Positions 1-64,000 of a stretch of DNA of 64,000 nt are shown in pieces; position 1 is the first letter of the stretch, and each line of letters starts with the position of its first letter. The translations under genes and the position numbers were made by a program. The notes under the pieces are model-generated. The model did not search any database. It was given only the letters and a program-made list of their open reading frames with translations, and was not told where the DNA came from. Source of the stretch: Candidatus Poribacteria bacterium (GTDB taxonomy: Bacteria > Poribacteria > WGA-4E > PCPOR2b). The stretch is from positions 4,064,001-4,128,000 of the forward strand of contig OZ244042.1 in assembly GCA_965215015.1 (NCBI GenBank), read 5' to 3'.

Positions 1-1
1 G

Positions 2-1198
2 GTGCAGGCGGACTTCGACAGTGTCATGGATCGCACGCCAGAAAACATTGCGAGCTACGTGCAATTTCTCAAAGCAAGATGTGACGATGAAGGTCTGAAG
101 CATTTTGCGCCTTCGGGTGTGGCGCGGTTGGTCGAGTACAGTGTTGAATTAACCGGCGATCAGGAGAAGTTGAGCACGCAGTTTGCCGAGATTTGTGACC
201 TTGCCCGCGAAGCCAGCTTTTACGCGGGACAGAACGGGCATTCAGAGGTGCCCCGCGATGCGGTGCAACAGGCTATTACCGAGAAAATCTATCGGTCAAA
301 CCGTATTGAACAACGCCTCGCTGAAATGATTGAAAAGGGACACATCTTCATTTCAACTGAGGGCGAGGTAGTCGGTCAGGTCAATGGCCTCTCTGTCCTC
401 GGCCTGGGGAATTATTCCTTCGGTAAGCCATCCCGTATCACAGCTCGAACCTACATGGGCAGCGGTGGGGTAGTTAGCATCGAACGGGAGGTGCGAACTT
501 CAGGCCCGATTCATAACAAGGGTGTCATGACGTTGACCGGCTACATCAACGGGAAGTACGGTCAGGATCAACCGATTTCGATGTCTGCCCAACTCAGTTT
601 TGAGCAGTTGTATGAAGGTGTTGAAGGTGATAGCGCGTCATCAACAGAACTGTACGCGCTCTTGTCATCGCTTTCCGGTTTTCCAATCAAGCAAGGGTTC
701 GCCGTCACCGGATCCGTGAATCAACACGGCGAGATCCAGCCTATCGGCGGTGCGACGGAGAAGATTACCGGCTTTTATGAAGTTTGCAAAACCTTCGGAT
801 TCACCAGCGACCAGGGCGTGTTGATTCCGCGGACTAATATAAAAAATCTGATGCTCAAAGCAGAGATTGTTGAAGCGGTGCGCGCAGGGAAATTCCATAT
901 CTATCCGGTCGAAACCATTGATGTGGGCATCGAAATCCTAACAGGGGTACCGGCAGGGGCACGCGATGAAGATGGTAATTACCCAGCAGGTACGGTCAAT
1001 TGGGCGGTAGAAAAACGCTTAAACCAATTCGCCGCAGGGTGGAAGGCGTTCCAGTCGGATAAGGAGACAGCGGCGGAGAAATCCGACAATGAGGAAGAAG
1101 AAACCAATATACCTGAACCACCCAAAGAAGATGCCGGCATTCTCAGGAAGGTGTTTTCTTGGTGGGGCCGCGAGAAGGGAGACACCCGATGCGAATAA
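2..1198 (+). CDS. Lon-like (LonB/LonC-type) ATP-dependent protease, C-terminal part (5' truncated by the window)
   Basis: GQVNGLSV, FEQLYEGVEGDSASS (catalytic Ser) and GGATEKI (catalytic Lys) of the S16 Ser-Lys dyad. Confidence 0.9.
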   Translation: MQADFDSVMDRTPENIASYVQFLKARCDDEGLKHFAPSGVARLVEYSVELTGDQEKLSTQFAEICDLAREASFYAGQNGHSEVPRDAVQQAITEKIYRSNRIEQRLAEMIEKGHIFISTEGEVVGQVNGLSVLGLGNYSFGKPSRITARTYMGSGGVVSIEREVRTSGPIHNKGVMTLTGYINGKYGQDQPISMSAQLSFEQLYEGVEGDSASSTELYALLSSLSGFPIKQGFAVTGSVNQHGEIQPIGGATEKITGFYEVCKTFGFTSDQGVLIPRTNIKNLMLKAEIVEAVRAGKFHIYPVETIDVGIEILTGVPAGARDEDGNYPAGTVNWAVEKRLNQFAAGWKAFQSDKETAAEKSDNEEEETNIPEPPKEDAGILRKVFSWWGREKGDTRCE

Positions 1199-1602
1199 AG
1201 TTGTGGGACCCGTTGCAGGAATTGGCTGAATTTGAGCGGACCGTCGACCGGCTGTTGGGCCGAGGTCGCCACCGGATGAGTTACGGCTATCCGCCGATTG
1301 ATCTCATGGATACCGGAGCCGCATTTGTGCTGTCGGCGCGCCTGCCCGGCGTCTCGACAGACCAGATTCGCCTCTCGGTTTCCGGCACGACGGTCACACT
1401 TGAGGGACAGCGTGAGCCGATGGTCATGGAAGGCGCAACCCCGATTTTGCGTGAACGCCTCTACGGGCAGTTTCGCAAAAGCATTGACTTACCCGAACCG
1501 GTACACGAGGAAGAAGTCAAGGCACAATACACCGATGGCATCTTGCAGGTGACGCTACCCAAAGGCCGTCAGCTTCAGCCGAAAACCATCCCAATCCAGT
1601 AA
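1189..1602 (+). CDS. Hsp20/alpha-crystallin small heat-shock protein
   Basis: YPPIDL, LPGV, RERLYGQFRKSIDLP, AQYTDGILQVTLPK; ATG 1189 follows AAGGGAG. Confidence 0.9.
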   Translation: MRIKLWDPLQELAEFERTVDRLLGRGRHRMSYGYPPIDLMDTGAAFVLSARLPGVSTDQIRLSVSGTTVTLEGQREPMVMEGATPILRERLYGQFRKSIDLPEPVHEEEVKAQYTDGILQVTLPKGRQLQPKTIPIQ

Positions 1603-1630
1603 TACTAAATACGTACAAGGAGAACTAAAG

Positions 1631-1999
1631 ATGCTGACTTTCAATCTCTCGAGGGAACCGGCGCGACAGTCCCTGACACCGTTTGTTGATATTTACGAGC
1701 TGCCCAACCGCGTGGTCGTGCTAGCGGATATGCCTGGCGTTTCCAAAGCAGGTGTGGATATTCGGGTGATTGATAACCGCCTGATGATTCGTGGGCAATG
1801 CCCTATGAGAAGGGATGGGGTTTGCCTAATTGGGGAATGCGCCCACTACGACTATTATCGCTCCATAAAACTGTCCGCCGCCATTGATGCCGAAAACATA
1901 CAGGCGGAGATGAAGGATGGCGTCCTCACATCGATCTTACCCAAACGGCGGTTGGGCAGGTCGGTCGAGGCGTCAATTTCCATTGAGGACGAGCTTTAA
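1631..1999 (+). CDS. Second Hsp20 family protein
   Basis: PFVDIYE, ADMPGV, AEMKDGVL..LPK; RBS AAGGAG. Confidence 0.85.
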   Translation: MLTFNLSREPARQSLTPFVDIYELPNRVVVLADMPGVSKAGVDIRVIDNRLMIRGQCPMRRDGVCLIGECAHYDYYRSIKLSAAIDAENIQAEMKDGVLTSILPKRRLGRSVEASISIEDEL

Positions 2000-2107
2000 T
2001 GCTTTAATGACGACAAGCATTGGAGCTTGGCACAAGAGGAATCAAAACTCAATAACGCTTCGTGCATCGGCGGTGTCCCAAAAGCTGATACCATATTTTT
2101 GGAATGC

Positions 2108-2566
2108 TTATTTACGTGGCAAATGGATCAAACCGTGTCGTCGTGTTGACCATTCCTGGGCAACAATACGGAAAATATCGGATTCTGTAATGATACCAAC
2201 AAGGCTTCCACCTTCGGGGTCAACAACAGGTAGACCGCTAATCTTGTTTTCAAGCATCTTCTGCGCTGCCTTGCCAATCGTCGCATCCTCAGCAATCGTT
2301 ATTGGATTAGGTGTCATTACTTCCTCCACCGTGATCTGTTCCAGCTTTTGAGAGAGCGTCTGTTCCCTATCGGTTAATAAATCAAACGGTTTCACTCGAT
2401 ATAGATCGCTCAAAGTCAGGATGCCAACGAGCTGACGGGAAGCAACGACCGGCAGCCGCCGAACACGGTCACCAATCATCAATTGATATGCTTCGATAAT
2501 CTCTGTTTCCGGGTTGACTGTGCTCAAGTCTTGCGACATCCAATTCCGAACCAATGTATGAATCAT
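2108..2566 (-). CDS. Tandem CBS-domain protein
   Basis: Two CBS repeats (VRRLPVV..LVGILT; ISGLPVV..LVGIITESD); RBS AAAGGAG. Confidence 0.9.
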   Translation of the reverse strand: MIHTLVRNWMSQDLSTVNPETEIIEAYQLMIGDRVRRLPVVASRQLVGILTLSDLYRVKPFDLLTDREQTLSQKLEQITVEEVMTPNPITIAEDATIGKAAQKMLENKISGLPVVDPEGGSLVGIITESDIFRIVAQEWSTRRHGLIHLPRK

Positions 2567-2635
2567 TTTGAAACTCCTTTCTCGCCATTGCTATCGTACC
2601 GAGTCGGTTGCGGTTTCCTACCTTCCTAATGATTG

Positions 2636-2651
2636 AGCAAAAGTGATGCCA
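2636..2651 (-). promoter_or_regulatory. Putative sigma54 (-24/-12) promoter of the CBS gene
   Basis: Minus strand TGGCATCACTTTTGCT = GG-N10-GC, 70 bp upstream of the start codon. Confidence 0.6.
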
Positions 2652-2658
2652 GTCAAGA

Positions 2659-2858
2659 TTGCCGTACTCCCAACCCTAAAGGCTTGGGATTCTTACTTGT
2701 TTCTTTAGAGTGGAATTGCTCTATCCTGTCTGTTAGGTTTCACCTAACGAACAGTCTGACAACCGTCAAAGTGAGCCATTGGAAGATGGGCTTACTACTT
2801 CTCCTGAGAGGGTGAACGCCTCCACCCGAAAGATATTGACCTCGGCGTTGCAACCTCT
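2659..2858 (-). mobile_element. IS200/IS605 remnant: decayed tnpB 3' end plus right-end hairpin
   Basis: Minus strand translates RGCNAEVNIFRVEAFTLSGEVVSP, resembling the TnpB C-terminus RD.NAA.NI.RVGASTL; ends in GAATCCCAAGCCTTTAGGGTTGGGAGTACGGCAA. Confidence 0.6.
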
Positions 2859-2978
2859 ATCTAACTGAGAGGTGCTCATAATTATTGTATGAATCACGGA
2901 TTAAACTGATGAAGCGGATGGCACGGATACAGATATTGGTTTCAGACGGTAGATGGGGCAAGATGCCCCACCTATGGG
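2859..2978 (+). repeat. 120-bp dispersed element (GGAT-periodic core plus REP-like hairpin), copy 1
   Basis: Ungapped match of ~79% (95/120 by hand) to the reverse complement of 14331-14450. Confidence 0.8.
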
Positions 2979-3514
2979 GTCGGGTATATTTTGTTGTTCC
3001 CTATTCGGGGTGGGAGTTTAATCGGATTGTCTTTCTGTTTTTCATATTTGTCTGACTGGAATGTGGGAGACCCTATTGTGTGATAGGGATCAGATTCTCC
3101 CACGAAAGACAAAAGAAGTATACCCTATTTAGCCTGCAAATTCAACCGTTTTTGCTTAACAACACGCTTTGGCTGACTACAAAGATTATTAGGTACCACC
3201 TAACAATCTTTTCCCGCCTAAAGGTTTGGGCTGCGGGGACTTGTCAGCAAGATTTGATAATTTTGGCTAAAAGCCATGTCGAATTTACATCACTACTTGG
3301 GAGGTAACATCAATCAAGAGGCGGAGATAGCAGCGAAACGGGTTTTAAGTAATCCCAAAATACTGGTCTTCAGATATGGTCACTCTGTCTGCATTTATAA
3401 CGATTAGACTCTGCATTAAAATGCCGGTCTTAGGCAGCCCTTGTGTTACTGGACTCAATCCCTATTTGGGCTAGTACCACCTGTATTATGCCCTCGACGT
3501 TTCATGTTCCAATT

Positions 3515-3611
3515 TTGACAAAATGTCAATCTGATTTTGGAAAAATCGAGGGTTTTTGACAAAATGTCAGATGAAAATGTGGATATATTGCTATTTTTGA
3601 CAAAATGTCAA
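3515..3611. promoter_or_regulatory. Three palindromic TTGACA-AAA-TGTCA(A/G) sites, probable enhancer (UAS)
   Basis: Copies start at 3515, 3556 and 3597: exact 41-bp period. Confidence 0.75.
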
Positions 3612-3745
3612 TTTTGGCGGATTTTCTCCTGACTTTTTCCAGTATCTGAAACGTTCAGCGCGAGAAGTTGAAATGTCCGATGAAGCCTTACGGTTTTTAC
3701 CTTCCTCGCCTCATTCTCTCCCTCCACTTTATCAATCCACTATCA

Positions 3746-3761
3746 TGGCATAGTGATTGCA
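3746..3761 (+). promoter_or_regulatory. sigma54 promoter of the nos operon
   Basis: TGGCATAGTGATTGCA matches TGGCAC-N5-TTGCW, 135-230 bp downstream of the palindromes. Confidence 0.75.
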
Positions 3762-4010
3762 CATATTACACACTAGGGACCTATGCCCGGAGCACGGTTC
3801 AAAATGCGCTGGGGCATATTAATCTCCACAATGAGTAGATAGGGGCTTTTTTCTGAATTTAACGCAAGGACGCGGGGTCACAAGCCTCCCCTTACAAAAT
3901 GGAAAACCGGAAGACACTTCTCTGGTTTTCCCGTTTTCTTTGCGTCCAAGCGTCTTATTAAAAGCCTGTAACGACTTATTCCGTTAATCTTTACAAAGGA
4001 GAAAATCACC

Positions 4011-6005
4011 ATGCAACACACAATTCAGCGACACCCGCTTTCAATGCTAGGACTTGCAATACTTGGCGTGATTCTATACTTGGGCAGCTCCCAGTCTTTA
4101 CATGCACAGCTTCCCGCCGATGCGATGCGCATCGCGCAGGAACGTAGTTTAACCCCTGATGACATCAAAGCTGCCTTGGCAACCTATACTCCCACCGGCA
4201 GGCATGATGAGTATGTGATGTTTTCTTCGGGGGGGCATAGTGGGCAGGTCATTGTTGTTGGTTTGCCCTCAATGCGTATCCTGAAGGTCATTGCGGTCTT
4301 TACGCCTGATCCGTGGCAGGGGTACGGTTACGGAGTGAAGGATTCGCCCTTAGACACTTCAAGCGAGGGGGTGACTGTCGATGGACAATCCCTGACTTGG
4401 GCGGATACCCACCATCCCGCATTAAGTGAAACTCAGGGTGATTACGACGGTGAGTACCTGTTCATCAACGACAAAGCCAATGGCCGGATTGCGGTCATTG
4501 ATTTGAAGGATTTTGAAACAAAACAGATTATCAAGAACCCAATCTTCCTCAACGATCACGGTGCAACAATGGTAACCCCGGATACTGAGTATGTGGTGGA
4601 AGGCTCACAGTACGCCATGCCGCTAGGTAATGAATATGCTCCCATTGCCAACTACAAAGAAAAGTATCGAGGGTTGATGACCTTCTGGAAATTTGACCGT
4701 AGCAAAGGGCGTGTTGTCAAAGATGAGTCGTTTGGAGTTGAACTTCCACCTTACTGGCAAGACCTCGCAGATGCTGGAAAGTTGACGAGCGATGGTTGGG
4801 TCTTCTGCGGTTCGTTTAACTCTGAGTTAGCAACCGGGGGCATCGAAAATGGAAATCCTCCCTTTGAGGCAGGCACAGCTGAACGGGATATGGATTATCT
4901 GCATCTCATCAATTGGCGCAAAGCCGAGGCGGCCTTTAAGGCAAGTAAGGTCAAGAAAATTAAGGGCTTCCCGGTGATTACAATAGAGACTGCCGTTGCT
5001 GAAGGTATTCTTTATCTGACGCCTGAACCCAAGAGCCCACACGGTGTTGATGTTAGCCCCAGTGGAAACTACATTATTGTTTCGGGCAAGCTGGATCCGC
5101 ACGTCACAGTATATCACATTGATAAAATTAAGAAGGCCATTACCGACAAAGATTATGAAGGTATAGATGAGTACGGTATACCAATCTTACGATTTGATGC
5201 AGTCAAGGAAGCGCAGATAGAGGTTGGATTGGGCCCCCTTCATACCCAATTCGATAATAAGGGGTATGCCTACACCAGTCTGTTTCTTGACAGTGCGGTT
5301 GCACGATGGACATTGGGTCCAGATGCGAAATATAAAGCTCCGGAGCGTCCATGGAGACTTATCCAGCAGCTGCCCGTCCATTACAACATAGGACATCTCG
5401 TGGCTGCAGAGGGTGACACGGTTGACCCGGATGGAAAGTATCTCGTTTCTCTTAACAAATGGGCGGTAGACCGTTTCCTGAATGTGGGACCGCTACTTCC
5501 ACAGAACCTTCAATTGGTTGATATATCCCAAGAGGGCGATGGCATGGGCTTGCTCTATGACATGCCACTGGGCATTGGTGAACCTCACTATGCACAAATT
5601 ATCAAAGCGGATAAGCTGAAGGCATGGGAGGTTTATCCTGAAGTTGGCTGGGATACTATCAAGCAACAGAAGCATCCGAAAGCATCGCTCAAAGGTTCAA
5701 TTCAGCGGAATGGAGACACAGTGGAAGTCTTCATGACCGCTATTCGTAGTCACTATGAACCTGAGATTGTAGAGGTCAACAAAGGCGATCGCGTGATATT
5801 GAATCTCACCAATCTTGAACGAACCTACGATGCGACGCACGGCTTCGCCCTACCCGGCTATAATATCACCTCAAGTATTGAGGCTGGTGAGACCGTCACG
5901 CTCGATTTTGTTGCCAATAAGGAGGGCGTCTTTTCCTTTTACTGTACCGAGTTCTGCTCAGCACTCCATCTGGAAATGGCAGGATATTTCCTTGTCAAAC
6001 CGTGA
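4011..6005 (+). CDS. nosZ: Nitrous-oxide reductase, clade II (Sec-dependent)
   Basis: CuZ His motifs DTHH, DHG, SPHG, GPLH, IGH, EPH; CuA motif HGF...CTEFCSALHLEM; Sec-type signal peptide with no twin-Arg. Confidence 0.97.
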   Translation: MQHTIQRHPLSMLGLAILGVILYLGSSQSLHAQLPADAMRIAQERSLTPDDIKAALATYTPTGRHDEYVMFSSGGHSGQVIVVGLPSMRILKVIAVFTPDPWQGYGYGVKDSPLDTSSEGVTVDGQSLTWADTHHPALSETQGDYDGEYLFINDKANGRIAVIDLKDFETKQIIKNPIFLNDHGATMVTPDTEYVVEGSQYAMPLGNEYAPIANYKEKYRGLMTFWKFDRSKGRVVKDESFGVELPPYWQDLADAGKLTSDGWVFCGSFNSELATGGIENGNPPFEAGTAERDMDYLHLINWRKAEAAFKASKVKKIKGFPVITIETAVAEGILYLTPEPKSPHGVDVSPSGNYIIVSGKLDPHVTVYHIDKIKKAITDKDYEGIDEYGIPILRFDAVKEAQIEVGLGPLHTQFDNKGYAYTSLFLDSAVARWTLGPDAKYKAPERPWRLIQQLPVHYNIGHLVAAEGDTVDPDGKYLVSLNKWAVDRFLNVGPLLPQNLQLVDISQEGDGMGLLYDMPLGIGEPHYAQIIKADKLKAWEVYPEVGWDTIKQQKHPKASLKGSIQRNGDTVEVFMTAIRSHYEPEIVEVNKGDRVILNLTNLERTYDATHGFALPGYNITSSIEAGETVTLDFVANKEGVFSFYCTEFCSALHLEMAGYFLVKP

Positions 6006-6009
6006 GAAC

Positions 6010-6043
6010 GAACCGTGAAGTATGTAATCATGCTTCACGGTTC
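6010..6043 (+). other. Intercistronic stem-loop after nosZ
   Basis: GAACCGTGAAG...CTTCACGGTTC perfect 11-bp stem, extendable; no U-tract. Confidence 0.6.
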
Positions 6044-6063
6044 ACATTTCATGTATAGGGGAA

Positions 6064-9000
6064 GTGATTATGCTTCTAAGAGTTGAACGCCCCCGGCGCG
6101 AGTGGTTGGTAAGTGCGTTGCTAATTGTCGCAGGTATCCTGCTGCTCGTTTCGTTGCTTTTTCCCTACTGGCGCGTAGATCTTGAAGCGGGCATTTATCC
6201 GAAAGGATTAACGCTCCAACTTCGTCCCTACCGTCTTGAGGGAGATATCACAGAAATCGATGAACTGAACCATTATATCGGGATGCGAGCGCTAGAGTCC
6301 GCGGGAAAACTGGAGCGAACGATTGCTATTCCCTTAATCATCACTGCGGGCTTATGCCTGCTAATTGCGGGCTTGGTTCCCCGGAAATGGTCAATGTGGC
6401 TGACACTCCCCGGCTTAGTGTTCCCGGTTGTTTTTTTAGGTGAATTGTATTGGTGGTTGGCAGATAGTGGTCTACATCTTGATCCAAAGGCACCACTCAA
6501 CCAATCAATAAAACCGTTCATCCCACCTATTTTTGGGGAGGGACGAATCGCACAGTTCAACGCAAATGCTTCCTTTCAGATTGGATTTTACCTTGCGCTG
6601 CTTGGGGCGGTATTATCAAGGGCGGCATTCTATCTGAAAAAGCCAGAATGGTTAGCAAAAGGATTAATAATTGATGCATCAGTGCTGTTAGTTATTTCGC
6701 TGCTTTTCCCTTACTGGCGCGTAGATTTTGAGTCGCGAAAATTTCCGAAAGGCGCTATACTTCAGATTCGACCGAACCGTATAGAAGGAAATATCCGAGA
6801 AGTGGACAAGCTGAATCGCGATATTGGAATGCGGGATATTGAATCGGCGGGACAATTTGAACGGAAGATTGCCATTCCATCTATTGTAGTTGTGGCATTA
6901 TGTTTGTTGAGTTCAGTCTTTGTGCCGCGAAAATGGTCATCTTGGTTGGCGTTACCCGCCCTAATTTTCCCAATCGTTTTTGTTGGCGCGCTCTATGGGT
7001 GGCTGCGCGACAGTGGACTCAATCTTGATCCCGAAGTCGCGCTCTACCCGGACATCGAACCCTTCATCCCTCCAGTCGTCGGCACGAAAACAGTCAAATC
7101 GGTCACCACGACCTCGACATTTCAGATTGGGTTTTACTTCACCATTTTGACCGCTCTGCTATCTATCTTTGCACTTCTACTCAAAAGAAGATACCGAGTC
7201 TTTCATCCCAAGCAAACGATGATAGGAATTGCTTTGGCCATATCTCTACTTTTAGCCCCTTCAGCTTCCATCGCTGCAACTCTTACAATTGACGCAAGCT
7301 CCAGCATTAGCGACACGATAAAACGTGCTGCACATGGCGATACAATTATTGTGAAAGGTGGGGTTTATAATGAGCGATTCGCCCTCAATAAATCCGTAAC
7401 CCTCCGCGGAGAAGATGGAGCAGTCATTGACGGAGGGGGAGTTGGTAGTGTCATTACAGTCAGTGCACCAGCCACGGTTGTCCGTGGATTCACAATTCGG
7501 AATACCGGCGACCGGCTCTCTGAAGGTGATGCCGGGATTATGATTAAAAAAGCGAAGGGCGTAATTATTGAAGGAAACCGAGTTGAGGATGCTTTATTCG
7601 GGGTTCAAGTGCGAAATGCCCCGGATAGCATCGTCCGAAATAATACCTTCTACGGTAAGGACCTGGATGTAGGACGTCGGGGCGATCTGATTCGTGTCTG
7701 GTATAGCAGTGGTGCGGTGGTCGAAGATAACCGTGTCTTTGATGGTCGTGATGTCGTCATCTGGTATTCAAAAGGCGTCACAGTTCGTAGGAATGAGGTT
7801 CGCAACGGACGTTACGGCATTCACTTCATGTATTGCGACGATGCGACGATTGAAGATAATCGTCTGATCGGCAACTCGGTTGGGGTTTATTTAATGTATA
7901 GTTACCGTTTGCAGCTCCAGAAAAACTGGGTGATAACCAATCGTGGTGCTAGTGGCTACGGGATTGGGCAGAAGGATATGTACGACGGGCTTATCGCTGA
8001 CAATTTCGTTGCAGACAATCGGGCGGGAATGTTCATGGACAATTCGACGAACACTTTTCGCAATAACCTAATCGCTTTTAATGATTTTGGAATGCTTGCA
8101 CTCCCGTCCGCTCGGAAGAACACTTTTGCTGGGAATAGTTTTGTTGACAACGGCGAACAGGTGACTATTGAGGGGCAGGGACGGCTTGGCACCAACCAAT
8201 GGATTGGCAATTACTGGAGTGATTACAACGGTTACGATGCAAATGGGGATGGAGTCGGGGACATGCCCTATCGGTCAGTACATCTTTTTGAGAAGCTAAC
8301 CGAGCAGTATCGCGCGTTACGAATTTTCACCTATAGCCCATCAGTGCAGGCACTTGATTTTGCCTCCCGGCTCTTTCCTGTTTTTATGCCTCAACCGAAG
8401 CTGGTGGATGACAGTCCGCGTATGCGTCCCGTGATGCCCAATCTCAAAGCACCGAAAGGGAAGCTATCATCGGCATGGCTGTTGGGGGCTTCGGCGTTAT
8501 TTCTTTCGGCTCTATCCATCGCCGGTCACTTGAACAGATGGTTACAGCCTCTTGTGGATCGCTTCCTATACCTTACCAGGCCTCAAGACTCAAAACACAA
8601 AGCACCATGTGAATCGTATAACACGCGACTAGTTCCGACTATATCCGTCGATCATTTGACTAAACGTTTTGGTAAAGCGACTGCGGTAGAACGATTGAGT
8701 TTCGATATATCCCCCGGAGAAACGGTAGCGTTGTGGGGTCCAAACGGTGCCGGTAAAACAACTGCCTTGCGTTGTGTGTTGGGAGTATTGCCTTTCGATG
8801 GAACGATTACAGTTGGTGGCAATTCGTCGCGTACCGAAGGCAAAATGGTTCGCCAACAGATTGGTTACGTTCCACAGGAGGTCCGTCTCCACAGCGACTT
8901 GACAGTGCAGGGAACAGTTTCATTTTATGCCCGCCTGCGAAATGTTTCTAGAGATCGGTTGACAACCTTGATGGCTGAGTGGAATTTAGCAGGGATTGCG

Positions 9001-9507
9001 GATAAACGGGTTGGAAATCTTTCCGGTGGCATGAAGCAACGTTTGGCGTTGGCGATCGCGCTGCTTTCAGATCCACCGATTCTGTTGCTAGACGAACCGA
9101 CGAGTAACCTAGATGTTCATACCCGCCATGAGTTCTGGGCAGCACTCGAAAATCTCAAGAAATCAGGTAAGACCTTAATCTTCTGTACCCATAGACTTGA
9201 TGAAATTTTCAGACTGGCGGACCGTGTTATTGTCATGGAGGAAGGAAAGAAGATTGCCGAGGGTCCTCCGATGCGCCTTGACGGTCATCTTTCACGAGAT
9301 GTGGTGCTGCACCTGTCAATCCCCGAATCGTTCCATAAGATAGCAGCGAACCTGCTTGAGCAGCAGGGTTTTTCCACAAAATGTAACGGTGTGAAAATCT
9401 CAGTGCAAGCACCACATGACAGAAAAGCTGAACCGTTCCGCGTATTGGCGGAATCTGCCATCCCCATCGACGATTTTGAATTAGCCGACACCCCAGATAA
9501 GGAGTAA
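6064..9507 (+). CDS. nosD: Fusion protein NosB-like x2 + NosD (beta-helix) + TM + NosF (ABC ATPase)
   Basis: Two FPYWRVD...LNxxIGM membrane modules; NosD motifs YGIHFMY and GNYWSDY.GYD..GDG.GD; Walker A GPNGAGKT, signature LSGGMKQR, Walker B LLLDEPT. Confidence 0.88.
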   Translation: MIMLLRVERPRREWLVSALLIVAGILLLVSLLFPYWRVDLEAGIYPKGLTLQLRPYRLEGDITEIDELNHYIGMRALESAGKLERTIAIPLIITAGLCLLIAGLVPRKWSMWLTLPGLVFPVVFLGELYWWLADSGLHLDPKAPLNQSIKPFIPPIFGEGRIAQFNANASFQIGFYLALLGAVLSRAAFYLKKPEWLAKGLIIDASVLLVISLLFPYWRVDFESRKFPKGAILQIRPNRIEGNIREVDKLNRDIGMRDIESAGQFERKIAIPSIVVVALCLLSSVFVPRKWSSWLALPALIFPIVFVGALYGWLRDSGLNLDPEVALYPDIEPFIPPVVGTKTVKSVTTTSTFQIGFYFTILTALLSIFALLLKRRYRVFHPKQTMIGIALAISLLLAPSASIAATLTIDASSSISDTIKRAAHGDTIIVKGGVYNERFALNKSVTLRGEDGAVIDGGGVGSVITVSAPATVVRGFTIRNTGDRLSEGDAGIMIKKAKGVIIEGNRVEDALFGVQVRNAPDSIVRNNTFYGKDLDVGRRGDLIRVWYSSGAVVEDNRVFDGRDVVIWYSKGVTVRRNEVRNGRYGIHFMYCDDATIEDNRLIGNSVGVYLMYSYRLQLQKNWVITNRGASGYGIGQKDMYDGLIADNFVADNRAGMFMDNSTNTFRNNLIAFNDFGMLALPSARKNTFAGNSFVDNGEQVTIEGQGRLGTNQWIGNYWSDYNGYDANGDGVGDMPYRSVHLFEKLTEQYRALRIFTYSPSVQALDFASRLFPVFMPQPKLVDDSPRMRPVMPNLKAPKGKLSSAWLLGASALFLSALSIAGHLNRWLQPLVDRFLYLTRPQDSKHKAPCESYNTRLVPTISVDHLTKRFGKATAVERLSFDISPGETVALWGPNGAGKTTALRCVLGVLPFDGTITVGGNSSRTEGKMVRQQIGYVPQEVRLHSDLTVQGTVSFYARLRNVSRDRLTTLMAEWNLAGIADKRVGNLSGGMKQRLALAIALLSDPPILLLDEPTSNLDVHTRHEFWAALENLKKSGKTLIFCTHRLDEIFRLADRVIVMEEGKKIAEGPPMRLDGHLSRDVVLHLSIPESFHKIAANLLEQQGFSTKCNGVKISVQAPHDRKAEPFRVLAESAIPIDDFELADTPDKE

Positions 9508-9510
9508 GCC

Positions 9511-10347
9511 ACGACCACTGCAATTTCTAACATCTTTGTTATAATGGGCAAAGAGATACAAGATTCTCGGCGCAACCGATGGTTTCTACTGTTTGCGGTT
9601 GTTTTTACCGGACTAGCACTCGGATTAAGTACGCTCGGATTTTCGGGGCTAGGGACTTTCGGCGTAGCAGGCTTTGGGCGCACTGTTGCCAGCCTCATCA
9701 ATCTTGTTGTACTGATTGCGCCACTGATGGGTTTACTGCTCGGTGCCATCAGTATATCGGGTGAACGGGAACGGGGAAGTTTACTTCCGATTCTAGCGCA
9801 GCCTGTGACGCCAACGGAAGTATTGCTCGGAAAGTTTTTCGGAACAGCATCCGCACTCACTGCAGCAATCCTTTTCGGATTCGGACTGAGCGGATTTGTG
9901 ATTGCGTGGCGAGGCGGCTTCGCCCAACTGGATGACTACCTGATGCTGGTGGGGTTGACCTTGCTGCTCGGTCTTGTCCATCTCAGCATTGGCTTCTGTT
10001 TATCTGTTCTCACATCAAAAAGCGCGACAACATTGAGCCTTGCCCTAATCCTATGGTTGTCAATTGTGTTTCTGAGTGATCTCGGGCTCATTGGGACAGC
10101 AATTGTGTTAAAATTATCTCCGGAAATATTGCTCGCAGCGGTGCTGCTAAATCCGGTACAGGTTTTCAAATTGGCGGCGATTCAGATGATACAGGGGAAC
10201 TTAGAATTACTCGGCACTGCAGGACGCTACGCTGCGGATGTGCTAGGGGATTTCTTGCTGCCGGTACTGATGACATTCCTTATTTTCTGGATGCTTATCC
10301 CACTCGGAATTGCAATTTACATCTTTCCACGAAGGGGTGCACAATGA
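9511..10347 (+). CDS. nosY: NosY ABC permease (start probably ACG 9511; first ATG is at 9544)
   Basis: KE..D.RRNRW, ERERGSL..L.QP, LLGKF, LLNPV; multiple TM segments; position after nosF. Confidence 0.9.
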   Translation, partial: TTTAISNIFVIMGKEIQDSRRNRWFLLFAVVFTGLALGLSTLGFSGLGTFGVAGFGRTVASLINLVVLIAPLMGLLLGAISISGERERGSLLPILAQPVTPTEVLLGKFFGTASALTAAILFGFGLSGFVIAWRGGFAQLDDYLMLVGLTLLLGLVHLSIGFCLSVLTSKSATTLSLALILWLSIVFLSDLGLIGTAIVLKLSPEILLAAVLLNPVQVFKLAAIQMIQGNLELLGTAGRYAADVLGDFLLPVLMTFLIFWMLIPLGIAIYIFPRRGAQ

Positions 10348-10817
10348 AATTGATGAAGATGGAAGGTAGGGAAACACCCGTTACTGGTTTCGTATCTATT
10401 CTACTTATCATCGGATTAATCATGACCGGATGCGGGTTTCAAGATAACGGTGCCCCCCGCATCCGATACGGTGAAGAAACCTGCGATCGATGCCGCATGA
10501 TTATCAGTGAAAAGCGGTTCGCCGCTGCATATCGAACCGAATCCGGTGTATTGCGAAAGTTCGACGATTTGGGTTGTGCAGTGCTCCACCCTAAAGAACA
10601 AAGGGAAACGGTAACGCAATTTTGGGGATATGACTACGAAGAAACCGATTGGTTAGAGGTAAAACAAGCGTTTTTGGTACATAGTTCAGAGCTATTGACC
10701 CCGATGGGGTATGGAATTGTTGCCCTTACAACCGCTGAAAAAGCCACAACACTAGCAAAAAAGGTAAATGGTCAGATAGTGCAGTTTGACCAGCTTTATC
10801 CAATTTTACAACCGTAA
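10344..10817 (+). CDS. nosL: NosL copper chaperone lipoprotein
   Basis: Lipobox IMTGC; CDRCRMII, FDDLGC, TPMGYG. Confidence 0.92.
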   Translation: MKLMKMEGRETPVTGFVSILLIIGLIMTGCGFQDNGAPRIRYGEETCDRCRMIISEKRFAAAYRTESGVLRKFDDLGCAVLHPKEQRETVTQFWGYDYEETDWLEVKQAFLVHSSELLTPMGYGIVALTTAEKATTLAKKVNGQIVQFDQLYPILQP

Positions 10818-10832
10818 ATGAGAGGAGAATGA

Positions 10833-11609
10833 ATGATGTTACTCAAACGAACCGTATACATCGGATTGGTACTAACCTCGGTTTTATGTACTGTAGCTGT
10901 TGTCCAGTTGGGTTGGACGACGGAACAGGAAAAAGTTGACCCTTCCATATCGCAAACCGAAGCAACACCGGATACCGCTACCATCATTGGCACGGTGAAA
11001 TTTGAAGGGGAGGCACCTTTCCGGCGTGCAATTAATTTCGGTGCCAATTTGGACTGCAAACGGCTACACGATGGCAAAGTTTATTACGAGGATGTTATCA
11101 TCAATCAGAATGAGACCCTCAAGGATACGCTTGTTTATGTCAGAGGGAAACCGAAAGGTGACTACAAGCCATCGAGTAAACCTTTTGTAGTCGATCAGAT
11201 AGGTTGTATATTTATCCCACACGTTGCGGCGGTAATGGTCGGTCAACCGATGGAGTTCCTCAATAGCGATCCGGCACTTCATAATATCCGAACTGAATCC
11301 AAGAAGCAGACTCCGTTTAACATTTCCCAGCCGAATAAAGGTATGAAATACACGCACCAATTTGAGGCAGCCGAAATTGGCATTCCGCTCCGGTGCGATG
11401 TGCATCACTGGATGGTCGCTTACGCTCATGTCCTATCTCACCCATTCTTTGCCGTTACCGGCGAGAAAGGCACTTTCAAGATTCAAGGGCTGGTGCCTCG
11501 TACTTACAACATCGAGGCATGGCATAGTAAGCTGGGCAAACAGGTACAGAAAATTAAGTTGGAGGCAGGAGAAACCAAGAGGGTGGATTTTGTATTTACT
11601 AGCGAGTGA
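10833..11609 (+). CDS. Exported cupredoxin-like / carboxypeptidase-regulatory-like domain protein
   Basis: N-terminal hydrophobic signal; DQ.GC.F.PHV, NSD..LHN, CDVHHWM. Confidence 0.7.
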   Translation: MMLLKRTVYIGLVLTSVLCTVAVVQLGWTTEQEKVDPSISQTEATPDTATIIGTVKFEGEAPFRRAINFGANLDCKRLHDGKVYYEDVIINQNETLKDTLVYVRGKPKGDYKPSSKPFVVDQIGCIFIPHVAAVMVGQPMEFLNSDPALHNIRTESKKQTPFNISQPNKGMKYTHQFEAAEIGIPLRCDVHHWMVAYAHVLSHPFFAVTGEKGTFKIQGLVPRTYNIEAWHSKLGKQVQKIKLEAGETKRVDFVFTSE

Positions 11610-11789
11610 CAGGTTCAACGGTCACGAATACTGCCTCCGGCATCGTTTAGGAATTTATTGGTTCATGAGTTCGTTGGGTCATTGCACCATAACGAGACGA
11701 CCAAAAATGAGCATTTTCCCGTCTTTCCGTTTTCTGGCCTTCACCTTTCACACATCGCGTTATCAACAGTTGCAAAGTCGCACCATTGG

Positions 11790-14282
11790 TTACATCCCAA
11801 ACCAATACCGACATTTTATGAGGTAGATATTTGACCCGACATCGGTGAAACTGGTTCTCAAGCGGTGAAACGGACGGAATTCGAGGTCTGCTTCTCCCAC
11901 ATGGGCTAAATCCACTTCCCGCGATTGAGACCAAACCAAAAATAGGGTGCTGCCGGGGCGGAATTCCCAGCGCAGCACGGTGTTGCCGCGCAAAGATCGT
12001 CGATGGAAGTCCCGGTTCTCATTCAGGGGGTACGGCTTGAACTGATATGACTTCGGTTCGAGCAACTCCTTGAAACCCGTATAGTCTCCGATGGTGATGA
12101 AGGGCTGCACGTAGAACTGAAGGCTCAACGTCGGGGTAAAGCTGATGCTTGCACGGGTGGTGAAGTCGAGCGTTCGATTCGTCAACTCCCCGTAGATGTA
12201 GTGTTTTTCAACCTGCCCGTTGATCTGCTTTTCAACCATCTCTACCCACTGTGCATCCTTTACCTGATAGGCGTAACTTGGCCCAACGCTCAGTTCAATG
12301 TTGGAGGTTGGTTGAATACGCAGGAGTAGATCTACATCGTAGTCATACGAACGTCTATCGTCATTCCATGCGAAAACGGGATTTAACTCCAACCGAATCA
12401 TCTTGCGACTATCGGTAGAGAGCTGCGTATAAATCCACCAACCTGCGGGATTTTTGATTAGCGTTCCCCCCCGCCTAACATCGTGATCACTAAACGACTC
12501 GAGGTTGCGTCCCACCCAGAGGTCATAATCCCAATAGTTCTTGAAACGCCCGGCTGTCCATATCTCGACATAGCCGCTGATATGGGTCCTGTCATAATTC
12601 CACGTCTGCCAGCCGTAAAGCCCTAGGATGGCACGTCGGAAAATGCTAAACGGCTTCTCCTTCCGCGCCGTGAGGTCGTAACCCCATTCTAGCATGTCTG
12701 CGCGACGATTGAAACCAAGGTCGTTGATCTCCAGGTCCGGCGAGAGCATTCTAAAACTGGTCTCCCCTCTTAACCAGCCGCCCCGTTTGTCGAACTCAAT
12801 GTGTGCAAGGTAGCCCGATTGGCGTGCCACCTGCTTTCCTGCCTGACTTGCCGCCAACGTGCCGGTCAATTGAAATCGCTCTTCGGCAAACTTTACATCC
12901 CAATCGACCCCACCGACATAGGCGGCGTTGGAATCCTGTCGATTCACGGCAGTCATTATCAACCCAACGACCGAATTTCCTTTCAGCACGTCTTGATTGA
13001 TTCGTCCGACAAAGTAGTTGGTTAACGGTTCGATGAGGAACTCGCGTTGAATTTTCTGACCATCGACCTTCTCCTCAATTTGCGCGTACTCCGGCGCAGT
13101 GACCGCCTCCATGATACCAAAATGGGTGTTGCCTTGGGTTTTCCCAACAATTTTGGCGGCACCGAGAATCGTGGTCGACTCCGGGCGGCTCAGTTCGAGG
13201 GCTCCGTTGGGAAGTTCAAAGTGCCCCGGCCGCCGCCCGATTCGCCGTGAATAAAAGAAGCTATAGTCCAAGTTTTCAAAAATCCTTGCACCTTTCACAA
13301 AGAAGGGGCGACGCTCATTAAAATACTCCTCATAAGCTGAGAGATTTAAGCTCGCAGGGTCCGCTTCCACCTGTCCGAAGTCGGGGTTAATCGTGGCATT
13401 GAGCGAAATCCCGGAGCTAATCCCATATTGAACATCGGTGCCAAAATTGCCCCACAACTCGGTGTCATCGTTGAGGCGTGTGCGTCCCATGGCGTAAGGT
13501 ACAAGCTCCAAATGACGGGAGGGGTGGATATCTTTGATACCAGTGAGGTCCCCAAAGCGAGATGCCCAGCCGGGCTCATCGCGCTTGATGAAACGCCAGT
13601 GATCTTGCTCTTTTTTGCGGCTGATGTATCGTTCGACCTGTAGCCCCCAAGTGTATTCATTTTTCGGGGAAAAACGCAATATATGAAACGGGATTTTATA
13701 TTCTGCCACCCATCCATTGTCGTGTATCTGGGTTTTCACTTCCCAAACGCCGTCCCATGTGCTGTCCCACCAGCCGGTCTCAGGCGCGATACCGTCGGTC
13801 ACGGAGCCGGAGGGATAAGCAGTAAACCAGAATGCGCTCTGCCGGTTGTAGTGCGGATCCAGGCTGAGGGTGACTTTATCCGATTCAACGTGATTGTCTC
13901 GCCTGACCAGTCGGGAGACAATTTTATCGGGTTCATTCTCATAACACATGACTGCAAAATAGACCGCTTCGTCATCGTAGGCAATCTGGAACGTGGTGCG
14001 TTCCGTTGCCGGTTTTCCTTCATCCGGGTCACGCTGCCGAAAGCCTTCGTGGAGGGGGGCACTTTTCCATATCTCGTCGTCCAAAACGCCATCTAACTGC
14101 GGCGGCACACCGTTAATTTGGATGGCGGTCGCGGTTCTGTGATGTAAGTCCTTATCATCTGCAGCATGTATGTCGCCTGGGGATTGAACCGCTAAAACGA
14201 TGGGGAGAAGCACCCAGACGACCCAAAAGTTAAAACCAATTTTCACAGTTGTTTTCTCTCCTTTGCGTAGTTGTTTGTCCAT
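11790..14282 (-). CDS. DUF5916 family protein with N-terminal CBM9-like domain
   Basis: LDGVLDDEIW, NPDFGQVEADP...NL.A.E.YF.ERRPFF, FYSRRIG; signal peptide. Confidence 0.8.
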   Translation of the reverse strand: MDKQLRKGEKTTVKIGFNFWVVWVLLPIVLAVQSPGDIHAADDKDLHHRTATAIQINGVPPQLDGVLDDEIWKSAPLHEGFRQRDPDEGKPATERTTFQIAYDDEAVYFAVMCYENEPDKIVSRLVRRDNHVESDKVTLSLDPHYNRQSAFWFTAYPSGSVTDGIAPETGWWDSTWDGVWEVKTQIHDNGWVAEYKIPFHILRFSPKNEYTWGLQVERYISRKKEQDHWRFIKRDEPGWASRFGDLTGIKDIHPSRHLELVPYAMGRTRLNDDTELWGNFGTDVQYGISSGISLNATINPDFGQVEADPASLNLSAYEEYFNERRPFFVKGARIFENLDYSFFYSRRIGRRPGHFELPNGALELSRPESTTILGAAKIVGKTQGNTHFGIMEAVTAPEYAQIEEKVDGQKIQREFLIEPLTNYFVGRINQDVLKGNSVVGLIMTAVNRQDSNAAYVGGVDWDVKFAEERFQLTGTLAASQAGKQVARQSGYLAHIEFDKRGGWLRGETSFRMLSPDLEINDLGFNRRADMLEWGYDLTARKEKPFSIFRRAILGLYGWQTWNYDRTHISGYVEIWTAGRFKNYWDYDLWVGRNLESFSDHDVRRGGTLIKNPAGWWIYTQLSTDSRKMIRLELNPVFAWNDDRRSYDYDVDLLLRIQPTSNIELSVGPSYAYQVKDAQWVEMVEKQINGQVEKHYIYGELTNRTLDFTTRASISFTPTLSLQFYVQPFITIGDYTGFKELLEPKSYQFKPYPLNENRDFHRRSLRGNTVLRWEFRPGSTLFLVWSQSREVDLAHVGEADLEFRPFHRLRTSFTDVGSNIYLIKCRYWFGM

Positions 14283-14330
14283 TGAAACCCGGTTTCTGCG
14301 ATAGAATTCAAATTTTCTCGATTCATACCA

Positions 14331-14450
14331 CCGATAGGTGGGGCATCTTGCCTCATCTGCCGCCTGAGCCTCCTATCTGTATCCGTGTTTTCTGTGCCCT
14401 CTGTTTCAGCCGTGATTCAGACAATAATTATGAGCACCCCTCAACTAAAT
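14331..14450 (-). repeat. 120-bp dispersed element, copy 2 (inverted relative to 2859-2978)
   Basis: Reverse complement aligns without gaps to 2859-2978. Confidence 0.8.
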
Positions 14451-14693
14451 AACCTTGGCGAAGGGTATGTTTTTTCTTGACAAGTATACTCACCACTGAT
14501 AAGATGCACCTGTTGTTTACATCATTTTTCGGGGTGGGACACTTGGGTTGTCCCTTAACTTCGCTTAGGATTTACGCCTATACGCGGCTTGAACTCTATC
14601 ACAACAATACCCCCATCCCAGAGCCGAACGGCGCAGTGCGAAAGGTCGAAGCGTATTCCACCCCATTTACTCCCGCAGACTAGGAGAGGAACT

Positions 14694-15671
14694 ATGCGAT
14701 TCTCGATTCTTACCCTCAGCCTTTGGCTGGTCGCGAGCCCCCTTTGGGGCAAAATTGTGTTTCACTCCAAGCGAGATGGAAACTTTGAAATCTACGTGAT
14801 GGAATCGGACGGGAGTAACCCAACGCGGCTGACACATAACGAGGCGGCTGATTTTTTCCCCGTCTGGTCTCCTAACAGGAGACAGATTGCTTTCGGGAGC
14901 AGGTGGGATGGCAACGAGGATATTTATGTGATGGATGCCGATGGGAACAACCAACGCAACCTGACCCTTCATCCCGCGTTTGAGGGTTCACCCACCTGGT
15001 CGCCTGATGGGTCGCAGATTGCCTTTATTAGCAGTCGGGATGGCGGTGTGACCCACGATTCCAACATTTACGTGATGGATGCCGATGGAGGCAACATCCG
15101 GCCGATTACACGAGGACTGAGTTTTGTTGGAAAAGTGGAGTGGTCTCCGGACGGTAGATATATCGCCTTTGAAGGCCACATCAATAACCCCTTTAAGGTC
15201 AACGAGCCTCGGACAGTCTACGCGATTGACCCCGATGGGACGAGCCGCTGGCAGGTGAGCGAGCCGGTGGCCGGTAAGGTGATGTTTTTGGAGGGGTGGT
15301 CGCCGGATGGGAAAAAGATTTTGTATGCCGAGACCATCAACAATTCGGTAAAAGGTGCCCTCCTGATTATCGCCACCCTCCATCCGATAAGGAATGTGCG
15401 TCAGGTCGTGAAGTATGAACGGGTGCCGCTCCCTAAGATGGATATGGCGTATGCTACATGGGGTGCCGATGGGGAGTCGATTCTCGTTACCCTGAGAAAA
15501 GAGGGTGGTGCCTGGAATATCTATCGTTTTCGTCTTGGCAACCGTCAGCTTATCCAGTTGACAGATCATCCCGTTACGGATAGTGGTGCCCGGGAATGGA
15601 ATCCGCGCTTGCCGGTTTCAGGGCAGGGGTTGGCTCCAAAGCGTTGGGGGGAAATCAGATCTAACTCATGA
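14694..15671 (+). CDS. TolB-like WD40/PD40 beta-propeller secreted protein
   Basis: Repeated P.WSPDG..IAF and IYVMDADG; signal peptide MRFSIL after RBS GGAGAGG. Confidence 0.85.
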   Translation: MRFSILTLSLWLVASPLWGKIVFHSKRDGNFEIYVMESDGSNPTRLTHNEAADFFPVWSPNRRQIAFGSRWDGNEDIYVMDADGNNQRNLTLHPAFEGSPTWSPDGSQIAFISSRDGGVTHDSNIYVMDADGGNIRPITRGLSFVGKVEWSPDGRYIAFEGHINNPFKVNEPRTVYAIDPDGTSRWQVSEPVAGKVMFLEGWSPDGKKILYAETINNSVKGALLIIATLHPIRNVRQVVKYERVPLPKMDMAYATWGADGESILVTLRKEGGAWNIYRFRLGNRQLIQLTDHPVTDSGAREWNPRLPVSGQGLAPKRWGEIRSNS

Positions 15672-15809
15672 CGTAACTGAGGGATTGGGTTGCCCCAATC
15701 CCTCAACCTTTCAACCCCTGTTGACACCCCTTTACATAAAAACGGTGATCGTAGGCGACATATTCTTGCCCGACTTCTCACCTATAAACTTCGCAGCCGA
15801 TTAAAAAAG

Positions 15810-15839
15810 TTGTCAAAACCGGGTGGTTTGTGCTATAAT
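15810..15839 (+). promoter_or_regulatory. sigma70-type promoter with extended -10
   Basis: TTGTCA-18bp-TATAAT with a TG dinucleotide; duplicated near 18095-18123. Confidence 0.6.
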
Positions 15840-15852
15840 CTCTTATCAATTA

Positions 15853-16077
15853 TAGGAGTTACGCCCTTGGGTGTGTAGCCAGTTCATCCAACCCGCGTCC
15901 CGATAGCGGATAGATCGGAGGACCTGTCGCGCCCCGATGAATCGGGTGTTGCGAGGCATGTTCGCCGAATTTGTAATCGTGGGACAGACCGACCCACCCT
16001 TGATGGAATTGACGTTTCGGTGTCGAGATATGAATATAGACCGCCAAGGCTTCGAGGGTTCAACGGCGTAAGTCCTA
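15853..16077. mobile_element. MITE-like element with TAGGA(G/C)TTACGC...GCGTAAGTCCTA terminal inverted repeats
   Basis: TIR pair present; a shorter allele lies at 18137-18228, a relative at 61640-61752, and solo ends at 16497 and near 41852. Confidence 0.6.
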
Positions 16078-16102
16078 AATTATTTGGAAGAGGGACAGGT
16101 TT

Positions 16103-16399
16103 TTGCCAAACAATCGAATCCGCATCAATCCAACCGGCTGGGTAATTGGGGTTTTTTATGCTCTGATGGCAATTGGGTTGGTTGGAGTGGCACATGAACA
16201 CGACCATACTATCCTCGGTTCGACAGATTGTTCTGCTTGCTTCTTCAATGTCAGCCACGTTGGTGTCGAGCTTGATGTTGTTGAAATTACTAATCTTGAT
16301 ACCTGCCTCTTAATTCCCCCCCCTTTCGGCTTCACTTTCATTTCCCCGATACTTGACAACAGTATCCAAAGTCGTGCCCCGCCAGTTTTCTCCGTTTAA
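16103..16399 (+). CDS. DUF2946/CruR-like leader peptide (TM, HxHxH, CxxC, C-terminal RAPP)
   Basis: Hydrophobic N-terminus, HEHDH, CSAC, SRAPP; lies upstream of a metal-binding gene. Confidence 0.7.
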   Translation: MPNNRIRINPTGWVIGVFYALMAIGLVGVAHEHDHTILGSTDCSACFFNVSHVGVELDVVEITNLDTCLLIPPPFGFTFISPILDNSIQSRAPPVFSV

Positions 16400-16670
16400 T
16401 CTCCTCGTTTCACCCATATCTCTGTTTTTTTAATCTAATCAATTTCTGCCTTTTTCCGGCTGATTTGACTTTGGTGATAGTCTACCTATATTTCCTTAGG
16501 ACTTACGCACTTCAGTAGGGCCCACAGATCGGTGTCCCCTACGAGTTCCTTCTGGCACATGGTGCACTCTTTTCTGGTGTTAGCATTGAGCCTTCAACGG
16601 CGTCGGTCTCATTACTATTTCATCAGTTGTGATGCTGGGAAAAACAATCTATCTATATTTGGAGGACATT

Positions 16671-17255
16671 ATGTTTACGCATTTCTTTAGATTCACGCTA
16701 TTGCTATTCGCATTTGTTGTGTTGTTCGCCGCTTGTGGCGAAGATGATAATCCCGTTGCTGACGCGGACGGTGGTCATGCCGAGCATGCCGATGCTGACG
16801 GCTTTACCCTCAAGGTTGACGGGAGGGAGATCTACCGTCAGTTTCAGGGAACTCATGAGGGAAATATCACCCTTAAAGTTGGGGAGGAATTAGAGATTCT
16901 CGCTGCATTCCTTGACCATGATGAAGATGAATTTTTCCCTGAAAGCGCTGAAGAGGAGGAAGATCATGACGATCATGACCATGATGAGGAAGAGGTATAT
17001 GCCTTATCTGTCAGTGAATTTGATTCGTCAATCATTGAAATCCACCTTTACGAAGGTGAGGGCGATCATCATGAAGATGAGCACAATGACCATCATGAAG
17101 ATGAGGAACACCACGATGATGAGCTCGCCGAGCAATTCACTTTTGAGGTGAAAGGCCTTAAAAGTGGTGAGACAGAGATTAAGTTCCAGCTCTGGCATGG
17201 CGATCATGCAGATTTTACGGCGGCACTCCTGATTCCAGTAACGGTTACACCGTAG
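16671..17255 (+). CDS. His/Asp/Glu-rich metal-binding lipoprotein
   Basis: Lipobox FAAC; DHDDHDH and DHHEDEHNDHH tracts; LWHGDHADF; RBS GGAGG. Confidence 0.8.
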   Translation: MFTHFFRFTLLLFAFVVLFAACGEDDNPVADADGGHAEHADADGFTLKVDGREIYRQFQGTHEGNITLKVGEELEILAAFLDHDEDEFFPESAEEEEDHDDHDHDEEEVYALSVSEFDSSIIEIHLYEGEGDHHEDEHNDHHEDEEHHDDELAEQFTFEVKGLKSGETEIKFQLWHGDHADFTAALLIPVTVTP

Positions 17256-18032
17256 GGGAATTTACTTTGGGAATTGCAGTGTTGGTTCATTCGCTCAAAG
17301 GTGTATTGAGCTGATGGGCTCTATACATTGCGCTCCCCTGGAACGCGGGTATTAGGGATATAGGCAGTTGAGCCATCAGAACCTTGGTTCAACTGCCATT
17401 GTTTATGTCCTATAGTCATAGGTATACGCCTTCTTCTCGCCGTTTACGGGGCCGGGTGTAAGGATTTTCCCCCCGTAACGAAGCCTCCATCTATCCCCCC
17501 GCAAGCAGGGGGAGGGGCGCGAGATCAAGTGTATCAGTCCTACACAATATTTAGATGCGATTACCCCATCTGTTGGCATTTGACAAATTGAACCCATCTC
17601 CGTTCCGAGAGTTTTCCATTAGTGTTTTGGGCAAGCACAAGGCCTGCTCTTACATTTAGGTGATTTTCTAAAATCGAAAATACCAAAAACATTGCGCTAT
17701 AGTGTTTTGTCAAAATATGAATATAGACTTACAGGAGCGTGGACCTTCTATAGTATGGTGTTGGGTTTCACAGTTCCCGTTCAATCCAATCTACACCACT
17801 GAGAATTGGGGCAGGCTTCCTCGCCTGACCTCAACCTAGCTTGATAAACAGAACACAATGCAAAACACCACACTGGAGAACTAAATAACTCTAAACTAAG
17901 ATATAAGAACGATTGAATGTGTAAGTAAATCGGTGTAAAATCCGCGACGGTTTTCCCACGCTTCAATGGGAACATGTTGTCATGGGTTCCGTCTCTTCAA
18001 ATAGACTGGGATTGTGTCTTTAGCACCGCAAT

Positions 18033-19076
18033 ATCGTAGGCGGCATATTCCTGCCCGACTTCTCAACTATAAACTTCGCAGCCGATTAAAAAAGTTGTTA
18101 AAACCAGGGGGTTGTGCTATAATCTCTTATCAATTATAGGAGTTACGCCCTTGATGGAATTGACGTTTCGGTGTCGAGATATGAATATAGACCGCCAAGG
18201 CTTCGAGGGTTCAACGGCGTAAGTCCTAAATTATTTGGAAGAGGGACAGGTTTTTGCAAAACAATCGAATCCACATCAATCCAACCGGCTGGGTAATTGG
18301 GATTTTTTATGCTCTGATGGCAATTGGGCTGGTTGGAGTGGCACATGAACATGAACACGACCACACTGTCCACTGTTCGACAGATTGTTCTGCTTGCTTC
18401 TTCAATATCAACCACGTTGGTGTTGAGCTTGATGTTGTTGAAATTACCAATCTTGATACCTGCCTCTCAATTCACCCCCCTTTCAGTTTCACTTTCATTT
18501 TCACGATACTTGACAACAGTATCCACAGTCGTGCCCCGCCAGTGTCCTCCGTTTAATCTCATCGCTTAACCCATATCTCTGTTTTTTTATCTAATCAATT
18601 TCTGCCTTTTTCTGGCTGATTTGACCTTGGTGATAGTCTGCCTATATTTCCTTAAGACTTACGCACTTTAGTAGGGCCCACGGATCGGTGTCCCCTACGA
18701 GTTCCTTCTGGCACCTGGTGCACTCTTTTCTGGTGTTGGCATTGAGCCTTCAACGGCGTCGGTCTTATTACTATTTCATTAGTCGTGATGCTGGGAAAAA
18801 CAATCTATCTATATTTGGAGGACATTATGTTTACGCATTTCTTTAGATTCACGCTATTGCTATTCGCATTTGTTGTGTTGTTCGCTGCTTATGGCGAAGA
18901 TGATAATCCTGTTGCCGACGCGGACGGTGGTCATGCCGAGCATGCCGATGCTGACGGCTTTACCCTCAAGGTTGACGGGAGGGAGATCTACCGTCAGTTT
19001 CAAGGAACTCATGAGGGCAATATCACCCTTAAAGTTGAAGAGGTATTAGATGTTCTCGCTGCGTTCCTTGACCATG
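18033..19076 (+). repeat. Segmental duplication copy 2
   Basis: Matches 15748-16920; homology ends at CTTGACCATG. Confidence 0.95.
18254..18556 (+). CDS. Second DUF2946/CruR-like leader peptide
   Basis: HEHEHDH, CSAC, HSRAPP; paralogue of 16103-16399. Confidence 0.7.
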   Translation: MQNNRIHINPTGWVIGIFYALMAIGLVGVAHEHEHDHTVHCSTDCSACFFNINHVGVELDVVEITNLDTCLSIHPPFSFTFIFTILDNSIHSRAPPVSSV

Positions 19077-21259
19077 CCATTTTCTCGATTTATACTGTAG
19101 AAGGAACAGCCTTTGCCAGCAGCACCTCCATTTCCGGGCAGGTGATTGATGCTGAGTCGGGAACTTCCCTCGTGGATGTTCATGTATCCTTGTTACATAA
19201 AACAGAAAACATATCTTTATTCCGAACGGATAGAACTGGGCAGTTTCGGTTTGAAGATATTGTGTCGGGGACATATACACTTCGATTCGAGCGCGTTGGT
19301 TATGAACCGTTAGATCAAGAAATCGTTGTCGAAACAGATTCGAGGCCGCTGACAATCAAATTGAAACGCAACCCCCTCCAACTCGGAGAGGTTGTTGTGA
19401 CATCGGACGATGAGGAGCTCGCTCAGTTTGAGAAAACAACCGACCTGAACCTTTCAGCGCAGCAGCTTGATCAACAGATGGGAGCGACGATAGCCGAGAC
19501 GCTTAGCGGAGAGGTGGGGATTGCCCAGCGGACGATGGGGCGAGCGGCTGCGCGTCCGATTATTCGGGGCATGGGTGGTGATCGACTGCTTATCCTTGAA
19601 GATGGTGGACGCACCGGCGATAAATCAGCGTCCGCAGCAGATCACGCGGTTGCAATTGACCCCACCACCGCGACAAACATCGAGATTACGCGCGGCCCGG
19701 CGTCGCTAATTTATAGCTCAGGCACACTCGGTGGTGTCATCAATGTCAAGCGCGAGATCATCCCGCAAGCTCTTCCCAACCGTCCAACGATGAATCTCAC
19801 CTTTCAGGGTGAGTCGGTCAACTCAGGGTTGACTGGGACGACAGGGGTGACAATCCCAATCGGGGACCTGGCGTGGCGACTGGAGTTGAACCGTCGCCAC
19901 ACCGACGATACGCACACCCCTATCGGTATTTTAGAGAATACGTCGCTATCGCAAACCAATTTTGCGACTGGAATCTCAATGGTCAAGGATTGGGGGCACG
20001 TTGGGCTTTCAGGTAGTGATTACCGTTCAGACTACGGGATTCCCGGTTCGCCGGAAGGACACATCCAAGGCGTTACCATCAACCTTAGTCGCCAACGGTA
20101 TGAGGGCGATTTTGAGTATGGGTTTCAGCAGTCGTTTCTTGAGAAGCTGAAGCTACACTCGACCTATACGCGCTATCAGCATCAGGAGATTGAATCGAAC
20201 AACAGACTCGGTGTTGAGTTTGGTTTATTGACATACAATGCGTCCGCGTTGGCTTATTTGCATGGCGATGCAGTTATGGGAGTGTGGGGTGAGTATCGTG
20301 ACCATGCGACAGGCGGATTTTACTGGACGCCGCACACGCGGGAAATATCTTTGGCGGGTTTCTATCTCAAACAGAAGCACCTCAACGACGAATTAACGCT
20401 ACAAGGTGCAATTCGCTACGATATCAGACGGGTTGAACCGTTTGTGGAAGGTGCTGTCACGCGTGGGGGAGCGGTGGAGCAACGGGACTTCGGCGGTGTG
20501 TCGAGTGCCGTTTCGGGCATCTATCACTGGAACGACAATTTGGGGACCGGTGCTACCTTAATGAAGACGTTTCGCACCCCGGGGATTGAGGAACTCTTTT
20601 CAGATGGCCCACATCTGGCAACCTACTCCTATGAAATTGGTAATGCCAAACTCGGTTCAGAAGATGGCTTCGGGACAGAGGCGTTTGTGCGCTATTCGGC
20701 AAAGCGTATGAAACTGAATATCACCGTTTATCGCAACCAGATTTATAGTTACGTGATTCCGACAAACACAGGTGAAAAGGAATGGGGAAGCGGTGCGGCG
20801 GGATGGCTGTGGATATATCAATACAAAGGACAGAACACCCTGCTTGACGGTGCAGAATTTAGCGTTGATACCGAAATTATCCCTCGATTTCAGGCACAAG
20901 TGCGGATGAGTTATGCCAGAGGAACTTTGACAGATAGTGGATCCCCGCTTGAACGTATCCCACCGCTCAACGGAAAAGTGGCACTGCGATACGTTACGCA
21001 GCCGTTAAACCTTCATTTCACGGCGCGATTTTCAGATGATCAACACCGACTTGGCGAATTTGAAGAGGCGACCGACGGGTATATCGTCTATGATGCAGGT
21101 ATCCAATTAATGTTCCCCGTATGGCAACTTCAGCATCAAGCAGTTGTTACGGTCGAGAACATCTTCGATACCGAATACCGCCAACACCTTTCGAGAATCA
21201 AATTGGTGATGCCGGAGCCGGGCCGGAATATAAAGCTTTTATATCGACTGAATTTTTAG
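18827..21259 (+). CDS. TonB-dependent receptor, probably metal (ZnuD-like), with chimeric N-terminus
   Basis: Carboxypeptidase-like N-domain; plug RPIIRG.GGDR...DHA; IEITRGPASL.Y; ENIFDTEY; PGRN; terminal Phe. Confidence 0.88.
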   Translation: MFTHFFRFTLLLFAFVVLFAAYGEDDNPVADADGGHAEHADADGFTLKVDGREIYRQFQGTHEGNITLKVEEVLDVLAAFLDHAIFSIYTVEGTAFASSTSISGQVIDAESGTSLVDVHVSLLHKTENISLFRTDRTGQFRFEDIVSGTYTLRFERVGYEPLDQEIVVETDSRPLTIKLKRNPLQLGEVVVTSDDEELAQFEKTTDLNLSAQQLDQQMGATIAETLSGEVGIAQRTMGRAAARPIIRGMGGDRLLILEDGGRTGDKSASAADHAVAIDPTTATNIEITRGPASLIYSSGTLGGVINVKREIIPQALPNRPTMNLTFQGESVNSGLTGTTGVTIPIGDLAWRLELNRRHTDDTHTPIGILENTSLSQTNFATGISMVKDWGHVGLSGSDYRSDYGIPGSPEGHIQGVTINLSRQRYEGDFEYGFQQSFLEKLKLHSTYTRYQHQEIESNNRLGVEFGLLTYNASALAYLHGDAVMGVWGEYRDHATGGFYWTPHTREISLAGFYLKQKHLNDELTLQGAIRYDIRRVEPFVEGAVTRGGAVEQRDFGGVSSAVSGIYHWNDNLGTGATLMKTFRTPGIEELFSDGPHLATYSYEIGNAKLGSEDGFGTEAFVRYSAKRMKLNITVYRNQIYSYVIPTNTGEKEWGSGAAGWLWIYQYKGQNTLLDGAEFSVDTEIIPRFQAQVRMSYARGTLTDSGSPLERIPPLNGKVALRYVTQPLNLHFTARFSDDQHRLGEFEEATDGYIVYDAGIQLMFPVWQLQHQAVVTVENIFDTEYRQHLSRIKLVMPEPGRNIKLLYRLNF

Positions 21260-21373
21260 ATTCGCTGCTTGGCTGGATTAGGGAGTAAGTATTTATATCG
21301 AGATATGAATCTTGACCTACGGGAATAGATGACAACCTGAGTGATTAGTAGTGAAAGCTGGGAAAACGTCGGA

Positions 21374-21817
21374 TCAGTCAACGCGGAAATTCTGTTCCAC
21401 ACCGTTGACGATGACTTTATAATCTCCCGTCGGGAGTGTCCCAATAAAAACCTGCTCTTGGTACTCTGTTATGACCGCCGCGCAAGCAATCTCTTTCGGA
21501 CGTATGGTTGTGGTCTGGATGGTGATAGTGTTTCCTTCCTGTGCTTGATGTGTCTCATGGGGTGCGGTACAACTATCTGGTAGATACCCGGTCACCTCAA
21601 CGCTAACTTGAAGGGGTTGGCTTTCCGCAAGCAGCACTTCTATCTGTACGATAGGCATATCTGCAATGATCGACTGATTATCGCCGACATCACTATCTGT
21701 GCTCGATGGCTCACCGATGTCCCTGAGAATATCATCAATGAGGTTTGTGCAACTGATACAACATATAGCACTGATGATTGTGGCGAACTGTGCCATACGA
21801 CGGGCTAATTTCTTCAT
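21374..21817 (-). CDS. Hypothetical lipoprotein
   Basis: Signal peptide with CISC lipobox; RBS AAGGAG; G.LPD.C and C.A...Y motifs. Confidence 0.6.
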   Translation of the reverse strand: MKKLARRMAQFATIISAICCISCTNLIDDILRDIGEPSSTDSDVGDNQSIIADMPIVQIEVLLAESQPLQVSVEVTGYLPDSCTAPHETHQAQEGNTITIQTTTIRPKEIACAAVITEYQEQVFIGTLPTGDYKVIVNGVEQNFRVD

Positions 21818-21826
21818 AATAACTCC

Positions 21827-23830
21827 TTAACCGAAGTAAAAGGTGTACGTAGGTCTTTTAAGGAAGATGCCTACCAGACTCCAAAAACTCCCCAAGACAA
21901 AATCGCCCAGTGCCAACCCGAGAAACAGTGGGATGGCTCTCCGATAAAGCCCTATCCCCCCGTACTTCAGCAGGCTCCATTTGGCGACGCCACTGATGAT
22001 GAACGGTGCCCAAAACATAAACATGTGGGATGATAACGAAATGCCGTAGCCCAGTGGATGGATGGGCCACCAGAAAAACCGGGCGCGAACGATTCCCAGT
22101 ATCAGCGTAAAACAGAACCCGAAGCTCATTGCCGCAATATGTCCATTCTGTGGATCGCGCGGGGTAGTCAGCCAACCATGAAGAAAGCGATAGGCCCGTC
22201 CTCCAAAGCTGTTGATCTGCCCACCTATGTTACCGGTGTCTACACCGAGCCTGAAAAAGGTCTCCAGCAACATCAGGAGACACATTGGCATTGCAACTAT
22301 AAGTATCAGAAGCATCCAACGGGATAACCCTTTGACATCAAGGTGTCCCCGTTCAGAGAGCTTGAACGCTTCCAATTGATGCGGCATTGGGTGGCTGCGG
22401 TTGTCCCGATTGAACCAGAAAAAGAGCGAGAACCATGTCAGGTTTTGTGCGCCGATTTGCCGAGTGCCTAGCAGACTAACCAGACTATGGTGGGGTCCGA
22501 TGAATGTGGTCGAATGGATTGGAAAACCGATTTGTGCGCGGAGGCGTGTGAGAGGAATTGCAATCGTCGCAAAATGTGCGGCGAAAAATAGCACAGCAAT
22601 CTTGAATCCCATCCCTCCTCGCATCCCAAACCCGACAAGGAAAAGCCCTCCCAACAACACCCCCAAAAAAGCGGTTCGATATCGCATGGGTTCATCCGCA
22701 TCTTCTTCTTTTCGGTGTGGTCTGATGGCAGCTTTCAAAGCCCGCCAAATTTGTCGGCGTGTCGCCCATAGCGCAATCACACATATTCCCGTATATGCTC
22801 CGGTTTGCTGCTCATAAGGGTAAGGGAAGCCGGGTATCTGTTCCATGCCTGTTACGCTTGCAAAGAAAAACTGCATCTTGTAGAAGAAAAAAAAGAGGAG
22901 ACACGACATTAACAAGTCCATCGGCATAAGAAAGAAAAGCCCCACGGCAAAGGGATATATGACAATGGTGCTTCCGCCGCGCAGCAAGGCGTTCCACGGT
23001 TTTTCGGTGAACAATGGAGCTAAGGAGATGGTCTTGGTCGGGATTGCCGGGATAATCGGGAACAGGACGTGCAGCCCGTTGATAAGGCTAATCCCCCCCG
23101 CGATGGCAAATCCCCACCACATGACCTGACTGCGGAAGAAGCTGTTGGCGTTGTAGGCAATCTGGTAAGGGAGTTCGACGACTGGATAGGTGAGTCGCTC
23201 CTGTTCCACCCACGCTTTTCTGATGATGACGTTGATACACTGCGTAACAAAGAGCAAGACGAACGCGAAAGAACACCACCAAAATATGGGCTTCAGCCAA
23301 ACCAGGAAATATTGGGGCTCGAAAAAGGGTTTATCCCCCCGATAAAAGGCACGTCCTATCTCCGGATTGCTGATTGTTAACCAGTCGGGGAGGTAATGGA
23401 AGAAGAGATCGCGCCACTCATTTTCTGGGGTAGCGAAGTAGAAGGCGTGCACGACAATAGAGACCAAGGGGAGGAACATGTCGTAGGACATGAAGATCAG
23501 TGACATCGACATCAAAACGTAAAGGGTGATTAATTCTCCGCCAGTCAGGGCATGTTTGGGGTAAAATTTTTTCACGAGTAGGTTGGATGATGCCAATACC
23601 AGCAAGGCAAGAACGACAGTATAAAGTGGTGCCATCAGGGTTGGAGGTGGACCAAAGGAAGGAAGGGCTTCACACTCGATATGCCACCAATAGAAAACGG
23701 GCAGGAGGAGCAGCGTAATCAGAATGGGCCGCCAGCTAATAGGTTCGGGGTGAGTCGCGGAAAATTGAGTTTGCATTATTGGAATCCTGTCGAAGGATTG
23801 CGGGTGCTGCCCATTGAGAAGGTTACACAA
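21827..23830 (-). CDS. DUF6785/DUF6784-type polytopic membrane protein (OPT-like)
   Basis: ATPENEW, W.EQERL.YP, WWPIHPLG, YGG.GLYR.A.P.FLGL..GD; start may be a downstream Met. Confidence 0.7.
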   Translation of the reverse strand: MCNLLNGQHPQSFDRIPIMQTQFSATHPEPISWRPILITLLLLPVFYWWHIECEALPSFGPPPTLMAPLYTVVLALLVLASSNLLVKKFYPKHALTGGELITLYVLMSMSLIFMSYDMFLPLVSIVVHAFYFATPENEWRDLFFHYLPDWLTISNPEIGRAFYRGDKPFFEPQYFLVWLKPIFWWCSFAFVLLFVTQCINVIIRKAWVEQERLTYPVVELPYQIAYNANSFFRSQVMWWGFAIAGGISLINGLHVLFPIIPAIPTKTISLAPLFTEKPWNALLRGGSTIVIYPFAVGLFFLMPMDLLMSCLLFFFFYKMQFFFASVTGMEQIPGFPYPYEQQTGAYTGICVIALWATRRQIWRALKAAIRPHRKEEDADEPMRYRTAFLGVLLGGLFLVGFGMRGGMGFKIAVLFFAAHFATIAIPLTRLRAQIGFPIHSTTFIGPHHSLVSLLGTRQIGAQNLTWFSLFFWFNRDNRSHPMPHQLEAFKLSERGHLDVKGLSRWMLLILIVAMPMCLLMLLETFFRLGVDTGNIGGQINSFGGRAYRFLHGWLTTPRDPQNGHIAAMSFGFCFTLILGIVRARFFWWPIHPLGYGISLSSHMFMFWAPFIISGVAKWSLLKYGGIGLYRRAIPLFLGLALGDFVLGSFWSLVGIFLKRPTYTFYFG

Positions 23831-24001
23831 CTTCGGCTTGAGTCAATTATTATAGAATGTCTCCTGTTTTTTGTCAAACAGATTCAATAGGGCTTACGCG
23901 CTTCAGTTCTACAAGTAACTGTAAATAGAGGCGTAGGTTTTCGCAGAAAAAAAACGAGGGGAAGCTGGAAAAGATTGATAGCGGTCCCATTTGTGGTGAG
24001 A

Positions 24002-24030
24002 TTGACGCGGCGTTGGAGGTATGGTATAAT
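24002..24030 (+). promoter_or_regulatory. sigma70 promoter
   Basis: TTGACG-17bp-TATAAT with extended -10 TG. Confidence 0.65.
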
Positions 24031-24114
24031 AAATGTAATGTCACGCAAAACCAACACAGTGGATTTTAACCTTATTTTGGATGCAAGAGCGATTACTAAA
24101 ATGGAGGATGCAAA

Positions 24115-25509
24115 ATGAAGAAACATCAAGTCCTTTTTGTCTCCCTATCCCTGATTGGACTGATAATCATTAGGGGGGCATGGGCACTGCAACCACCACG
24201 AGCTATCGGAGAAAATTGGCCACAATGGCGGGGGCCCTACCAAACCGGCGTTAGCGATGCCGAGAACCTGCCCACCACCTGGAGTGGATCGGAAAACATT
24301 GTCTGGAAGACGCCGCTACCCGCATGGAGCGGCGGTACGCCCATCGTCTGGAACGATAAAATCTTCCTTACCTCGCCAACGAAAGTCACCGGTGAATCCA
24401 CAACGCCGCCCCCGGAACAACGGCGCGAGCGAAGAGGACGACGTGGGCGTCGGGGCGGAGGCGGACGCTCCCCCGGCGGCGATGAACTGCTGCTCATCTG
24501 TATATCTAGGACGAACGGGGACCTCCTCTGGCAACGCGAACTTGACACAGGAAATCAACTACACCGCAAAGGAAACGATTCATCGCCTTCGCCGGTGACA
24601 GACGGGGAGCATGTCTGGGTCGTTACTGGTACAGGTGTTGTGGCTGCCTTCAATATGGAAGGAAAGGAGATTTGGAAGCGGAACCTTCAGGATGATTACG
24701 GCAGGTTTGGTCTTAATTGGGGGTATGCCTCCTCCCCGTTGCTTCACAAGGGAACGCTCATTATTGAAGTGCTTCACGGGTACAGGACGGACGATCCATC
24801 CTATATCGTCGCCTTTAATGCCACCACCGGCGCGGAGGTGTGGAGACAGGAACGACCGACCGACGCTTTCGCTGAGTCGCCCGACGCCTACACAACGCCC
24901 GCACTGCTTGAACATAACGGGGTCACTCAGATTGTGATTTCAGGTGGGGACTATGTCACTGGTCATAGTCCGGAGACCGGCAAAGAGATTTGGCGTTCTG
25001 GTGGGTTGAATCCGTATCAGGAAGGTAATTATCGGGTTGTCGGATCACCACTCGTAGTGGAGGGGATCATCTACGCACCAACTCGAAAGAAGCCGTTGTT
25101 AGCCCTGCGTGCGGGCGGCACCGGAGATATAACGGACAGCCATCTGCTCTGGAAATGGGAGGGTGCCGGTGCCCCGGATGTTCCGACACCCGTCTGTGAT
25201 GGAACCTATTTTTATATGGTGGACGACAGAGGCTTGGCGACCTGTCTTGATGCAAAAACAGGTGAGGTAGTCTGGGGCCCGGAGCGTACCGGACAGGGAA
25301 CGGTGAGTGGTTCACCGATTCTTGCAGATGGTAAGCTCTATATCACCAACGAGTACGCGGTGACAACAGTTATTGCTGCCGGTCCAACGTTCAAAATCTT
25401 GGCGACCAATGAACTGGATGGCAGTTATACTTTGTCCTCCCCTGCTGCTTCCGGTTCCCAGCTCTTCATACGGACCGGGGCGCATCTGTACTGTATTGGG
25501 GCGGAATAG
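24115..25509 (+). CDS. PQQ-binding-like (BamB-like) beta-propeller protein
   Basis: NWPQWRGP, NIVWKTPLP, repeated SSP..G and A..A.TG...W. Confidence 0.85.
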   Translation: MKKHQVLFVSLSLIGLIIIRGAWALQPPRAIGENWPQWRGPYQTGVSDAENLPTTWSGSENIVWKTPLPAWSGGTPIVWNDKIFLTSPTKVTGESTTPPPEQRRERRGRRGRRGGGGRSPGGDELLLICISRTNGDLLWQRELDTGNQLHRKGNDSSPSPVTDGEHVWVVTGTGVVAAFNMEGKEIWKRNLQDDYGRFGLNWGYASSPLLHKGTLIIEVLHGYRTDDPSYIVAFNATTGAEVWRQERPTDAFAESPDAYTTPALLEHNGVTQIVISGGDYVTGHSPETGKEIWRSGGLNPYQEGNYRVVGSPLVVEGIIYAPTRKKPLLALRAGGTGDITDSHLLWKWEGAGAPDVPTPVCDGTYFYMVDDRGLATCLDAKTGEVVWGPERTGQGTVSGSPILADGKLYITNEYAVTTVIAAGPTFKILATNELDGSYTLSSPAASGSQLFIRTGAHLYCIGAE

Positions 25510-25595
25510 TACCGCTAGTGGGTACGTGCGGAATTTAGAGCATCCGGCAGCAATGCCCCTCTTAGGGGTGATGCTGCATCAGTTGTCGAGTGGCA

Positions 25596-26471
25596 TTACG
25601 GATAAATCAGATAGCCCTTGCGCTCCGTCCGGGTGCAATAGAGGCAGCCTCCCGCAGTCACATAGAGCGTTTGCAGGTCAGAATCTCCAAAGGTGCAGTT
25701 GGTCGGACGGTCTGTCGGGAGCGGATGTGTTTCTAGCACACGCCCGTTCGGCGCAAAGACATAGATCATGGGCCCCGGGCCGCTCTGCTCCCAACCCGCA
25801 GTCGCAACGATATTCCCCTCCGTATCGAGACACATGCCATCAATGCCCCGATGTGGAAAGAAGTTGTGCAGCACCTCACATTCCCCAACCGTTCCATCGG
25901 CGGCGATCGGATACCGGCGTAGTTCCCGCTTCTTGTCGTCGCCGTAGTGGCTTTGGGCAACATAGAGCCACCTTCCATCAGCCGAAATCAGGAGTCCATT
26001 CGGCTTCGTTGTGTCATACGTGATTCGGTTGATTTCCCATGTGTTATCTGATTGTGGATCTAGCCGGAATACAGATTCGTGCCCAAGTTCCATATCATCA
26101 AATATTTCGCCGTAACGCGGGTCGGTAAACCAGATCCGTCCCTGTGCATCGAAAGCCAGGTCATTCGGGCTGTTGAGGCGTTTTCCTTCATAATGCTCCA
26201 CGAGCACATCAGTTGTACCGTCTGCATTGTAACGCACCATCCGCCTGCCTTCGCTTCCACCTTCGCAGGCGTACAGGTATCCTGCTTTATCAAACATCAG
26301 ACCGTTTGCTTCATTCGTCCCTGTGCGAAACTCCGTACATTCGCCGCTGCTCGGATTATAACGCATGATACGGTTGTTCGGAATATCAGTAAATAACACC
26401 ACTTCCCCATCCCATGCGGGTCCTTCTGTAAAATCAAATGGGCCCGCGACCAATTCAAAATCCCAACTCAT
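25596..26471 (-). CDS. SMP-30/gluconolactonase/LRE family protein
   Basis: FTEGPAW, ANGL, LNSPND, FTDP.Y, PNG, DGM. Confidence 0.92.
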   Translation of the reverse strand: MSWDFELVAGPFDFTEGPAWDGEVVLFTDIPNNRIMRYNPSSGECTEFRTGTNEANGLMFDKAGYLYACEGGSEGRRMVRYNADGTTDVLVEHYEGKRLNSPNDLAFDAQGRIWFTDPRYGEIFDDMELGHESVFRLDPQSDNTWEINRITYDTTKPNGLLISADGRWLYVAQSHYGDDKKRELRRYPIAADGTVGECEVLHNFFPHRGIDGMCLDTEGNIVATAGWEQSGPGPMIYVFAPNGRVLETHPLPTDRPTNCTFGDSDLQTLYVTAGGCLYCTRTERKGYLIYP

Positions 26472-26829
26472 AGTTTACCTCCTAAAAAAATAATGTAGTG
26501 TACAACAGCTTTTATAACACGGATTCGCAATCTAAGTCAAGCGGAGAGCTCACCGCTTTTTTGTTGGCAAGTGCACGGATTTCGGTTATAATAATTTAGT
26601 TGTAATTGTTGGGTTTCACTCTCGCTATCTGTAAGAATATAGTGTTGGGGGGCAGAAACTTTACTGTCTGCAATAGCGAGGCATTTTCAAGCGTTCAACC
26701 CAACCTACGATACCTGTATTCTCGATGCCCGGTAGTATGCACGTTCCACCATGCCGTAATTTGCACAAAGGCTATGGCATACGGCGTATGCCTACTACTA
26801 TACGGGCGATTTTTAGGAGGAATATCAAG

Positions 26830-27243
26830 ATGGCATTTCTGAGACATGTCGCATTACGAGTCAAAGACAAGGAAGAGACACGCCGATTTTATGAGATGAT
26901 CGGGTTCAAATTTGTGGGGTATCGCGGTCCAGATAACATCAGCAGCATCGATCTTACCGATGGAACGCTCAACATGACAATCCTCCAGTACGATGGCAAA
27001 GAACGTCAACCCTTGGAGGAGCTCACCGAGTTTATGCACATTGGGGTTATTGTGGAAGATTTGGGGGACATCTATAAAAAACTCCTAGATGGTGGGGCTA
27101 ACCTATTGCGTGATGATGTCAAACAGCGCAATGAGATTGATTGGGAAAAACCGCCGACCCGATCTTTCAAGGTCTCTGATCCGGATGGCAATGTGATTGA
27201 CATCACGTGTGCAAAGGATGAATGGCGTGGGGTTACGATTTGA
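26830..27243 (+). CDS. VOC/glyoxalase family protein
   Basis: LRHVALRV, HIGVIV, DPDGNVIDI; RBS AGGAGG. Confidence 0.88.
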   Translation: MAFLRHVALRVKDKEETRRFYEMIGFKFVGYRGPDNISSIDLTDGTLNMTILQYDGKERQPLEELTEFMHIGVIVEDLGDIYKKLLDGGANLLRDDVKQRNEIDWEKPPTRSFKVSDPDGNVIDITCAKDEWRGVTI

Positions 27244-27348
27244 TTCTGTAGGTGAAACGTAAAAATCATTAGTTGATTGGTGCAGTCGGGCTAGGAAGTC
27301 CAACCTATGAGCTATGAGGTCAATCAAAAAAAGGTCCAAAACGCTAAT

Positions 27349-27381
27349 AGAACCCGAGTTTTCCGAAAAAACTCGGGTTCT
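27349..27381. repeat. Palindromic hairpin (REP-like or terminator)
   Basis: AGAACCCGAGTTTT...AAAACTCGGGTTCT, 14-bp stem. Confidence 0.6.
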
Positions 27382-27503
27382 GTTGCACGATTTCTTAATC
27401 TGAACCATCAATTTTAACGACAACCTGATGGATTTTCAACGGCTAGAAACTTGGATTAATGTAATAAAATGAACCAGCCAGAAAGGGCAGGTAGGAGATA
27501 TCG

Positions 27504-28295
27504 TTGACTTGGAGGCTTATCCACACCGATAAAAATAACGCCGCCATAAACATGGCAATTGATGAGGCGATGCTTTTGACACAGAAAGATGGCTTCCAAC
27601 CGACGCTGCGGTTTTATGACTGGCTGCAACCGGCGTTTAGCTTCGGCTATTTCCAGCAGATTTCAGAGGAGGTAGATGTCGCAGCGTGTGCCGCGCATGG
27701 CCTCGAGCTGGTTCGACGAATGACCGGCGGCGGCACAGTCATACACGGTTGGGATGTGACCTATACCATTGTCGTCCCTCACGGTTCTGGGAAATTTCCG
27801 AAGGATGTTTCGGCGGCATACTGTGCCATTAGCGACTGCCTAATCAACGGATTACAGCGATTAAACATTGACGTCGCACCCCAGATCGAAAAACCGACAG
27901 GGGGGAATGCTCCCAATATTTGCCTCACCCATCCAGTCCAGTACGATATTTTGCTCAACGGAAGAAAGATTGCGGGCGTTTCCCAGCGCCGCAATCAAAC
28001 AGGCGTGATGTACCAAGGATACATCGCTCTTGATCTTCCCGCCTCAGATACCTTAGCCCTCGCTTCAAGACGAGTCAGCTTTAATCAGGTAACAGTGGGG
28101 AAATCCACTGCGATCAACCGGGACCGATCTGCCCCAATTTATCGGAAACAGCTTGAAGATGCAGTTGCCGTTGGATTTGAGGAAACGCTCGGCGTCCGAT
28201 TCGCTGAAACCGAACTGTCTCCTCAAGAGCAAGAGACCACTGAATCTCTCGCACAGACAAAGTACGGGTCCGCCGCATGGAATTTCTGTCGATAA
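27504..28295 (+). CDS. Lipoate-protein ligase A / LipM family protein
   Basis: NMAIDEA, LRFY.W, VRR.TGGGTV.H, GRKIAG..QRR. Confidence 0.9.
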   Translation: MTWRLIHTDKNNAAINMAIDEAMLLTQKDGFQPTLRFYDWLQPAFSFGYFQQISEEVDVAACAAHGLELVRRMTGGGTVIHGWDVTYTIVVPHGSGKFPKDVSAAYCAISDCLINGLQRLNIDVAPQIEKPTGGNAPNICLTHPVQYDILLNGRKIAGVSQRRNQTGVMYQGYIALDLPASDTLALASRRVSFNQVTVGKSTAINRDRSAPIYRKQLEDAVAVGFEETLGVRFAETELSPQEQETTESLAQTKYGSAAWNFCR

Positions 28296-29383
28296 ACCAA
28301 AGTGGTGCCCGTTCAAATGCATCACGGGATTGGGATGATGTTCTTATTCCACAGAGCGCGTTCATTATGGGCACCGACATCGAGCCGTTCTACGGCACAA
28401 TTTTAGTACAGTCTCGGTATGCTAAACTGGATGAGGGACCGATACATGTTCGGTTTCTTGAGCCGTATCGGATCGCTCGCTATCCGGTCACAAATGCAGA
28501 ATATGAAGTCTTTGTGAATGAGACAGGGCATACACCGCCACCCCACTGGAAAGCTAGGAAAGTTCCCCCGGCCGAAGCGACCTTACCCGTTGTTCACATC
28601 AATTGGCATGATGCAAATGCCTATGCCCAATGGGCGCAAGGACGGCTTCCAACCGAAGCAGAATGGGAGAAGGCGGCCAGGGGTGCCGATGGTCGTATTT
28701 ACCCGTGGGGAAATGAATTTGAGCCTGCCGCGAATCAGGGGGCGAGCATTCTTACAGGTCAACTTACACCGGTAGGGAATTGTCCTGCTGCTGTAAGTCC
28801 CTACGGCGTGGAAGAGGTCGCCGGAAATGTGTGGGAGTGGACCGCCGACTGGTATCAACCGTATGAGGGAAACCCCCATCGAGATGGTGACTATGGAGAA
28901 AAACATAAGGTCTTGCGGGGAGGTTCATGGTTGGAGGTTCGGGACGAGACCGCCAATCGATATTTCCGATGTGCCAACCGTTTGCACGCCCCCCCCAATT
29001 ATAACGCAAGCAATATCGGTTTTCGATGTGTCCGAGATGTCGCGCCAGTCCGTTTGAACCCCGATGCTACCGGGAAGGGGTCACCGGCCTATTCAACGCA
29101 AATATCCGCTGAACTGTTGAACAAATATGTCAGACAGGAGAGGCAGAAGAATTTGCAGAGGATTCGCAAACGTGCCCGAGGCCGCTGCCTCAGTGACTTT
29201 AGTATTGCCTCCCTCGCAATTGGCATTGGCTACTACGGCATGATGACATCGAAGTTCGTAATAGGCGGGTTTACATTGGGAATGATTGGTCTCGGTTTTT
29301 TGTTCAGCGCAGGCGTGAATTTCTGGCGCCAGTGGAAGGCGAGAAATCTCCTAAATTCACACAAAATGAAAAGACAATCCTGA
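28277..29383 (+). CDS. Formylglycine-generating enzyme (FGE-sulfatase) family protein with C-terminal TM segments
   Basis: PVTNAEY, RLPTEAEWEKAARG, GNVWEW, RGGSW, IGFRCV. Confidence 0.88.
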   Translation: MEFLSINQSGARSNASRDWDDVLIPQSAFIMGTDIEPFYGTILVQSRYAKLDEGPIHVRFLEPYRIARYPVTNAEYEVFVNETGHTPPPHWKARKVPPAEATLPVVHINWHDANAYAQWAQGRLPTEAEWEKAARGADGRIYPWGNEFEPAANQGASILTGQLTPVGNCPAAVSPYGVEEVAGNVWEWTADWYQPYEGNPHRDGDYGEKHKVLRGGSWLEVRDETANRYFRCANRLHAPPNYNASNIGFRCVRDVAPVRLNPDATGKGSPAYSTQISAELLNKYVRQERQKNLQRIRKRARGRCLSDFSIASLAIGIGYYGMMTSKFVIGGFTLGMIGLGFLFSAGVNFWRQWKARNLLNSHKMKRQS

Positions 29384-29420
29384 TGCTGTTTAGGGGCTTG
29401 GCGGGGGCTTTTGGGTTGAG

Positions 29421-30956
29421 ATGAATGCAAATGATACGGATCGGCGTCTCAAGTCACGTGGTGTTATACTGCTGCTCTCGGTTTCGATTATTGCAATTTG
29501 TGCGATTGTTTATGAACTGGGAATCGGGAGTTTATCTTCTTACCTTTTGGGCAACAGCATCTATCAATTTTCGATTACAATCGGGCTGTTTATGACAGCG
29601 ATGGGGATTGGATCGTATCTATCGAAATATATCACCCGTCAACTTATCACAGCGTTTATTCGGGTTGAGCTGGTAATTGGATGCATCGGCGGTTTTTCCT
29701 GCCCTATTCTTTTTGCGGCGTACAGCTTCAAGTTCTTCTACGTCCCGATTATGTGGATATTGATTATTCTCATTGGGACGCTGATTGGCTTGGAACTTCC
29801 GCTGCTGACCCGAATCTTTCGCGAATATACAACCCTACGAATTGCCCTAGCCAATGCCCTCACCTTTGATTATCTGGGCGGCTTAATCGGTTCCCTTGCG
29901 TTTCCGCTGCTGTTGTTACCCCTGTTGGGAATTTTTGAGACTTCGCTGGTCATGGGGCTTACTAACATAGCTGTTGTGATTGCCAACTTGATTCTGTTTC
30001 GGCGCGAAATTCAGCACTTCAAGCAGACTGTTGCGGTGGCTGTGTTGGTAACAATGGGCTTGATTGTAGCTCTGGTGATTAGCGATCCGGTGAGCGGCTA
30101 TCTTGAGCAGCGTGTCTACACCGACCGGATCATCCTATCGACGGACTCTAAATATCAACGGATTGTGGTGACACGCTGGAAGGACGATATTCGCCTCTAC
30201 ATCAATGGGCGTTTGCAGTTCAGCGCGCTCGACGAGTATCGTTATCATGAAGCACTGATTCATCCGGCAGCTTCGCTGGTTCCTTCGCGGGCGCGGGTGC
30301 TTGTTCTTGGCGGTGGCGATGGACTTGCGGCGCGCGAAATCTTGAAATATGACGATGTGGACGAAATCACGGTGGTTGACCTTGACCCGATGATAACGGA
30401 ACTTGCATCTACAGACAGCGCACTGCGCCGCCTCAACCAAGACGCACTCCACAATCCAAAGGTGAAGATGATTAATCAGGATGCCCAGCAGTTTCTCCAA
30501 GCAACTCATCAACGCTATAATTTAATTATCATCGACCTCCCGGATCCCGGCGATGAGTCGCTCGTGTCGCTTTATTCAGATACATTCTATCGCCTCGTCA
30601 AACGTCATCTCGCCAAAGATGGGCTCGCGGTGACGCAGAGCAGCTCTCCCTTTTTTGCACAACATGCGTTCTGGTGTATCCATCAGACGATCGAATTCGC
30701 CGGATTGTATACGACCGCTTACCATGTGAATGTGCCGAGTTTCGGTGAATGGGGATTTAATCTTTTTGGTGAATGGCAAATCGATCCACAGAAGATTACG
30801 ATAACGGTGCCAACTCGTTTCCTATCCAACGAATCGCTCCCGCCACTATTCATCTTCGATAAAGATATCGATGAGGTTGACACGCAAATCAATACCCTTT
30901 TGACGCCAATTCTACTTTTCTATCATCGGGAGGGGTGGGAGTCGTGGGGGTTATAG
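29421..30956 (+). CDS. speE: Membrane-bound polyamine aminopropyltransferase (spermidine synthase-like)
   Basis: N-terminal TM domain; DEYRYHE.L.HP, VLVLGGGDG, DLPDP, VPSFGEWGF. Confidence 0.88.
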   Translation: MNANDTDRRLKSRGVILLLSVSIIAICAIVYELGIGSLSSYLLGNSIYQFSITIGLFMTAMGIGSYLSKYITRQLITAFIRVELVIGCIGGFSCPILFAAYSFKFFYVPIMWILIILIGTLIGLELPLLTRIFREYTTLRIALANALTFDYLGGLIGSLAFPLLLLPLLGIFETSLVMGLTNIAVVIANLILFRREIQHFKQTVAVAVLVTMGLIVALVISDPVSGYLEQRVYTDRIILSTDSKYQRIVVTRWKDDIRLYINGRLQFSALDEYRYHEALIHPAASLVPSRARVLVLGGGDGLAAREILKYDDVDEITVVDLDPMITELASTDSALRRLNQDALHNPKVKMINQDAQQFLQATHQRYNLIIIDLPDPGDESLVSLYSDTFYRLVKRHLAKDGLAVTQSSSPFFAQHAFWCIHQTIEFAGLYTTAYHVNVPSFGEWGFNLFGEWQIDPQKITITVPTRFLSNESLPPLFIFDKDIDEVDTQINTLLTPILLFYHREGWESWGL

Positions 30957-31008
30957 AAAAATCCTGCTTGGCAACCGTGACATCATCTCTTTCTGATAGG
31001 AGCCTTAA

Positions 31009-34000
31009 ATGCAAATTGAAACGTTAATTGACAACATACAAACCAATACGTTGCACAAAACCCTCGAGACCCTGCTGCCGCAAAGTGTCAGTTTAGATAT
31101 TGCGACTGGAACGTTTGAAATTGGCGCGTTTCTATCGCTCGGAGAAACATGGCAACATTTAGATGGAATCCGCCTCCTTATGGGCGACGAGACCACGCGG
31201 CGGACAAAAGAACAGATTGTCAAGGCTTTGCAAGAAATGACCAATAACAGTCTTGAATCCGAAAAAGAAAGGGACGATACCCTCCAAGGGCTTGCCGCTG
31301 TACGGGCGGCGATTCGCTGCGGACAGATTAAGGTTCGTGTTTATGACAGAGCCAAGTTTCACGCGAAACTTAACCTGATGTGTGCTCAACAGCCAAGCCC
31401 TGTCAACTTTGCTACTGTTGGCAGCTCTAACTTTACCCGCCCAGGCCTCACCCAAAATGTCGAATTAAACTGTTTCATCACCGATGCTACGCATATCGCT
31501 AAGCTTCGCGATTGGTACGAGGCACGCTGGACGGAAGCCTCTGAGGTCCAAGCAGAACTCCTGCGTGTCATTGAACGGCATCTCAAGCAGTATAGTCCGT
31601 TTACCGTCTACGCGAAAGCACTTCACGCGCACTTTAAGGGACGTGAAAAACCTGTTGATGAGTGGGAAGAAAACGAATCGGTTATCTATTCGACACTTTC
31701 ACAATACCAAAAGGATGGGTACCATGCTGCGCTCCAAATAGCAGATACCTGGAATGGAGCTCTTATCTGCGATGGTGTCGGAAGTGGAAAAACCTACATC
31801 GGCCTAATGTTACTCGAACGCTGTCTAAGAGATGGCAAGCGTGTTTTGCTCATCACCCCAAAGTCGGTTGCCGAGAGCGTTTGGAACAGCCGGATTGAAC
31901 ACCACTTTCGATTCAAATACGGTCGCCTGCTCCGCGAACACTACGATATCAAACTGCATACCGATTTCAGCCGCCAAGGCGGAATCACCGATGAAGATTA
32001 CCACTATTTTCGACAATACAAGGACGTTATTATCATAGATGAGGCACACCATTTTCGGAATGCCGGTTCCAAGCGCGGTCAATTTTTGATGGAACTCGCT
32101 AAAGAGAAGCAGCTTTACCTCCTCACTGCCACGCCAATCAACAATAGCCTCAACGATATTTCTAATCTGATTAATTACTTTGGGCAGCACCCAAGCCACT
32201 TTGCTCACATCGGTGTTCACGATTTCCGAAAACACTTTCGGGACATTGAAAAACGGTTTGAGGATGAACACGCCGAGATTGCCGAACAGGCTGACGACGA
32301 AGATCTCTTGCGCCAAGACCCTGTTCTCAAACAAATTCTCATCCAGCGCAGCCGGGAATACATCAAACATGCTGAGAAGGAATCTGGGACTGATATCCTC
32401 TTCCCTGAGCGTGTTATCCAACCTACGGTACAATACTCGCTCCGCCAAGTCTATCGCACGCTCTATAGTGAACTCCAAAGTGCTTTTGACCGGGATGATC
32501 CGTTTCTCAATTTGGCAATCTACAACACTACCAGGTATCACAAAAATCCGCAGAGAGGGATACAGCAACGGCAAACGCAATTGATTGGTCTCCTCCGCAC
32601 CCTTGTGCTCAAACGCTTGGAAAGCTCATGGCGAGCCTTTGAAGCCACTATTGAAAACCTACTTCTCAAGATGGCAGTTTGGCTCCAAAGATATGCCCCT
32701 GAACGCTTTGACATGTGGGAGGCTACCAATCCGAGATGGTGGCGTGTTGTTCAGGTACACATCTGCGAAAGACTCCAAGAAGATGGAATCCTACAAGGAC
32801 AATCCCCACAATATACAATCCCACTGGAAAATCTGCAAAACTCCGTTGCGTCCAACTCCTCGGAAGAAGAAGACGATATCGCTTCGGTTGAAAGCGAGGC
32901 GGAATTCATTCCTGAGGATCACGATTTGGATCCTTTGTTTAATGATGTGGTAGACGATATGAATTTCTTAACTGGCCTCCTCAGTCGAATATACCGACGC
33001 TTCTATGCCGATCAGTTGGCTAGCGACCCGGATACGCAGAAGGATGATAAATTTCAACAACTCCTGAATCTCTTAAAAAAGCATCCGGACGAGAAATTAC
33101 TCATTTTTACCGAATTTTGCGACACCGCTCGCTACCTGTATGCCCAACTGCAAAATTCTGGCTTTGAGCAGCTCGCCCAAATTGATAGCCGCCGCAAGGT
33201 GAACCGTGAGGAGATTATTATACGCTTTTCGCCTTGCTACAACTGGAGGGACCCTCAAACGGTTGTGCCAATTCAGACGCTTATCACAACGGATGTCCTC
33301 GCTGAAGGGCTGAACCTGCAAGATGCGTCCATCATCATCAATTATGACCTGCATTGGAATCCTGTCCGGCTGATGCAACGAATCGGTAGACTGGACCGCC
33401 GCCTTGACCCAAAAATCGAGACACGACTCAACCGAATCAACCCGACTGTTCGCGTCTGGAATTTTCTTCCACCCGTGGAGCTCGATGACCTCCTCAAACT
33501 CCGCAGACGGGTTGATGGTAAAATCCTCCGCATCAGTCGAACCCTTGGCATTGAAGGTAAGTTTGTTTCACCGGATGACCCCGAAGAGACCATCCGTCTC
33601 TTTAACGAACAATATGATGGTACTGAAAGCATTGAAGAGCTGATGAACCTTGAACGTCAGCGAATCGCTGAATCACAACCCGATTTATGGGGTCAACTGC
33701 CAAACCTACCGCTGCGCCTCTTTTCGGGCAAACGCTCAAATGACGAACCACCACCTTTCCGTAATCGCGAAAACGAACTGATTCTACTTGAGCGCACCGG
33801 TGCCACCGGAATTTTCTGTTGTTATCAGATGCCAAACGATGAGGTTCAATGGTATTTCTATAACGCTGAAACTGATGAAGTGCTTGACAACATTGAGCAA
33901 ATCTGGCCTGAAATCCGATGCGGTGTGAAAACACCGCGCCATATTGAGGGTGGACAGGGTGGGCTCGTAGCCGCACAGAAAAAGGTTGAACGCCATATCC

Positions 34001-34083
34001 GCCGCACCTATCTTCGACGCATACAGGCCTCTATTGGAGCAAAGCCCAAACTTCTTGCGTGGATGGAAATTTCCTCAGGTTAA
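31009..34083 (+). CDS. PLD-nuclease + SNF2-like SF2 helicase fusion
   Basis: FHAK...GSSNFT (PLD); DGVGSGKT, IIIDEAH, LTATP, EGLNLQ, WNP.RL.QRIGR.DR. Confidence 0.9.
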   Translation: MQIETLIDNIQTNTLHKTLETLLPQSVSLDIATGTFEIGAFLSLGETWQHLDGIRLLMGDETTRRTKEQIVKALQEMTNNSLESEKERDDTLQGLAAVRAAIRCGQIKVRVYDRAKFHAKLNLMCAQQPSPVNFATVGSSNFTRPGLTQNVELNCFITDATHIAKLRDWYEARWTEASEVQAELLRVIERHLKQYSPFTVYAKALHAHFKGREKPVDEWEENESVIYSTLSQYQKDGYHAALQIADTWNGALICDGVGSGKTYIGLMLLERCLRDGKRVLLITPKSVAESVWNSRIEHHFRFKYGRLLREHYDIKLHTDFSRQGGITDEDYHYFRQYKDVIIIDEAHHFRNAGSKRGQFLMELAKEKQLYLLTATPINNSLNDISNLINYFGQHPSHFAHIGVHDFRKHFRDIEKRFEDEHAEIAEQADDEDLLRQDPVLKQILIQRSREYIKHAEKESGTDILFPERVIQPTVQYSLRQVYRTLYSELQSAFDRDDPFLNLAIYNTTRYHKNPQRGIQQRQTQLIGLLRTLVLKRLESSWRAFEATIENLLLKMAVWLQRYAPERFDMWEATNPRWWRVVQVHICERLQEDGILQGQSPQYTIPLENLQNSVASNSSEEEDDIASVESEAEFIPEDHDLDPLFNDVVDDMNFLTGLLSRIYRRFYADQLASDPDTQKDDKFQQLLNLLKKHPDEKLLIFTEFCDTARYLYAQLQNSGFEQLAQIDSRRKVNREEIIIRFSPCYNWRDPQTVVPIQTLITTDVLAEGLNLQDASIIINYDLHWNPVRLMQRIGRLDRRLDPKIETRLNRINPTVRVWNFLPPVELDDLLKLRRRVDGKILRISRTLGIEGKFVSPDDPEETIRLFNEQYDGTESIEELMNLERQRIAESQPDLWGQLPNLPLRLFSGKRSNDEPPPFRNRENELILLERTGATGIFCCYQMPNDEVQWYFYNAETDEVLDNIEQIWPEIRCGVKTPRHIEGGQGGLVAAQKKVERHIRRTYLRRIQASIGAKPKLLAWMEISSG

Positions 34084-34086
34084 TAA

Positions 34087-34800
34087 TTGTCTGAATCAGG
34101 ATTTTCAGGATGAAAGGATTGGCAGGATGATTTCATTCAGGTTGACAGTCTGTTCATGAGTGCCATAGAAGTATTTGCGGTTAGGATTTTAATGGCATTT
34201 GGGTGTTAGCCAAGCCGTATGCCGTAGCGGTTGTCTGAATCAGGATTTTCAGGATGAAAGGATTGGCAGGATGATTTCATTTAGACTGGCAGTCTATTCA
34301 TGCACACCCCAGAAGTATTTGCGGTTAGGATTTTAACGGCATTTGGGTGTTAGCCAAGCCGTATGCCGTAGCGGTTGTCTGAATCAGGATTTTCAGGATG
34401 AAAGGATTGGCAGGATGATTTCATTCGGACTGACAGTCTGTTCATGAGTGCCCCAGAAGTATTTGCGGTTAGGATTTTAATGGCATTTGGGTGTTAGCCA
34501 AGCCGTATGCCGTAGCGGTTGTCTGAATCAGGATTTTCAGGAGGAAAGGGTTGGGGGGATGATTTCATTTAGACTGGCAGTCTATTCATGCACACCCCAG
34601 AAGTATTTGGGGATAGGATTTTAATGGCAGTTGGGTGTTAGCCAAGTCGTATGCCGTAGCGGTTGTCTGAATCAGGATTTTCAGGATGAAAGGATTGGCA
34701 GGATGATTTTATTTAGACTGGCAGTCTATTCATGAGTGCCCTACAAGTATTTGAGGTTAGGAGTTTGATGGCAGTTGGGTGTTAGCCAAGCCCTATACCG
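34087..34800 (+). repeat. Non-coding tandem array, 5 x 144 bp
   Basis: Units start at 34087, 34231, 34375, 34519 and 34663 with TTGTCTGAATCAGGATTTTCAGG. Confidence 0.97.
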
Positions 34801-34839
34801 TTTGATTCTATCCGAAAGAAAAAAAATGGAGATAATTTA

Positions 34840-37800
34840 GTGCCCCAAATAACGCCTGAGAATATTCACAGTATCTATAACTTTGACGCATTGTTAAACT
34901 TTTTGCGAGAAAAGCTTGACTGGCCCATCCCTGAAGGGGTTGAACTTGAAGATGTTGCCTTTCCTTGGTCCCCCGAAGATCTCGATCTGGATGAACCGAC
35001 TGAGGGGCGAATCATTGACTGTTGGCAGCTGCCGCCTTTCTCAACTGACCAGCTTGAACTCGGATTTCATGAGGGGGGCCAACCGTGGGGCATCTTTTTT
35101 GTCCAATTTAAGAGTGAATCCATCTATCGGACTGCCCTAAGACGTGTTCTACGTGGGCTTGTTGAGAGACGGGACCGAGATCCAAACCTTCCCGTTTGGA
35201 ATCATGATCAACTCCTCTTTATCTGTACCACAGATGACTTTCAACGCTTCGCTTTTGCACACTTCGCCTCCACCGAAAACTGGCACCGCGCTGTGCTCTC
35301 CATCTTTTCGTGGGAACAGGGAGATACCCACCTCCGCACCCTCTGCGAATATAACCTCCCCGCCCTCACGTTTCCAACAGGAGGATTCTCAAATAATCAG
35401 GACTGGCTCCGAGAATGGCAAGCAGCATTTGACGTGGAAGCAGTTACCGAAAAATTCTTTGCCGAATACCAACGTATCTTTGAACAGGTAGAAGCTGCAA
35501 TCGAGGGTATTCCAGCAAGCGAAAAAGCGCAACGTCGGTTGTATATGCAACGACTCTTCAACCGGCTGATGTTCCTTCGATTTGTTGAAAAGAAGAAGTG
35601 GCTTACCTACAACAGCGATTACAACTACCTACGCGCTCTTTTCAACGCTGCGAACGAAACTGACGAAAACTTTCTCAATGACCGGCTCTATTGGGCCTTC
35701 TTTAATGGACTCGGCACCGCAGCAGATTTACCTCACGACTGCGCTGAAATTGAGGAGCGGCGAGGTAAAGTTCCTTTTCTCAACGGTGGGCTCTTTGAGA
35801 TGCAAGAATATGATGAACGCCATGCGGTGCATATCCCTAACACTGAGTTTGGCAAAATTTTGGACCTTTTTGAGCGATACAACTTTACGGTAACCGAATC
35901 CACTCCACTTGATATTGAGGTTGCTGTTGATCCCGAGATGCTTGGAAAGGTGTTTGAAGAACTTGTGACAGCCAGACACGATACCGGCAGCTACTACACA
36001 CCGCGCCCGGTTGTCTCCTTTATGTGCCGAGAGAGTTTGAAAATCTGCCTTCGTAATAAAACCGATGAAACACCGGCATGTCTTCAAGCATTTGTCGATG
36101 CCGATGATGCGACGGCAATTAGGAATCCAGAGCAGGTATTACAGGTGCTTCAAACGCTCCGCATTTGCGACCCAGCGTGTGGGAGTGGTGCCTATCTGCT
36201 CGGAATGATGAGCGAACTGCTTCGCTTGCGCGATGCCCTGTTCCAAAGCAATCAGATTGATGCCAAAACGACCTATCAACGCAAACTGGACATCATTCAG
36301 GAAAACCTCTACGGCGTGGACAACGATGAATTCGCTGTCAATAATGCCATGCTCCGCTTGTGGCTTAGCCTCGCAGTTGATTATGAGGGTGATATACCAG
36401 AACCGTTGCCTAACTTAGACTATAAAGTTACTGTTGGAGATAGCGTAACGGGGCCTGCGCCTGAACCTTCCGATGGCCAACTCCGGTCCGAAGACAGTTT
36501 AATTCAACAGATTCAGGAACATAAAGCCAACTATCTGGTTACCCACACTGATTTTGAGAAACAGAGACTTCGAGAGAGGATTACCGAACTCAAAAGAGAT
36601 CTTCAAGGGTGGAGTGTAAGCCAGGATGAGTTCGTCTGGCAGGTCGAATTTTCAGAAGTCTTCCAGGAAGGTGGATTTGATATTATCGTCGGCAACCCCC
36701 CTTATGTGCGACATGAGCTTATCAGACCGATTAAACCGATTTTAGAACAGCGATTTTCGGGTTTTTTTGTAAGCACTGCGGACCTCTATGTCTACTTCTA
36801 TAAACGAGGAGCGGAATTGCTCCGCGGGGGCGGGATTCTCACTTATATCTCCTCCAATAAATTTTTGCGAGCAGGGTACGGTCGGAAACTCCGGCAGCTC
36901 TTGACGAATAAAATGTGCCTTCAAAAACTGCTCGATTTTGGGAGTGTGCCAGTTTTTGGGGCGAGTGTGGATACCTGTATTGTCCTTGTTGAAAACGCTA
37001 TTCCGGGGGGAGAGACGTTTGCGGCGGCAATCTTTCGTGACAAGGCCGATGTCCCTCGCCTCTCTACAGCGTTTCAAGAGCATGCGATTTCTATGTACGC
37101 CCGCGACTTGTCCCCAGATGGATGGACTTTGACATCACCGGAGGCACTGAAACTGCTCGAAAAACTCCAAGGAACCGGAACACCGCTGGGAGAATACATG
37201 GATGGTGATTTCTATATCGGCGTGGTAACAGGCTGCAATGAGGCCTTTATAATTGATGCCTTAACGCGTCAGCAGCTGATTGCTGAGGATCCCAATAGTG
37301 GTGAACTCATAAAATCCTTGTTTCGTGGACGCAATCTTCAAAAATGGAGAACAGAAGCAACAGACGAGTATCTTATAACAATAGCGAGCAGCGCGAACGT
37401 GGAATGGCCTTGGTCAAATGCAGCAAACTATTTAGAAGCGGAACAACTTTTCGCCCAAACTTATCCGGCAATTTATCAACATTTGAACGCTTATCGGGAA
37501 TCGTTGATTTGCCGTATCGACCAAGGCACATTTTATTGGGAACTCCGCTCCTGTTTTTATTATACCAAGTTTGAAAAACCGAAGATTGTCTACCGAGACA
37601 TGGCAAAGTTCTTCTCAGCAAGCTATGATACTAAGGGAACATTCAGTTTAAACACAACATTCTTCATACCCACCGGCGATCTCTCTTTACTCGCTATTCT
37701 GAATAGTCAGCTCTTTGATTGGTATGCCCGACACAAGTTTCAGACCCTTAACGACCCGTGGGCGGGAGGTGGGCTGCGTTTCTTTGTGCAGTATATGCGG

Positions 37801-38004
37801 CGTGTTCCGATAGCAGGCCGTACTGCGGTGCAAAAAGCAGCTTTGGCGCGTTTGGTTGAACGGATACTCATAGACCCCAAAGGTGATAAGGTACGTGACT
37901 TTGAGAGGGAAATAGATGCACAGGTCTATCAACTCTACGACTTAACAGATGAAGAGATTGCGTTGATTGAGCGGACATACGAGGAGGCAGGGATGCAGCG
38001 GTGA
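34840..38004 (+). CDS. Type IIG-like / Eco57I-family N6-adenine DNA methyltransferase with C-terminal specificity domain
   Basis: FLNGGLF, DPEMLGKVFE, GSYYTPR, DPACGSGAY (motif I), GNPPYV (motif IV), TaqI-C-like tail. Confidence 0.9.
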   Translation: MPQITPENIHSIYNFDALLNFLREKLDWPIPEGVELEDVAFPWSPEDLDLDEPTEGRIIDCWQLPPFSTDQLELGFHEGGQPWGIFFVQFKSESIYRTALRRVLRGLVERRDRDPNLPVWNHDQLLFICTTDDFQRFAFAHFASTENWHRAVLSIFSWEQGDTHLRTLCEYNLPALTFPTGGFSNNQDWLREWQAAFDVEAVTEKFFAEYQRIFEQVEAAIEGIPASEKAQRRLYMQRLFNRLMFLRFVEKKKWLTYNSDYNYLRALFNAANETDENFLNDRLYWAFFNGLGTAADLPHDCAEIEERRGKVPFLNGGLFEMQEYDERHAVHIPNTEFGKILDLFERYNFTVTESTPLDIEVAVDPEMLGKVFEELVTARHDTGSYYTPRPVVSFMCRESLKICLRNKTDETPACLQAFVDADDATAIRNPEQVLQVLQTLRICDPACGSGAYLLGMMSELLRLRDALFQSNQIDAKTTYQRKLDIIQENLYGVDNDEFAVNNAMLRLWLSLAVDYEGDIPEPLPNLDYKVTVGDSVTGPAPEPSDGQLRSEDSLIQQIQEHKANYLVTHTDFEKQRLRERITELKRDLQGWSVSQDEFVWQVEFSEVFQEGGFDIIVGNPPYVRHELIRPIKPILEQRFSGFFVSTADLYVYFYKRGAELLRGGGILTYISSNKFLRAGYGRKLRQLLTNKMCLQKLLDFGSVPVFGASVDTCIVLVENAIPGGETFAAAIFRDKADVPRLSTAFQEHAISMYARDLSPDGWTLTSPEALKLLEKLQGTGTPLGEYMDGDFYIGVVTGCNEAFIIDALTRQQLIAEDPNSGELIKSLFRGRNLQKWRTEATDEYLITIASSANVEWPWSNAANYLEAEQLFAQTYPAIYQHLNAYRESLICRIDQGTFYWELRSCFYYTKFEKPKIVYRDMAKFFSASYDTKGTFSLNTTFFIPTGDLSLLAILNSQLFDWYARHKFQTLNDPWAGGGLRFFVQYMRRVPIAGRTAVQKAALARLVERILIDPKGDKVRDFEREIDAQVYQLYDLTDEEIALIERTYEEAGMQR

Positions 38005-38151
38005 GGCAGAGGGTTAAATTCGTTTTCCAGAAGTAAATCCGATGAGATTTTCACGGGCACTGCGAACTGATAATGAGGGAGACAAATTCTATCTAAGATT
38101 TGTTATTTCTGAACAAGGATTATATTTTTCCGTAAGTGGTTTAGCTAATCC

Positions 38152-38524
38152 GTCTGAATCAGGATTTTCAGGATGAAAGGATTGGCAGGAAGATTTCATT
38201 CGGACTGATAGTCTATTCATGAGTGCCGCACAAGTATTTGAGGGTAGGCGTTTAATGGCAGTTGGGTGTTAGCCAAGCCCTATGCCGTTTAATTCTATCC
38301 GAAAGAAAAAAAATGGAGATAATTCAGTGCCCCAAATAACGCCTGAGAATATTCACAGCATCTATAACTTTGACGCATTGTTAAACTTTTTGCGAGAAAA
38401 GCTTGACTGGCCAATCCCTGAAGGGGTTGAACTTGAAGCAGAGGGTTAAATTCGTTTTCCAGAAGTAAATCCGATGAGATTTTCACGGGCACTGCGAACT
38501 GATAATTAGGGAGGCAAATTCTAT
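38152..38524 (+). pseudogene. Ghost copy of the methyltransferase unit with a ~3.05-kb internal deletion
   Basis: 38152-38438 copies 34665-34951 (one array unit plus 37 codons) and is joined to 38439-38524, a copy of 38007-38092. Confidence 0.92.
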
Positions 38525-38530
38525 TCCATC

Positions 38531-40219
38531 ATGCGTCCAATTCCCCGCCGTCTTTTCCTACAATACTGCCTCTTTGGGTTAGGGATGCCGTTTTTGCCGC
38601 GGTGCTCATCCCCTTCTCCTAAGCCATTGACCTTCAACATCCCGGGTGAGATTATCGGTGAACCGAGTGGGATTGGCCATCTTGTGCGGCAGCCACTCGC
38701 GGAGACGCTCATCCCTCCGTCGACCGGGAGGCGACACACCGCACTCATTGTCGGCGGTGGAGTCTCAGGGGTCAGTGCAGGTTGGAAATTGGCGAGATCC
38801 GGTGTTACCGATTTTGTCATTCTTGATTTGGGGGACCAATTGGGCGGCACCTCAATTGCCGGTCGCGTCGAAGCAGATGGTATCGCATTCCCCTGGGGAG
38901 CGCACTACATCAACACACCGCCGATGGAGGCGGATTGTATCCTTGAGGTGCTCGAAGAGCTTCAGGTTGTCGTGGACTACACCCCCCTCGGATGGCCCAT
39001 TATGAATCCGGATTACGTTCTGCGCGAACCGGCGGAACGTCTGTTTATTGAGAACCGTTGGGTGGAAAATCTCGACCCCTTTTCCACCGGGTCCCAGGGG
39101 GATCAGCAGGCGTTCCAAGAATTTCAGACCGATATGCTTCGGTGGACGTTCTACAGAGGCGCGGATCAACGCCGTGCGTTTACGCTGCCGTTAGAATATA
39201 GCAGTGCGGATCCGGAGGTGCGTGCGTTGGATAAGATTACAATGCGGGAATACATGCGACAAAAGGGATGGGATTCAGAGCGATTGGATTGGTTTGTCAA
39301 CTACGGCTGCCGCGATGATTACGCCTGCCCGATTGATGAAGTTTCGGCGTGGGCGGGCATCCACTACTACGCGTGTCGTTATTACGCAGGTCAACTACAG
39401 GATCGCTTTCCAGTCCATACAGTCACATGGCCCGAAGGCAATGCCTTTCTGATAAACGGTATGGCACAGCGTTTTTCGTCAACCAACGTCCGCATGAATG
39501 CACTCGTCCTTTCCATTCACCAGCAGGGGGATGAGGTGCTCGTAACCTTCATGGACACCCAAACCCGTCAATTCACGACGTTGCGCGGACAAACAGCAAT
39601 CTACGCCGGACAGAAGCATATCGCCAACCATATCATACCCAATCTCCCCAATGATCAGAAGACTGCTTTCCAGGGGTGCCAATATACCCCGTGGCTGACA
39701 GGGAGCATTCACCTCAAACGTCTACCTCAGACAAGACGGAACGCGATTGCTTGGGATAATGTCATGTATGAGAGCGAAGGGTTAGGCTATATCGCCGCCG
39801 AGCATCAGACGCGGGATGCAGCAGATAGTGGAGGCCCATCGGTTCTTATCTACTACCTTCCCTTTGCCCGCGAACCGGATATTAAGCGGAGAGAACTGCT
39901 TGACAAGGGACACGATTTCTGGGTGAACGAAATCATGAAAGATCTCTGGCAGATGCACCCCGGTATCGAAAAGGACATCACCCGAATCGATCTCTATAAA
40001 TGGGGGCACGCGATGATCAGGCCGACGCCCAATTTTATTTGGCATCCGAATCGGGCATTACGTGGGCGTCCATTTGGCAGGATTTTCTTCGCAAATGCGG
40101 ATGTGACCGGGCTGCCGCTTTTTGAGGAGGCGTGTTATTCTGGCATCCATGCAGCGCAGGGCGCAATGAACGCACTACAGATTCCTTATGCGGATTCAAT
40201 TCGAGGAAGTATTCACTGA
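38531..40219 (+). CDS. FAD-dependent amine-oxidase-like oxidoreductase, probable Tat substrate
   Basis: PRRLFL signal; IVGGGVSG, PWGAHY, CRDDY, SAWAGIHY, WGHAM..P, LFEEA. Confidence 0.85.
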   Translation: MRPIPRRLFLQYCLFGLGMPFLPRCSSPSPKPLTFNIPGEIIGEPSGIGHLVRQPLAETLIPPSTGRRHTALIVGGGVSGVSAGWKLARSGVTDFVILDLGDQLGGTSIAGRVEADGIAFPWGAHYINTPPMEADCILEVLEELQVVVDYTPLGWPIMNPDYVLREPAERLFIENRWVENLDPFSTGSQGDQQAFQEFQTDMLRWTFYRGADQRRAFTLPLEYSSADPEVRALDKITMREYMRQKGWDSERLDWFVNYGCRDDYACPIDEVSAWAGIHYYACRYYAGQLQDRFPVHTVTWPEGNAFLINGMAQRFSSTNVRMNALVLSIHQQGDEVLVTFMDTQTRQFTTLRGQTAIYAGQKHIANHIIPNLPNDQKTAFQGCQYTPWLTGSIHLKRLPQTRRNAIAWDNVMYESEGLGYIAAEHQTRDAADSGGPSVLIYYLPFAREPDIKRRELLDKGHDFWVNEIMKDLWQMHPGIEKDITRIDLYKWGHAMIRPTPNFIWHPNRALRGRPFGRIFFANADVTGLPLFEEACYSGIHAAQGAMNALQIPYADSIRGSIH

Positions 40220-40338
40220 GCAAATAGGCTACTTTTTTTATTCTGTTTTTTGACAGCTGTGATATAATTATCTTGCTTTACACAATTTTGTATTGGTCAA
40301 CGAGATAGCAGACATCGTAACGGGGCAGGAATTCGGCA

Positions 40339-40719
40339 ATGCAGGCACTAGGACGACAAATTCTGATTGAATTTTACGATTGCCAGAGTGAGGTACTTAC
40401 CGATAGAAATCAAATCCGTCAATATATGCTTGAAGCAGCCCGCCACGCCGGAGCGACGGTGATATCGGATACATTCCATCATTTCAAGCCGGATGGCATC
40501 AGCGGTCTGGTCGTCATTGCGGAATCTCATATATCCATTCACACTTGGCCCGAGCACCGTTACGCTGCGGTCGATGTATTTACCTGCGGCAATTCCGTTG
40601 ATCCTTGGGGCGTTCCGCGCTATCTCCAAGAAAAATTACAATCTGAAAATGTCTCAAGCATGGAGATAAAGCGCGGACTGTTCCAAATTCCGGTACAGTA
40701 CAAACCTACTAATGGGTGA
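40339..40719 (+). CDS. speD: S-adenosylmethionine decarboxylase proenzyme
   Basis: IAESHISIHTWPE (pyruvoyl cleavage site) and DVFTCG. Confidence 0.95.
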   Translation: MQALGRQILIEFYDCQSEVLTDRNQIRQYMLEAARHAGATVISDTFHHFKPDGISGLVVIAESHISIHTWPEHRYAAVDVFTCGNSVDPWGVPRYLQEKLQSENVSSMEIKRGLFQIPVQYKPTNG

Positions 40720-40917
40720 AACGTGAAAACAATTTGTTCATTCGTGTATTAATGAATAAGTAAATAAATGAAACGGGGGTAAAAACGAGATTCTCACCAA
40801 CCCGCACCAAAGGTTAATAAAATCTTCTAAACTTATCTCTTGACCGCTCCCCACCTTAAAAGACAGGGTTTTAGATCGGAAGATCGGAATAAAAATACTT
40901 GTAGGAGGAAACTACCG

Positions 40918-41715
40918 ATGAAAGTGAATCTAAATGAACGGGTGGCCATCGTTACCGGCGGTGCACATGGCATTGGACGCGCCATTGTGCAGGCGTTATC
41001 CGACAACGGCGCACATATCGTCATCGTGGATATCGACGCTGAAACCGGTGAGAAAGCTGCGAACGAGATTATCGAGGGCGGTGGCGCGTGTATGTCGCTA
41101 GCGGGGGACGTATCCGACGTAAAACAGATGGAAGCTGTGGCAGAGCAGGTCATGGATCGCCTTGGACGGATTAATATATTGATTAATAACGCAGGCATCA
41201 ATACCCGCAGTGACCGCGTGCCAATTCATCAATATTCGCTTGAAGATTGGAATCGTATTGTGGACGTTGACATGACGGGCGTTTTTGTAACCAGTCGTGC
41301 GGTTATTCCTGAAATACTGAAGAACTCCGATGGTGGACGCATCGTGAACACGAGCTCCATTGCGGGCTTGGTGCCCCTACGGTTACAGAGTGCCTATATC
41401 GCTGCCAAAGCGGGCGTTGCCAACTTGACAAAATCGATGGCGATAGAGCTCGGTTCACAGGGGATTCTTGTCAACGCGGTTGCGCCGGGATCTACCCTGA
41501 CTCGCGGGACTGAGGCGTTGTTCTATGGTCCCGATGGCGCGTATACCGAGAACGCTGCGAGTTTGTTATCGCACATCCCGCTGGGTCGACCGGGTAAGGT
41601 AGAAGAGATTGCACACGCTGTGCTATTTTTAGTGTCGCCGGAAGCGAGTTATATTAATGGGGTCGTCTTGCCGGTGGATGGGGGTTGGACTGCTGGTTAT
41701 GTGCGCGATTGGTAG
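40918..41715 (+). CDS. SDR family oxidoreductase
   Basis: TGGAHGIG, NNAG, YIAAK, NAVAPG, VDGG; RBS AGGAGG. Confidence 0.93.
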   Translation: MKVNLNERVAIVTGGAHGIGRAIVQALSDNGAHIVIVDIDAETGEKAANEIIEGGGACMSLAGDVSDVKQMEAVAEQVMDRLGRINILINNAGINTRSDRVPIHQYSLEDWNRIVDVDMTGVFVTSRAVIPEILKNSDGGRIVNTSSIAGLVPLRLQSAYIAAKAGVANLTKSMAIELGSQGILVNAVAPGSTLTRGTEALFYGPDGAYTENAASLLSHIPLGRPGKVEEIAHAVLFLVSPEASYINGVVLPVDGGWTAGYVRDW

Positions 41716-42277
41716 CCTATGTCGGTTCATTAGCTTATTGGTTGGTTGAACTGATGAACCTTATACATTGGGCTCAGCTGGATCGAAAGGTAGAACACTT
41801 GACGCGGGGAACGCCGCCCCTACAGGAAAATTGATAGATTTTCAATACCTATAGGAGTTACGCACTTCGTTGGCAAAAATCGTGTCCTGAACCCAATCCG
41901 ATCACAGGTTAGGGAACCCCGGTTCTGTTGACCTTTGCGAGATATGAATATAGACTTACAGGTTATATGCTAGTATTGGATCGATTGGGAGGAGCGGACA
42001 AGATGCCCGGTCTACGGGTTTGGTGTTTGGGTTACACTATATCTACATGATAAGCCTGTGTTGTTGCAAAGGGTAGGTTCTGTTGTGGTTGATAGGAATT
42101 CGCTTTTACCGTTCAATCCAACTCCGTTCCGAGAGCCTGTGACCTATGTGTTGTCAAATGTCAACACGTCCTAGCAACTTGAGTTTTCTTAAGTACGCTA
42201 ACCTCAACCTGCTCGGTACTGTCAAATCTCGAACATCGCAGTGGGAGCGTGGGAAATTTCTATAGAGGAGCCACAAT

Positions 42278-43165
42278 ATGAACATCATAATTGGCAGCGC
42301 GCCGGACTCATGGGGCGTCTGGTTTCCAAGCGATTCACAGCAGACTCCGTGGCATCGATTCTTGGATGAAATTGTCGAAGCCGGCTACGAATGGACGGAG
42401 TTGGGACCGTACGGCTATCTGCCCACCGATTTACCTACCCTTCGCAGAGAACTCGGCAATCGCGGTTTGAAGGTGGCCGGAACAGTTGCAATGGCGAATG
42501 TTGAAGAACCGTCGTTATGGATAGAACTGGAGGAGCAGGTGTTAGGCGCATGTGAGCGGCTTGCAGCCCTGGATGCAACATATCTTGTGCTCATTGACGA
42601 TACTTATACGGACCTTTTTACTGGCGAGGCAATCCTGCCTAAATGTCTTGATGAAGGTGCGTGGGGCCAGTTCATCGAAACAACGCACCAGATGGCGGAT
42701 ATAGCGCGAGATTGGTTTGGTCTCCAGTTGGTTTTTCACCCCCACGCGGAGACGCACGTCGAGTACGAAGACCAGATTGAGGCCTTTCTGGAGCAGACCG
42801 ACCCGGACCGCGTATCCCTCTGCTTCGATACGGGACACCATGCGTATCGCGGCGGGGATCCCATCAATTTTATGCGCCGACACCATGACCGTATCCCTTA
42901 CCTGCACCTCAAGAGCATTGACCCAGAAATACAGAAACGGGTGGAAGCGGAAGGGATTCCATTCGCCGAAGCCGTGAAAATGGATATATTTGTTGAGCCG
43001 TCCAAAGGTGCGGTGGATTTTCTCGCATTCCGAGATATGCTACAGGAGATTGATTACAATGGCTATGCTATTGTTGAGCAGGACATGTATCCCGCCCCTT
43101 TTGATAAACCGTTGCCGATTGCCAAACGTACCCGTGCTTATCTGCGTGAGATTGGGATAGGTTGA
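42278..43165 (+). CDS. Sugar-phosphate isomerase/epimerase TIM barrel (IolE-like)
   Basis: APDSWGVW, ELGPYGY, FHPH, DTGH, HLK, VEQD. Confidence 0.85.
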   Translation: MNIIIGSAPDSWGVWFPSDSQQTPWHRFLDEIVEAGYEWTELGPYGYLPTDLPTLRRELGNRGLKVAGTVAMANVEEPSLWIELEEQVLGACERLAALDATYLVLIDDTYTDLFTGEAILPKCLDEGAWGQFIETTHQMADIARDWFGLQLVFHPHAETHVEYEDQIEAFLEQTDPDRVSLCFDTGHHAYRGGDPINFMRRHHDRIPYLHLKSIDPEIQKRVEAEGIPFAEAVKMDIFVEPSKGAVDFLAFRDMLQEIDYNGYAIVEQDMYPAPFDKPLPIAKRTRAYLREIGIG

Positions 43166-43226
43166 GTGCGGAGAATTTCTGACAACAACATTTACGAATT
43201 ACATTTTAGTGGGAGGTTATGTGGAT

Positions 43227-44306
43227 ATGTATCGTGTGGGGATTATGGGTTGTGGACGTATTGCCAGTACGATGGAGGACGAGTCTGATGTGCATCCCAT
43301 TTCGATTGCAGGTGCGTTTGAAGCACTGCCCAACACCGAAGTGGTCGCAGGGTGTAACCGGGGTGCAGAGAAATTACGCGCCTTTGGCGAGCGATGGGGG
43401 GTGAAGGCACTCTATCACGATTATCATGAGATGCTAGCAAAAGAAGATTTGGACATTGTCTGCGTCGCTACGCATCCACCACTACACCCGGAGATGGTAG
43501 TTGCCTCTGTTCAGGCGGGTGCGAAGGGGATCTTTTGTGAAAAACCGATGGCGTTGAGCCTAGGCGAGTGTGATGCGATGATCAATAGCTGTCAACAAAG
43601 CGGCACAAAGATGCTGATTAACTGTTCTCGGCGATGGTCGGGAGAGTATCAAGCTGCCAAGGATTTGATAGACTCCGGTGAGTTAGGCCCCCTACTTCAC
43701 GTCGTCGCGCATTGTGAAGGATGCAAGCCATCCCCGGAATGGGTCGCCGATACCGAGGGGCCGTTGCTGCACGATGCAGTGCACACCTTCGACACCCTCC
43801 GTATCTTTGCGGGCGATGTTGAATCGGTGTTGGGGACCGCACGGAGGCGCGCCCGTCATGAGTTTCGCGTGGAGGACACCAGCTATTCTCTGTTGCAATT
43901 CCAGAACGGTGTGGATGGCGTTGTTATCAGCGATGAATTGACCGAATATGAGCGATGGGATGTGGAATTACAGTGCGAAAAGGGGGTAGTGCGGTTAGGC
44001 TTTGGTGCGGGTATGTGGAAGGCGGAACCGATAGAATTCGAGAAGGGATCGTGGTGGGCCCTTGAGCCTCGTCCGTTTCCGGATTCGGCTTGGGAGGAAA
44101 CCACAACCCTGCGTGCTGCTCAGGACCTGATTGACTGCGTTGAGAATGACTCTCAGCCGCGCTGTACCGGACACGATGGTCGCGCTGCTATTGAGGTTAT
44201 TATGGCAATTTACGAATCGGAACGGCGCAATAACGGTTGGGTTGAATTACCGCTTGGCGTGGGTGATTCGTTGGTTGACATTTTGCGACGAGAGGGAAAA
44301 CTATAA
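43227..44306 (+). CDS. Gfo/Idh/MocA oxidoreductase
   Basis: GIMGCGRI, DIV.VAT, CEKP, H..D. Confidence 0.9.
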   Translation: MYRVGIMGCGRIASTMEDESDVHPISIAGAFEALPNTEVVAGCNRGAEKLRAFGERWGVKALYHDYHEMLAKEDLDIVCVATHPPLHPEMVVASVQAGAKGIFCEKPMALSLGECDAMINSCQQSGTKMLINCSRRWSGEYQAAKDLIDSGELGPLLHVVAHCEGCKPSPEWVADTEGPLLHDAVHTFDTLRIFAGDVESVLGTARRRARHEFRVEDTSYSLLQFQNGVDGVVISDELTEYERWDVELQCEKGVVRLGFGAGMWKAEPIEFEKGSWWALEPRPFPDSAWEETTTLRAAQDLIDCVENDSQPRCTGHDGRAAIEVIMAIYESERRNNGWVELPLGVGDSLVDILRREGKL

Positions 44307-44462
44307 GAACATGAAACGTGAAAACTATTGATTCATTGGTTCGTTTTAGTACAATTGCAGTAGGTGCGCTTCACCGTTACGCCGTATGCCTACTACTGTG
44401 TGGTAACTTGGTTATAATAACCTTTCAGGCTTCACGCAATACAGACAATTGGAGGATTTAAG

Positions 44463-45278
44463 ATGCATCCACTCGTAAATCTCAAAGTACAGGAGGGGGC
44501 TGTTGCCGTTCATTGGTTTGAGCAGAGCACCTTTGCGGTGAAGGATTCGCACGGAACAGTTGTACAGATTGACCCGTACTTTCCACACGATCGTCCCGCT
44601 GACAGATTTATCCACACCGAACCGCCGTTAGACGAATCTCAACTCCCGACGGACTATGTGCTATTGACACACAACCACGGCGACCACACTTGGCCTGAAT
44701 CAATTAACCGCATCCACAAAACTTCACCGGAGGTAAGGTGTGTCGGACCGGAAGAGAGTATCGCACAGGTGCTATCAGATACGGATGTTGACACAGCTCA
44801 CACGACGACAATCCATGCCGGTGAGTCAGCATCACTCGGAACTCTCACGGTTGACGCTGTCTATGCGAAACCGCCTAATGGACACCCCGCCGCAAATATA
44901 GCACCGCCCGATGTAACCCATCTCGGCTACGTCCTTAAAACGGATGGGGTAACACTCTACTTTTCCGGCGATCCCATCAATACCTTTGCCGACCACGATG
45001 CGCTGGTGAACGCTGTCGCTGCATACAATCCGGATATTGGATTCTTGACCAATCACCCGACGGAAGGTGAATTTCCGTTCTATCATGGCTGTGTAAAGAT
45101 GGCGCAACGGATTGGGCTTAAGCACGCTGTTCCCTCGCACCGATCCTGCTTTGTCACGCGGGATTATAATCCGGATGAGTGGGCGGCGCAATTTCCTGCT
45201 GATGGACCTCAGCCGCTGATCATTCCCCGAAATTCGCACGTTATTTATCCGAGTCTGAATCAGGATACTCAGGATTGA
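44463..45278 (+). CDS. MBL-fold metallo-hydrolase (UlaG-like)
   Basis: IDPY, THNHGDH, YFSGD, PSH. Confidence 0.85.
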   Translation: MHPLVNLKVQEGAVAVHWFEQSTFAVKDSHGTVVQIDPYFPHDRPADRFIHTEPPLDESQLPTDYVLLTHNHGDHTWPESINRIHKTSPEVRCVGPEESIAQVLSDTDVDTAHTTTIHAGESASLGTLTVDAVYAKPPNGHPAANIAPPDVTHLGYVLKTDGVTLYFSGDPINTFADHDALVNAVAAYNPDIGFLTNHPTEGEFPFYHGCVKMAQRIGLKHAVPSHRSCFVTRDYNPDEWAAQFPADGPQPLIIPRNSHVIYPSLNQDTQD

Positions 45279-46246
45279 GGGATTGACAGGATAAAAACCG
45301 TGAATCGGATAATATCGGGATTCAAACCAACTGGTTCGTCAAGTTGATTGAGCTGATACCCTCTTGTCTGAATCAGGATACTCAGGATGGAAGGATTGAC
45401 AGGATAAAAACCGTCATCGGATAATATCGGGATTCAAATCAACTAGTTCGTCAAGTTGATTGAACTGATACCTCCTTGTCTGAATCGGGATACTCAGGAT
45501 GGAAGGATTGACAGGATAAAAACCGTCATCGGATAATATCGGGATTCAAATCAACTGGTTCGTCAAGTTGATTGAGCTGATACCCTCTTGTCTGAATCAG
45601 GATACTCAGGATGGAAGGATTGACAGGATAAAAACCGTGAATCGGATAATATCGGGATTCAAACCAACTGGTTCGTCAAGTTGATTGAACTGATACCTCC
45701 TTGTCTGAATCGGGATACTCAGGATTGAGGGATTTACAGGATAAAAACCGTGAATCGGATAATATCGGGATTCAAACCAACTGGTTCGTCAAGTTGATTG
45801 AACTGATACCTCCTTGTCTGAATCAGGATACTCAGGATGGAAGGATTGACAGGATAAAAACCGTGAAGTTGACTATGATACTGGTAGAGGGGCATGGGGG
45901 GCTATGCCTACTACTACCCCCTTGTCTGAATCAGGATACTCAGGATTGAGGGATTGACAGGATAACAGCCGTGAAGTTGACTATGATACTGAATAGGGGG
46001 GGCATGGGGTTGCTAGGCCTACTACTACCCCCTTGTCTGAATCAGGATACTCAGGATGGAAGGATTGACAGGATAAAAACCGTGAAGTTGACTATGATAC
46101 TGGTAGAGGGGCATGGGGTTGCTAGGCCTACTACTACCCCCTTGTCTGAATCAGGATACTCAGGATGGAAGGATTTGCAGGATAAAAACCGTGAAGTTGA
46201 CTATGACACTGATAGGGGGGCATAGGGGTTGCTATGCCTACTACTA
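45253..46246 (+). repeat. Tandem array of 9 units (5 type A of 112-113 bp, then 4 type B of ~108-111 bp) with a constant ~50-bp core
   Basis: GTCTGAATC at 45253, 45366, 45478, 45590, 45703, 45816, 45924, 46035 and 46144. Confidence 0.97.
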
Positions 46247-46267
46247 AGTTCGTAAAAAGGAATTAAA

Positions 46268-47179
46268 ATGGGTTGGAAAGAAGAACTTGCGTCCCTTATC
46301 CAAAACCGAAACACTCCTTCTAAACTACGCTTTGACGAACCACTCAGTAAGCATAACTATTTTGGTATAGGTGGCAGTGCGGCGGCGTATTTTGAAGTGA
46401 GCACAGTCGGCGAATTGACGTATGTGGCACAACTGAGAAACCATTGGCAAGTGCCGGTTGCTATCATCGGTCGGGGATCGAACCTGCTGGTCAGCGATGC
46501 CGGATATCCGGGGATTGTCGTCCGATTAATCGGGGAATTTGATCGGCTTGAGTTTGACCAAAACCGTGTTCGGGTAGGCGCGGGCGTTTCCTTACCACGG
46601 TTGTCGAAAATAGCGGCACGGCGTGGATTGAGCGGTGTTGAGTTTGCGCTTGGGATTCCGGGCTCTGTCGGGGGGGCGCTGATTATGAATGCAGGGGCTT
46701 GGGGCAGCAGCTTCGGTGACTTGGTCGAGCGTGTGCAGGTGATGACCCACGAAGGCGAGGTGGTAGATCTCAACCGTGATGATGCCCAGTTTAGCTATCG
46801 TCATAGCGGTTTGCACATCTACTTCTGTATTACACGGGCCGAGCTCACCCTGACACCCGGCGATGCGGCGGCAGTTGCTGATCGTATGCAAGATCTCTAC
46901 AACCAGAAAATTACGAGCCAACCCTTTGCGGAGGAAAACGCGGGGTGCATGTTCAAGAATCCCCCCGGTCATTCGGCCGGGAAGCTGATCGATGAATGCG
47001 GCTTGAAGGGCTATCGAGTTGGTGGGGCGGAGGTATCTAAAATCCACGGCAACTTCATCCTCAACCTCGGTAACGCAACCGCTCAAGATGTGTTATCACT
47101 TGTTCGCCATATCCAAGCCCACGTCAAACGAGAGAGGGGGGTTAATCTAGAGATGGAGGTTCAGCTGCTGGGGTTTTAA
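46268..47179 (+). CDS. murB: UDP-N-acetylenolpyruvoylglucosamine reductase
   Basis: IGG.A, GRGSNLLV.D, GIPGSVGG...MNAGA, FKNP, H.NFI.N. Confidence 0.95.
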   Translation: MGWKEELASLIQNRNTPSKLRFDEPLSKHNYFGIGGSAAAYFEVSTVGELTYVAQLRNHWQVPVAIIGRGSNLLVSDAGYPGIVVRLIGEFDRLEFDQNRVRVGAGVSLPRLSKIAARRGLSGVEFALGIPGSVGGALIMNAGAWGSSFGDLVERVQVMTHEGEVVDLNRDDAQFSYRHSGLHIYFCITRAELTLTPGDAAAVADRMQDLYNQKITSQPFAEENAGCMFKNPPGHSAGKLIDECGLKGYRVGGAEVSKIHGNFILNLGNATAQDVLSLVRHIQAHVKRERGVNLEMEVQLLGF

Positions 47180-47232
47180 GGGTGAAAGCCCCCTGATTCA
47201 TCACTGAATTTAATGTGAAAAGGGAGTTAAAA

Positions 47233-48099
47233 ATGCTGAAATCTATAAGCGAAGATGTACTCGAGGCTGCCCGAGCAATTCTATATCCACAAGAGCTTTA
47301 TCACTTCGATTCAATTGCGGAAGGGATTTGGGGCGGTTTTGAAGCTGTAACGGATGCGGAGGTACAGTTTTTCCACAAGCACGGATACCTAGTCATCCAC
47401 GATGGGTTCAGTCCAGAAGAGGTGAGTGAAACATTGGATGGCATGCTGTACCTGATGGATGGGAAAAATCCAGATTACCGGGGTATTCAATATGAACCGA
47501 AGTTAGTGAAGCAAAAATCGGTGTTGTCCACGGAAGAGAGGCGCGATATCATCCGCAAAATTGCCAGTTTTGTGAAATTTGAGCCGCGTCTGAAAGCGAT
47601 ATCCGAGCATGAAGGCCTAATTACTGTCGTTGAACGCCTGATTGAGGACACGCCCAGGTTATTCCAAGATATGGGATTGATTAAACCACCGCATGTCGGT
47701 TCAGAGAAGCCGTGGCATCAGGACTGCGCTTACTTCAATTTGCCGTTGGATACACCGGTCGTTGCTGCTTGGATCGCCCTGGATGAAGCGACCCCCGAAA
47801 ATGGCTGTATGCACATCATCCCCGGTTCTCATAGAGAGGGGCCGGTGGTGCATTTCAACCGACGTGATTGGCAGATTTGCGATACGTATGTCCCCGTGAA
47901 TCGAGAGGTGATGGTGCCGCTCAAGGCGGGAGGATGTCTGCTTTGGCACGGACTGTTGCATCACGGTACGCCGGCAAATCGATCGAATTTGCGCCGCCGG
48001 GCCCTACAATTCCATTATTGCCCCGAAAGCACCGAAAAAATTAAGACCCAAGAGCGGATGGACGTGTTCGGAAGCGAAGGCAAAGCTGTTGAGTGTTGA
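47233..48099 (+). CDS. Phytanoyl-CoA dioxygenase (PhyH) family protein
   Basis: PWHQD, WIALD.AT.ENGC, PGSH, LHHG, RRAL. Confidence 0.9.
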   Translation: MLKSISEDVLEAARAILYPQELYHFDSIAEGIWGGFEAVTDAEVQFFHKHGYLVIHDGFSPEEVSETLDGMLYLMDGKNPDYRGIQYEPKLVKQKSVLSTEERRDIIRKIASFVKFEPRLKAISEHEGLITVVERLIEDTPRLFQDMGLIKPPHVGSEKPWHQDCAYFNLPLDTPVVAAWIALDEATPENGCMHIIPGSHREGPVVHFNRRDWQICDTYVPVNREVMVPLKAGGCLLWHGLLHHGTPANRSNLRRRALQFHYCPESTEKIKTQERMDVFGSEGKAVEC

Positions 48100-48144
48100 A
48101 CGCAGAAACTTACAATGACTTAAATCAATCAAACAGGGAGAGTT

Positions 48145-50169
48145 ATGCGTTATATCGGCAGTAAATTAAATCTGTTATCCCAGATTGAAGGGGTCGTTGA
48201 CAATTTGGGGGTTAGAAAGGGGGTATTTTGCGACCTGTTCGCGGGCACAGTGTGTGTTGCGGCACACTTTAAACGCAAAGGATTTCAGATTATCTCTAAC
48301 GATTTTCTCGAACTCTCCTACGCCTTTCAGCGAGCATTGATTGCTAACAATGCGGAACCCGAATTTGCGAGTATTGTCGAAACACTCGGTGATGTACAAG
48401 ATGATAGCCTGTTTACTAACCTTTCACCATGCCATAAGGTGGTTGCCTGGTTGAACTGTCTCCCCGGCAAGAGAGGGTTTATCTTTCACAACTACTGTCC
48501 ATCAGGGAATAACGAATATGGTCGGCAATACCTATCCGATAGCAACGGACAGAAGATTGACGCAATCCGCCAACAGATTCAACAGTGGCGCGATGCAGGT
48601 GAGATCACGGAGAACGAATTTTATCTGCTGCTGCTACCGTTGTTGGAGGCGACATCGAAGGTCGCCAATATTTCTGGCACTTACGGCGCATATCTCAAAC
48701 ACTGGGATCCTCGAACTTATAAAGATTTGCCCATGGTTCCAGCTGAGATTATTCGGTCAGATGTGCGACATCAAGTGTTTCGGGGTGATGCAAATCAATT
48801 GATTGAGGCTATTCGGTGCGATGTCCTCTATCTTGATCCGCCGTACAACACCCGTCAATATATTACCAATTATCACCTGTTGGAGACCATTGCGCGGTAT
48901 GATGCCCCCCCTCTTCATGGGAAAACGGGGCTGCGCAACTACGAAGACGGGGAAAAATCGGCGTACTGCTCCAAATCAGATTGTTATCGCGCGTTCCAAG
49001 ACCTAATTGAAAAAGCAAACGCACGATATATTCTGGTGAGTTACAACAACGAAGGCATTTTGTCGCGTGATGAGGTGATGTCTATCCTTTCGCTTCGAGG
49101 TGAACCCCATTGCAATTCCCCCATTGATTACCGGCGGTTCAAAAGCAACTCTCATGGCGATCAACCCGCTTTAGATAACCGTGTACAGGAGTTGCTGTTT
49201 CACCTTGAAGTGACAACACCTCCAAAACAATCTCGGCAAAAAAATAAAGAGGAAGAACCAAAACGACGCTACGACCCACGGAACAAACTCAATGATCTCT
49301 CTGGGAGTGAGTGGACATATTTCCTCAACTCGGTTGAACTGGAAGGGACAGAACACAATCTAGGAAGACTCAACGATCTGTCTGAGGAGGAGTGGGCAAT
49401 TGCATCGGCCCCTGTTTGGGATACGCACTATCCGACCAATGGTCCCCAATCTGATGCCCATCACATTCGGAAGCAGCACCCGTCGCCAAAACCACCGGCA
49501 TTGATGAAACGCCTAATCGAGTTTTTTACGAAAGAGGGAGGGCGTGTTCTGGACCCGTTTGTTGGGGTCGGTGGAACGCTGTTAGCGTGTTCAATGGCTG
49601 GTAGGCATGGTGTTGGAATCGATCTATCGCAGGGCTATCGTGAGATTTACCACCAAGCCTGCGCTCAACTTAGCTTAGAACCGCAGCCTTTCCTGTGTGG
49701 AGATGCGAGGGATTTAGAGAATCTCTTAGGAGAAGTTGTGCCGTTCGATCTGCTCTTGACCGACCCACCTTATGGTGATATGCTCTCTCGGAAGCGTAGC
49801 GGTGACCGAAAAAAGAGAACAGGAGATGATAGTCCAACGCCCTTTACAGACAGTCCTGATGATCTGGGGAATATGCCGCCATCTCAGTTTTACAAATCGC
49901 TTAAGACGGTGATTGTTCACGCGATGCAGCACCTCAAACCGAAAGGGTACGTTGTCATTTTCTGCAAAGATCTCCAACCGACCGAAAAGTACCATAACAT
50001 GATTCACGCCGATGTTGTCAAAACCCTTACGGATGTCGAAAATTTGCGGTTTCGAGGCTACAAAATTTGGTATGATAAATCGCTGAAACTTTACCCGTTC
50101 GGTTATCCGTATGCATACGTTTCCAATCAACTCCATCAATTCAGTCTGATTTTCCGAAAGGAGGATTGA
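48145..50169 (+). CDS. Two-domain DNA methyltransferase (D12/FokI-like N6A domain + N4C/N6A domain)
   Basis: Domain 1: RYIGSK, DLFAGT, YLDPPYN. Domain 2: HPSPKP, LDPFVGVG, TDPPY. Confidence 0.85.
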   Translation: MRYIGSKLNLLSQIEGVVDNLGVRKGVFCDLFAGTVCVAAHFKRKGFQIISNDFLELSYAFQRALIANNAEPEFASIVETLGDVQDDSLFTNLSPCHKVVAWLNCLPGKRGFIFHNYCPSGNNEYGRQYLSDSNGQKIDAIRQQIQQWRDAGEITENEFYLLLLPLLEATSKVANISGTYGAYLKHWDPRTYKDLPMVPAEIIRSDVRHQVFRGDANQLIEAIRCDVLYLDPPYNTRQYITNYHLLETIARYDAPPLHGKTGLRNYEDGEKSAYCSKSDCYRAFQDLIEKANARYILVSYNNEGILSRDEVMSILSLRGEPHCNSPIDYRRFKSNSHGDQPALDNRVQELLFHLEVTTPPKQSRQKNKEEEPKRRYDPRNKLNDLSGSEWTYFLNSVELEGTEHNLGRLNDLSEEEWAIASAPVWDTHYPTNGPQSDAHHIRKQHPSPKPPALMKRLIEFFTKEGGRVLDPFVGVGGTLLACSMAGRHGVGIDLSQGYREIYHQACAQLSLEPQPFLCGDARDLENLLGEVVPFDLLLTDPPYGDMLSRKRSGDRKKRTGDDSPTPFTDSPDDLGNMPPSQFYKSLKTVIVHAMQHLKPKGYVVIFCKDLQPTEKYHNMIHADVVKTLTDVENLRFRGYKIWYDKSLKLYPFGYPYAYVSNQLHQFSLIFRKED

Positions 50170-50202
50170 CATACTCCCACACGCTAAAGCGTGGGGATTC
50201 TT
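50166..50202 (-). mobile_element. Solo IS200/IS605-type right-end hairpin
   Basis: Minus strand AAGAATCCCCACGCTTTAGCGTGTGGGAGTATGTCAA. Confidence 0.6.
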
Positions 50203-50470
50203 ATCCCTGTGCATAACGTGCGGGCGAGCACACGTTGGAAACCCCGATAAGATTGGGGGCAGGCCCTGTGGCTACGAGTAAATTGCCATTGTCGGCGGAC
50301 AAAGTCGGACACAATATTTACATGCAATCGCCCTGACATTAAGCCAAGATTAGCTTGACACACTTAGTGTGGATGTTGTTTAATATTTCCTGTGTCAACA
50401 CAATAAACAGTAGGTAAAGCCGTTTCAAGGTATGGAAGCGGAGTTAATTTTCTACTACAGGAGGTTTCTC

Positions 50471-51274
50471 ATGCTAACACAAGCACAAATTAACGGATAT
50501 AACAAAGAGGGTTACGTCAAGGTTGAAGGGCTTTTCACTCCTGAAGAGGTTGAAGAGCTCGGATCTGAAATGGTTCGGATTATTGGCGAATGGGGAGAGG
50601 AGACTATCGGATGGCGGGGACCGTGGCGCGAGAAATACCTTGCCGAAGATGAACAGCAAACGACCAAAGCGGTGTTCATGCACAATCCCCATTTTTATTC
50701 AGCGACCTGGGGCCGTGTAATCTTTCACGAAAGGCTGGTGGGATGTGTTCAGGATCTGATCGGTCCCAGCGTCCAATGGCATCACACCGTTTTACACGCA
50801 AAGCCCCCGGAGCGCGGGACACCTTTCCCGATGCACCAAGACTATCCCTTCTATCCCCACGACGGCCTAGACTTTGTCGACTGTCTCGTTCACCTCGACG
50901 ATACGCCACTTGAGAGCGGAAGCCTCTGTGTCGTGCCGGGTAGCCATAAGAATGGCGGGCTTGAACACATCATGGGGCCTGATACTGCGCCTCACCTGCC
51001 GACCGATGTGTATCACCCGGACAGGGTGGAATCTATTCCGATTCCTGCCAAGGCGGGAGATGTGATATTCTTTAGCTACTGCGCTATCCACTGGTCCAAT
51101 GTGAACAGAACCGATCAGTGGCGCCGGTCTGTTCGCTTCGGTTATCATGATTCGGCGATGCGCCCCGTTGGTCGATACGAGGATGACCCGTACCGGATTG
51201 ATCCCAACAACGTACTGGAGGGCAACACCAATACCATCGTCTCCGGCTTTAAGACAAATCCAGTCGTGAGCTAA
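50471..51274 (+). CDS. PhyH family dioxygenase
   Basis: PMHQD, VPGSH, AGDV.FF, IHWS, RR; RBS AGGAGG. Confidence 0.9.
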   Translation: MLTQAQINGYNKEGYVKVEGLFTPEEVEELGSEMVRIIGEWGEETIGWRGPWREKYLAEDEQQTTKAVFMHNPHFYSATWGRVIFHERLVGCVQDLIGPSVQWHHTVLHAKPPERGTPFPMHQDYPFYPHDGLDFVDCLVHLDDTPLESGSLCVVPGSHKNGGLEHIMGPDTAPHLPTDVYHPDRVESIPIPAKAGDVIFFSYCAIHWSNVNRTDQWRRSVRFGYHDSAMRPVGRYEDDPYRIDPNNVLEGNTNTIVSGFKTNPVVS

Positions 51275-51359
51275 TCGTTAAGGAAACAGAGGCGGGGACT
51301 CGGTTTCTGGTCCTGCCAATTCGTGAATTCCGATTGATTTTTGGAGGAGATATTCTTTT

Positions 51360-52247
51360 ATGGCATTAACAGAAAACACCTATGCGAAACCGTTCATTGT
51401 CGATAAGAATTTGGGCGCGAACTTAGATCCGGAGCAGACCGATTTAACCCGAACCAATGCGGACGGTCAACCGGTGATTGAACTCACTCAGGAACAGAAA
51501 TACGTCTTCGATAGTAAAGGGTGGGTATTGATTCCGGGTGTGCTGACGGAAAATGAAGTTAAAGAGATGAGGGAATTTGGCTCCCAATTGCGTAATGCCC
51601 CGGATTCTATCCCTGAACATGAGCGTTCCCCTCTCGGTGGGCCGATGCAAAAACTTGCCGATCATCCACTTGTGGTGGGGTTCATGAACGAGTTTGTGGC
51701 CTACCCGGCGTTGGCGAACCAAGATTGCTACGGCTTCCGTATGGAATCTTGCAGCCTATTCTACCGAACAATCGGCGATGGCGCATTCGGGCCTCACAAC
51801 GGTAATGGACTGTGGCGTTTTCCGGGCGACTCGCATTTCTATCACTGTGTTCCCGGTAGGGCGCACAGCGGTTTAACCCGTGTGGTATGGGAGATGAATC
51901 CGGTGAAAAAAGGACAGGGCGGCACCCTGTTCGTCACTGCAAGTCATAAGGCGGTATACACCGCTCCCCCAAGCATTCAGGAGCCTAATTCATCCCTTTG
52001 GGATACTTATGCTTGTCCTGCCGGCTCGTTGATGTTTTTCACCGAAGCCCTAACTCATAGCGGCACAGCATGGACAAACACAGAAAATGACCGGCTCGCT
52101 ATCTTTAGCTGTTATAACACAGTTGACACTAAATGGCACGATTGGGATCCGCACCCGAAACTCCTAGAATCGATGCCGCCGAAGCGTCGCACCCTTTTCC
52201 GTCCCGTTCATGCCGCGAACAACCTCATTAGTTCGGAGGATGTCTGA
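51360..52247 (+). CDS. PhyH-like dioxygenase, variant metal motif (HxG)
   Basis: FD..G.V.IPGVL, GPHNG, SHKA, AGS..FFTEALTH. Confidence 0.75.
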   Translation: MALTENTYAKPFIVDKNLGANLDPEQTDLTRTNADGQPVIELTQEQKYVFDSKGWVLIPGVLTENEVKEMREFGSQLRNAPDSIPEHERSPLGGPMQKLADHPLVVGFMNEFVAYPALANQDCYGFRMESCSLFYRTIGDGAFGPHNGNGLWRFPGDSHFYHCVPGRAHSGLTRVVWEMNPVKKGQGGTLFVTASHKAVYTAPPSIQEPNSSLWDTYACPAGSLMFFTEALTHSGTAWTNTENDRLAIFSCYNTVDTKWHDWDPHPKLLESMPPKRRTLFRPVHAANNLISSEDV

Positions 52248-52697
52248 AAAGAGGATGCCAATCTAATCTTTCAAACAGCGACATATTGCAGCACAAAAAG
52301 GCCCCGGTATCAGCATAGATTGCTGTCCAACACCGGCGTTTTTGTTTCTGTGAATTGAGTGATTTATCTAATTTTGCTGTCAACCCCCATCTCTTGATTC
52401 TGTTGTATCATTCAGATACTTATGAGATCTTCAAGAAGTAAGCACGCTCCGCCGTGCTTGCACGGCCCCCTCAAATCCCCCCGCTTGCGAGGGGATTAGG
52501 GCATACGGCGTATGCCTACTACTGTCGGGGATTTATGGTCTATCGTGACGCGGGCTGAATGCTGTTATGAACTCTTTCCAACTTTAAAAAATTCTAATAC
52601 CTTCCAGATCCATGTCAAGTCATTTGTGCTTTTCTGTGAATTTTTGACCCTCAATCTTCTCTTGACGAGAAAATGGATTCGTGATAATATAACTACC

Positions 52698-55277
52698 ATG
52701 AAAGAACAGCAACAAAAGATCTGGGAGCCTAAAAAGCATGACATCGAGAAGAGTTCCCGGTTGGCAGTGAGACTCGGGATTTCGCAGTTGGTCGCACAAC
52801 TTCTCATCAATCGGGGAATTGAAACGGAAGACGGAGCACATGCGTATTTGTATCCAACACCCGATCAGCTGCACTCCCCATTTTTGATGTACGGGATGGA
52901 GAGGGCGGTTGAGCACATCCGTTTAGCGATGGGGCGTGGTGAGCAGATTTGGATCTTCGGAGACTATGACGCAGATGGTACGACAGCAGCTTCGCTATTG
53001 ATAAATACTTTCCGAAACCTTGACTATCCGGTGCAGCCTTATATTCCCAACCGTTTTGAGGAAGGATATGGCCTCAACAAGGAAGCGATTCGGAAGTTGA
53101 AGGAGCAGGGCTGCAATCTGTTAATCACTGTTGACTGTGGCATTACATCCGTTGAAGAGGTCGAGTTCGCTAACTCCCTCGATATAGATGTCATCATCAC
53201 CGACCACCATCAGCCCCCCCCCGGTGCGCTGCCGCCAGCAATTGGAATAATCGCACCCAAAATGCCAGAGAGCGAATATCCCTTCGATGGACTTGCGGGA
53301 GTCGGCTTGGCGTTCAAGTTAGCACACGGATTGATGGGAGGGGGGGATTTGACCCCGTTTCTGCAATCTCAACTGGATTTGGTCGCACTAGGCACGGTTG
53401 TAGATGTTGCCCCGCTGATGGGTGAAAATCGAGCCCTCACAAGCCTTGGTTTGGCGGAACTCAATAAACGTGAACGCCCGGGGATAAAAGCACTCTGCAA
53501 TGTGGCAAACTATGACGATAACAAGCGGATTGCTGGCTATACATTGTCGTTTGTCTTAGGCCCTCGAATTAACGCCGTGGGACGGATGGATGCAGCGTCC
53601 AAAGTCGTTAAATTGCTAACGACTGAATCCTATGAAAAGGCAATACCAATTGCCGAAGAGATGGAAACTCATAATCAAAAGCGGCGGGAGGTCCAGAGCC
53701 ACATTCAGGAACAAGCAGCTGCTAAGATTGAAAAGAATAGAGACCATGTAGAAAAGAAGGGGTTGGTTGTCTACGATAAAGGTTGGCATCAGGGGGTACT
53801 TGGGATTGTCGCTGCGCGGCTGCTTAATCAGTATAACCGTCCGGTGTTTGTGTTATCAGTTGAGGGTGACAAAGCAAGCGGTTCCGGTCGTTGCATTGAG
53901 GGCATGAATCTCGCTGACAGCTTAAACACATGTAGCGACCTATTGGTCAAACATGGTGGACATCAAGCCGCGGCGGGGCTAACAGTCAAAACCGAGAACA
54001 TCGATGAGTTTGCTGTCCGATTTAACCAATATGCGTGCGACCACCTTTCTGATGAGGATCTAATCCCCAAGTTAAAAGTCGATCTTGAGGTGCCGGCTTC
54101 TTATTTGACGCTGCAAGCCTTAGAGGAGTTACAGCGTCTTGAGCCATTTGGAGCGGGTAATTCCGCCCCGCTCCTTACAATGTACAATCTTAGCCTCCAA
54201 AGGACGCCAAGCTTAATGGGGAAGGAGAAGAACCACCTCAGGCTATTTGTGACAGACGGAGGGCATACGCTCGAAGCGGTGGGGTGGGGTATGTCGGATT
54301 ATTTCATCGCGCTGAAAAACAGGAACATTCGATTAGATATAGCTTTTAAGCCAGAGATTAACGAATGGAGGGATACCCGCCGCCTCCAACTAATGATTGA
54401 TGATTTGCACCTCCAAACACCCGAACGACATGCCCCTAATGGAATATTTCCAACAAAGGAAAAGAAAACCCCTGTTAGAATTGTTGATCGCAGGGTTTTG
54501 GGCAGCAAGCAGGATTACCTATGCAACCTTCTCGGACAGGAAGAACCCACCTTGCTATATGTGCGGGATGAAAAAGCGTTAGATCAACTCTTTGAACTGA
54601 TTGGTTCAAAAGAAAAGATTGGGCGATGCGAAACTAATATGACTGAAGCTGACAAAGCGCAAGTCGTCAACAAGTTGGCACGCGGTGAATTGCTCGCAAT
54701 CGCTGCAAGTTGTACTTTGATCCACCTGCCTCATATTGCCCACTTGGTTTTTTGTCACCCAACGCTTCAACAATTGACTTTCTTTAATCGATGTCAACCT
54801 GCATTTAAACATTCTGAAACGACATATATTCATCTCATTTATCAACCCAAAGATATAGAATGGATGCGACAGTGCATCTCTTGGCAGTATCCAGATGTGC
54901 AAATCTTGCGAAAGCTTTATAAACGATTGCAAACGCTCAGTCAGGACAACGGGCGCCGACTCACGCTTGAAACAGTGATGGGGGGAGCACAGACTGATTC
55001 AATCCCGGTGCCTGCTGTTAAAAATGGGCTTTCAATCCTTGAGGAATTGCAGCTTTTGACGCAATACCCGGATTCTCCAAAATCAGAAATCCAACTTTTA
55101 CCACCACCATTGAAAAAGCGTCAACTCCATGAATCCGAAACCTATCTAAATGGCGAACAAATCAAGCAAACAAGCCAGTGGTTTTTGGAATTTCAATTGC
55201 GGCAGAACATCAAACAGATTTGGAAGAAGGTGTCGTATGAGTGTCAACTATCTAATCCGCCAAATCCAAGCCTATAA
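52698..55277 (+). CDS. recJ: Single-stranded-DNA exonuclease RecJ with C-terminal extension
   Basis: GDYDADG, PNRF.EGYG, TVDCG, TDHH, GPRINA.GR, GGH..AAG, EPFG.GN. Confidence 0.95.
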   Translation: MKEQQQKIWEPKKHDIEKSSRLAVRLGISQLVAQLLINRGIETEDGAHAYLYPTPDQLHSPFLMYGMERAVEHIRLAMGRGEQIWIFGDYDADGTTAASLLINTFRNLDYPVQPYIPNRFEEGYGLNKEAIRKLKEQGCNLLITVDCGITSVEEVEFANSLDIDVIITDHHQPPPGALPPAIGIIAPKMPESEYPFDGLAGVGLAFKLAHGLMGGGDLTPFLQSQLDLVALGTVVDVAPLMGENRALTSLGLAELNKRERPGIKALCNVANYDDNKRIAGYTLSFVLGPRINAVGRMDAASKVVKLLTTESYEKAIPIAEEMETHNQKRREVQSHIQEQAAAKIEKNRDHVEKKGLVVYDKGWHQGVLGIVAARLLNQYNRPVFVLSVEGDKASGSGRCIEGMNLADSLNTCSDLLVKHGGHQAAAGLTVKTENIDEFAVRFNQYACDHLSDEDLIPKLKVDLEVPASYLTLQALEELQRLEPFGAGNSAPLLTMYNLSLQRTPSLMGKEKNHLRLFVTDGGHTLEAVGWGMSDYFIALKNRNIRLDIAFKPEINEWRDTRRLQLMIDDLHLQTPERHAPNGIFPTKEKKTPVRIVDRRVLGSKQDYLCNLLGQEEPTLLYVRDEKALDQLFELIGSKEKIGRCETNMTEADKAQVVNKLARGELLAIAASCTLIHLPHIAHLVFCHPTLQQLTFFNRCQPAFKHSETTYIHLIYQPKDIEWMRQCISWQYPDVQILRKLYKRLQTLSQDNGRRLTLETVMGGAQTDSIPVPAVKNGLSILEELQLLTQYPDSPKSEIQLLPPPLKKRQLHESETYLNGEQIKQTSQWFLEFQLRQNIKQIWKKVSYECQLSNPPNPSL

Positions 55278-57399
55278 TCCCGATGCAGATTGCGATCTTT
55301 TGCGAAGCGGCTATGAATATAGTAAAGCCTGTCATCAGGGGCAGCAGCGGATCTCCGGGGCCCCTTATTTCACCCACTGCTTTGAAACAGCTAAGACGTT
55401 AGCTGAATTGAAATTGGACACAGATACTATCTGCGCTGGGTTGTTGCATGACGTGTTGGAAGATACCTCCGCTACCCGCGACCAGCTTGCGAATCAGTTT
55501 GGAGAGACAATTACCGAGCTGGTTGAAGGCGTGACCAATATTAGTAAATATAAATTCAAAGGCGGGGTCCAACAAAGACAGGCGGAAAATTACTTGAGGT
55601 TGCTGCTAGCAACAGCGAAGGATACACGAGTCATCCTAATTAAGTTGGCGGATCGTTTGCATAATATGCAAACCCTATCCTCTTTGCCCCCGCACAAACA
55701 GGAACGTATTGCCAAGCAAACCTTTGAGGTTTACGCCCCACTTGCCCATCGACTGGGCATTGCGCGGATTAAAAGTAGGCTTGAAGATTTGGCGTTCAAA
55801 TTCCTGCATACCACCGAGTACAAAGAGGTTGCAGATTTACTTGCGTCGAAGTTGACTGAACGGGAAGCGTATACGAAGTGGATGGTCGATGTCATGCAAA
55901 AGGAACTGGACCTGATGGGGGTCAAAGCGAGGGTCTACGGTCGTCCAAAGCATATCTACAGCATCTATCAGAAAATTCATCAGCGAGGGGTTCCGTTTGA
56001 ACAGATTCGAGATCTCTTCGGTCTTCGTGTGCTGGTCAATAGCGTGGGGGATTGTTATGCGGTGCTCGGAATTCTACACAACAAATGGAATCATATTCCG
56101 GAACAATTCAAGGATTTTATTGGTCTCCCAAAAGCGAACGGCTATCGGTCTTTACACACAACAATTTTAGAGCAAGGCCAGCCTGTAGAGGTACAGATTC
56201 GGAGTTATGAAATGCACCAGATTGCCGAATATGGCATTGCTGCCCATTGGCGGTATAAGGAGGGTATACCTTCGGAAACGGAGAACGAAAGGATTTTTGC
56301 GTGGTTCAGAGAGATGCTTGCGGAGATTCAAGAGTTCAAAGATCCTTTTCAGTTTATCCGTTCAATGAAGGGTGAGCTGTTTCCGGACGAGGTTTTTGTC
56401 TTTACACCCAAAGGGGACCTCCACAGTTTGCCAGCGGGTTCAACGCCAATTGATTTTGCGTACAAGATACACACCGATATTGGACAGACCTGTTGTGGCG
56501 CAGAAGTGAATGGCGTGATAGTGCCCTTTAAGTATCGGTTACAGAATGGGGATCGGATAAAAATCCAGACTCGGGCGAACGCACATCCAAGTCGTGATTG
56601 GCTCCGATGGGTTAAAACGGCCCGAGCGCGTAATAAGATTCAGTATTGGCTCAATGAACAAAACCGTGCACAAGCCATTGATCTCGGAAAGCGGCTCCTC
56701 GAGCTCGAGATGCGGCAGTGCCAATTGAATCTGAAAAACTATCTCAAATCGCCAGAGCTACTTGCCATAGCGGGGAAACTCGTGTCCAAAAAGAAGACGC
56801 AGTTACCGCTAATTGATGAACTTTTTAGGCAGATTGGCAATGGTAAGGAATCAGCAACACATATTGTCAACTTATTGCAACCGGAACTCCCTACTCCTGA
56901 GAAAAAAGAGAAAACTGCGCGCCCACCCCAGTCCGCACCAACAATCGAACTGGAAGGAATTGATTTAGATGTGGCGCGGATTATGAAATGTTGCCATCCC
57001 ATTCCGGGGGAGGGAATCATCGGGTACCTCACACGGGGACGCGGCATTTCCATTCACAGGGCAGATTGTCCTCGAATTATTAATGAGCCAGAAAGAATTG
57101 TGGATATTGAATGGACACCTGTTGAGAATGTCACTTATCCTACCCCAATTACAGTTGAATGTGATAACCGTCCCGGAATGTTGGCAGAAATTACAACCTT
57201 AATTGCCCAATACAAAGTGAATATTGACACGATCGGTTCTCACAGACTGAATAGGGAAACTGGATACGGTCAATTCACTTTAGAAGTGAATGGAATCGAA
57301 CAGCTAGAAGCTATTATAGAGTCAATCCGATACTTAAAAGGAGTACGAAGTGTTACGCGGGTTACCTCTCTCTCTTCTGAAAAGCGCGCCAGCGTTTGA
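55237..57399 (+). CDS. rel: Bifunctional (p)ppGpp synthetase/hydrolase (Rel/SpoT)
   Basis: LLHDVLEDT (intact HD), KLADRLHNM, GRPKH, NGYRSLHT, TGS domain FTPKG, CCHP, ACT domain. Confidence 0.95.
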   Translation: MSVNYLIRQIQAYNPDADCDLLRSGYEYSKACHQGQQRISGAPYFTHCFETAKTLAELKLDTDTICAGLLHDVLEDTSATRDQLANQFGETITELVEGVTNISKYKFKGGVQQRQAENYLRLLLATAKDTRVILIKLADRLHNMQTLSSLPPHKQERIAKQTFEVYAPLAHRLGIARIKSRLEDLAFKFLHTTEYKEVADLLASKLTEREAYTKWMVDVMQKELDLMGVKARVYGRPKHIYSIYQKIHQRGVPFEQIRDLFGLRVLVNSVGDCYAVLGILHNKWNHIPEQFKDFIGLPKANGYRSLHTTILEQGQPVEVQIRSYEMHQIAEYGIAAHWRYKEGIPSETENERIFAWFREMLAEIQEFKDPFQFIRSMKGELFPDEVFVFTPKGDLHSLPAGSTPIDFAYKIHTDIGQTCCGAEVNGVIVPFKYRLQNGDRIKIQTRANAHPSRDWLRWVKTARARNKIQYWLNEQNRAQAIDLGKRLLELEMRQCQLNLKNYLKSPELLAIAGKLVSKKKTQLPLIDELFRQIGNGKESATHIVNLLQPELPTPEKKEKTARPPQSAPTIELEGIDLDVARIMKCCHPIPGEGIIGYLTRGRGISIHRADCPRIINEPERIVDIEWTPVENVTYPTPITVECDNRPGMLAEITTLIAQYKVNIDTIGSHRLNRETGYGQFTLEVNGIEQLEAIIESIRYLKGVRSVTRVTSLSSEKRASV

Positions 57400-57441
57400 A
57401 AGCAATCAAAATCCGACATAACTCATTCCGTCCTGATGCGT

Positions 57442-57675
57442 TTAATTGCCGTAGGCAACTTGCTCGCCACCAGAAATAGCCTTTATGATTTTCCCGGTGC
57501 GGAGGCATCGTGCACATACACGGACCCGATGATTTCCACTTTCCGTTTGAATACGGACCCGCTGTAAATTTGGTAGTTGTCTGTGCTTTGAACGCTTACT
57601 AATTTGCCCACGGGTTCGGGCAATTTTGTTACCTGCCATCGGTTTTTTCCCACAAACATAGCAAACTCGAGCCAA
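57442..57675 (-). CDS. rpmB: 50S ribosomal protein L28 (zinc-ribbon form)
   Basis: ARVCYVCGK, PNLQ, VCARCLR; RBS AAGGAGGTG before TTG. Confidence 0.92.
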   Translation of the reverse strand: MARVCYVCGKKPMAGNKIARTRGQISKRSKHRQLPNLQRVRIQTESGNHRVRVCARCLRTGKIIKAISGGEQVAYGN

Positions 57676-57831
57676 TTGGACCACCTCCTTTCTACGTAAT
57701 ACAACCTCTTTAACATATCATATGCCCTGCTGAAATGCAAGTTTTTTTATGCCCTTTGGATTGAGTTTTCTCCATTTAATTACAAATATCGAAGTGACCA
57801 TTCTGGCTGTTGCTAATGATTTGAATTTTCG

Positions 57832-59403
57832 CTACCCTCCCGGCGGTGCGATCCGCTCTACTTCAAGCCCTTCCGGGCGGAGGAAGTCTTTGTAGCGCGT
57901 CTGTACCTCGACACCGTTGAGACTGCGGGTAAAGCCTGCTGTTTTTGCCAAATGTTTCGTTTCAATTTCGAGGGTATTCTGCCCTCGTTTAAGGTTATCC
58001 AACTCCAGCTGATACCGAAACCAATGGGCGGACATACCAAGCGGTGCTTGGATGTGCATCGAACCCGCAAGTTTTACTTGGATGGTCAAAGCACGCTCGT
58101 CGGTGATCTCCGCGTCCTCCCAAGGCAGCACCCTGTCATTGAAGCGAAACTCAATATCGTCCTCGATGCAGAAGAAGGAGAAACGAAGGGTGAGGATAGG
58201 GTTGCGCATCTCCCCGTCTTTCTTGGCACTTTCGATATCATCAGCAACCCAGATATTGATAGCAGCGGTTTCTCCTTCCTTGATTTCTAATGGTAGCTGA
58301 CGCTCCGGTGTCGTTGTCGGTTTGTCTAGTTCTCCCTCTCGTGGCTGGAGAAGATAACGCTTGTCGCGTCGCATGTGGACTTCGGGATAAGCGACCTCCC
58401 GCAGAATCTGATACTCCCTTTCGCTGAAGGGCCAAGACAGATAGCCGTCATACATGCCAGCCCATCCCTCCCAGTGAAGCGTTTGCACTAATGCGTTGTA
58501 CATCTCAATACTTGGCAAACCAACCCGTTCATCATAGACGCGTCGGGGCGGCCGGTAGTAAGCTGCGGCACCGGCTGCGTTGGCAGCATCAGGCAGCCAG
58601 CGAGGCTTTGGCTCCGTGTCGTTTAGCACATACGGGTCTTGTCCGACGACATAATTGATGTTGCCTTCCTTGAGCCATGTTTCTACATCCAGTCCCATCG
58701 CCAGATTTTTCTCTCTGTTGAGATCGATACGCGCCATAATGGGAATTTCTCTTCCCTGTTCACTGCCAATGGTGTTTGCCATCTCCCGAATTTCAGCGAC
58801 GAATTGACTCATCAACGGGGTATGTTTCTCTATCTCAGGCTGCTTAAAATAATACGAATCAAACATAAAATCTAACTCTATCCCATCGGCGTTATAGTCC
58901 TCCAATATCTCCCTAAGTACAGCGAGCTTATCCTGTCGCACCAACTCATGGGCAAAGTCATAACACCATTCCGCTCTGCCTGCCTCTCCGATACAGACTT
59001 CGGCCCCATGATGCCATTTCAGCAAGCCGCACCGCTCGCTTTCCGGCGGCGAACTTGCCTGCAACTTCAGCGACGGGAATACAGTTAGCCCCATTTCGCG
59101 TCCCCGCTTTATGACCTCGCGCACCTGATCCGTGCCCATCTTCTGGGCTTCCTCCACCATCCGCATAATTCGCCAGTCAATGTAGTTTTCCCAAACTTCC
59201 TTCATTTGTCCCACAACACGCCCGACCTTGCTGTTATGGAAATAAACATCAGCATATCCGAGTCCCAACACCAAGAGATCTACGCCGGTGCCAAGCACCT
59301 CATCAACGGGCCATTGGAGTTTATGGATGGAAGCCGGTGGCTCTATTCGCTTCGCATTGAAGTGATGGGCGTCATTGTAGTAAATCAGTCGAGGTTTCTG
59401 CAT
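57832..59403 (-). CDS. Hypothetical protein, glycoside-hydrolase-like TIM barrel
   Basis: IYYND, DF....VR..KL....E...Y..DGIELDF; RBS AAAGGAG. Confidence 0.55.
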   Translation of the reverse strand: MQKPRLIYYNDAHHFNAKRIEPPASIHKLQWPVDEVLGTGVDLLVLGLGYADVYFHNSKVGRVVGQMKEVWENYIDWRIMRMVEEAQKMGTDQVREVIKRGREMGLTVFPSLKLQASSPPESERCGLLKWHHGAEVCIGEAGRAEWCYDFAHELVRQDKLAVLREILEDYNADGIELDFMFDSYYFKQPEIEKHTPLMSQFVAEIREMANTIGSEQGREIPIMARIDLNREKNLAMGLDVETWLKEGNINYVVGQDPYVLNDTEPKPRWLPDAANAAGAAAYYRPPRRVYDERVGLPSIEMYNALVQTLHWEGWAGMYDGYLSWPFSEREYQILREVAYPEVHMRRDKRYLLQPREGELDKPTTTPERQLPLEIKEGETAAINIWVADDIESAKKDGEMRNPILTLRFSFFCIEDDIEFRFNDRVLPWEDAEITDERALTIQVKLAGSMHIQAPLGMSAHWFRYQLELDNLKRGQNTLEIETKHLAKTAGFTRSLNGVEVQTRYKDFLRPEGLEVERIAPPGG

Positions 59404-59488
59404 TGCTGTATGTCTCCTTTGAGGTAGGTACTTGGGGCCCAGATAATGAATTCAATTTTGGAGGTAAGGTTTAACCCTCTGATATACG

Positions 59489-61024
59489 TCATGCTACAAT
59501 TTTGGGTGCTTGTCCTTGTTGAAGAACAATATGTTTTCTCCATTTAACGTCGTCCTGTTTAGGGAAATCCTCCCGATAATGTGTGCCCCGGCTCTCGGTG
59601 CGTAGGCTTGCCGCTTTCGTAATCAACGCTGCAACATCACGCATGTTTTGAAATTCAAACGCTTCGGCACTGTGCCAATAGTAATTTAGGTTTAGCTCTC
59701 TCAATTCATCGGATATTGTCTCTAAATCTTCTCCATATCTAACAAGCCCAACGTGCTGCCACATCATCTCTTGAATAGATTCCTTTGCTGTTTCAATCTC
59801 AATGTTCTGAGATACTGCTTGAGGTGAAGCAGCGTCCTCGTCAGAGGAGATGCGAAGGTTCGCATAGCTATCTGATTTGATTGTCCGTGCATACTCCGCG
59901 GCGGCACTCCCGGCACGCGCGCCAAACACAATACATTCAAATAAGGAATTACTTGCTAGCCGATTCGCTCCGTGAACGCCGGTGCAGGCAACCTCTCCAC
60001 AGGCATAAAGCCCTCGGAGATTTGTCTCTGCGTTTAGAGTTGTGCAAACGCCTCCTGCTATAAAATGTGCACCGGATCTGACCGGAATAACATCGGTGGT
60101 AATATCCATACCAAACTGATAGCAAAACTGATAGATTCTTGAAAAACGACTTCGTATGACATCGGGTGGCAGATGGGTTACATCTAAATAAACACATGGA
60201 GTTTCAGTTAATTCCATTTCGTTCAAGATTGCACGGCTTACAACATCACACGGCGCAAGTTCCTCCATTTCGTGATATTTTGCCATAAACCGTTCCCCAC
60301 GCGAATTGATTAAGATACCTCCCTCCTCACGGAGCCTTTCAGTAATTAAGAAATATGGCGTCTCCATCAGGAACAACATCGTTGGATGAAATTGGATAAA
60401 CTCCATATCGATTACTTCACATCCCGCCCGCCACGCTGCCGCAAGGCCATCACCTGTAGCAACAGCCGGATTGGACGTGCATTGATAGATATGCCCAACT
60501 CCGCCTGAAGCGAGGATGGTCGCTTTGGCAAAAATACAGTGAAGCACGTTGTCAATGAGGGCAACCACTCCATAGCACCTATCCCCTTGCGTCATAAAGT
60601 CAATTGCAAAGGCATGTTCGATGATTCGCACCTGCAACTGCTTTTTGAAATAATCAGCTAATATCTTCTCCTCTGCTTTATCGAAGTTTATACCACACTG
60701 AATCAGCTCTGAGGTCTGTTGGAGACCTTCTTCAACCATTACCCTGACAACGGTTTCATTACAGAGGCCTCTTCCCACTTCGAGGGTGTCTTCAACATGG
60801 GAAGCGATGGTATCATCTTCATCTATGGCACCAGTAAGGCCCTCCTGTGCAGAGCAGGTGTTATTATCTGTCATAGCACTCTTAGTAATCAGCAAGACAT
60901 CGCCGTGTTGATTGGCTTCAATCGCTGCCCTTAGCCCGGCGTTCCCGCTGCCGATTACTAGGAAATCGGTGTCAATTCTCGGTGATTTGGTTGAATCAAA
61001 TTGGACGATATATCTATGAGTCAT
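59489..61024 (-). CDS. nadB: L-aspartate oxidase homologue, catalytically degenerate
   Basis: VIGSG.AG, ATGDG, MEFIQFHPT, GVHGANRLASNSL.E, ESRG.HYR; EGGHS loop missing and LAPRD changed to LAPCD. Confidence 0.8.
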   Translation of the reverse strand: MTHRYIVQFDSTKSPRIDTDFLVIGSGNAGLRAAIEANQHGDVLLITKSAMTDNNTCSAQEGLTGAIDEDDTIASHVEDTLEVGRGLCNETVVRVMVEEGLQQTSELIQCGINFDKAEEKILADYFKKQLQVRIIEHAFAIDFMTQGDRCYGVVALIDNVLHCIFAKATILASGGVGHIYQCTSNPAVATGDGLAAAWRAGCEVIDMEFIQFHPTMLFLMETPYFLITERLREEGGILINSRGERFMAKYHEMEELAPCDVVSRAILNEMELTETPCVYLDVTHLPPDVIRSRFSRIYQFCYQFGMDITTDVIPVRSGAHFIAGGVCTTLNAETNLRGLYACGEVACTGVHGANRLASNSLFECIVFGARAGSAAAEYARTIKSDSYANLRISSDEDAASPQAVSQNIEIETAKESIQEMMWQHVGLVRYGEDLETISDELRELNLNYYWHSAEAFEFQNMRDVAALITKAASLRTESRGTHYREDFPKQDDVKWRKHIVLQQGQAPKIVA

Positions 61025-61158
61025 TGTAGGCTTGATGCCGCTGTAGTGCTCGATACGGCCTCCTTCCTTAGGGTCGTACTGTGCTCAAAGGGGGCGATCA
61101 CTCGATTTTGGTCAGTAAGGAATGTCAGCCACGCTACGCAAAGAACATCGAATAGACG

Positions 61159-61569
61159 TTAAAAAACACCGTCAACCTTTACCACCTTCCCGCTTGCTTC
61201 AGCAATCCGTGTTTTATTTTCCGAATCAATATAGGCTTTAGCCTCAATGAGACGTGTGGTCATTTTGACTCGATGGGCTGTAACGGTTAATTTATCGCCC
61301 GCCATCGCTGGTTTCTTAAATCGAATTTCAAGTTGAGCTGTCACCGCGGGCCCATTAAAGCTGGCAATACCCACATAGGTAATTGCTTCATCGAGAAGTG
61401 TACTCAAGATGCCCCCGTGAATCACATTTGCCCAACCTTGAAAATGACCGGGGGGTGTACACTCAATCTTAACCTGCGTTCCATCGGAGGTGATATCCGG
61501 ATTCACTTGTAGGCCAAAAGGGTTTTCCTTACCACAAGCAAAGCAACGATTATTGTTCTCAACGCGCAT
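61159..61569 (-). CDS. PaaI family thioesterase
   Basis: CFACG.ENP.GL, HGGILSTLLDE. Confidence 0.88.
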   Translation of the reverse strand: MRVENNNRCFACGKENPFGLQVNPDITSDGTQVKIECTPPGHFQGWANVIHGGILSTLLDEAITYVGIASFNGPAVTAQLEIRFKKPAMAGDKLTVTAHRVKMTTRLIEAKAYIDSENKTRIAEASGKVVKVDGVF

Positions 61570-61639
61570 CCGCGGCTCCCTGCTGAATTTTCGAGTCTAA
61601 CAGAAGTTGGTAGGATTCTTTGGACTTTCTTAATAGATG

Positions 61640-61752
61640 TAGGAGTTATGCAATTCAGTTTATAATAGCGCAATGCGGCCCGTGTCACGACGGACGATAA
61701 ATCACCCTACTACCTACAGTCAGGCCTTGAGCGTTCAAGTGAGTAAGTCCTA
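61640..61752. mobile_element. MITE-like element of the same TIR family as 15853-16077
   Basis: TAGGAGTTATGC...GAGTAAGTCCTA; right subterminal GGCCTTGAGCGTTCAA resembles the copy ending at 16077. Confidence 0.55.
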
Positions 61753-62078
61753 AAATGGTCGGAACTTCTTAGGATTGTCCTGATAAACCCTGCTCAATTT
61801 TGCATCCTACCCCGATTTTATCGGAATTCAAACCTACTTGTCAAGGGAAAACTCAATCTGAAAATTTGACCCTATAAACAAAAATTAGCGAGTTATGGTA
61901 AAATAACTGGCTCATGCAAAAAGAGAGTGCAAAATACAAAGAGAAGCCTACAGGAATCCATCAAACGTGCTCCCTCTGACAAGGAGGAAGCGACACAGGA
62001 GAGTACTATTTTGAATTGTATAAACATGTGCCCCATTCTTCCGGGAGTTACAATCAAAATTGAGAAGGAGAGGTGAAC

Positions 62079-62494
62079 ATGACGATTCAGATGTTGGTCG
62101 ATGTTTGGAAGGTCTCCGGGGCACATCACTCGATGAAGCCTTCGGCAACCGAAGCCGACATCCGCGCCGCTGAAGCGAAAATCGGTGTGACATTGCCCCC
62201 GCTCCTGCGCGAAGTCTATCCGTCATTCAATGGAGGTTGGACTTGGGGATTGTGTTTTTTCCCTCGCCCCCCCTCCCAGAACATTACGCGTTGACCAATG
62301 CAAGAAGTATATCGAATATAGGTGGCATATCCCTCAAGAGATTCGCCTATTTGCAGATGAAGGGGGTTCGGATGTTTTTGGCATCTACCAGCCAGAAACC
62401 GGCAATCCGATTTATAACCATCCGATTATCGATCGGAATGCCAGATGATGCCGGCTGCATGGAAGTCGTAGGCACCAACCTGTTGTTATTATAA
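62079..62494 (+). pseudogene. Frameshifted SMI1/KNR4 family gene
   Basis: PSATEADIRAAEAKIGVTLP..LREVY...NGG, then continuation split over other frames (FADEGGSDVFG). Confidence 0.65.
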
Positions 62495-62543
62495 TTGGGA
62501 GCAACTATCGGGACTGATACTGAAATTTTTACTGATAATTCTC

Positions 62544-62572
62544 TTGACAGAAGTATGAATATTTTGTAAACT
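62544..62572 (+). promoter_or_regulatory. sigma70 promoter
   Basis: TTGACA-17bp-TAAACT upstream of 62659. Confidence 0.6.
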
Positions 62573-62658
62573 TAGATTCTACGTAAAAGATACGTGCACA
62601 AAAAACGTTCTACCCAATACTATCCCTTAAATCTGAAAGAGGAGAAAAAGAGTTAAAT

Positions 62659-63861
62659 ATGAAAAAGTTTTCAACCCTACTGATGTTTCTTGTTTTGGCC
62701 GTTGGCATTGGGTGTAATCAGGAACAACCGATTACACAGCTGGAGGTTGGTAGAGAGAAGCTGCTCGGGGCCGGTTTGTCAATCGAAGCCGTTGAACACC
62801 TAAAACGGGCGGAAACTGAAGAAGCCAAAACCCCAGCCGAAAAAATAGAACCGCGAGTCTTACTACTGATTGCTTACTCACACGCCATCTCTACCGGCGA
62901 CGCTAGAACACAGCGCGTTGAAGCCGAGTACAAACAGGCGCGAGATGAAAGAATTGCAGCATTAAAGGATACTGAAATGAAGAAAATGCTTCAGTTGCTC
63001 GCTCAACGATATCGTACGCAAGCGTCAACAATGCAAATCTTGGTGGATAAAGGAGCTGGGGCGGTCCCCGTATTAATCGAATATCTCGGTATCAGAAGGT
63101 ATTTGGCTCTCCGAAACGATTTGGTTGAAATGTTGTATCAAATCGGTTCCGAAGGTGTAAACCACATAACCACCACACTCAGTGATACCAATACCTCTCC
63201 GGAGATGAAAGTGATCTTGACGCGGTTAATTGGGCGGATAAATGATTCGAGCGCGATTCCTGCTTTAGAGGCAATCCAAAGCGGAAGTGCCCCCGGGCTT
63301 AGAATGGAAATTAACATCGCACTTTATAACCTTGGCAGGGAAGAGTACAGGACACAGATTATTACTGGGTTAAGTGATAACGATGTTACGGTTCGTCGTG
63401 CGGCTGCACAGGCAATGTTGCGCCTTGACAATCCTCCGGCGGATGAACTGGTCAAAGCACTCAGCGACGCTGATGCATCGGTGCGTATGTATGCGGGCCA
63501 AACGCTTGAGAAATACCCCACTGAAAACGCTATCAGTCGGCTCGTCGAAATTCTTATAAGTGATACAGATGAGGCCGTAAAAGACGCAGCGTCAAAGGCT
63601 CTGATCATTCATGGCGAGCAGGACTTTGGAAAAGGGATAGCACAAGTGCTCATTAAGGCACTACCGGGTGTAGGCGATCCAAAGGATCGGATACGGATGG
63701 TCCTCATTCTCAAAAGAGAGGCGTTTATGGAGCAAATTAAAAATGCTCCAAAGGCACATGATGATAATATTGAATACGACCTCTTTCTCTATTTTAACCA
63801 GGAACAGAATGATATGGTTAAAGAAGAGCTCAGTATGCTATTGAACAATTTAAGACGCTAA
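62659..63861 (+). CDS. HEAT-repeat lipoprotein
   Basis: Lipobox GIGC; repeated L.D.D..VR.AAA..L. Confidence 0.8.
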   Translation: MKKFSTLLMFLVLAVGIGCNQEQPITQLEVGREKLLGAGLSIEAVEHLKRAETEEAKTPAEKIEPRVLLLIAYSHAISTGDARTQRVEAEYKQARDERIAALKDTEMKKMLQLLAQRYRTQASTMQILVDKGAGAVPVLIEYLGIRRYLALRNDLVEMLYQIGSEGVNHITTTLSDTNTSPEMKVILTRLIGRINDSSAIPALEAIQSGSAPGLRMEINIALYNLGREEYRTQIITGLSDNDVTVRRAAAQAMLRLDNPPADELVKALSDADASVRMYAGQTLEKYPTENAISRLVEILISDTDEAVKDAASKALIIHGEQDFGKGIAQVLIKALPGVGDPKDRIRMVLILKREAFMEQIKNAPKAHDDNIEYDLFLYFNQEQNDMVKEELSMLLNNLRR

Positions 63862-64000
63862 ACGCACTTTGGAGTGATTGAAATCGCTGCTACAATTCAA
63901 CCATCTGTGTGAATTGATGCCAGACGTTAAAGATGGCGCCCAGAGCAGCCTCCTCTAGCTCCAATTATAGATTTGGGTAGAACCATTTGCCACCTAGCCG

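What the first reader, a model, noticed from the sequence alone, without database searches (positions are those of the whole stretch)
31009..38524. Candidate system: PLD-helicase + non-coding repeat array + Type IIG-like methyltransferase cassette
Seen: the array begins 3 bp after the helicase stop and ends ~40 bp before the methyltransferase start, so it would be co-transcribed, and a sixth unit precedes the ghost methyltransferase copy. The methyltransferase N-terminus shows no clear PD-(D/E)xK motif (IFFVQFK), while the helicase carries the PLD nuclease. Inference: a two-component restriction system whose specificity genes are cassettes each headed by a 144-bp unit, so empty units are scars or landing sites; alternatively the array yields RNAs or acts as a methylation-sensing regulator (multiple CAGGAT per unit). 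It does not match full DISARM or BREX gene sets.
Basis: partly seen in the sequence, partly recalled or inferred. Interest (0 to 1): 0.78.

Follow-up and report, generated by a model that had tools for sequence, protein, structure and literature searches.

The report
Passenger repeat array in restriction operon
A helicase-nuclease gene and a DNA methyltransferase gene form a restriction-type defence pair, but the repeat array between them is a locally amplified copy of a widespread intergenic repeat that elsewhere flanks small nuclease genes, not a working part of the defence system.

Summary
A 5 x 144-nt array fills the gap between a PLD+SNF2 helicase (31009-34083) and an Eco57I/TaqI_C-type N6-adenine methyltransferase (34840-38004). 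A sixth unit precedes a 112-nt ghost of the methyltransferase start.

The two genes are a conserved pair: their best plasmid homologues lie together in 5 shared records, 7 loci inspected. All 7 are tightly packed and lack arrays.

The array is not specific to the pair. Only its first ~43 nt (the "head": TTGTCTGAAT plus four (C)AGGAT words 8-9 nt apart) is conserved. The same head builds a second array before murB, 11 kb away. It occurs in 129 fetched loci from about ten phylum-level groups, beside unrelated housekeeping genes, as solo copies, convergent pairs and tandem runs.

The rest of each unit is local DNA. The array is therefore a passenger, like a REP/BIME cluster.

One new lead emerged. 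7 of 7 small GxxExxY (PDDEXK_3) nuclease genes found in the fetched loci abut heads. Their proteins are 61-79% identical across phyla. Distant family members on plasmids are flanked by other short periodic repeats. The heads may be the recognition ends of an undescribed selfish element. This is inferred, not shown.

The parts
29421..30956 (+). Polyamine aminopropyltransferase (spermidine synthase); upstream neighbour. Together with 38531-40719 it suggests that the defence pair sits inside a polyamine gene cluster.
   Evidence: NCBIfam NF002956, 616 bits against a cut-off of 472; Pfam Spermine_synth
31009..34083 (+). 1024-aa PLD (HKD-type) nuclease + SNF2 helicase; the presumed restriction motor-nuclease.
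   Evidence: Pfam PLDc_2, SNF2-rel_dom, Helicase_C. PADLOC 'HKD+Snf2' C3a139 at 1.2e-60 over residues 31-878. HxK...GSxN, Walker A, DEAH and motif VI are visible in the translation.
34087..34806 (+). Array 1: five 144-nt units. Each is a 43-nt head (34087, 34231, 34375, 34519 [degenerate], 34663) plus a ~100-nt tail unique to this locus. Units alternate in two subtypes, giving a 288-nt higher-order register.
34840..38004 (+). 1054-aa gamma-class N6-adenine DNA methyltransferase with a TaqI_C specificity domain. The N-terminal ~200 aa belong to no family.
   Evidence: Pfam Eco57I 1.4e-38, TaqI_C, MmeI_Mtase. PADLOC REase_MTase_IIG 1e-111 over residues 426-1045 only. NPPY and motif I are visible. 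No Pfam hit for residues 1-200 at E<=10.
38002..38092 (+). 91-nt segment 'A', starting at the methyltransferase stop codon; first copy.
   Evidence: family D3, 97% to 38434-38524
38150..38291 (+). Sixth 144-nt unit (head at 38150), most like unit 5.
38292..38449 (+). Ghost: ribosome-binding site plus the first 112 nt of the methyltransferase ORF (GTG at 38327), joined to the sequence that follows the stop codon of the full gene. It reads as a 40-codon ORF. The junction shows a GA(A/G)G microhomology. This is an internal-deletion derivative of a second gene copy.
   Evidence: three-way junction view
38434..38524 (+). Second copy of segment 'A', directly upstream of the amine oxidase start at 38531.
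38531..40719 (+). Flavin amine oxidase (38531-40219) and S-adenosylmethionine decarboxylase (40339-40719); downstream polyamine genes.
   Evidence: Pfam Amino_oxidase, AdoMet_dc
45251..46246 (+). Array 2: nine heads with two other tail types (5 x ~113 nt, then 4 x ~109 nt). It lies between a metallo-beta-lactamase-fold gene, whose ORF ends inside the first head, and murB (start 46268). This shows that the head is not tied to the defence pair.

Best explanation
Three layers, with different support.

(1) Gene pair. The PLD+SNF2 helicase and the Eco57I/TaqI_C methyltransferase are a two-gene restriction-modification-type defence module. The methyltransferase presumably marks host DNA at an asymmetric site and supplies sequence recognition. 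The helicase-nuclease translocates on unmodified DNA and cuts it. This logic is inferred from the families; it matches MANTIS MtsC/MtsD and Type ISP enzymes.

(2) Array. The 5 x 144-nt array is not part of that machine. It is a tandem amplification, in 144- and 288-nt registers, of one copy of a widespread 43-nt extragenic repeat (the head) together with ~100 nt of local flanking DNA. REP/BIME clusters are built the same way. The sixth unit and the ghost record a duplication of [unit + methyltransferase + 91 nt], followed by a 3-kb internal deletion at a microhomology.

(3) Head family (inferred). The head is TTGTCTGAAT plus four (C)AGGAT(T) words 8-9 nt apart. It is the terminal or recognition repeat of a selfish element whose autonomous form carries a ~125-aa GxxExxY (PDDEXK_3) PD-(D/E)XK nuclease gene between heads. 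Solo heads, convergent pairs and tandem runs would be non-autonomous derivatives, analogous to REP/REPIN with their RAYT gene.
For: (1) Gene pair
- Domains and catalytic motifs.
- The top plasmid hits of the helicase (28% identity) and of the methyltransferase (33-38%) coincide in 5 records: AP018291, CP040273, AP025733, CP117770, CP086385. Two further helicase loci have an Eco57I-type or annotated methyltransferase directly upstream.

(2) Array
- 0 of 7 homologous loci have a head hit (nhmmer, E<=1) or a long-period tandem repeat.
- All 15 heads of the window lie in the two arrays and the ghost. The tails match nothing else in the window or in the fetched loci.
- The prefix TTGTCTGAAT was not in the search pattern, yet it is kept at 61-98% per position in 170 unique instances, with sharp boundaries.
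- 166 neighbouring ORFs are heterogeneous: aminoacyl-tRNA synthetases, MurJ, DnaB, NdhF, nitrogenase, phycobilisome proteins and more. Only 6 are restriction-modification-like.
- Runs of 3 or more tandem heads occur in 8 of 124 other loci.
- Units 1-4 abut without gene remnants.

(3) Head family
- Of 276 unique heads, 103 have a convergent partner and only 10 a divergent one.
- 57 heads lie between convergent genes and 11 between divergent genes.
- 21 of 127 first heads start within -8..+8 nt of the stop codon of a same-strand ORF of 100 or more codons. In the related all-head count the figure is 20 of 159, against 2 of 159 for the mirrored control at the head's other end.
- All-against-all clustering of 824 ORFs gave one cross-phylum cluster that sits at heads. 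It is PDDEXK_3 / TIGR04256 GxxExxY, 123-135 bits against a cut-off of 35.
- 7 of 7 tblastn hits lie within 80 nt of a head, although only 9.9% of the held bases are within 300 nt of one.
- L056 is head - 128-aa gene - inverted head, 621 bp in all.
- The proteins are 61-79% identical across Bacteroidota, Cyanobacteriota and Thiotrichaceae.
- Gene-side test on 6 plasmid homologues at 36-55% identity: 3 have flanking repeats far above the null (26, 28 and 43 matches; at most 17 in 30 mismatched pairs), built of other short ~9-nt-period words.
Against: (1) Gene pair. No function was tested. Here the gene order is helicase then methyltransferase. In all 7 homologous loci it is methyltransferase, then 0-3 small genes, then helicase. 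Those relatives are distant (28-38% identity).

(2) Array. Passenger status does not exclude an acquired effect on expression. The array is very probably co-transcribed: no terminator-like site lies within it.

(3) Head family.
- The nominal P of about 1e-7 is post hoc, because the query proteins came from the same loci.
- No GxxExxY gene is in the window.
- None of the 7 gene-bearing loci is from Chloroflexota or Poribacteria.
- No target-site duplication: 0 of 44 pairs at 4 nt or more.
- The two arms of a pair differ in the linker positions.
- In co-directional gene contexts outside the window the head shows no strand preference (24 sense, 25 antisense).
- 3 of the 6 plasmid genes have only borderline or no flank-to-flank repeats.
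- No binding or cleavage has been shown.
Confidence: 0.7

Rival explanations
1. One reading: the array is a working part of the restriction system. Units would head exchangeable specificity cassettes, with empty units as scars or landing sites, or the array would act as a methylation-sensing regulator.
For: The array fills the whole intergenic gap of the pair. A sixth unit precedes a ghost methyltransferase start. The methyltransferase gene is flanked by 287-nt and 91-nt direct repeats, so it could be lost or exchanged by recombination.
Against: 0 of 7 homologous loci have arrays or heads. The same head forms a 9-unit array before murB. It also sits beside 160 non-restriction genes out of 166 neighbours in other genomes. 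Units 1-4 join head to tail with no remnant of a gene start or of segment A. The alternating subtypes point to plain 288-nt duplication.
Confidence: 0.07
2. The head is a host-beneficial RNA or DNA element at the 3' end of genes, acting like REP sequences as an mRNA stabiliser, terminator or protein-binding platform. In this operon the array would tune the helicase-to-methyltransferase ratio. It would then not be mobile DNA of a nuclease gene.
For: Heads abut stop codons on the same strand (20 of 159, against 2 of 159 in the mirrored control). They favour convergent and co-directional gaps over divergent ones (57 and 64 against 11). This is the distribution reported for REPs (PMC3733652, passages read). 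Convergent pairs can form long imperfect hairpins. Each head carries four GGA-containing words.
Against: No Rfam family matches. Unit folds are weak or no better than shuffles (z from -2.3 to +1.6). The linker positions of paired arms are not complementary. There is no strand preference in co-directional contexts outside the window (24 against 25). This model does not explain the GxxExxY genes sitting between heads.
Confidence: 0.18
3. The helicase-nuclease and the methyltransferase are two independent systems that happen to be neighbours: a stand-alone Type IV-like PLD-helicase (as SauUSI is) and a Type IIG enzyme with its own nuclease.
For: MtsD is structurally similar to the stand-alone enzyme SauUSI (bioRxiv 10.64898/2026.09.23.753747, MtsD section read). 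The methyltransferase N-terminus gave a weak look-alike to MmeI_N (score 0.87, a lead only).
Against: Homologues of both genes co-occur in one operon in 5 shared plasmid records. The N-terminal 200 aa have no family hit. Where Type IIG nucleases carry (D/E)xK, this protein shows QxK. The helicase has no recognisable target-recognition domain.
Confidence: 0.1

Closest known systems
MANTIS / Gao_RL (BREX-related type 2): MtsA-MtsB-MtsC-MtsD
   Same: An N6-adenine methyltransferase paired with a PLD (HKD) nuclease + SF2 helicase effector. The expected logic is the same: the methyltransferase recognises and marks, the motor-nuclease restricts (bioRxiv 10.64898/2026.09.23.753747: abstract, introduction and MtsD section read).
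   Different: No DUF499 AAA+ loader (MtsA) and no DUF3870 protein (MtsB) among the 37 window ORFs scanned. It is a two-gene module with the helicase first.
Conserved plasmid operon [HTH]-methyltransferase-(0-3 small genes)-PLD+SNF2 helicase; PADLOC model C3a139 'HKD+Snf2'
   Same: Both proteins are homologous (28% and 33-38% identity) and co-localised in Calothrix, Nostoc (3 records) and Deinococcus plasmids. Similar loci occur in Planktothrix and Halalkalicoccus. The PADLOC model matches at 1.2e-60.
   Different: Opposite gene order. No intervening small genes and no HTH gene. The relatives have 3-76-nt spacers and no repeat array.
Type ISP (LlaGI/LlaBIII-like) and Type IIG restriction-modification enzymes
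   Same: An Eco57I-type methyltransferase fused to a TaqI_C-type specificity domain, working with an ATP-driven motor and a nuclease. The family knowledge is recalled; the domains are.
   Different: Here the functions are split over two polypeptides. The nuclease is PLD rather than Mrr or PD-(D/E)xK. No nuclease domain is recognisable in the methyltransferase.
REP / REPIN / BIME clusters with their RAYT transposase
   Same: Short extragenic repeats, mostly downstream of ORFs and between convergent or co-directional genes. They are often paired in inverted orientation. [quoted passage not shown] A small nuclease gene is flanked by the repeats.
   Different: A head is not itself a palindrome and has no GTAG/CGTC tag. 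Instead it has four direct 8-9-nt-spaced words. The associated gene is a PD-(D/E)XK GxxExxY protein, not a Y1 (HUH) transposase: 0 of 166 neighbours are Y1_Tnp. The sequence is conserved across phyla.
Bacterial MITEs (Correia, ERIC, Nezha; Anabaena MITEs of 127-204 bp)
   Same: Convergent 43-nt ends enclosing 71-390 bp, many copies, next to genes. A 199-bp form recurs in Dolichospermum.
   Different: No target-site duplication and no recognised transposase. Whether the Dolichospermum form equals the Anabaena MITEs of Fewer et al. 2011 or Wolk et al. 2010 could not be checked. I saw those papers only as citations in reviews; PMC2950511 is not held.

Membership tests
MANTIS / Gao_RL (BR type 2) | MtsD-like PLD nuclease + SF2 helicase | tested here: met
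   PLDc_2 + SNF2-rel + Helicase_C; motifs seen
MANTIS / Gao_RL (BR type 2) | MtsC-like N6-adenine methyltransferase | tested here: met
   Eco57I/N6_Mtase + TaqI_C; NPPY
MANTIS / Gao_RL (BR type 2) | MtsA (DUF499 AAA+ ATPase) and MtsB (DUF3870) | tested here: not met
   Neither domain in any of the 37 window ORFs scanned with Pfam
DISARM | DrmD at equivalog level, plus DrmA, DrmB and DrmC | tested here: not met
   DrmD 132.8 bits against a cut-off of 610; no DUF1998 or other Drm partner in the window
BREX | PglX at family cut-off, plus PglZ and BrxC | tested here: not met
   PglX models 53-58 bits against cut-offs of 400-900; no PglZ or BrxC
Type IIG restriction-modification enzyme | Methyltransferase and specificity domain in one chain | tested here: met
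   Eco57I + TaqI_C; PADLOC REase_MTase_IIG 1e-111, but over residues 426-1045 only
Type IIG restriction-modification enzyme | N-terminal PD-(D/E)xK nuclease domain in the same chain | tested here: inconclusive
   No Pfam hit for residues 1-200 at E<=10. Atlas look-alike MmeI_N 0.87, a lead only. The single-sequence fold has pLDDT 41.6 and is unusable.
Type ISP enzyme | Nuclease, helicase, methyltransferase and specificity domain in a single polypeptide | tested here: not met
   Two ORFs separated by 756 nt
CRISPR array | Short repeats separated by unique spacers, with cas genes nearby | tested here: not met
   The tails are the same within an array; no Cas domains in the window
Known RNA family (Rfam 15) | A match at the gathering score | tested here: not met
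   0 matches in the window. Only chance-level hits at E<=5 in 34000-34900.
REP/REPIN | Extragenic, downstream of ORFs, inverted dimers, tandem clusters that include flanking DNA | tested here: met
   definition from PMC3733652
REP/REPIN | Each unit is a stem-loop with a GTAG or CGTC tag; mobilised by a RAYT (Y1) transposase | tested here: not met
   The head consists of direct words, not a palindrome; no Y1_Tnp among 166 neighbours
Classical MITE | Terminal inverted repeats | tested here: met
   103 of 276 heads have a convergent partner; 10 have a divergent one
Classical MITE | Target-site duplication and a parent IS with a recognised transposase | tested here: not met
   0 of 44 pairs share 4 nt or more; 1 shares 3 nt (2.3 expected). 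The only recurrent enclosed gene is GxxExxY.

The most novel reading that the evidence does not exclude
GxxExxY (PDDEXK_3) nucleases are a large family with no assigned function. Together with short repeats made of three or four ~9-nt-spaced words, they may form an undescribed class of selfish elements that move between phyla. The nuclease would recognise its own flanking repeats, and the repeat word would co-vary with the protein: (C)AGGAT here, and other words around distant family members. The gene-less repeats would then spread, settle against stop codons, and drive tandem amplification, duplication and deletion of neighbouring genes. The array and the ghost methyltransferase in this defence operon would be footprints of that activity.
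Probability: 0.35. Interest if true: 0.75.

Novelty: new variant of a known kind. Interest (0 to 1): 0.55.

Why it matters
For this finding: it removes a tempting but wrong idea, that a non-coding array is a third component of a restriction system. The locus becomes a minimal relative of MANTIS and Type ISP systems, disturbed by a repeat.

More broadly: a 43-nt non-coding sequence kept almost unchanged in Cyanobacteriota, Bacteroidota, Chloroflexota, Poribacteria, Thiotrichales and Desulfobacterota is unusual. So is its tie to a widespread nuclease family of unknown function. If confirmed, this would give GxxExxY proteins a role and add a second REP/RAYT-like partnership built on a different nuclease fold. 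It would also explain many intergenic arrays in large bacterial genomes. The habit of sitting flush against stop codons is a testable oddity.

Tried and rejected
RNA and structure
- Rfam search at the gathering score and at E<=5 found nothing relevant. No tRNA or tmRNA.
- Single-unit RNA folds: z from -2.3 to +1.6, no convincing structure.
- Promoter and terminator scans: only weak minus-strand promoter-like sites in 4 units of array 1. Two 11-of-12 plus-strand sites lie in array 2. No terminator-like site lies in either array.

Identity of the locus
- The window shares only heads with the fetched loci (longest alignment 62 nt), so the source genome was not among them.
- A long head-bounded element with a transposase was looked for in L065 and L075. 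They hold ordinary genes.
- Target-site duplications: none.
- CRISPR-like reading: rejected, because the tails are identical within an array.

Methyltransferase N-terminus
- Pfam at E<=10 found nothing.
- The ESM Atlas gave only a sub-threshold MmeI_N lead.
- The AlphaFold single-sequence model has pLDDT 41.6. I did not send it to fold search because a low-confidence model gives meaningless matches.

Literature
- These searches found no description of the repeat: the 12-letter head string; MITE plus phyla; small dispersed repeats; Nezha/MITE/Anabaena; Dolichospermum plus MITE.
- 'GxxExxY' gave 3 papers, of which the one I opened has only a passing mention. 'PDDEXK_3/PF13366' gave 2 papers, with function listed as unknown.

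A CsrA-sponge idea (many GGA words) was considered but not tested.

Full report
**1. The observation**

The region is as described. A 1024-aa ORF (31009-34083, + strand) carries PLDc_2, SNF2-related and Helicase_C domains. A 1054-aa ORF (34840-38004, +) carries Eco57I, MmeI_Mtase and TaqI_C domains.

Between them Tandem Repeats Finder reports 5.0 copies of a 144-nt unit at 34087-34801, with 90% matches and score 1171. The first unit starts 3 nt after the helicase stop, and the array ends about 35 nt before the GTG start.

A sixth unit lies at 38150-38291. It is followed by the ribosome-binding site and the first 112 nt of the methyltransferase ORF: 34665-34951 recurs at 38152-38438 at 94% identity. 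The 91 nt that begin at the stop codon (38002-38092) recur at 38434-38524 at 97%.

A three-way view of the junction shows that the ghost is the gene start joined to the sequence just after the stop, at a GA(A/G)G microhomology. It is therefore an internal 3-kb deletion of a second gene copy.

No ORF of 60 aa or more lies in the array on either strand.

**2. The gene pair**

The helicase shows an HxK...GSxN PLD motif, Walker A, DEAH and motif VI. The methyltransferase shows motif I and NPPY.

PADLOC's best models are 'HKD+Snf2' (C3a139, 1.2e-60, residues 31-878) and 'REase_MTase_IIG' (1e-111, but only residues 426-1045).

All NCBIfam hits are far below their cut-offs: DrmD 133 against 610, PglX 58 against 500. 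No DUF499, DUF3870, DUF1998, PglZ or BrxC domain occurs among the 37 window ORFs scanned. The pair is therefore not DISARM, BREX or MANTIS by gene content.

tblastn against 72,556 plasmids gave 81 records for the helicase and 71 for the methyltransferase. The best hits of both fall in the same 5 records: Calothrix AP018291, Nostoc CP040273, AP025733 and CP117770, and Deinococcus CP086385.

I inspected 7 loci; the two additions are Planktothrix LR882948 and Halalkalicoccus CP144124. In all 7 the order is methyltransferase, then 0-3 small or variable genes, then the PLD+SNF2 helicase, on one strand with short spacers. The association is thus conserved, although at only 28-38% identity.

The closest characterised system is MANTIS (Gao_RL). 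There an N6-adenine methyltransferase (MtsC) recognises and hemimethylates asymmetric sites, and a dimeric PLD+SF2 protein (MtsD) is the effector. MANTIS also needs a DUF499 ATPase and a DUF3870 protein, which are absent here (bioRxiv 10.64898/2026.09.23.753747; abstract, introduction and MtsD section read).

The pair lies between a polyamine aminopropyltransferase gene and amine oxidase plus AdoMet decarboxylase genes. This looks like an insertion into a polyamine cluster; that is an inference.

**3. The array is not specific to the pair**

Tandem Repeats Finder also found a second array at 45253-46246: 5.5 x 113 nt, then 4 x 109 nt. It lies between a metallo-beta-lactamase-fold gene and murB.

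The two arrays share only the first ~43 nt of each unit, which I call the head: TTGTCTGAAT followed by four (C)AGGAT(T) words whose GGAT cores start 9, 8 and 9 nt apart. A 38-nt head pattern has 13 matches in the window and none in 100 shuffles. A profile of the head finds 15 copies, all on the + strand and all in the two arrays or the ghost.

The three tail types match nothing else in the window.

In array 1 the units alternate between two subtypes: units 1 and 3 against units 2 and 4. The best repeat register is 288 nt, which points to growth by unequal exchange of double units. Units 1-4 end directly at the next head, with no remnant of a gene start. This argues against the idea that empty units are cassette scars.

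None of the 7 homologous plasmid loci has a head (nhmmer, E<=1) or a long-period tandem repeat.

**4. The head is a cross-phylum extragenic repeat**

By record title the loci come from these groups:
- Cyanobacteriota, mainly Nostocales: 51 loci
- Bacteroidota: 34
- Chloroflexota: 19
- Poribacteria: 13
- Thiotrichales-type Pseudomonadota: 4
- Desulfobacterota, Latescibacterota and Aminicenantes: 2 each
- Chlorobiota and Balneolaceae: 1 each

In 170 unique exact instances the ten bases before the pattern, which were not searched for, read TTGTCTGAAT at 61-98% per position. Information content falls to background immediately outside the 43 nt. Per-group consensus sequences are nearly the same in the six larger groups.

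Of 276 unique heads:
- 113 are solo
- 103 have a convergent partner, with the TTGTC ends outward and 71-389 nt apart
- 73 have a tandem neighbour
- 10 have a divergent partner

Runs of three or more tandem heads occur in 8 of 124 other loci, with periods of 80-162 nt. One is a Dehalococcoidia array with alternating 145- and 162-nt units.

With crude ORF calls, heads lie between convergent genes 57 times and between divergent genes 11 times. They lie between co-directional genes 64 times; 15 of those heads are the window's own. In co-directional contexts outside the window the strand is even, 24 against 25.

The TTGTC end tends to abut a stop codon. 20 of 159 heads start within -8..+8 nt of the stop of a same-strand ORF of 100 or more codons, against 2 of 159 for the mirrored control. 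Counting only the first head of each run, the figure is 21 of 127. In some cases the TGA inside the head serves as the stop.

The 166 nearest ORFs are a cross-section of housekeeping and accessory genes. 6 are restriction-modification-like, 1 is a TnpB fragment, and none is a recognised DDE or Y1 transposase.

44 convergent pairs show no target-site duplication. Their two arms differ in the linker positions.

[quoted passage not shown] The window's arrays are therefore best read as local amplifications of head plus flank.

**5. A lead on what moves or maintains the heads**

All-against-all comparison of 824 crude ORFs from the flanked loci gave only generic families, with one exception: a cluster from a Saprospiraceae locus (L045), a Mucilaginibacter locus (L056) and a Dolichospermum locus (L062), each sitting directly at heads.

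These ORFs are PDDEXK_3 (E about 1e-35) and TIGR04256 'GxxExxY protein' (123-135 bits against a cut-off of 35). A D...ExK nuclease motif is visible in their sequences.

tblastn with the three proteins found four more genes: in L044, L110 (Thiotrichaceae), L111 and L120.

All 7 genes lie within 80 nt of a head, while only 9.9% of the 1.07 Mb held is within 300 nt of a head. The nominal P is about 1e-7, but it is post hoc because the queries came from these same loci.

The proteins are 61-79% identical across the three phyla. L056 is a compact 621-bp unit: head, 78 nt, a 128-aa gene, 70 nt, inverted head. In L062, L044 and L111 a head follows the gene's stop within a few nucleotides.

I then tested from the gene side. 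The L056 protein has 6 plasmid homologues at 36-55% identity. None has a head by the profile, but short repeats surround most of them:
- The Persicobacter gene (55%) has GGGATT/GGATT words at ~9-nt spacing on both sides.
- The Bernardetia and Bacteroides genes are flanked by inverted runs of a CACAGAG-type word at ~9-nt spacing (26 of 32 and 28 of 35 matches).
- A Fusobacteria gene lies between 52-nt direct repeats (43 of 52 matches).
- A Gemmatirosa gene is followed by a convergent pair of three CGCGGAT words each.

Against 30 mismatched flank pairs (maximum 17 matches), 3 of the 6 are clearly significant, 2 are borderline and 1 has no flank-to-flank repeat.

This suggests, but does not prove, that GxxExxY nucleases recognise short periodic repeats flanking their own genes. 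The (C)AGGAT head would then be one such repeat family, with its gene-less copies spread in the way REPINs spread around RAYT genes.

The literature searches found no description of this. 'GxxExxY' occurs in 3 papers; the one I opened (PMC8934634) has only a passing mention. PDDEXK_3 is listed with function 'Unknown' and 'multiple transfers' in Steczkiewicz et al. 2012 (PMC3424549, one table row read).

**6. What stays open**

- No GxxExxY gene is in the window. The source genome was not among the fetched loci.
- The genome scan was truncated.
- Close orthologues with the helicase-then-methyltransferase order could not be examined.
- Why heads sit flush against stop codons is unexplained.
- The array is probably co-transcribed with the pair, since no terminator-like site lies in it. 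It could still affect expression.
- The 287-nt and 91-nt direct repeats flanking the methyltransferase gene could delete it by recombination.
- The first ~200 aa of the methyltransferase remain unassigned.
- The Nostocales form of the repeat may already be in print as an Anabaena MITE (Fewer et al. 2011; Wolk et al. 2010). I saw those papers only as citations.

**7. Verdict**

The 'system' reading is supported for the two genes and not for the array.

The gene pair is a new member of a known kind: a split, MANTIS- or Type ISP-like restriction-modification module. The array is a REP/BIME-like passenger.

The repeat family and its link to GxxExxY nuclease genes form the part worth following up. 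I rate the whole as a new variant of a known kind.

Noticed in passing
window 45251-46246: A second tandem array (9 heads, two tail types) lies directly upstream of murB. In units 2 and 3 the fourth head word supplies a TTGACA that sits 18 nt before GATAAT, an 11-of-12 promoter-like match on the murB strand.
   Followed up: partly
many loci, e.g. L008:5071, L054:7957 and 8042, L062:10914; window 34087: The TTGTC end of the head lies 0-8 nt after the stop codon of a same-strand gene far more often than a mirrored control (20 against 2 of 159). Sometimes the TGA inside the head is the stop. No mechanism is known.
   Followed up: partly
L037, L057, L062, L068, L069, L074, L102, L117 (Nostocales): In several Nostocales copies the head is split after TTGTCTGA by a ~24-nt insert that is nearly the same from copy to copy, as if a still smaller repeat had nested inside the head.
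   Followed up: no
L138:1380-2010, L140:420-1115, L142:915-1075: Distant GxxExxY genes on plasmids are flanked or followed by runs of three ~9-nt-spaced words of other sequence (CACAGAG type, CGCGGAT type), often inverted. The architecture is conserved while the word changes.
   Followed up: partly
window 34186-34645, minus strand: Units 1-4 of array 1 each carry a weak promoter-like site (TTGGCT, 16 nt, TAAAAT; 9 of 12 matches) on the minus strand, pointing back into the 3' end of the helicase gene.
   Followed up: no
window 48145-50169: A 674-aa ORF fuses a D12-class (Dam-like) N6-adenine methyltransferase domain to an N6_N4_Mtase domain. It is flanked by three PhyH-family dioxygenase genes, and no nuclease gene is evident beside it.
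   Followed up: no
window 4011-10817: A nitrous-oxide reductase cluster: NosZ with the nos_propeller domain, a fused NosD + ABC ATPase ORF of 1147 aa, an ABC-2 permease and NosL.
   Followed up: no
L047:1560-1820 (Parabeggiatoa): In this convergent head pair the inverted repeat extends about 30 nt beyond both TTGTC ends. The heads here appear to be embedded in a larger inverted-repeat element.
   Followed up: no
L049:390-4424 (Dolichospermum): A head lies 26 nt after the stop of a 1335-aa Eco57I-type methyltransferase gene. This is one of 6 restriction-modification-like genes among the 166 head neighbours, too few to claim enrichment.
   Followed up: no
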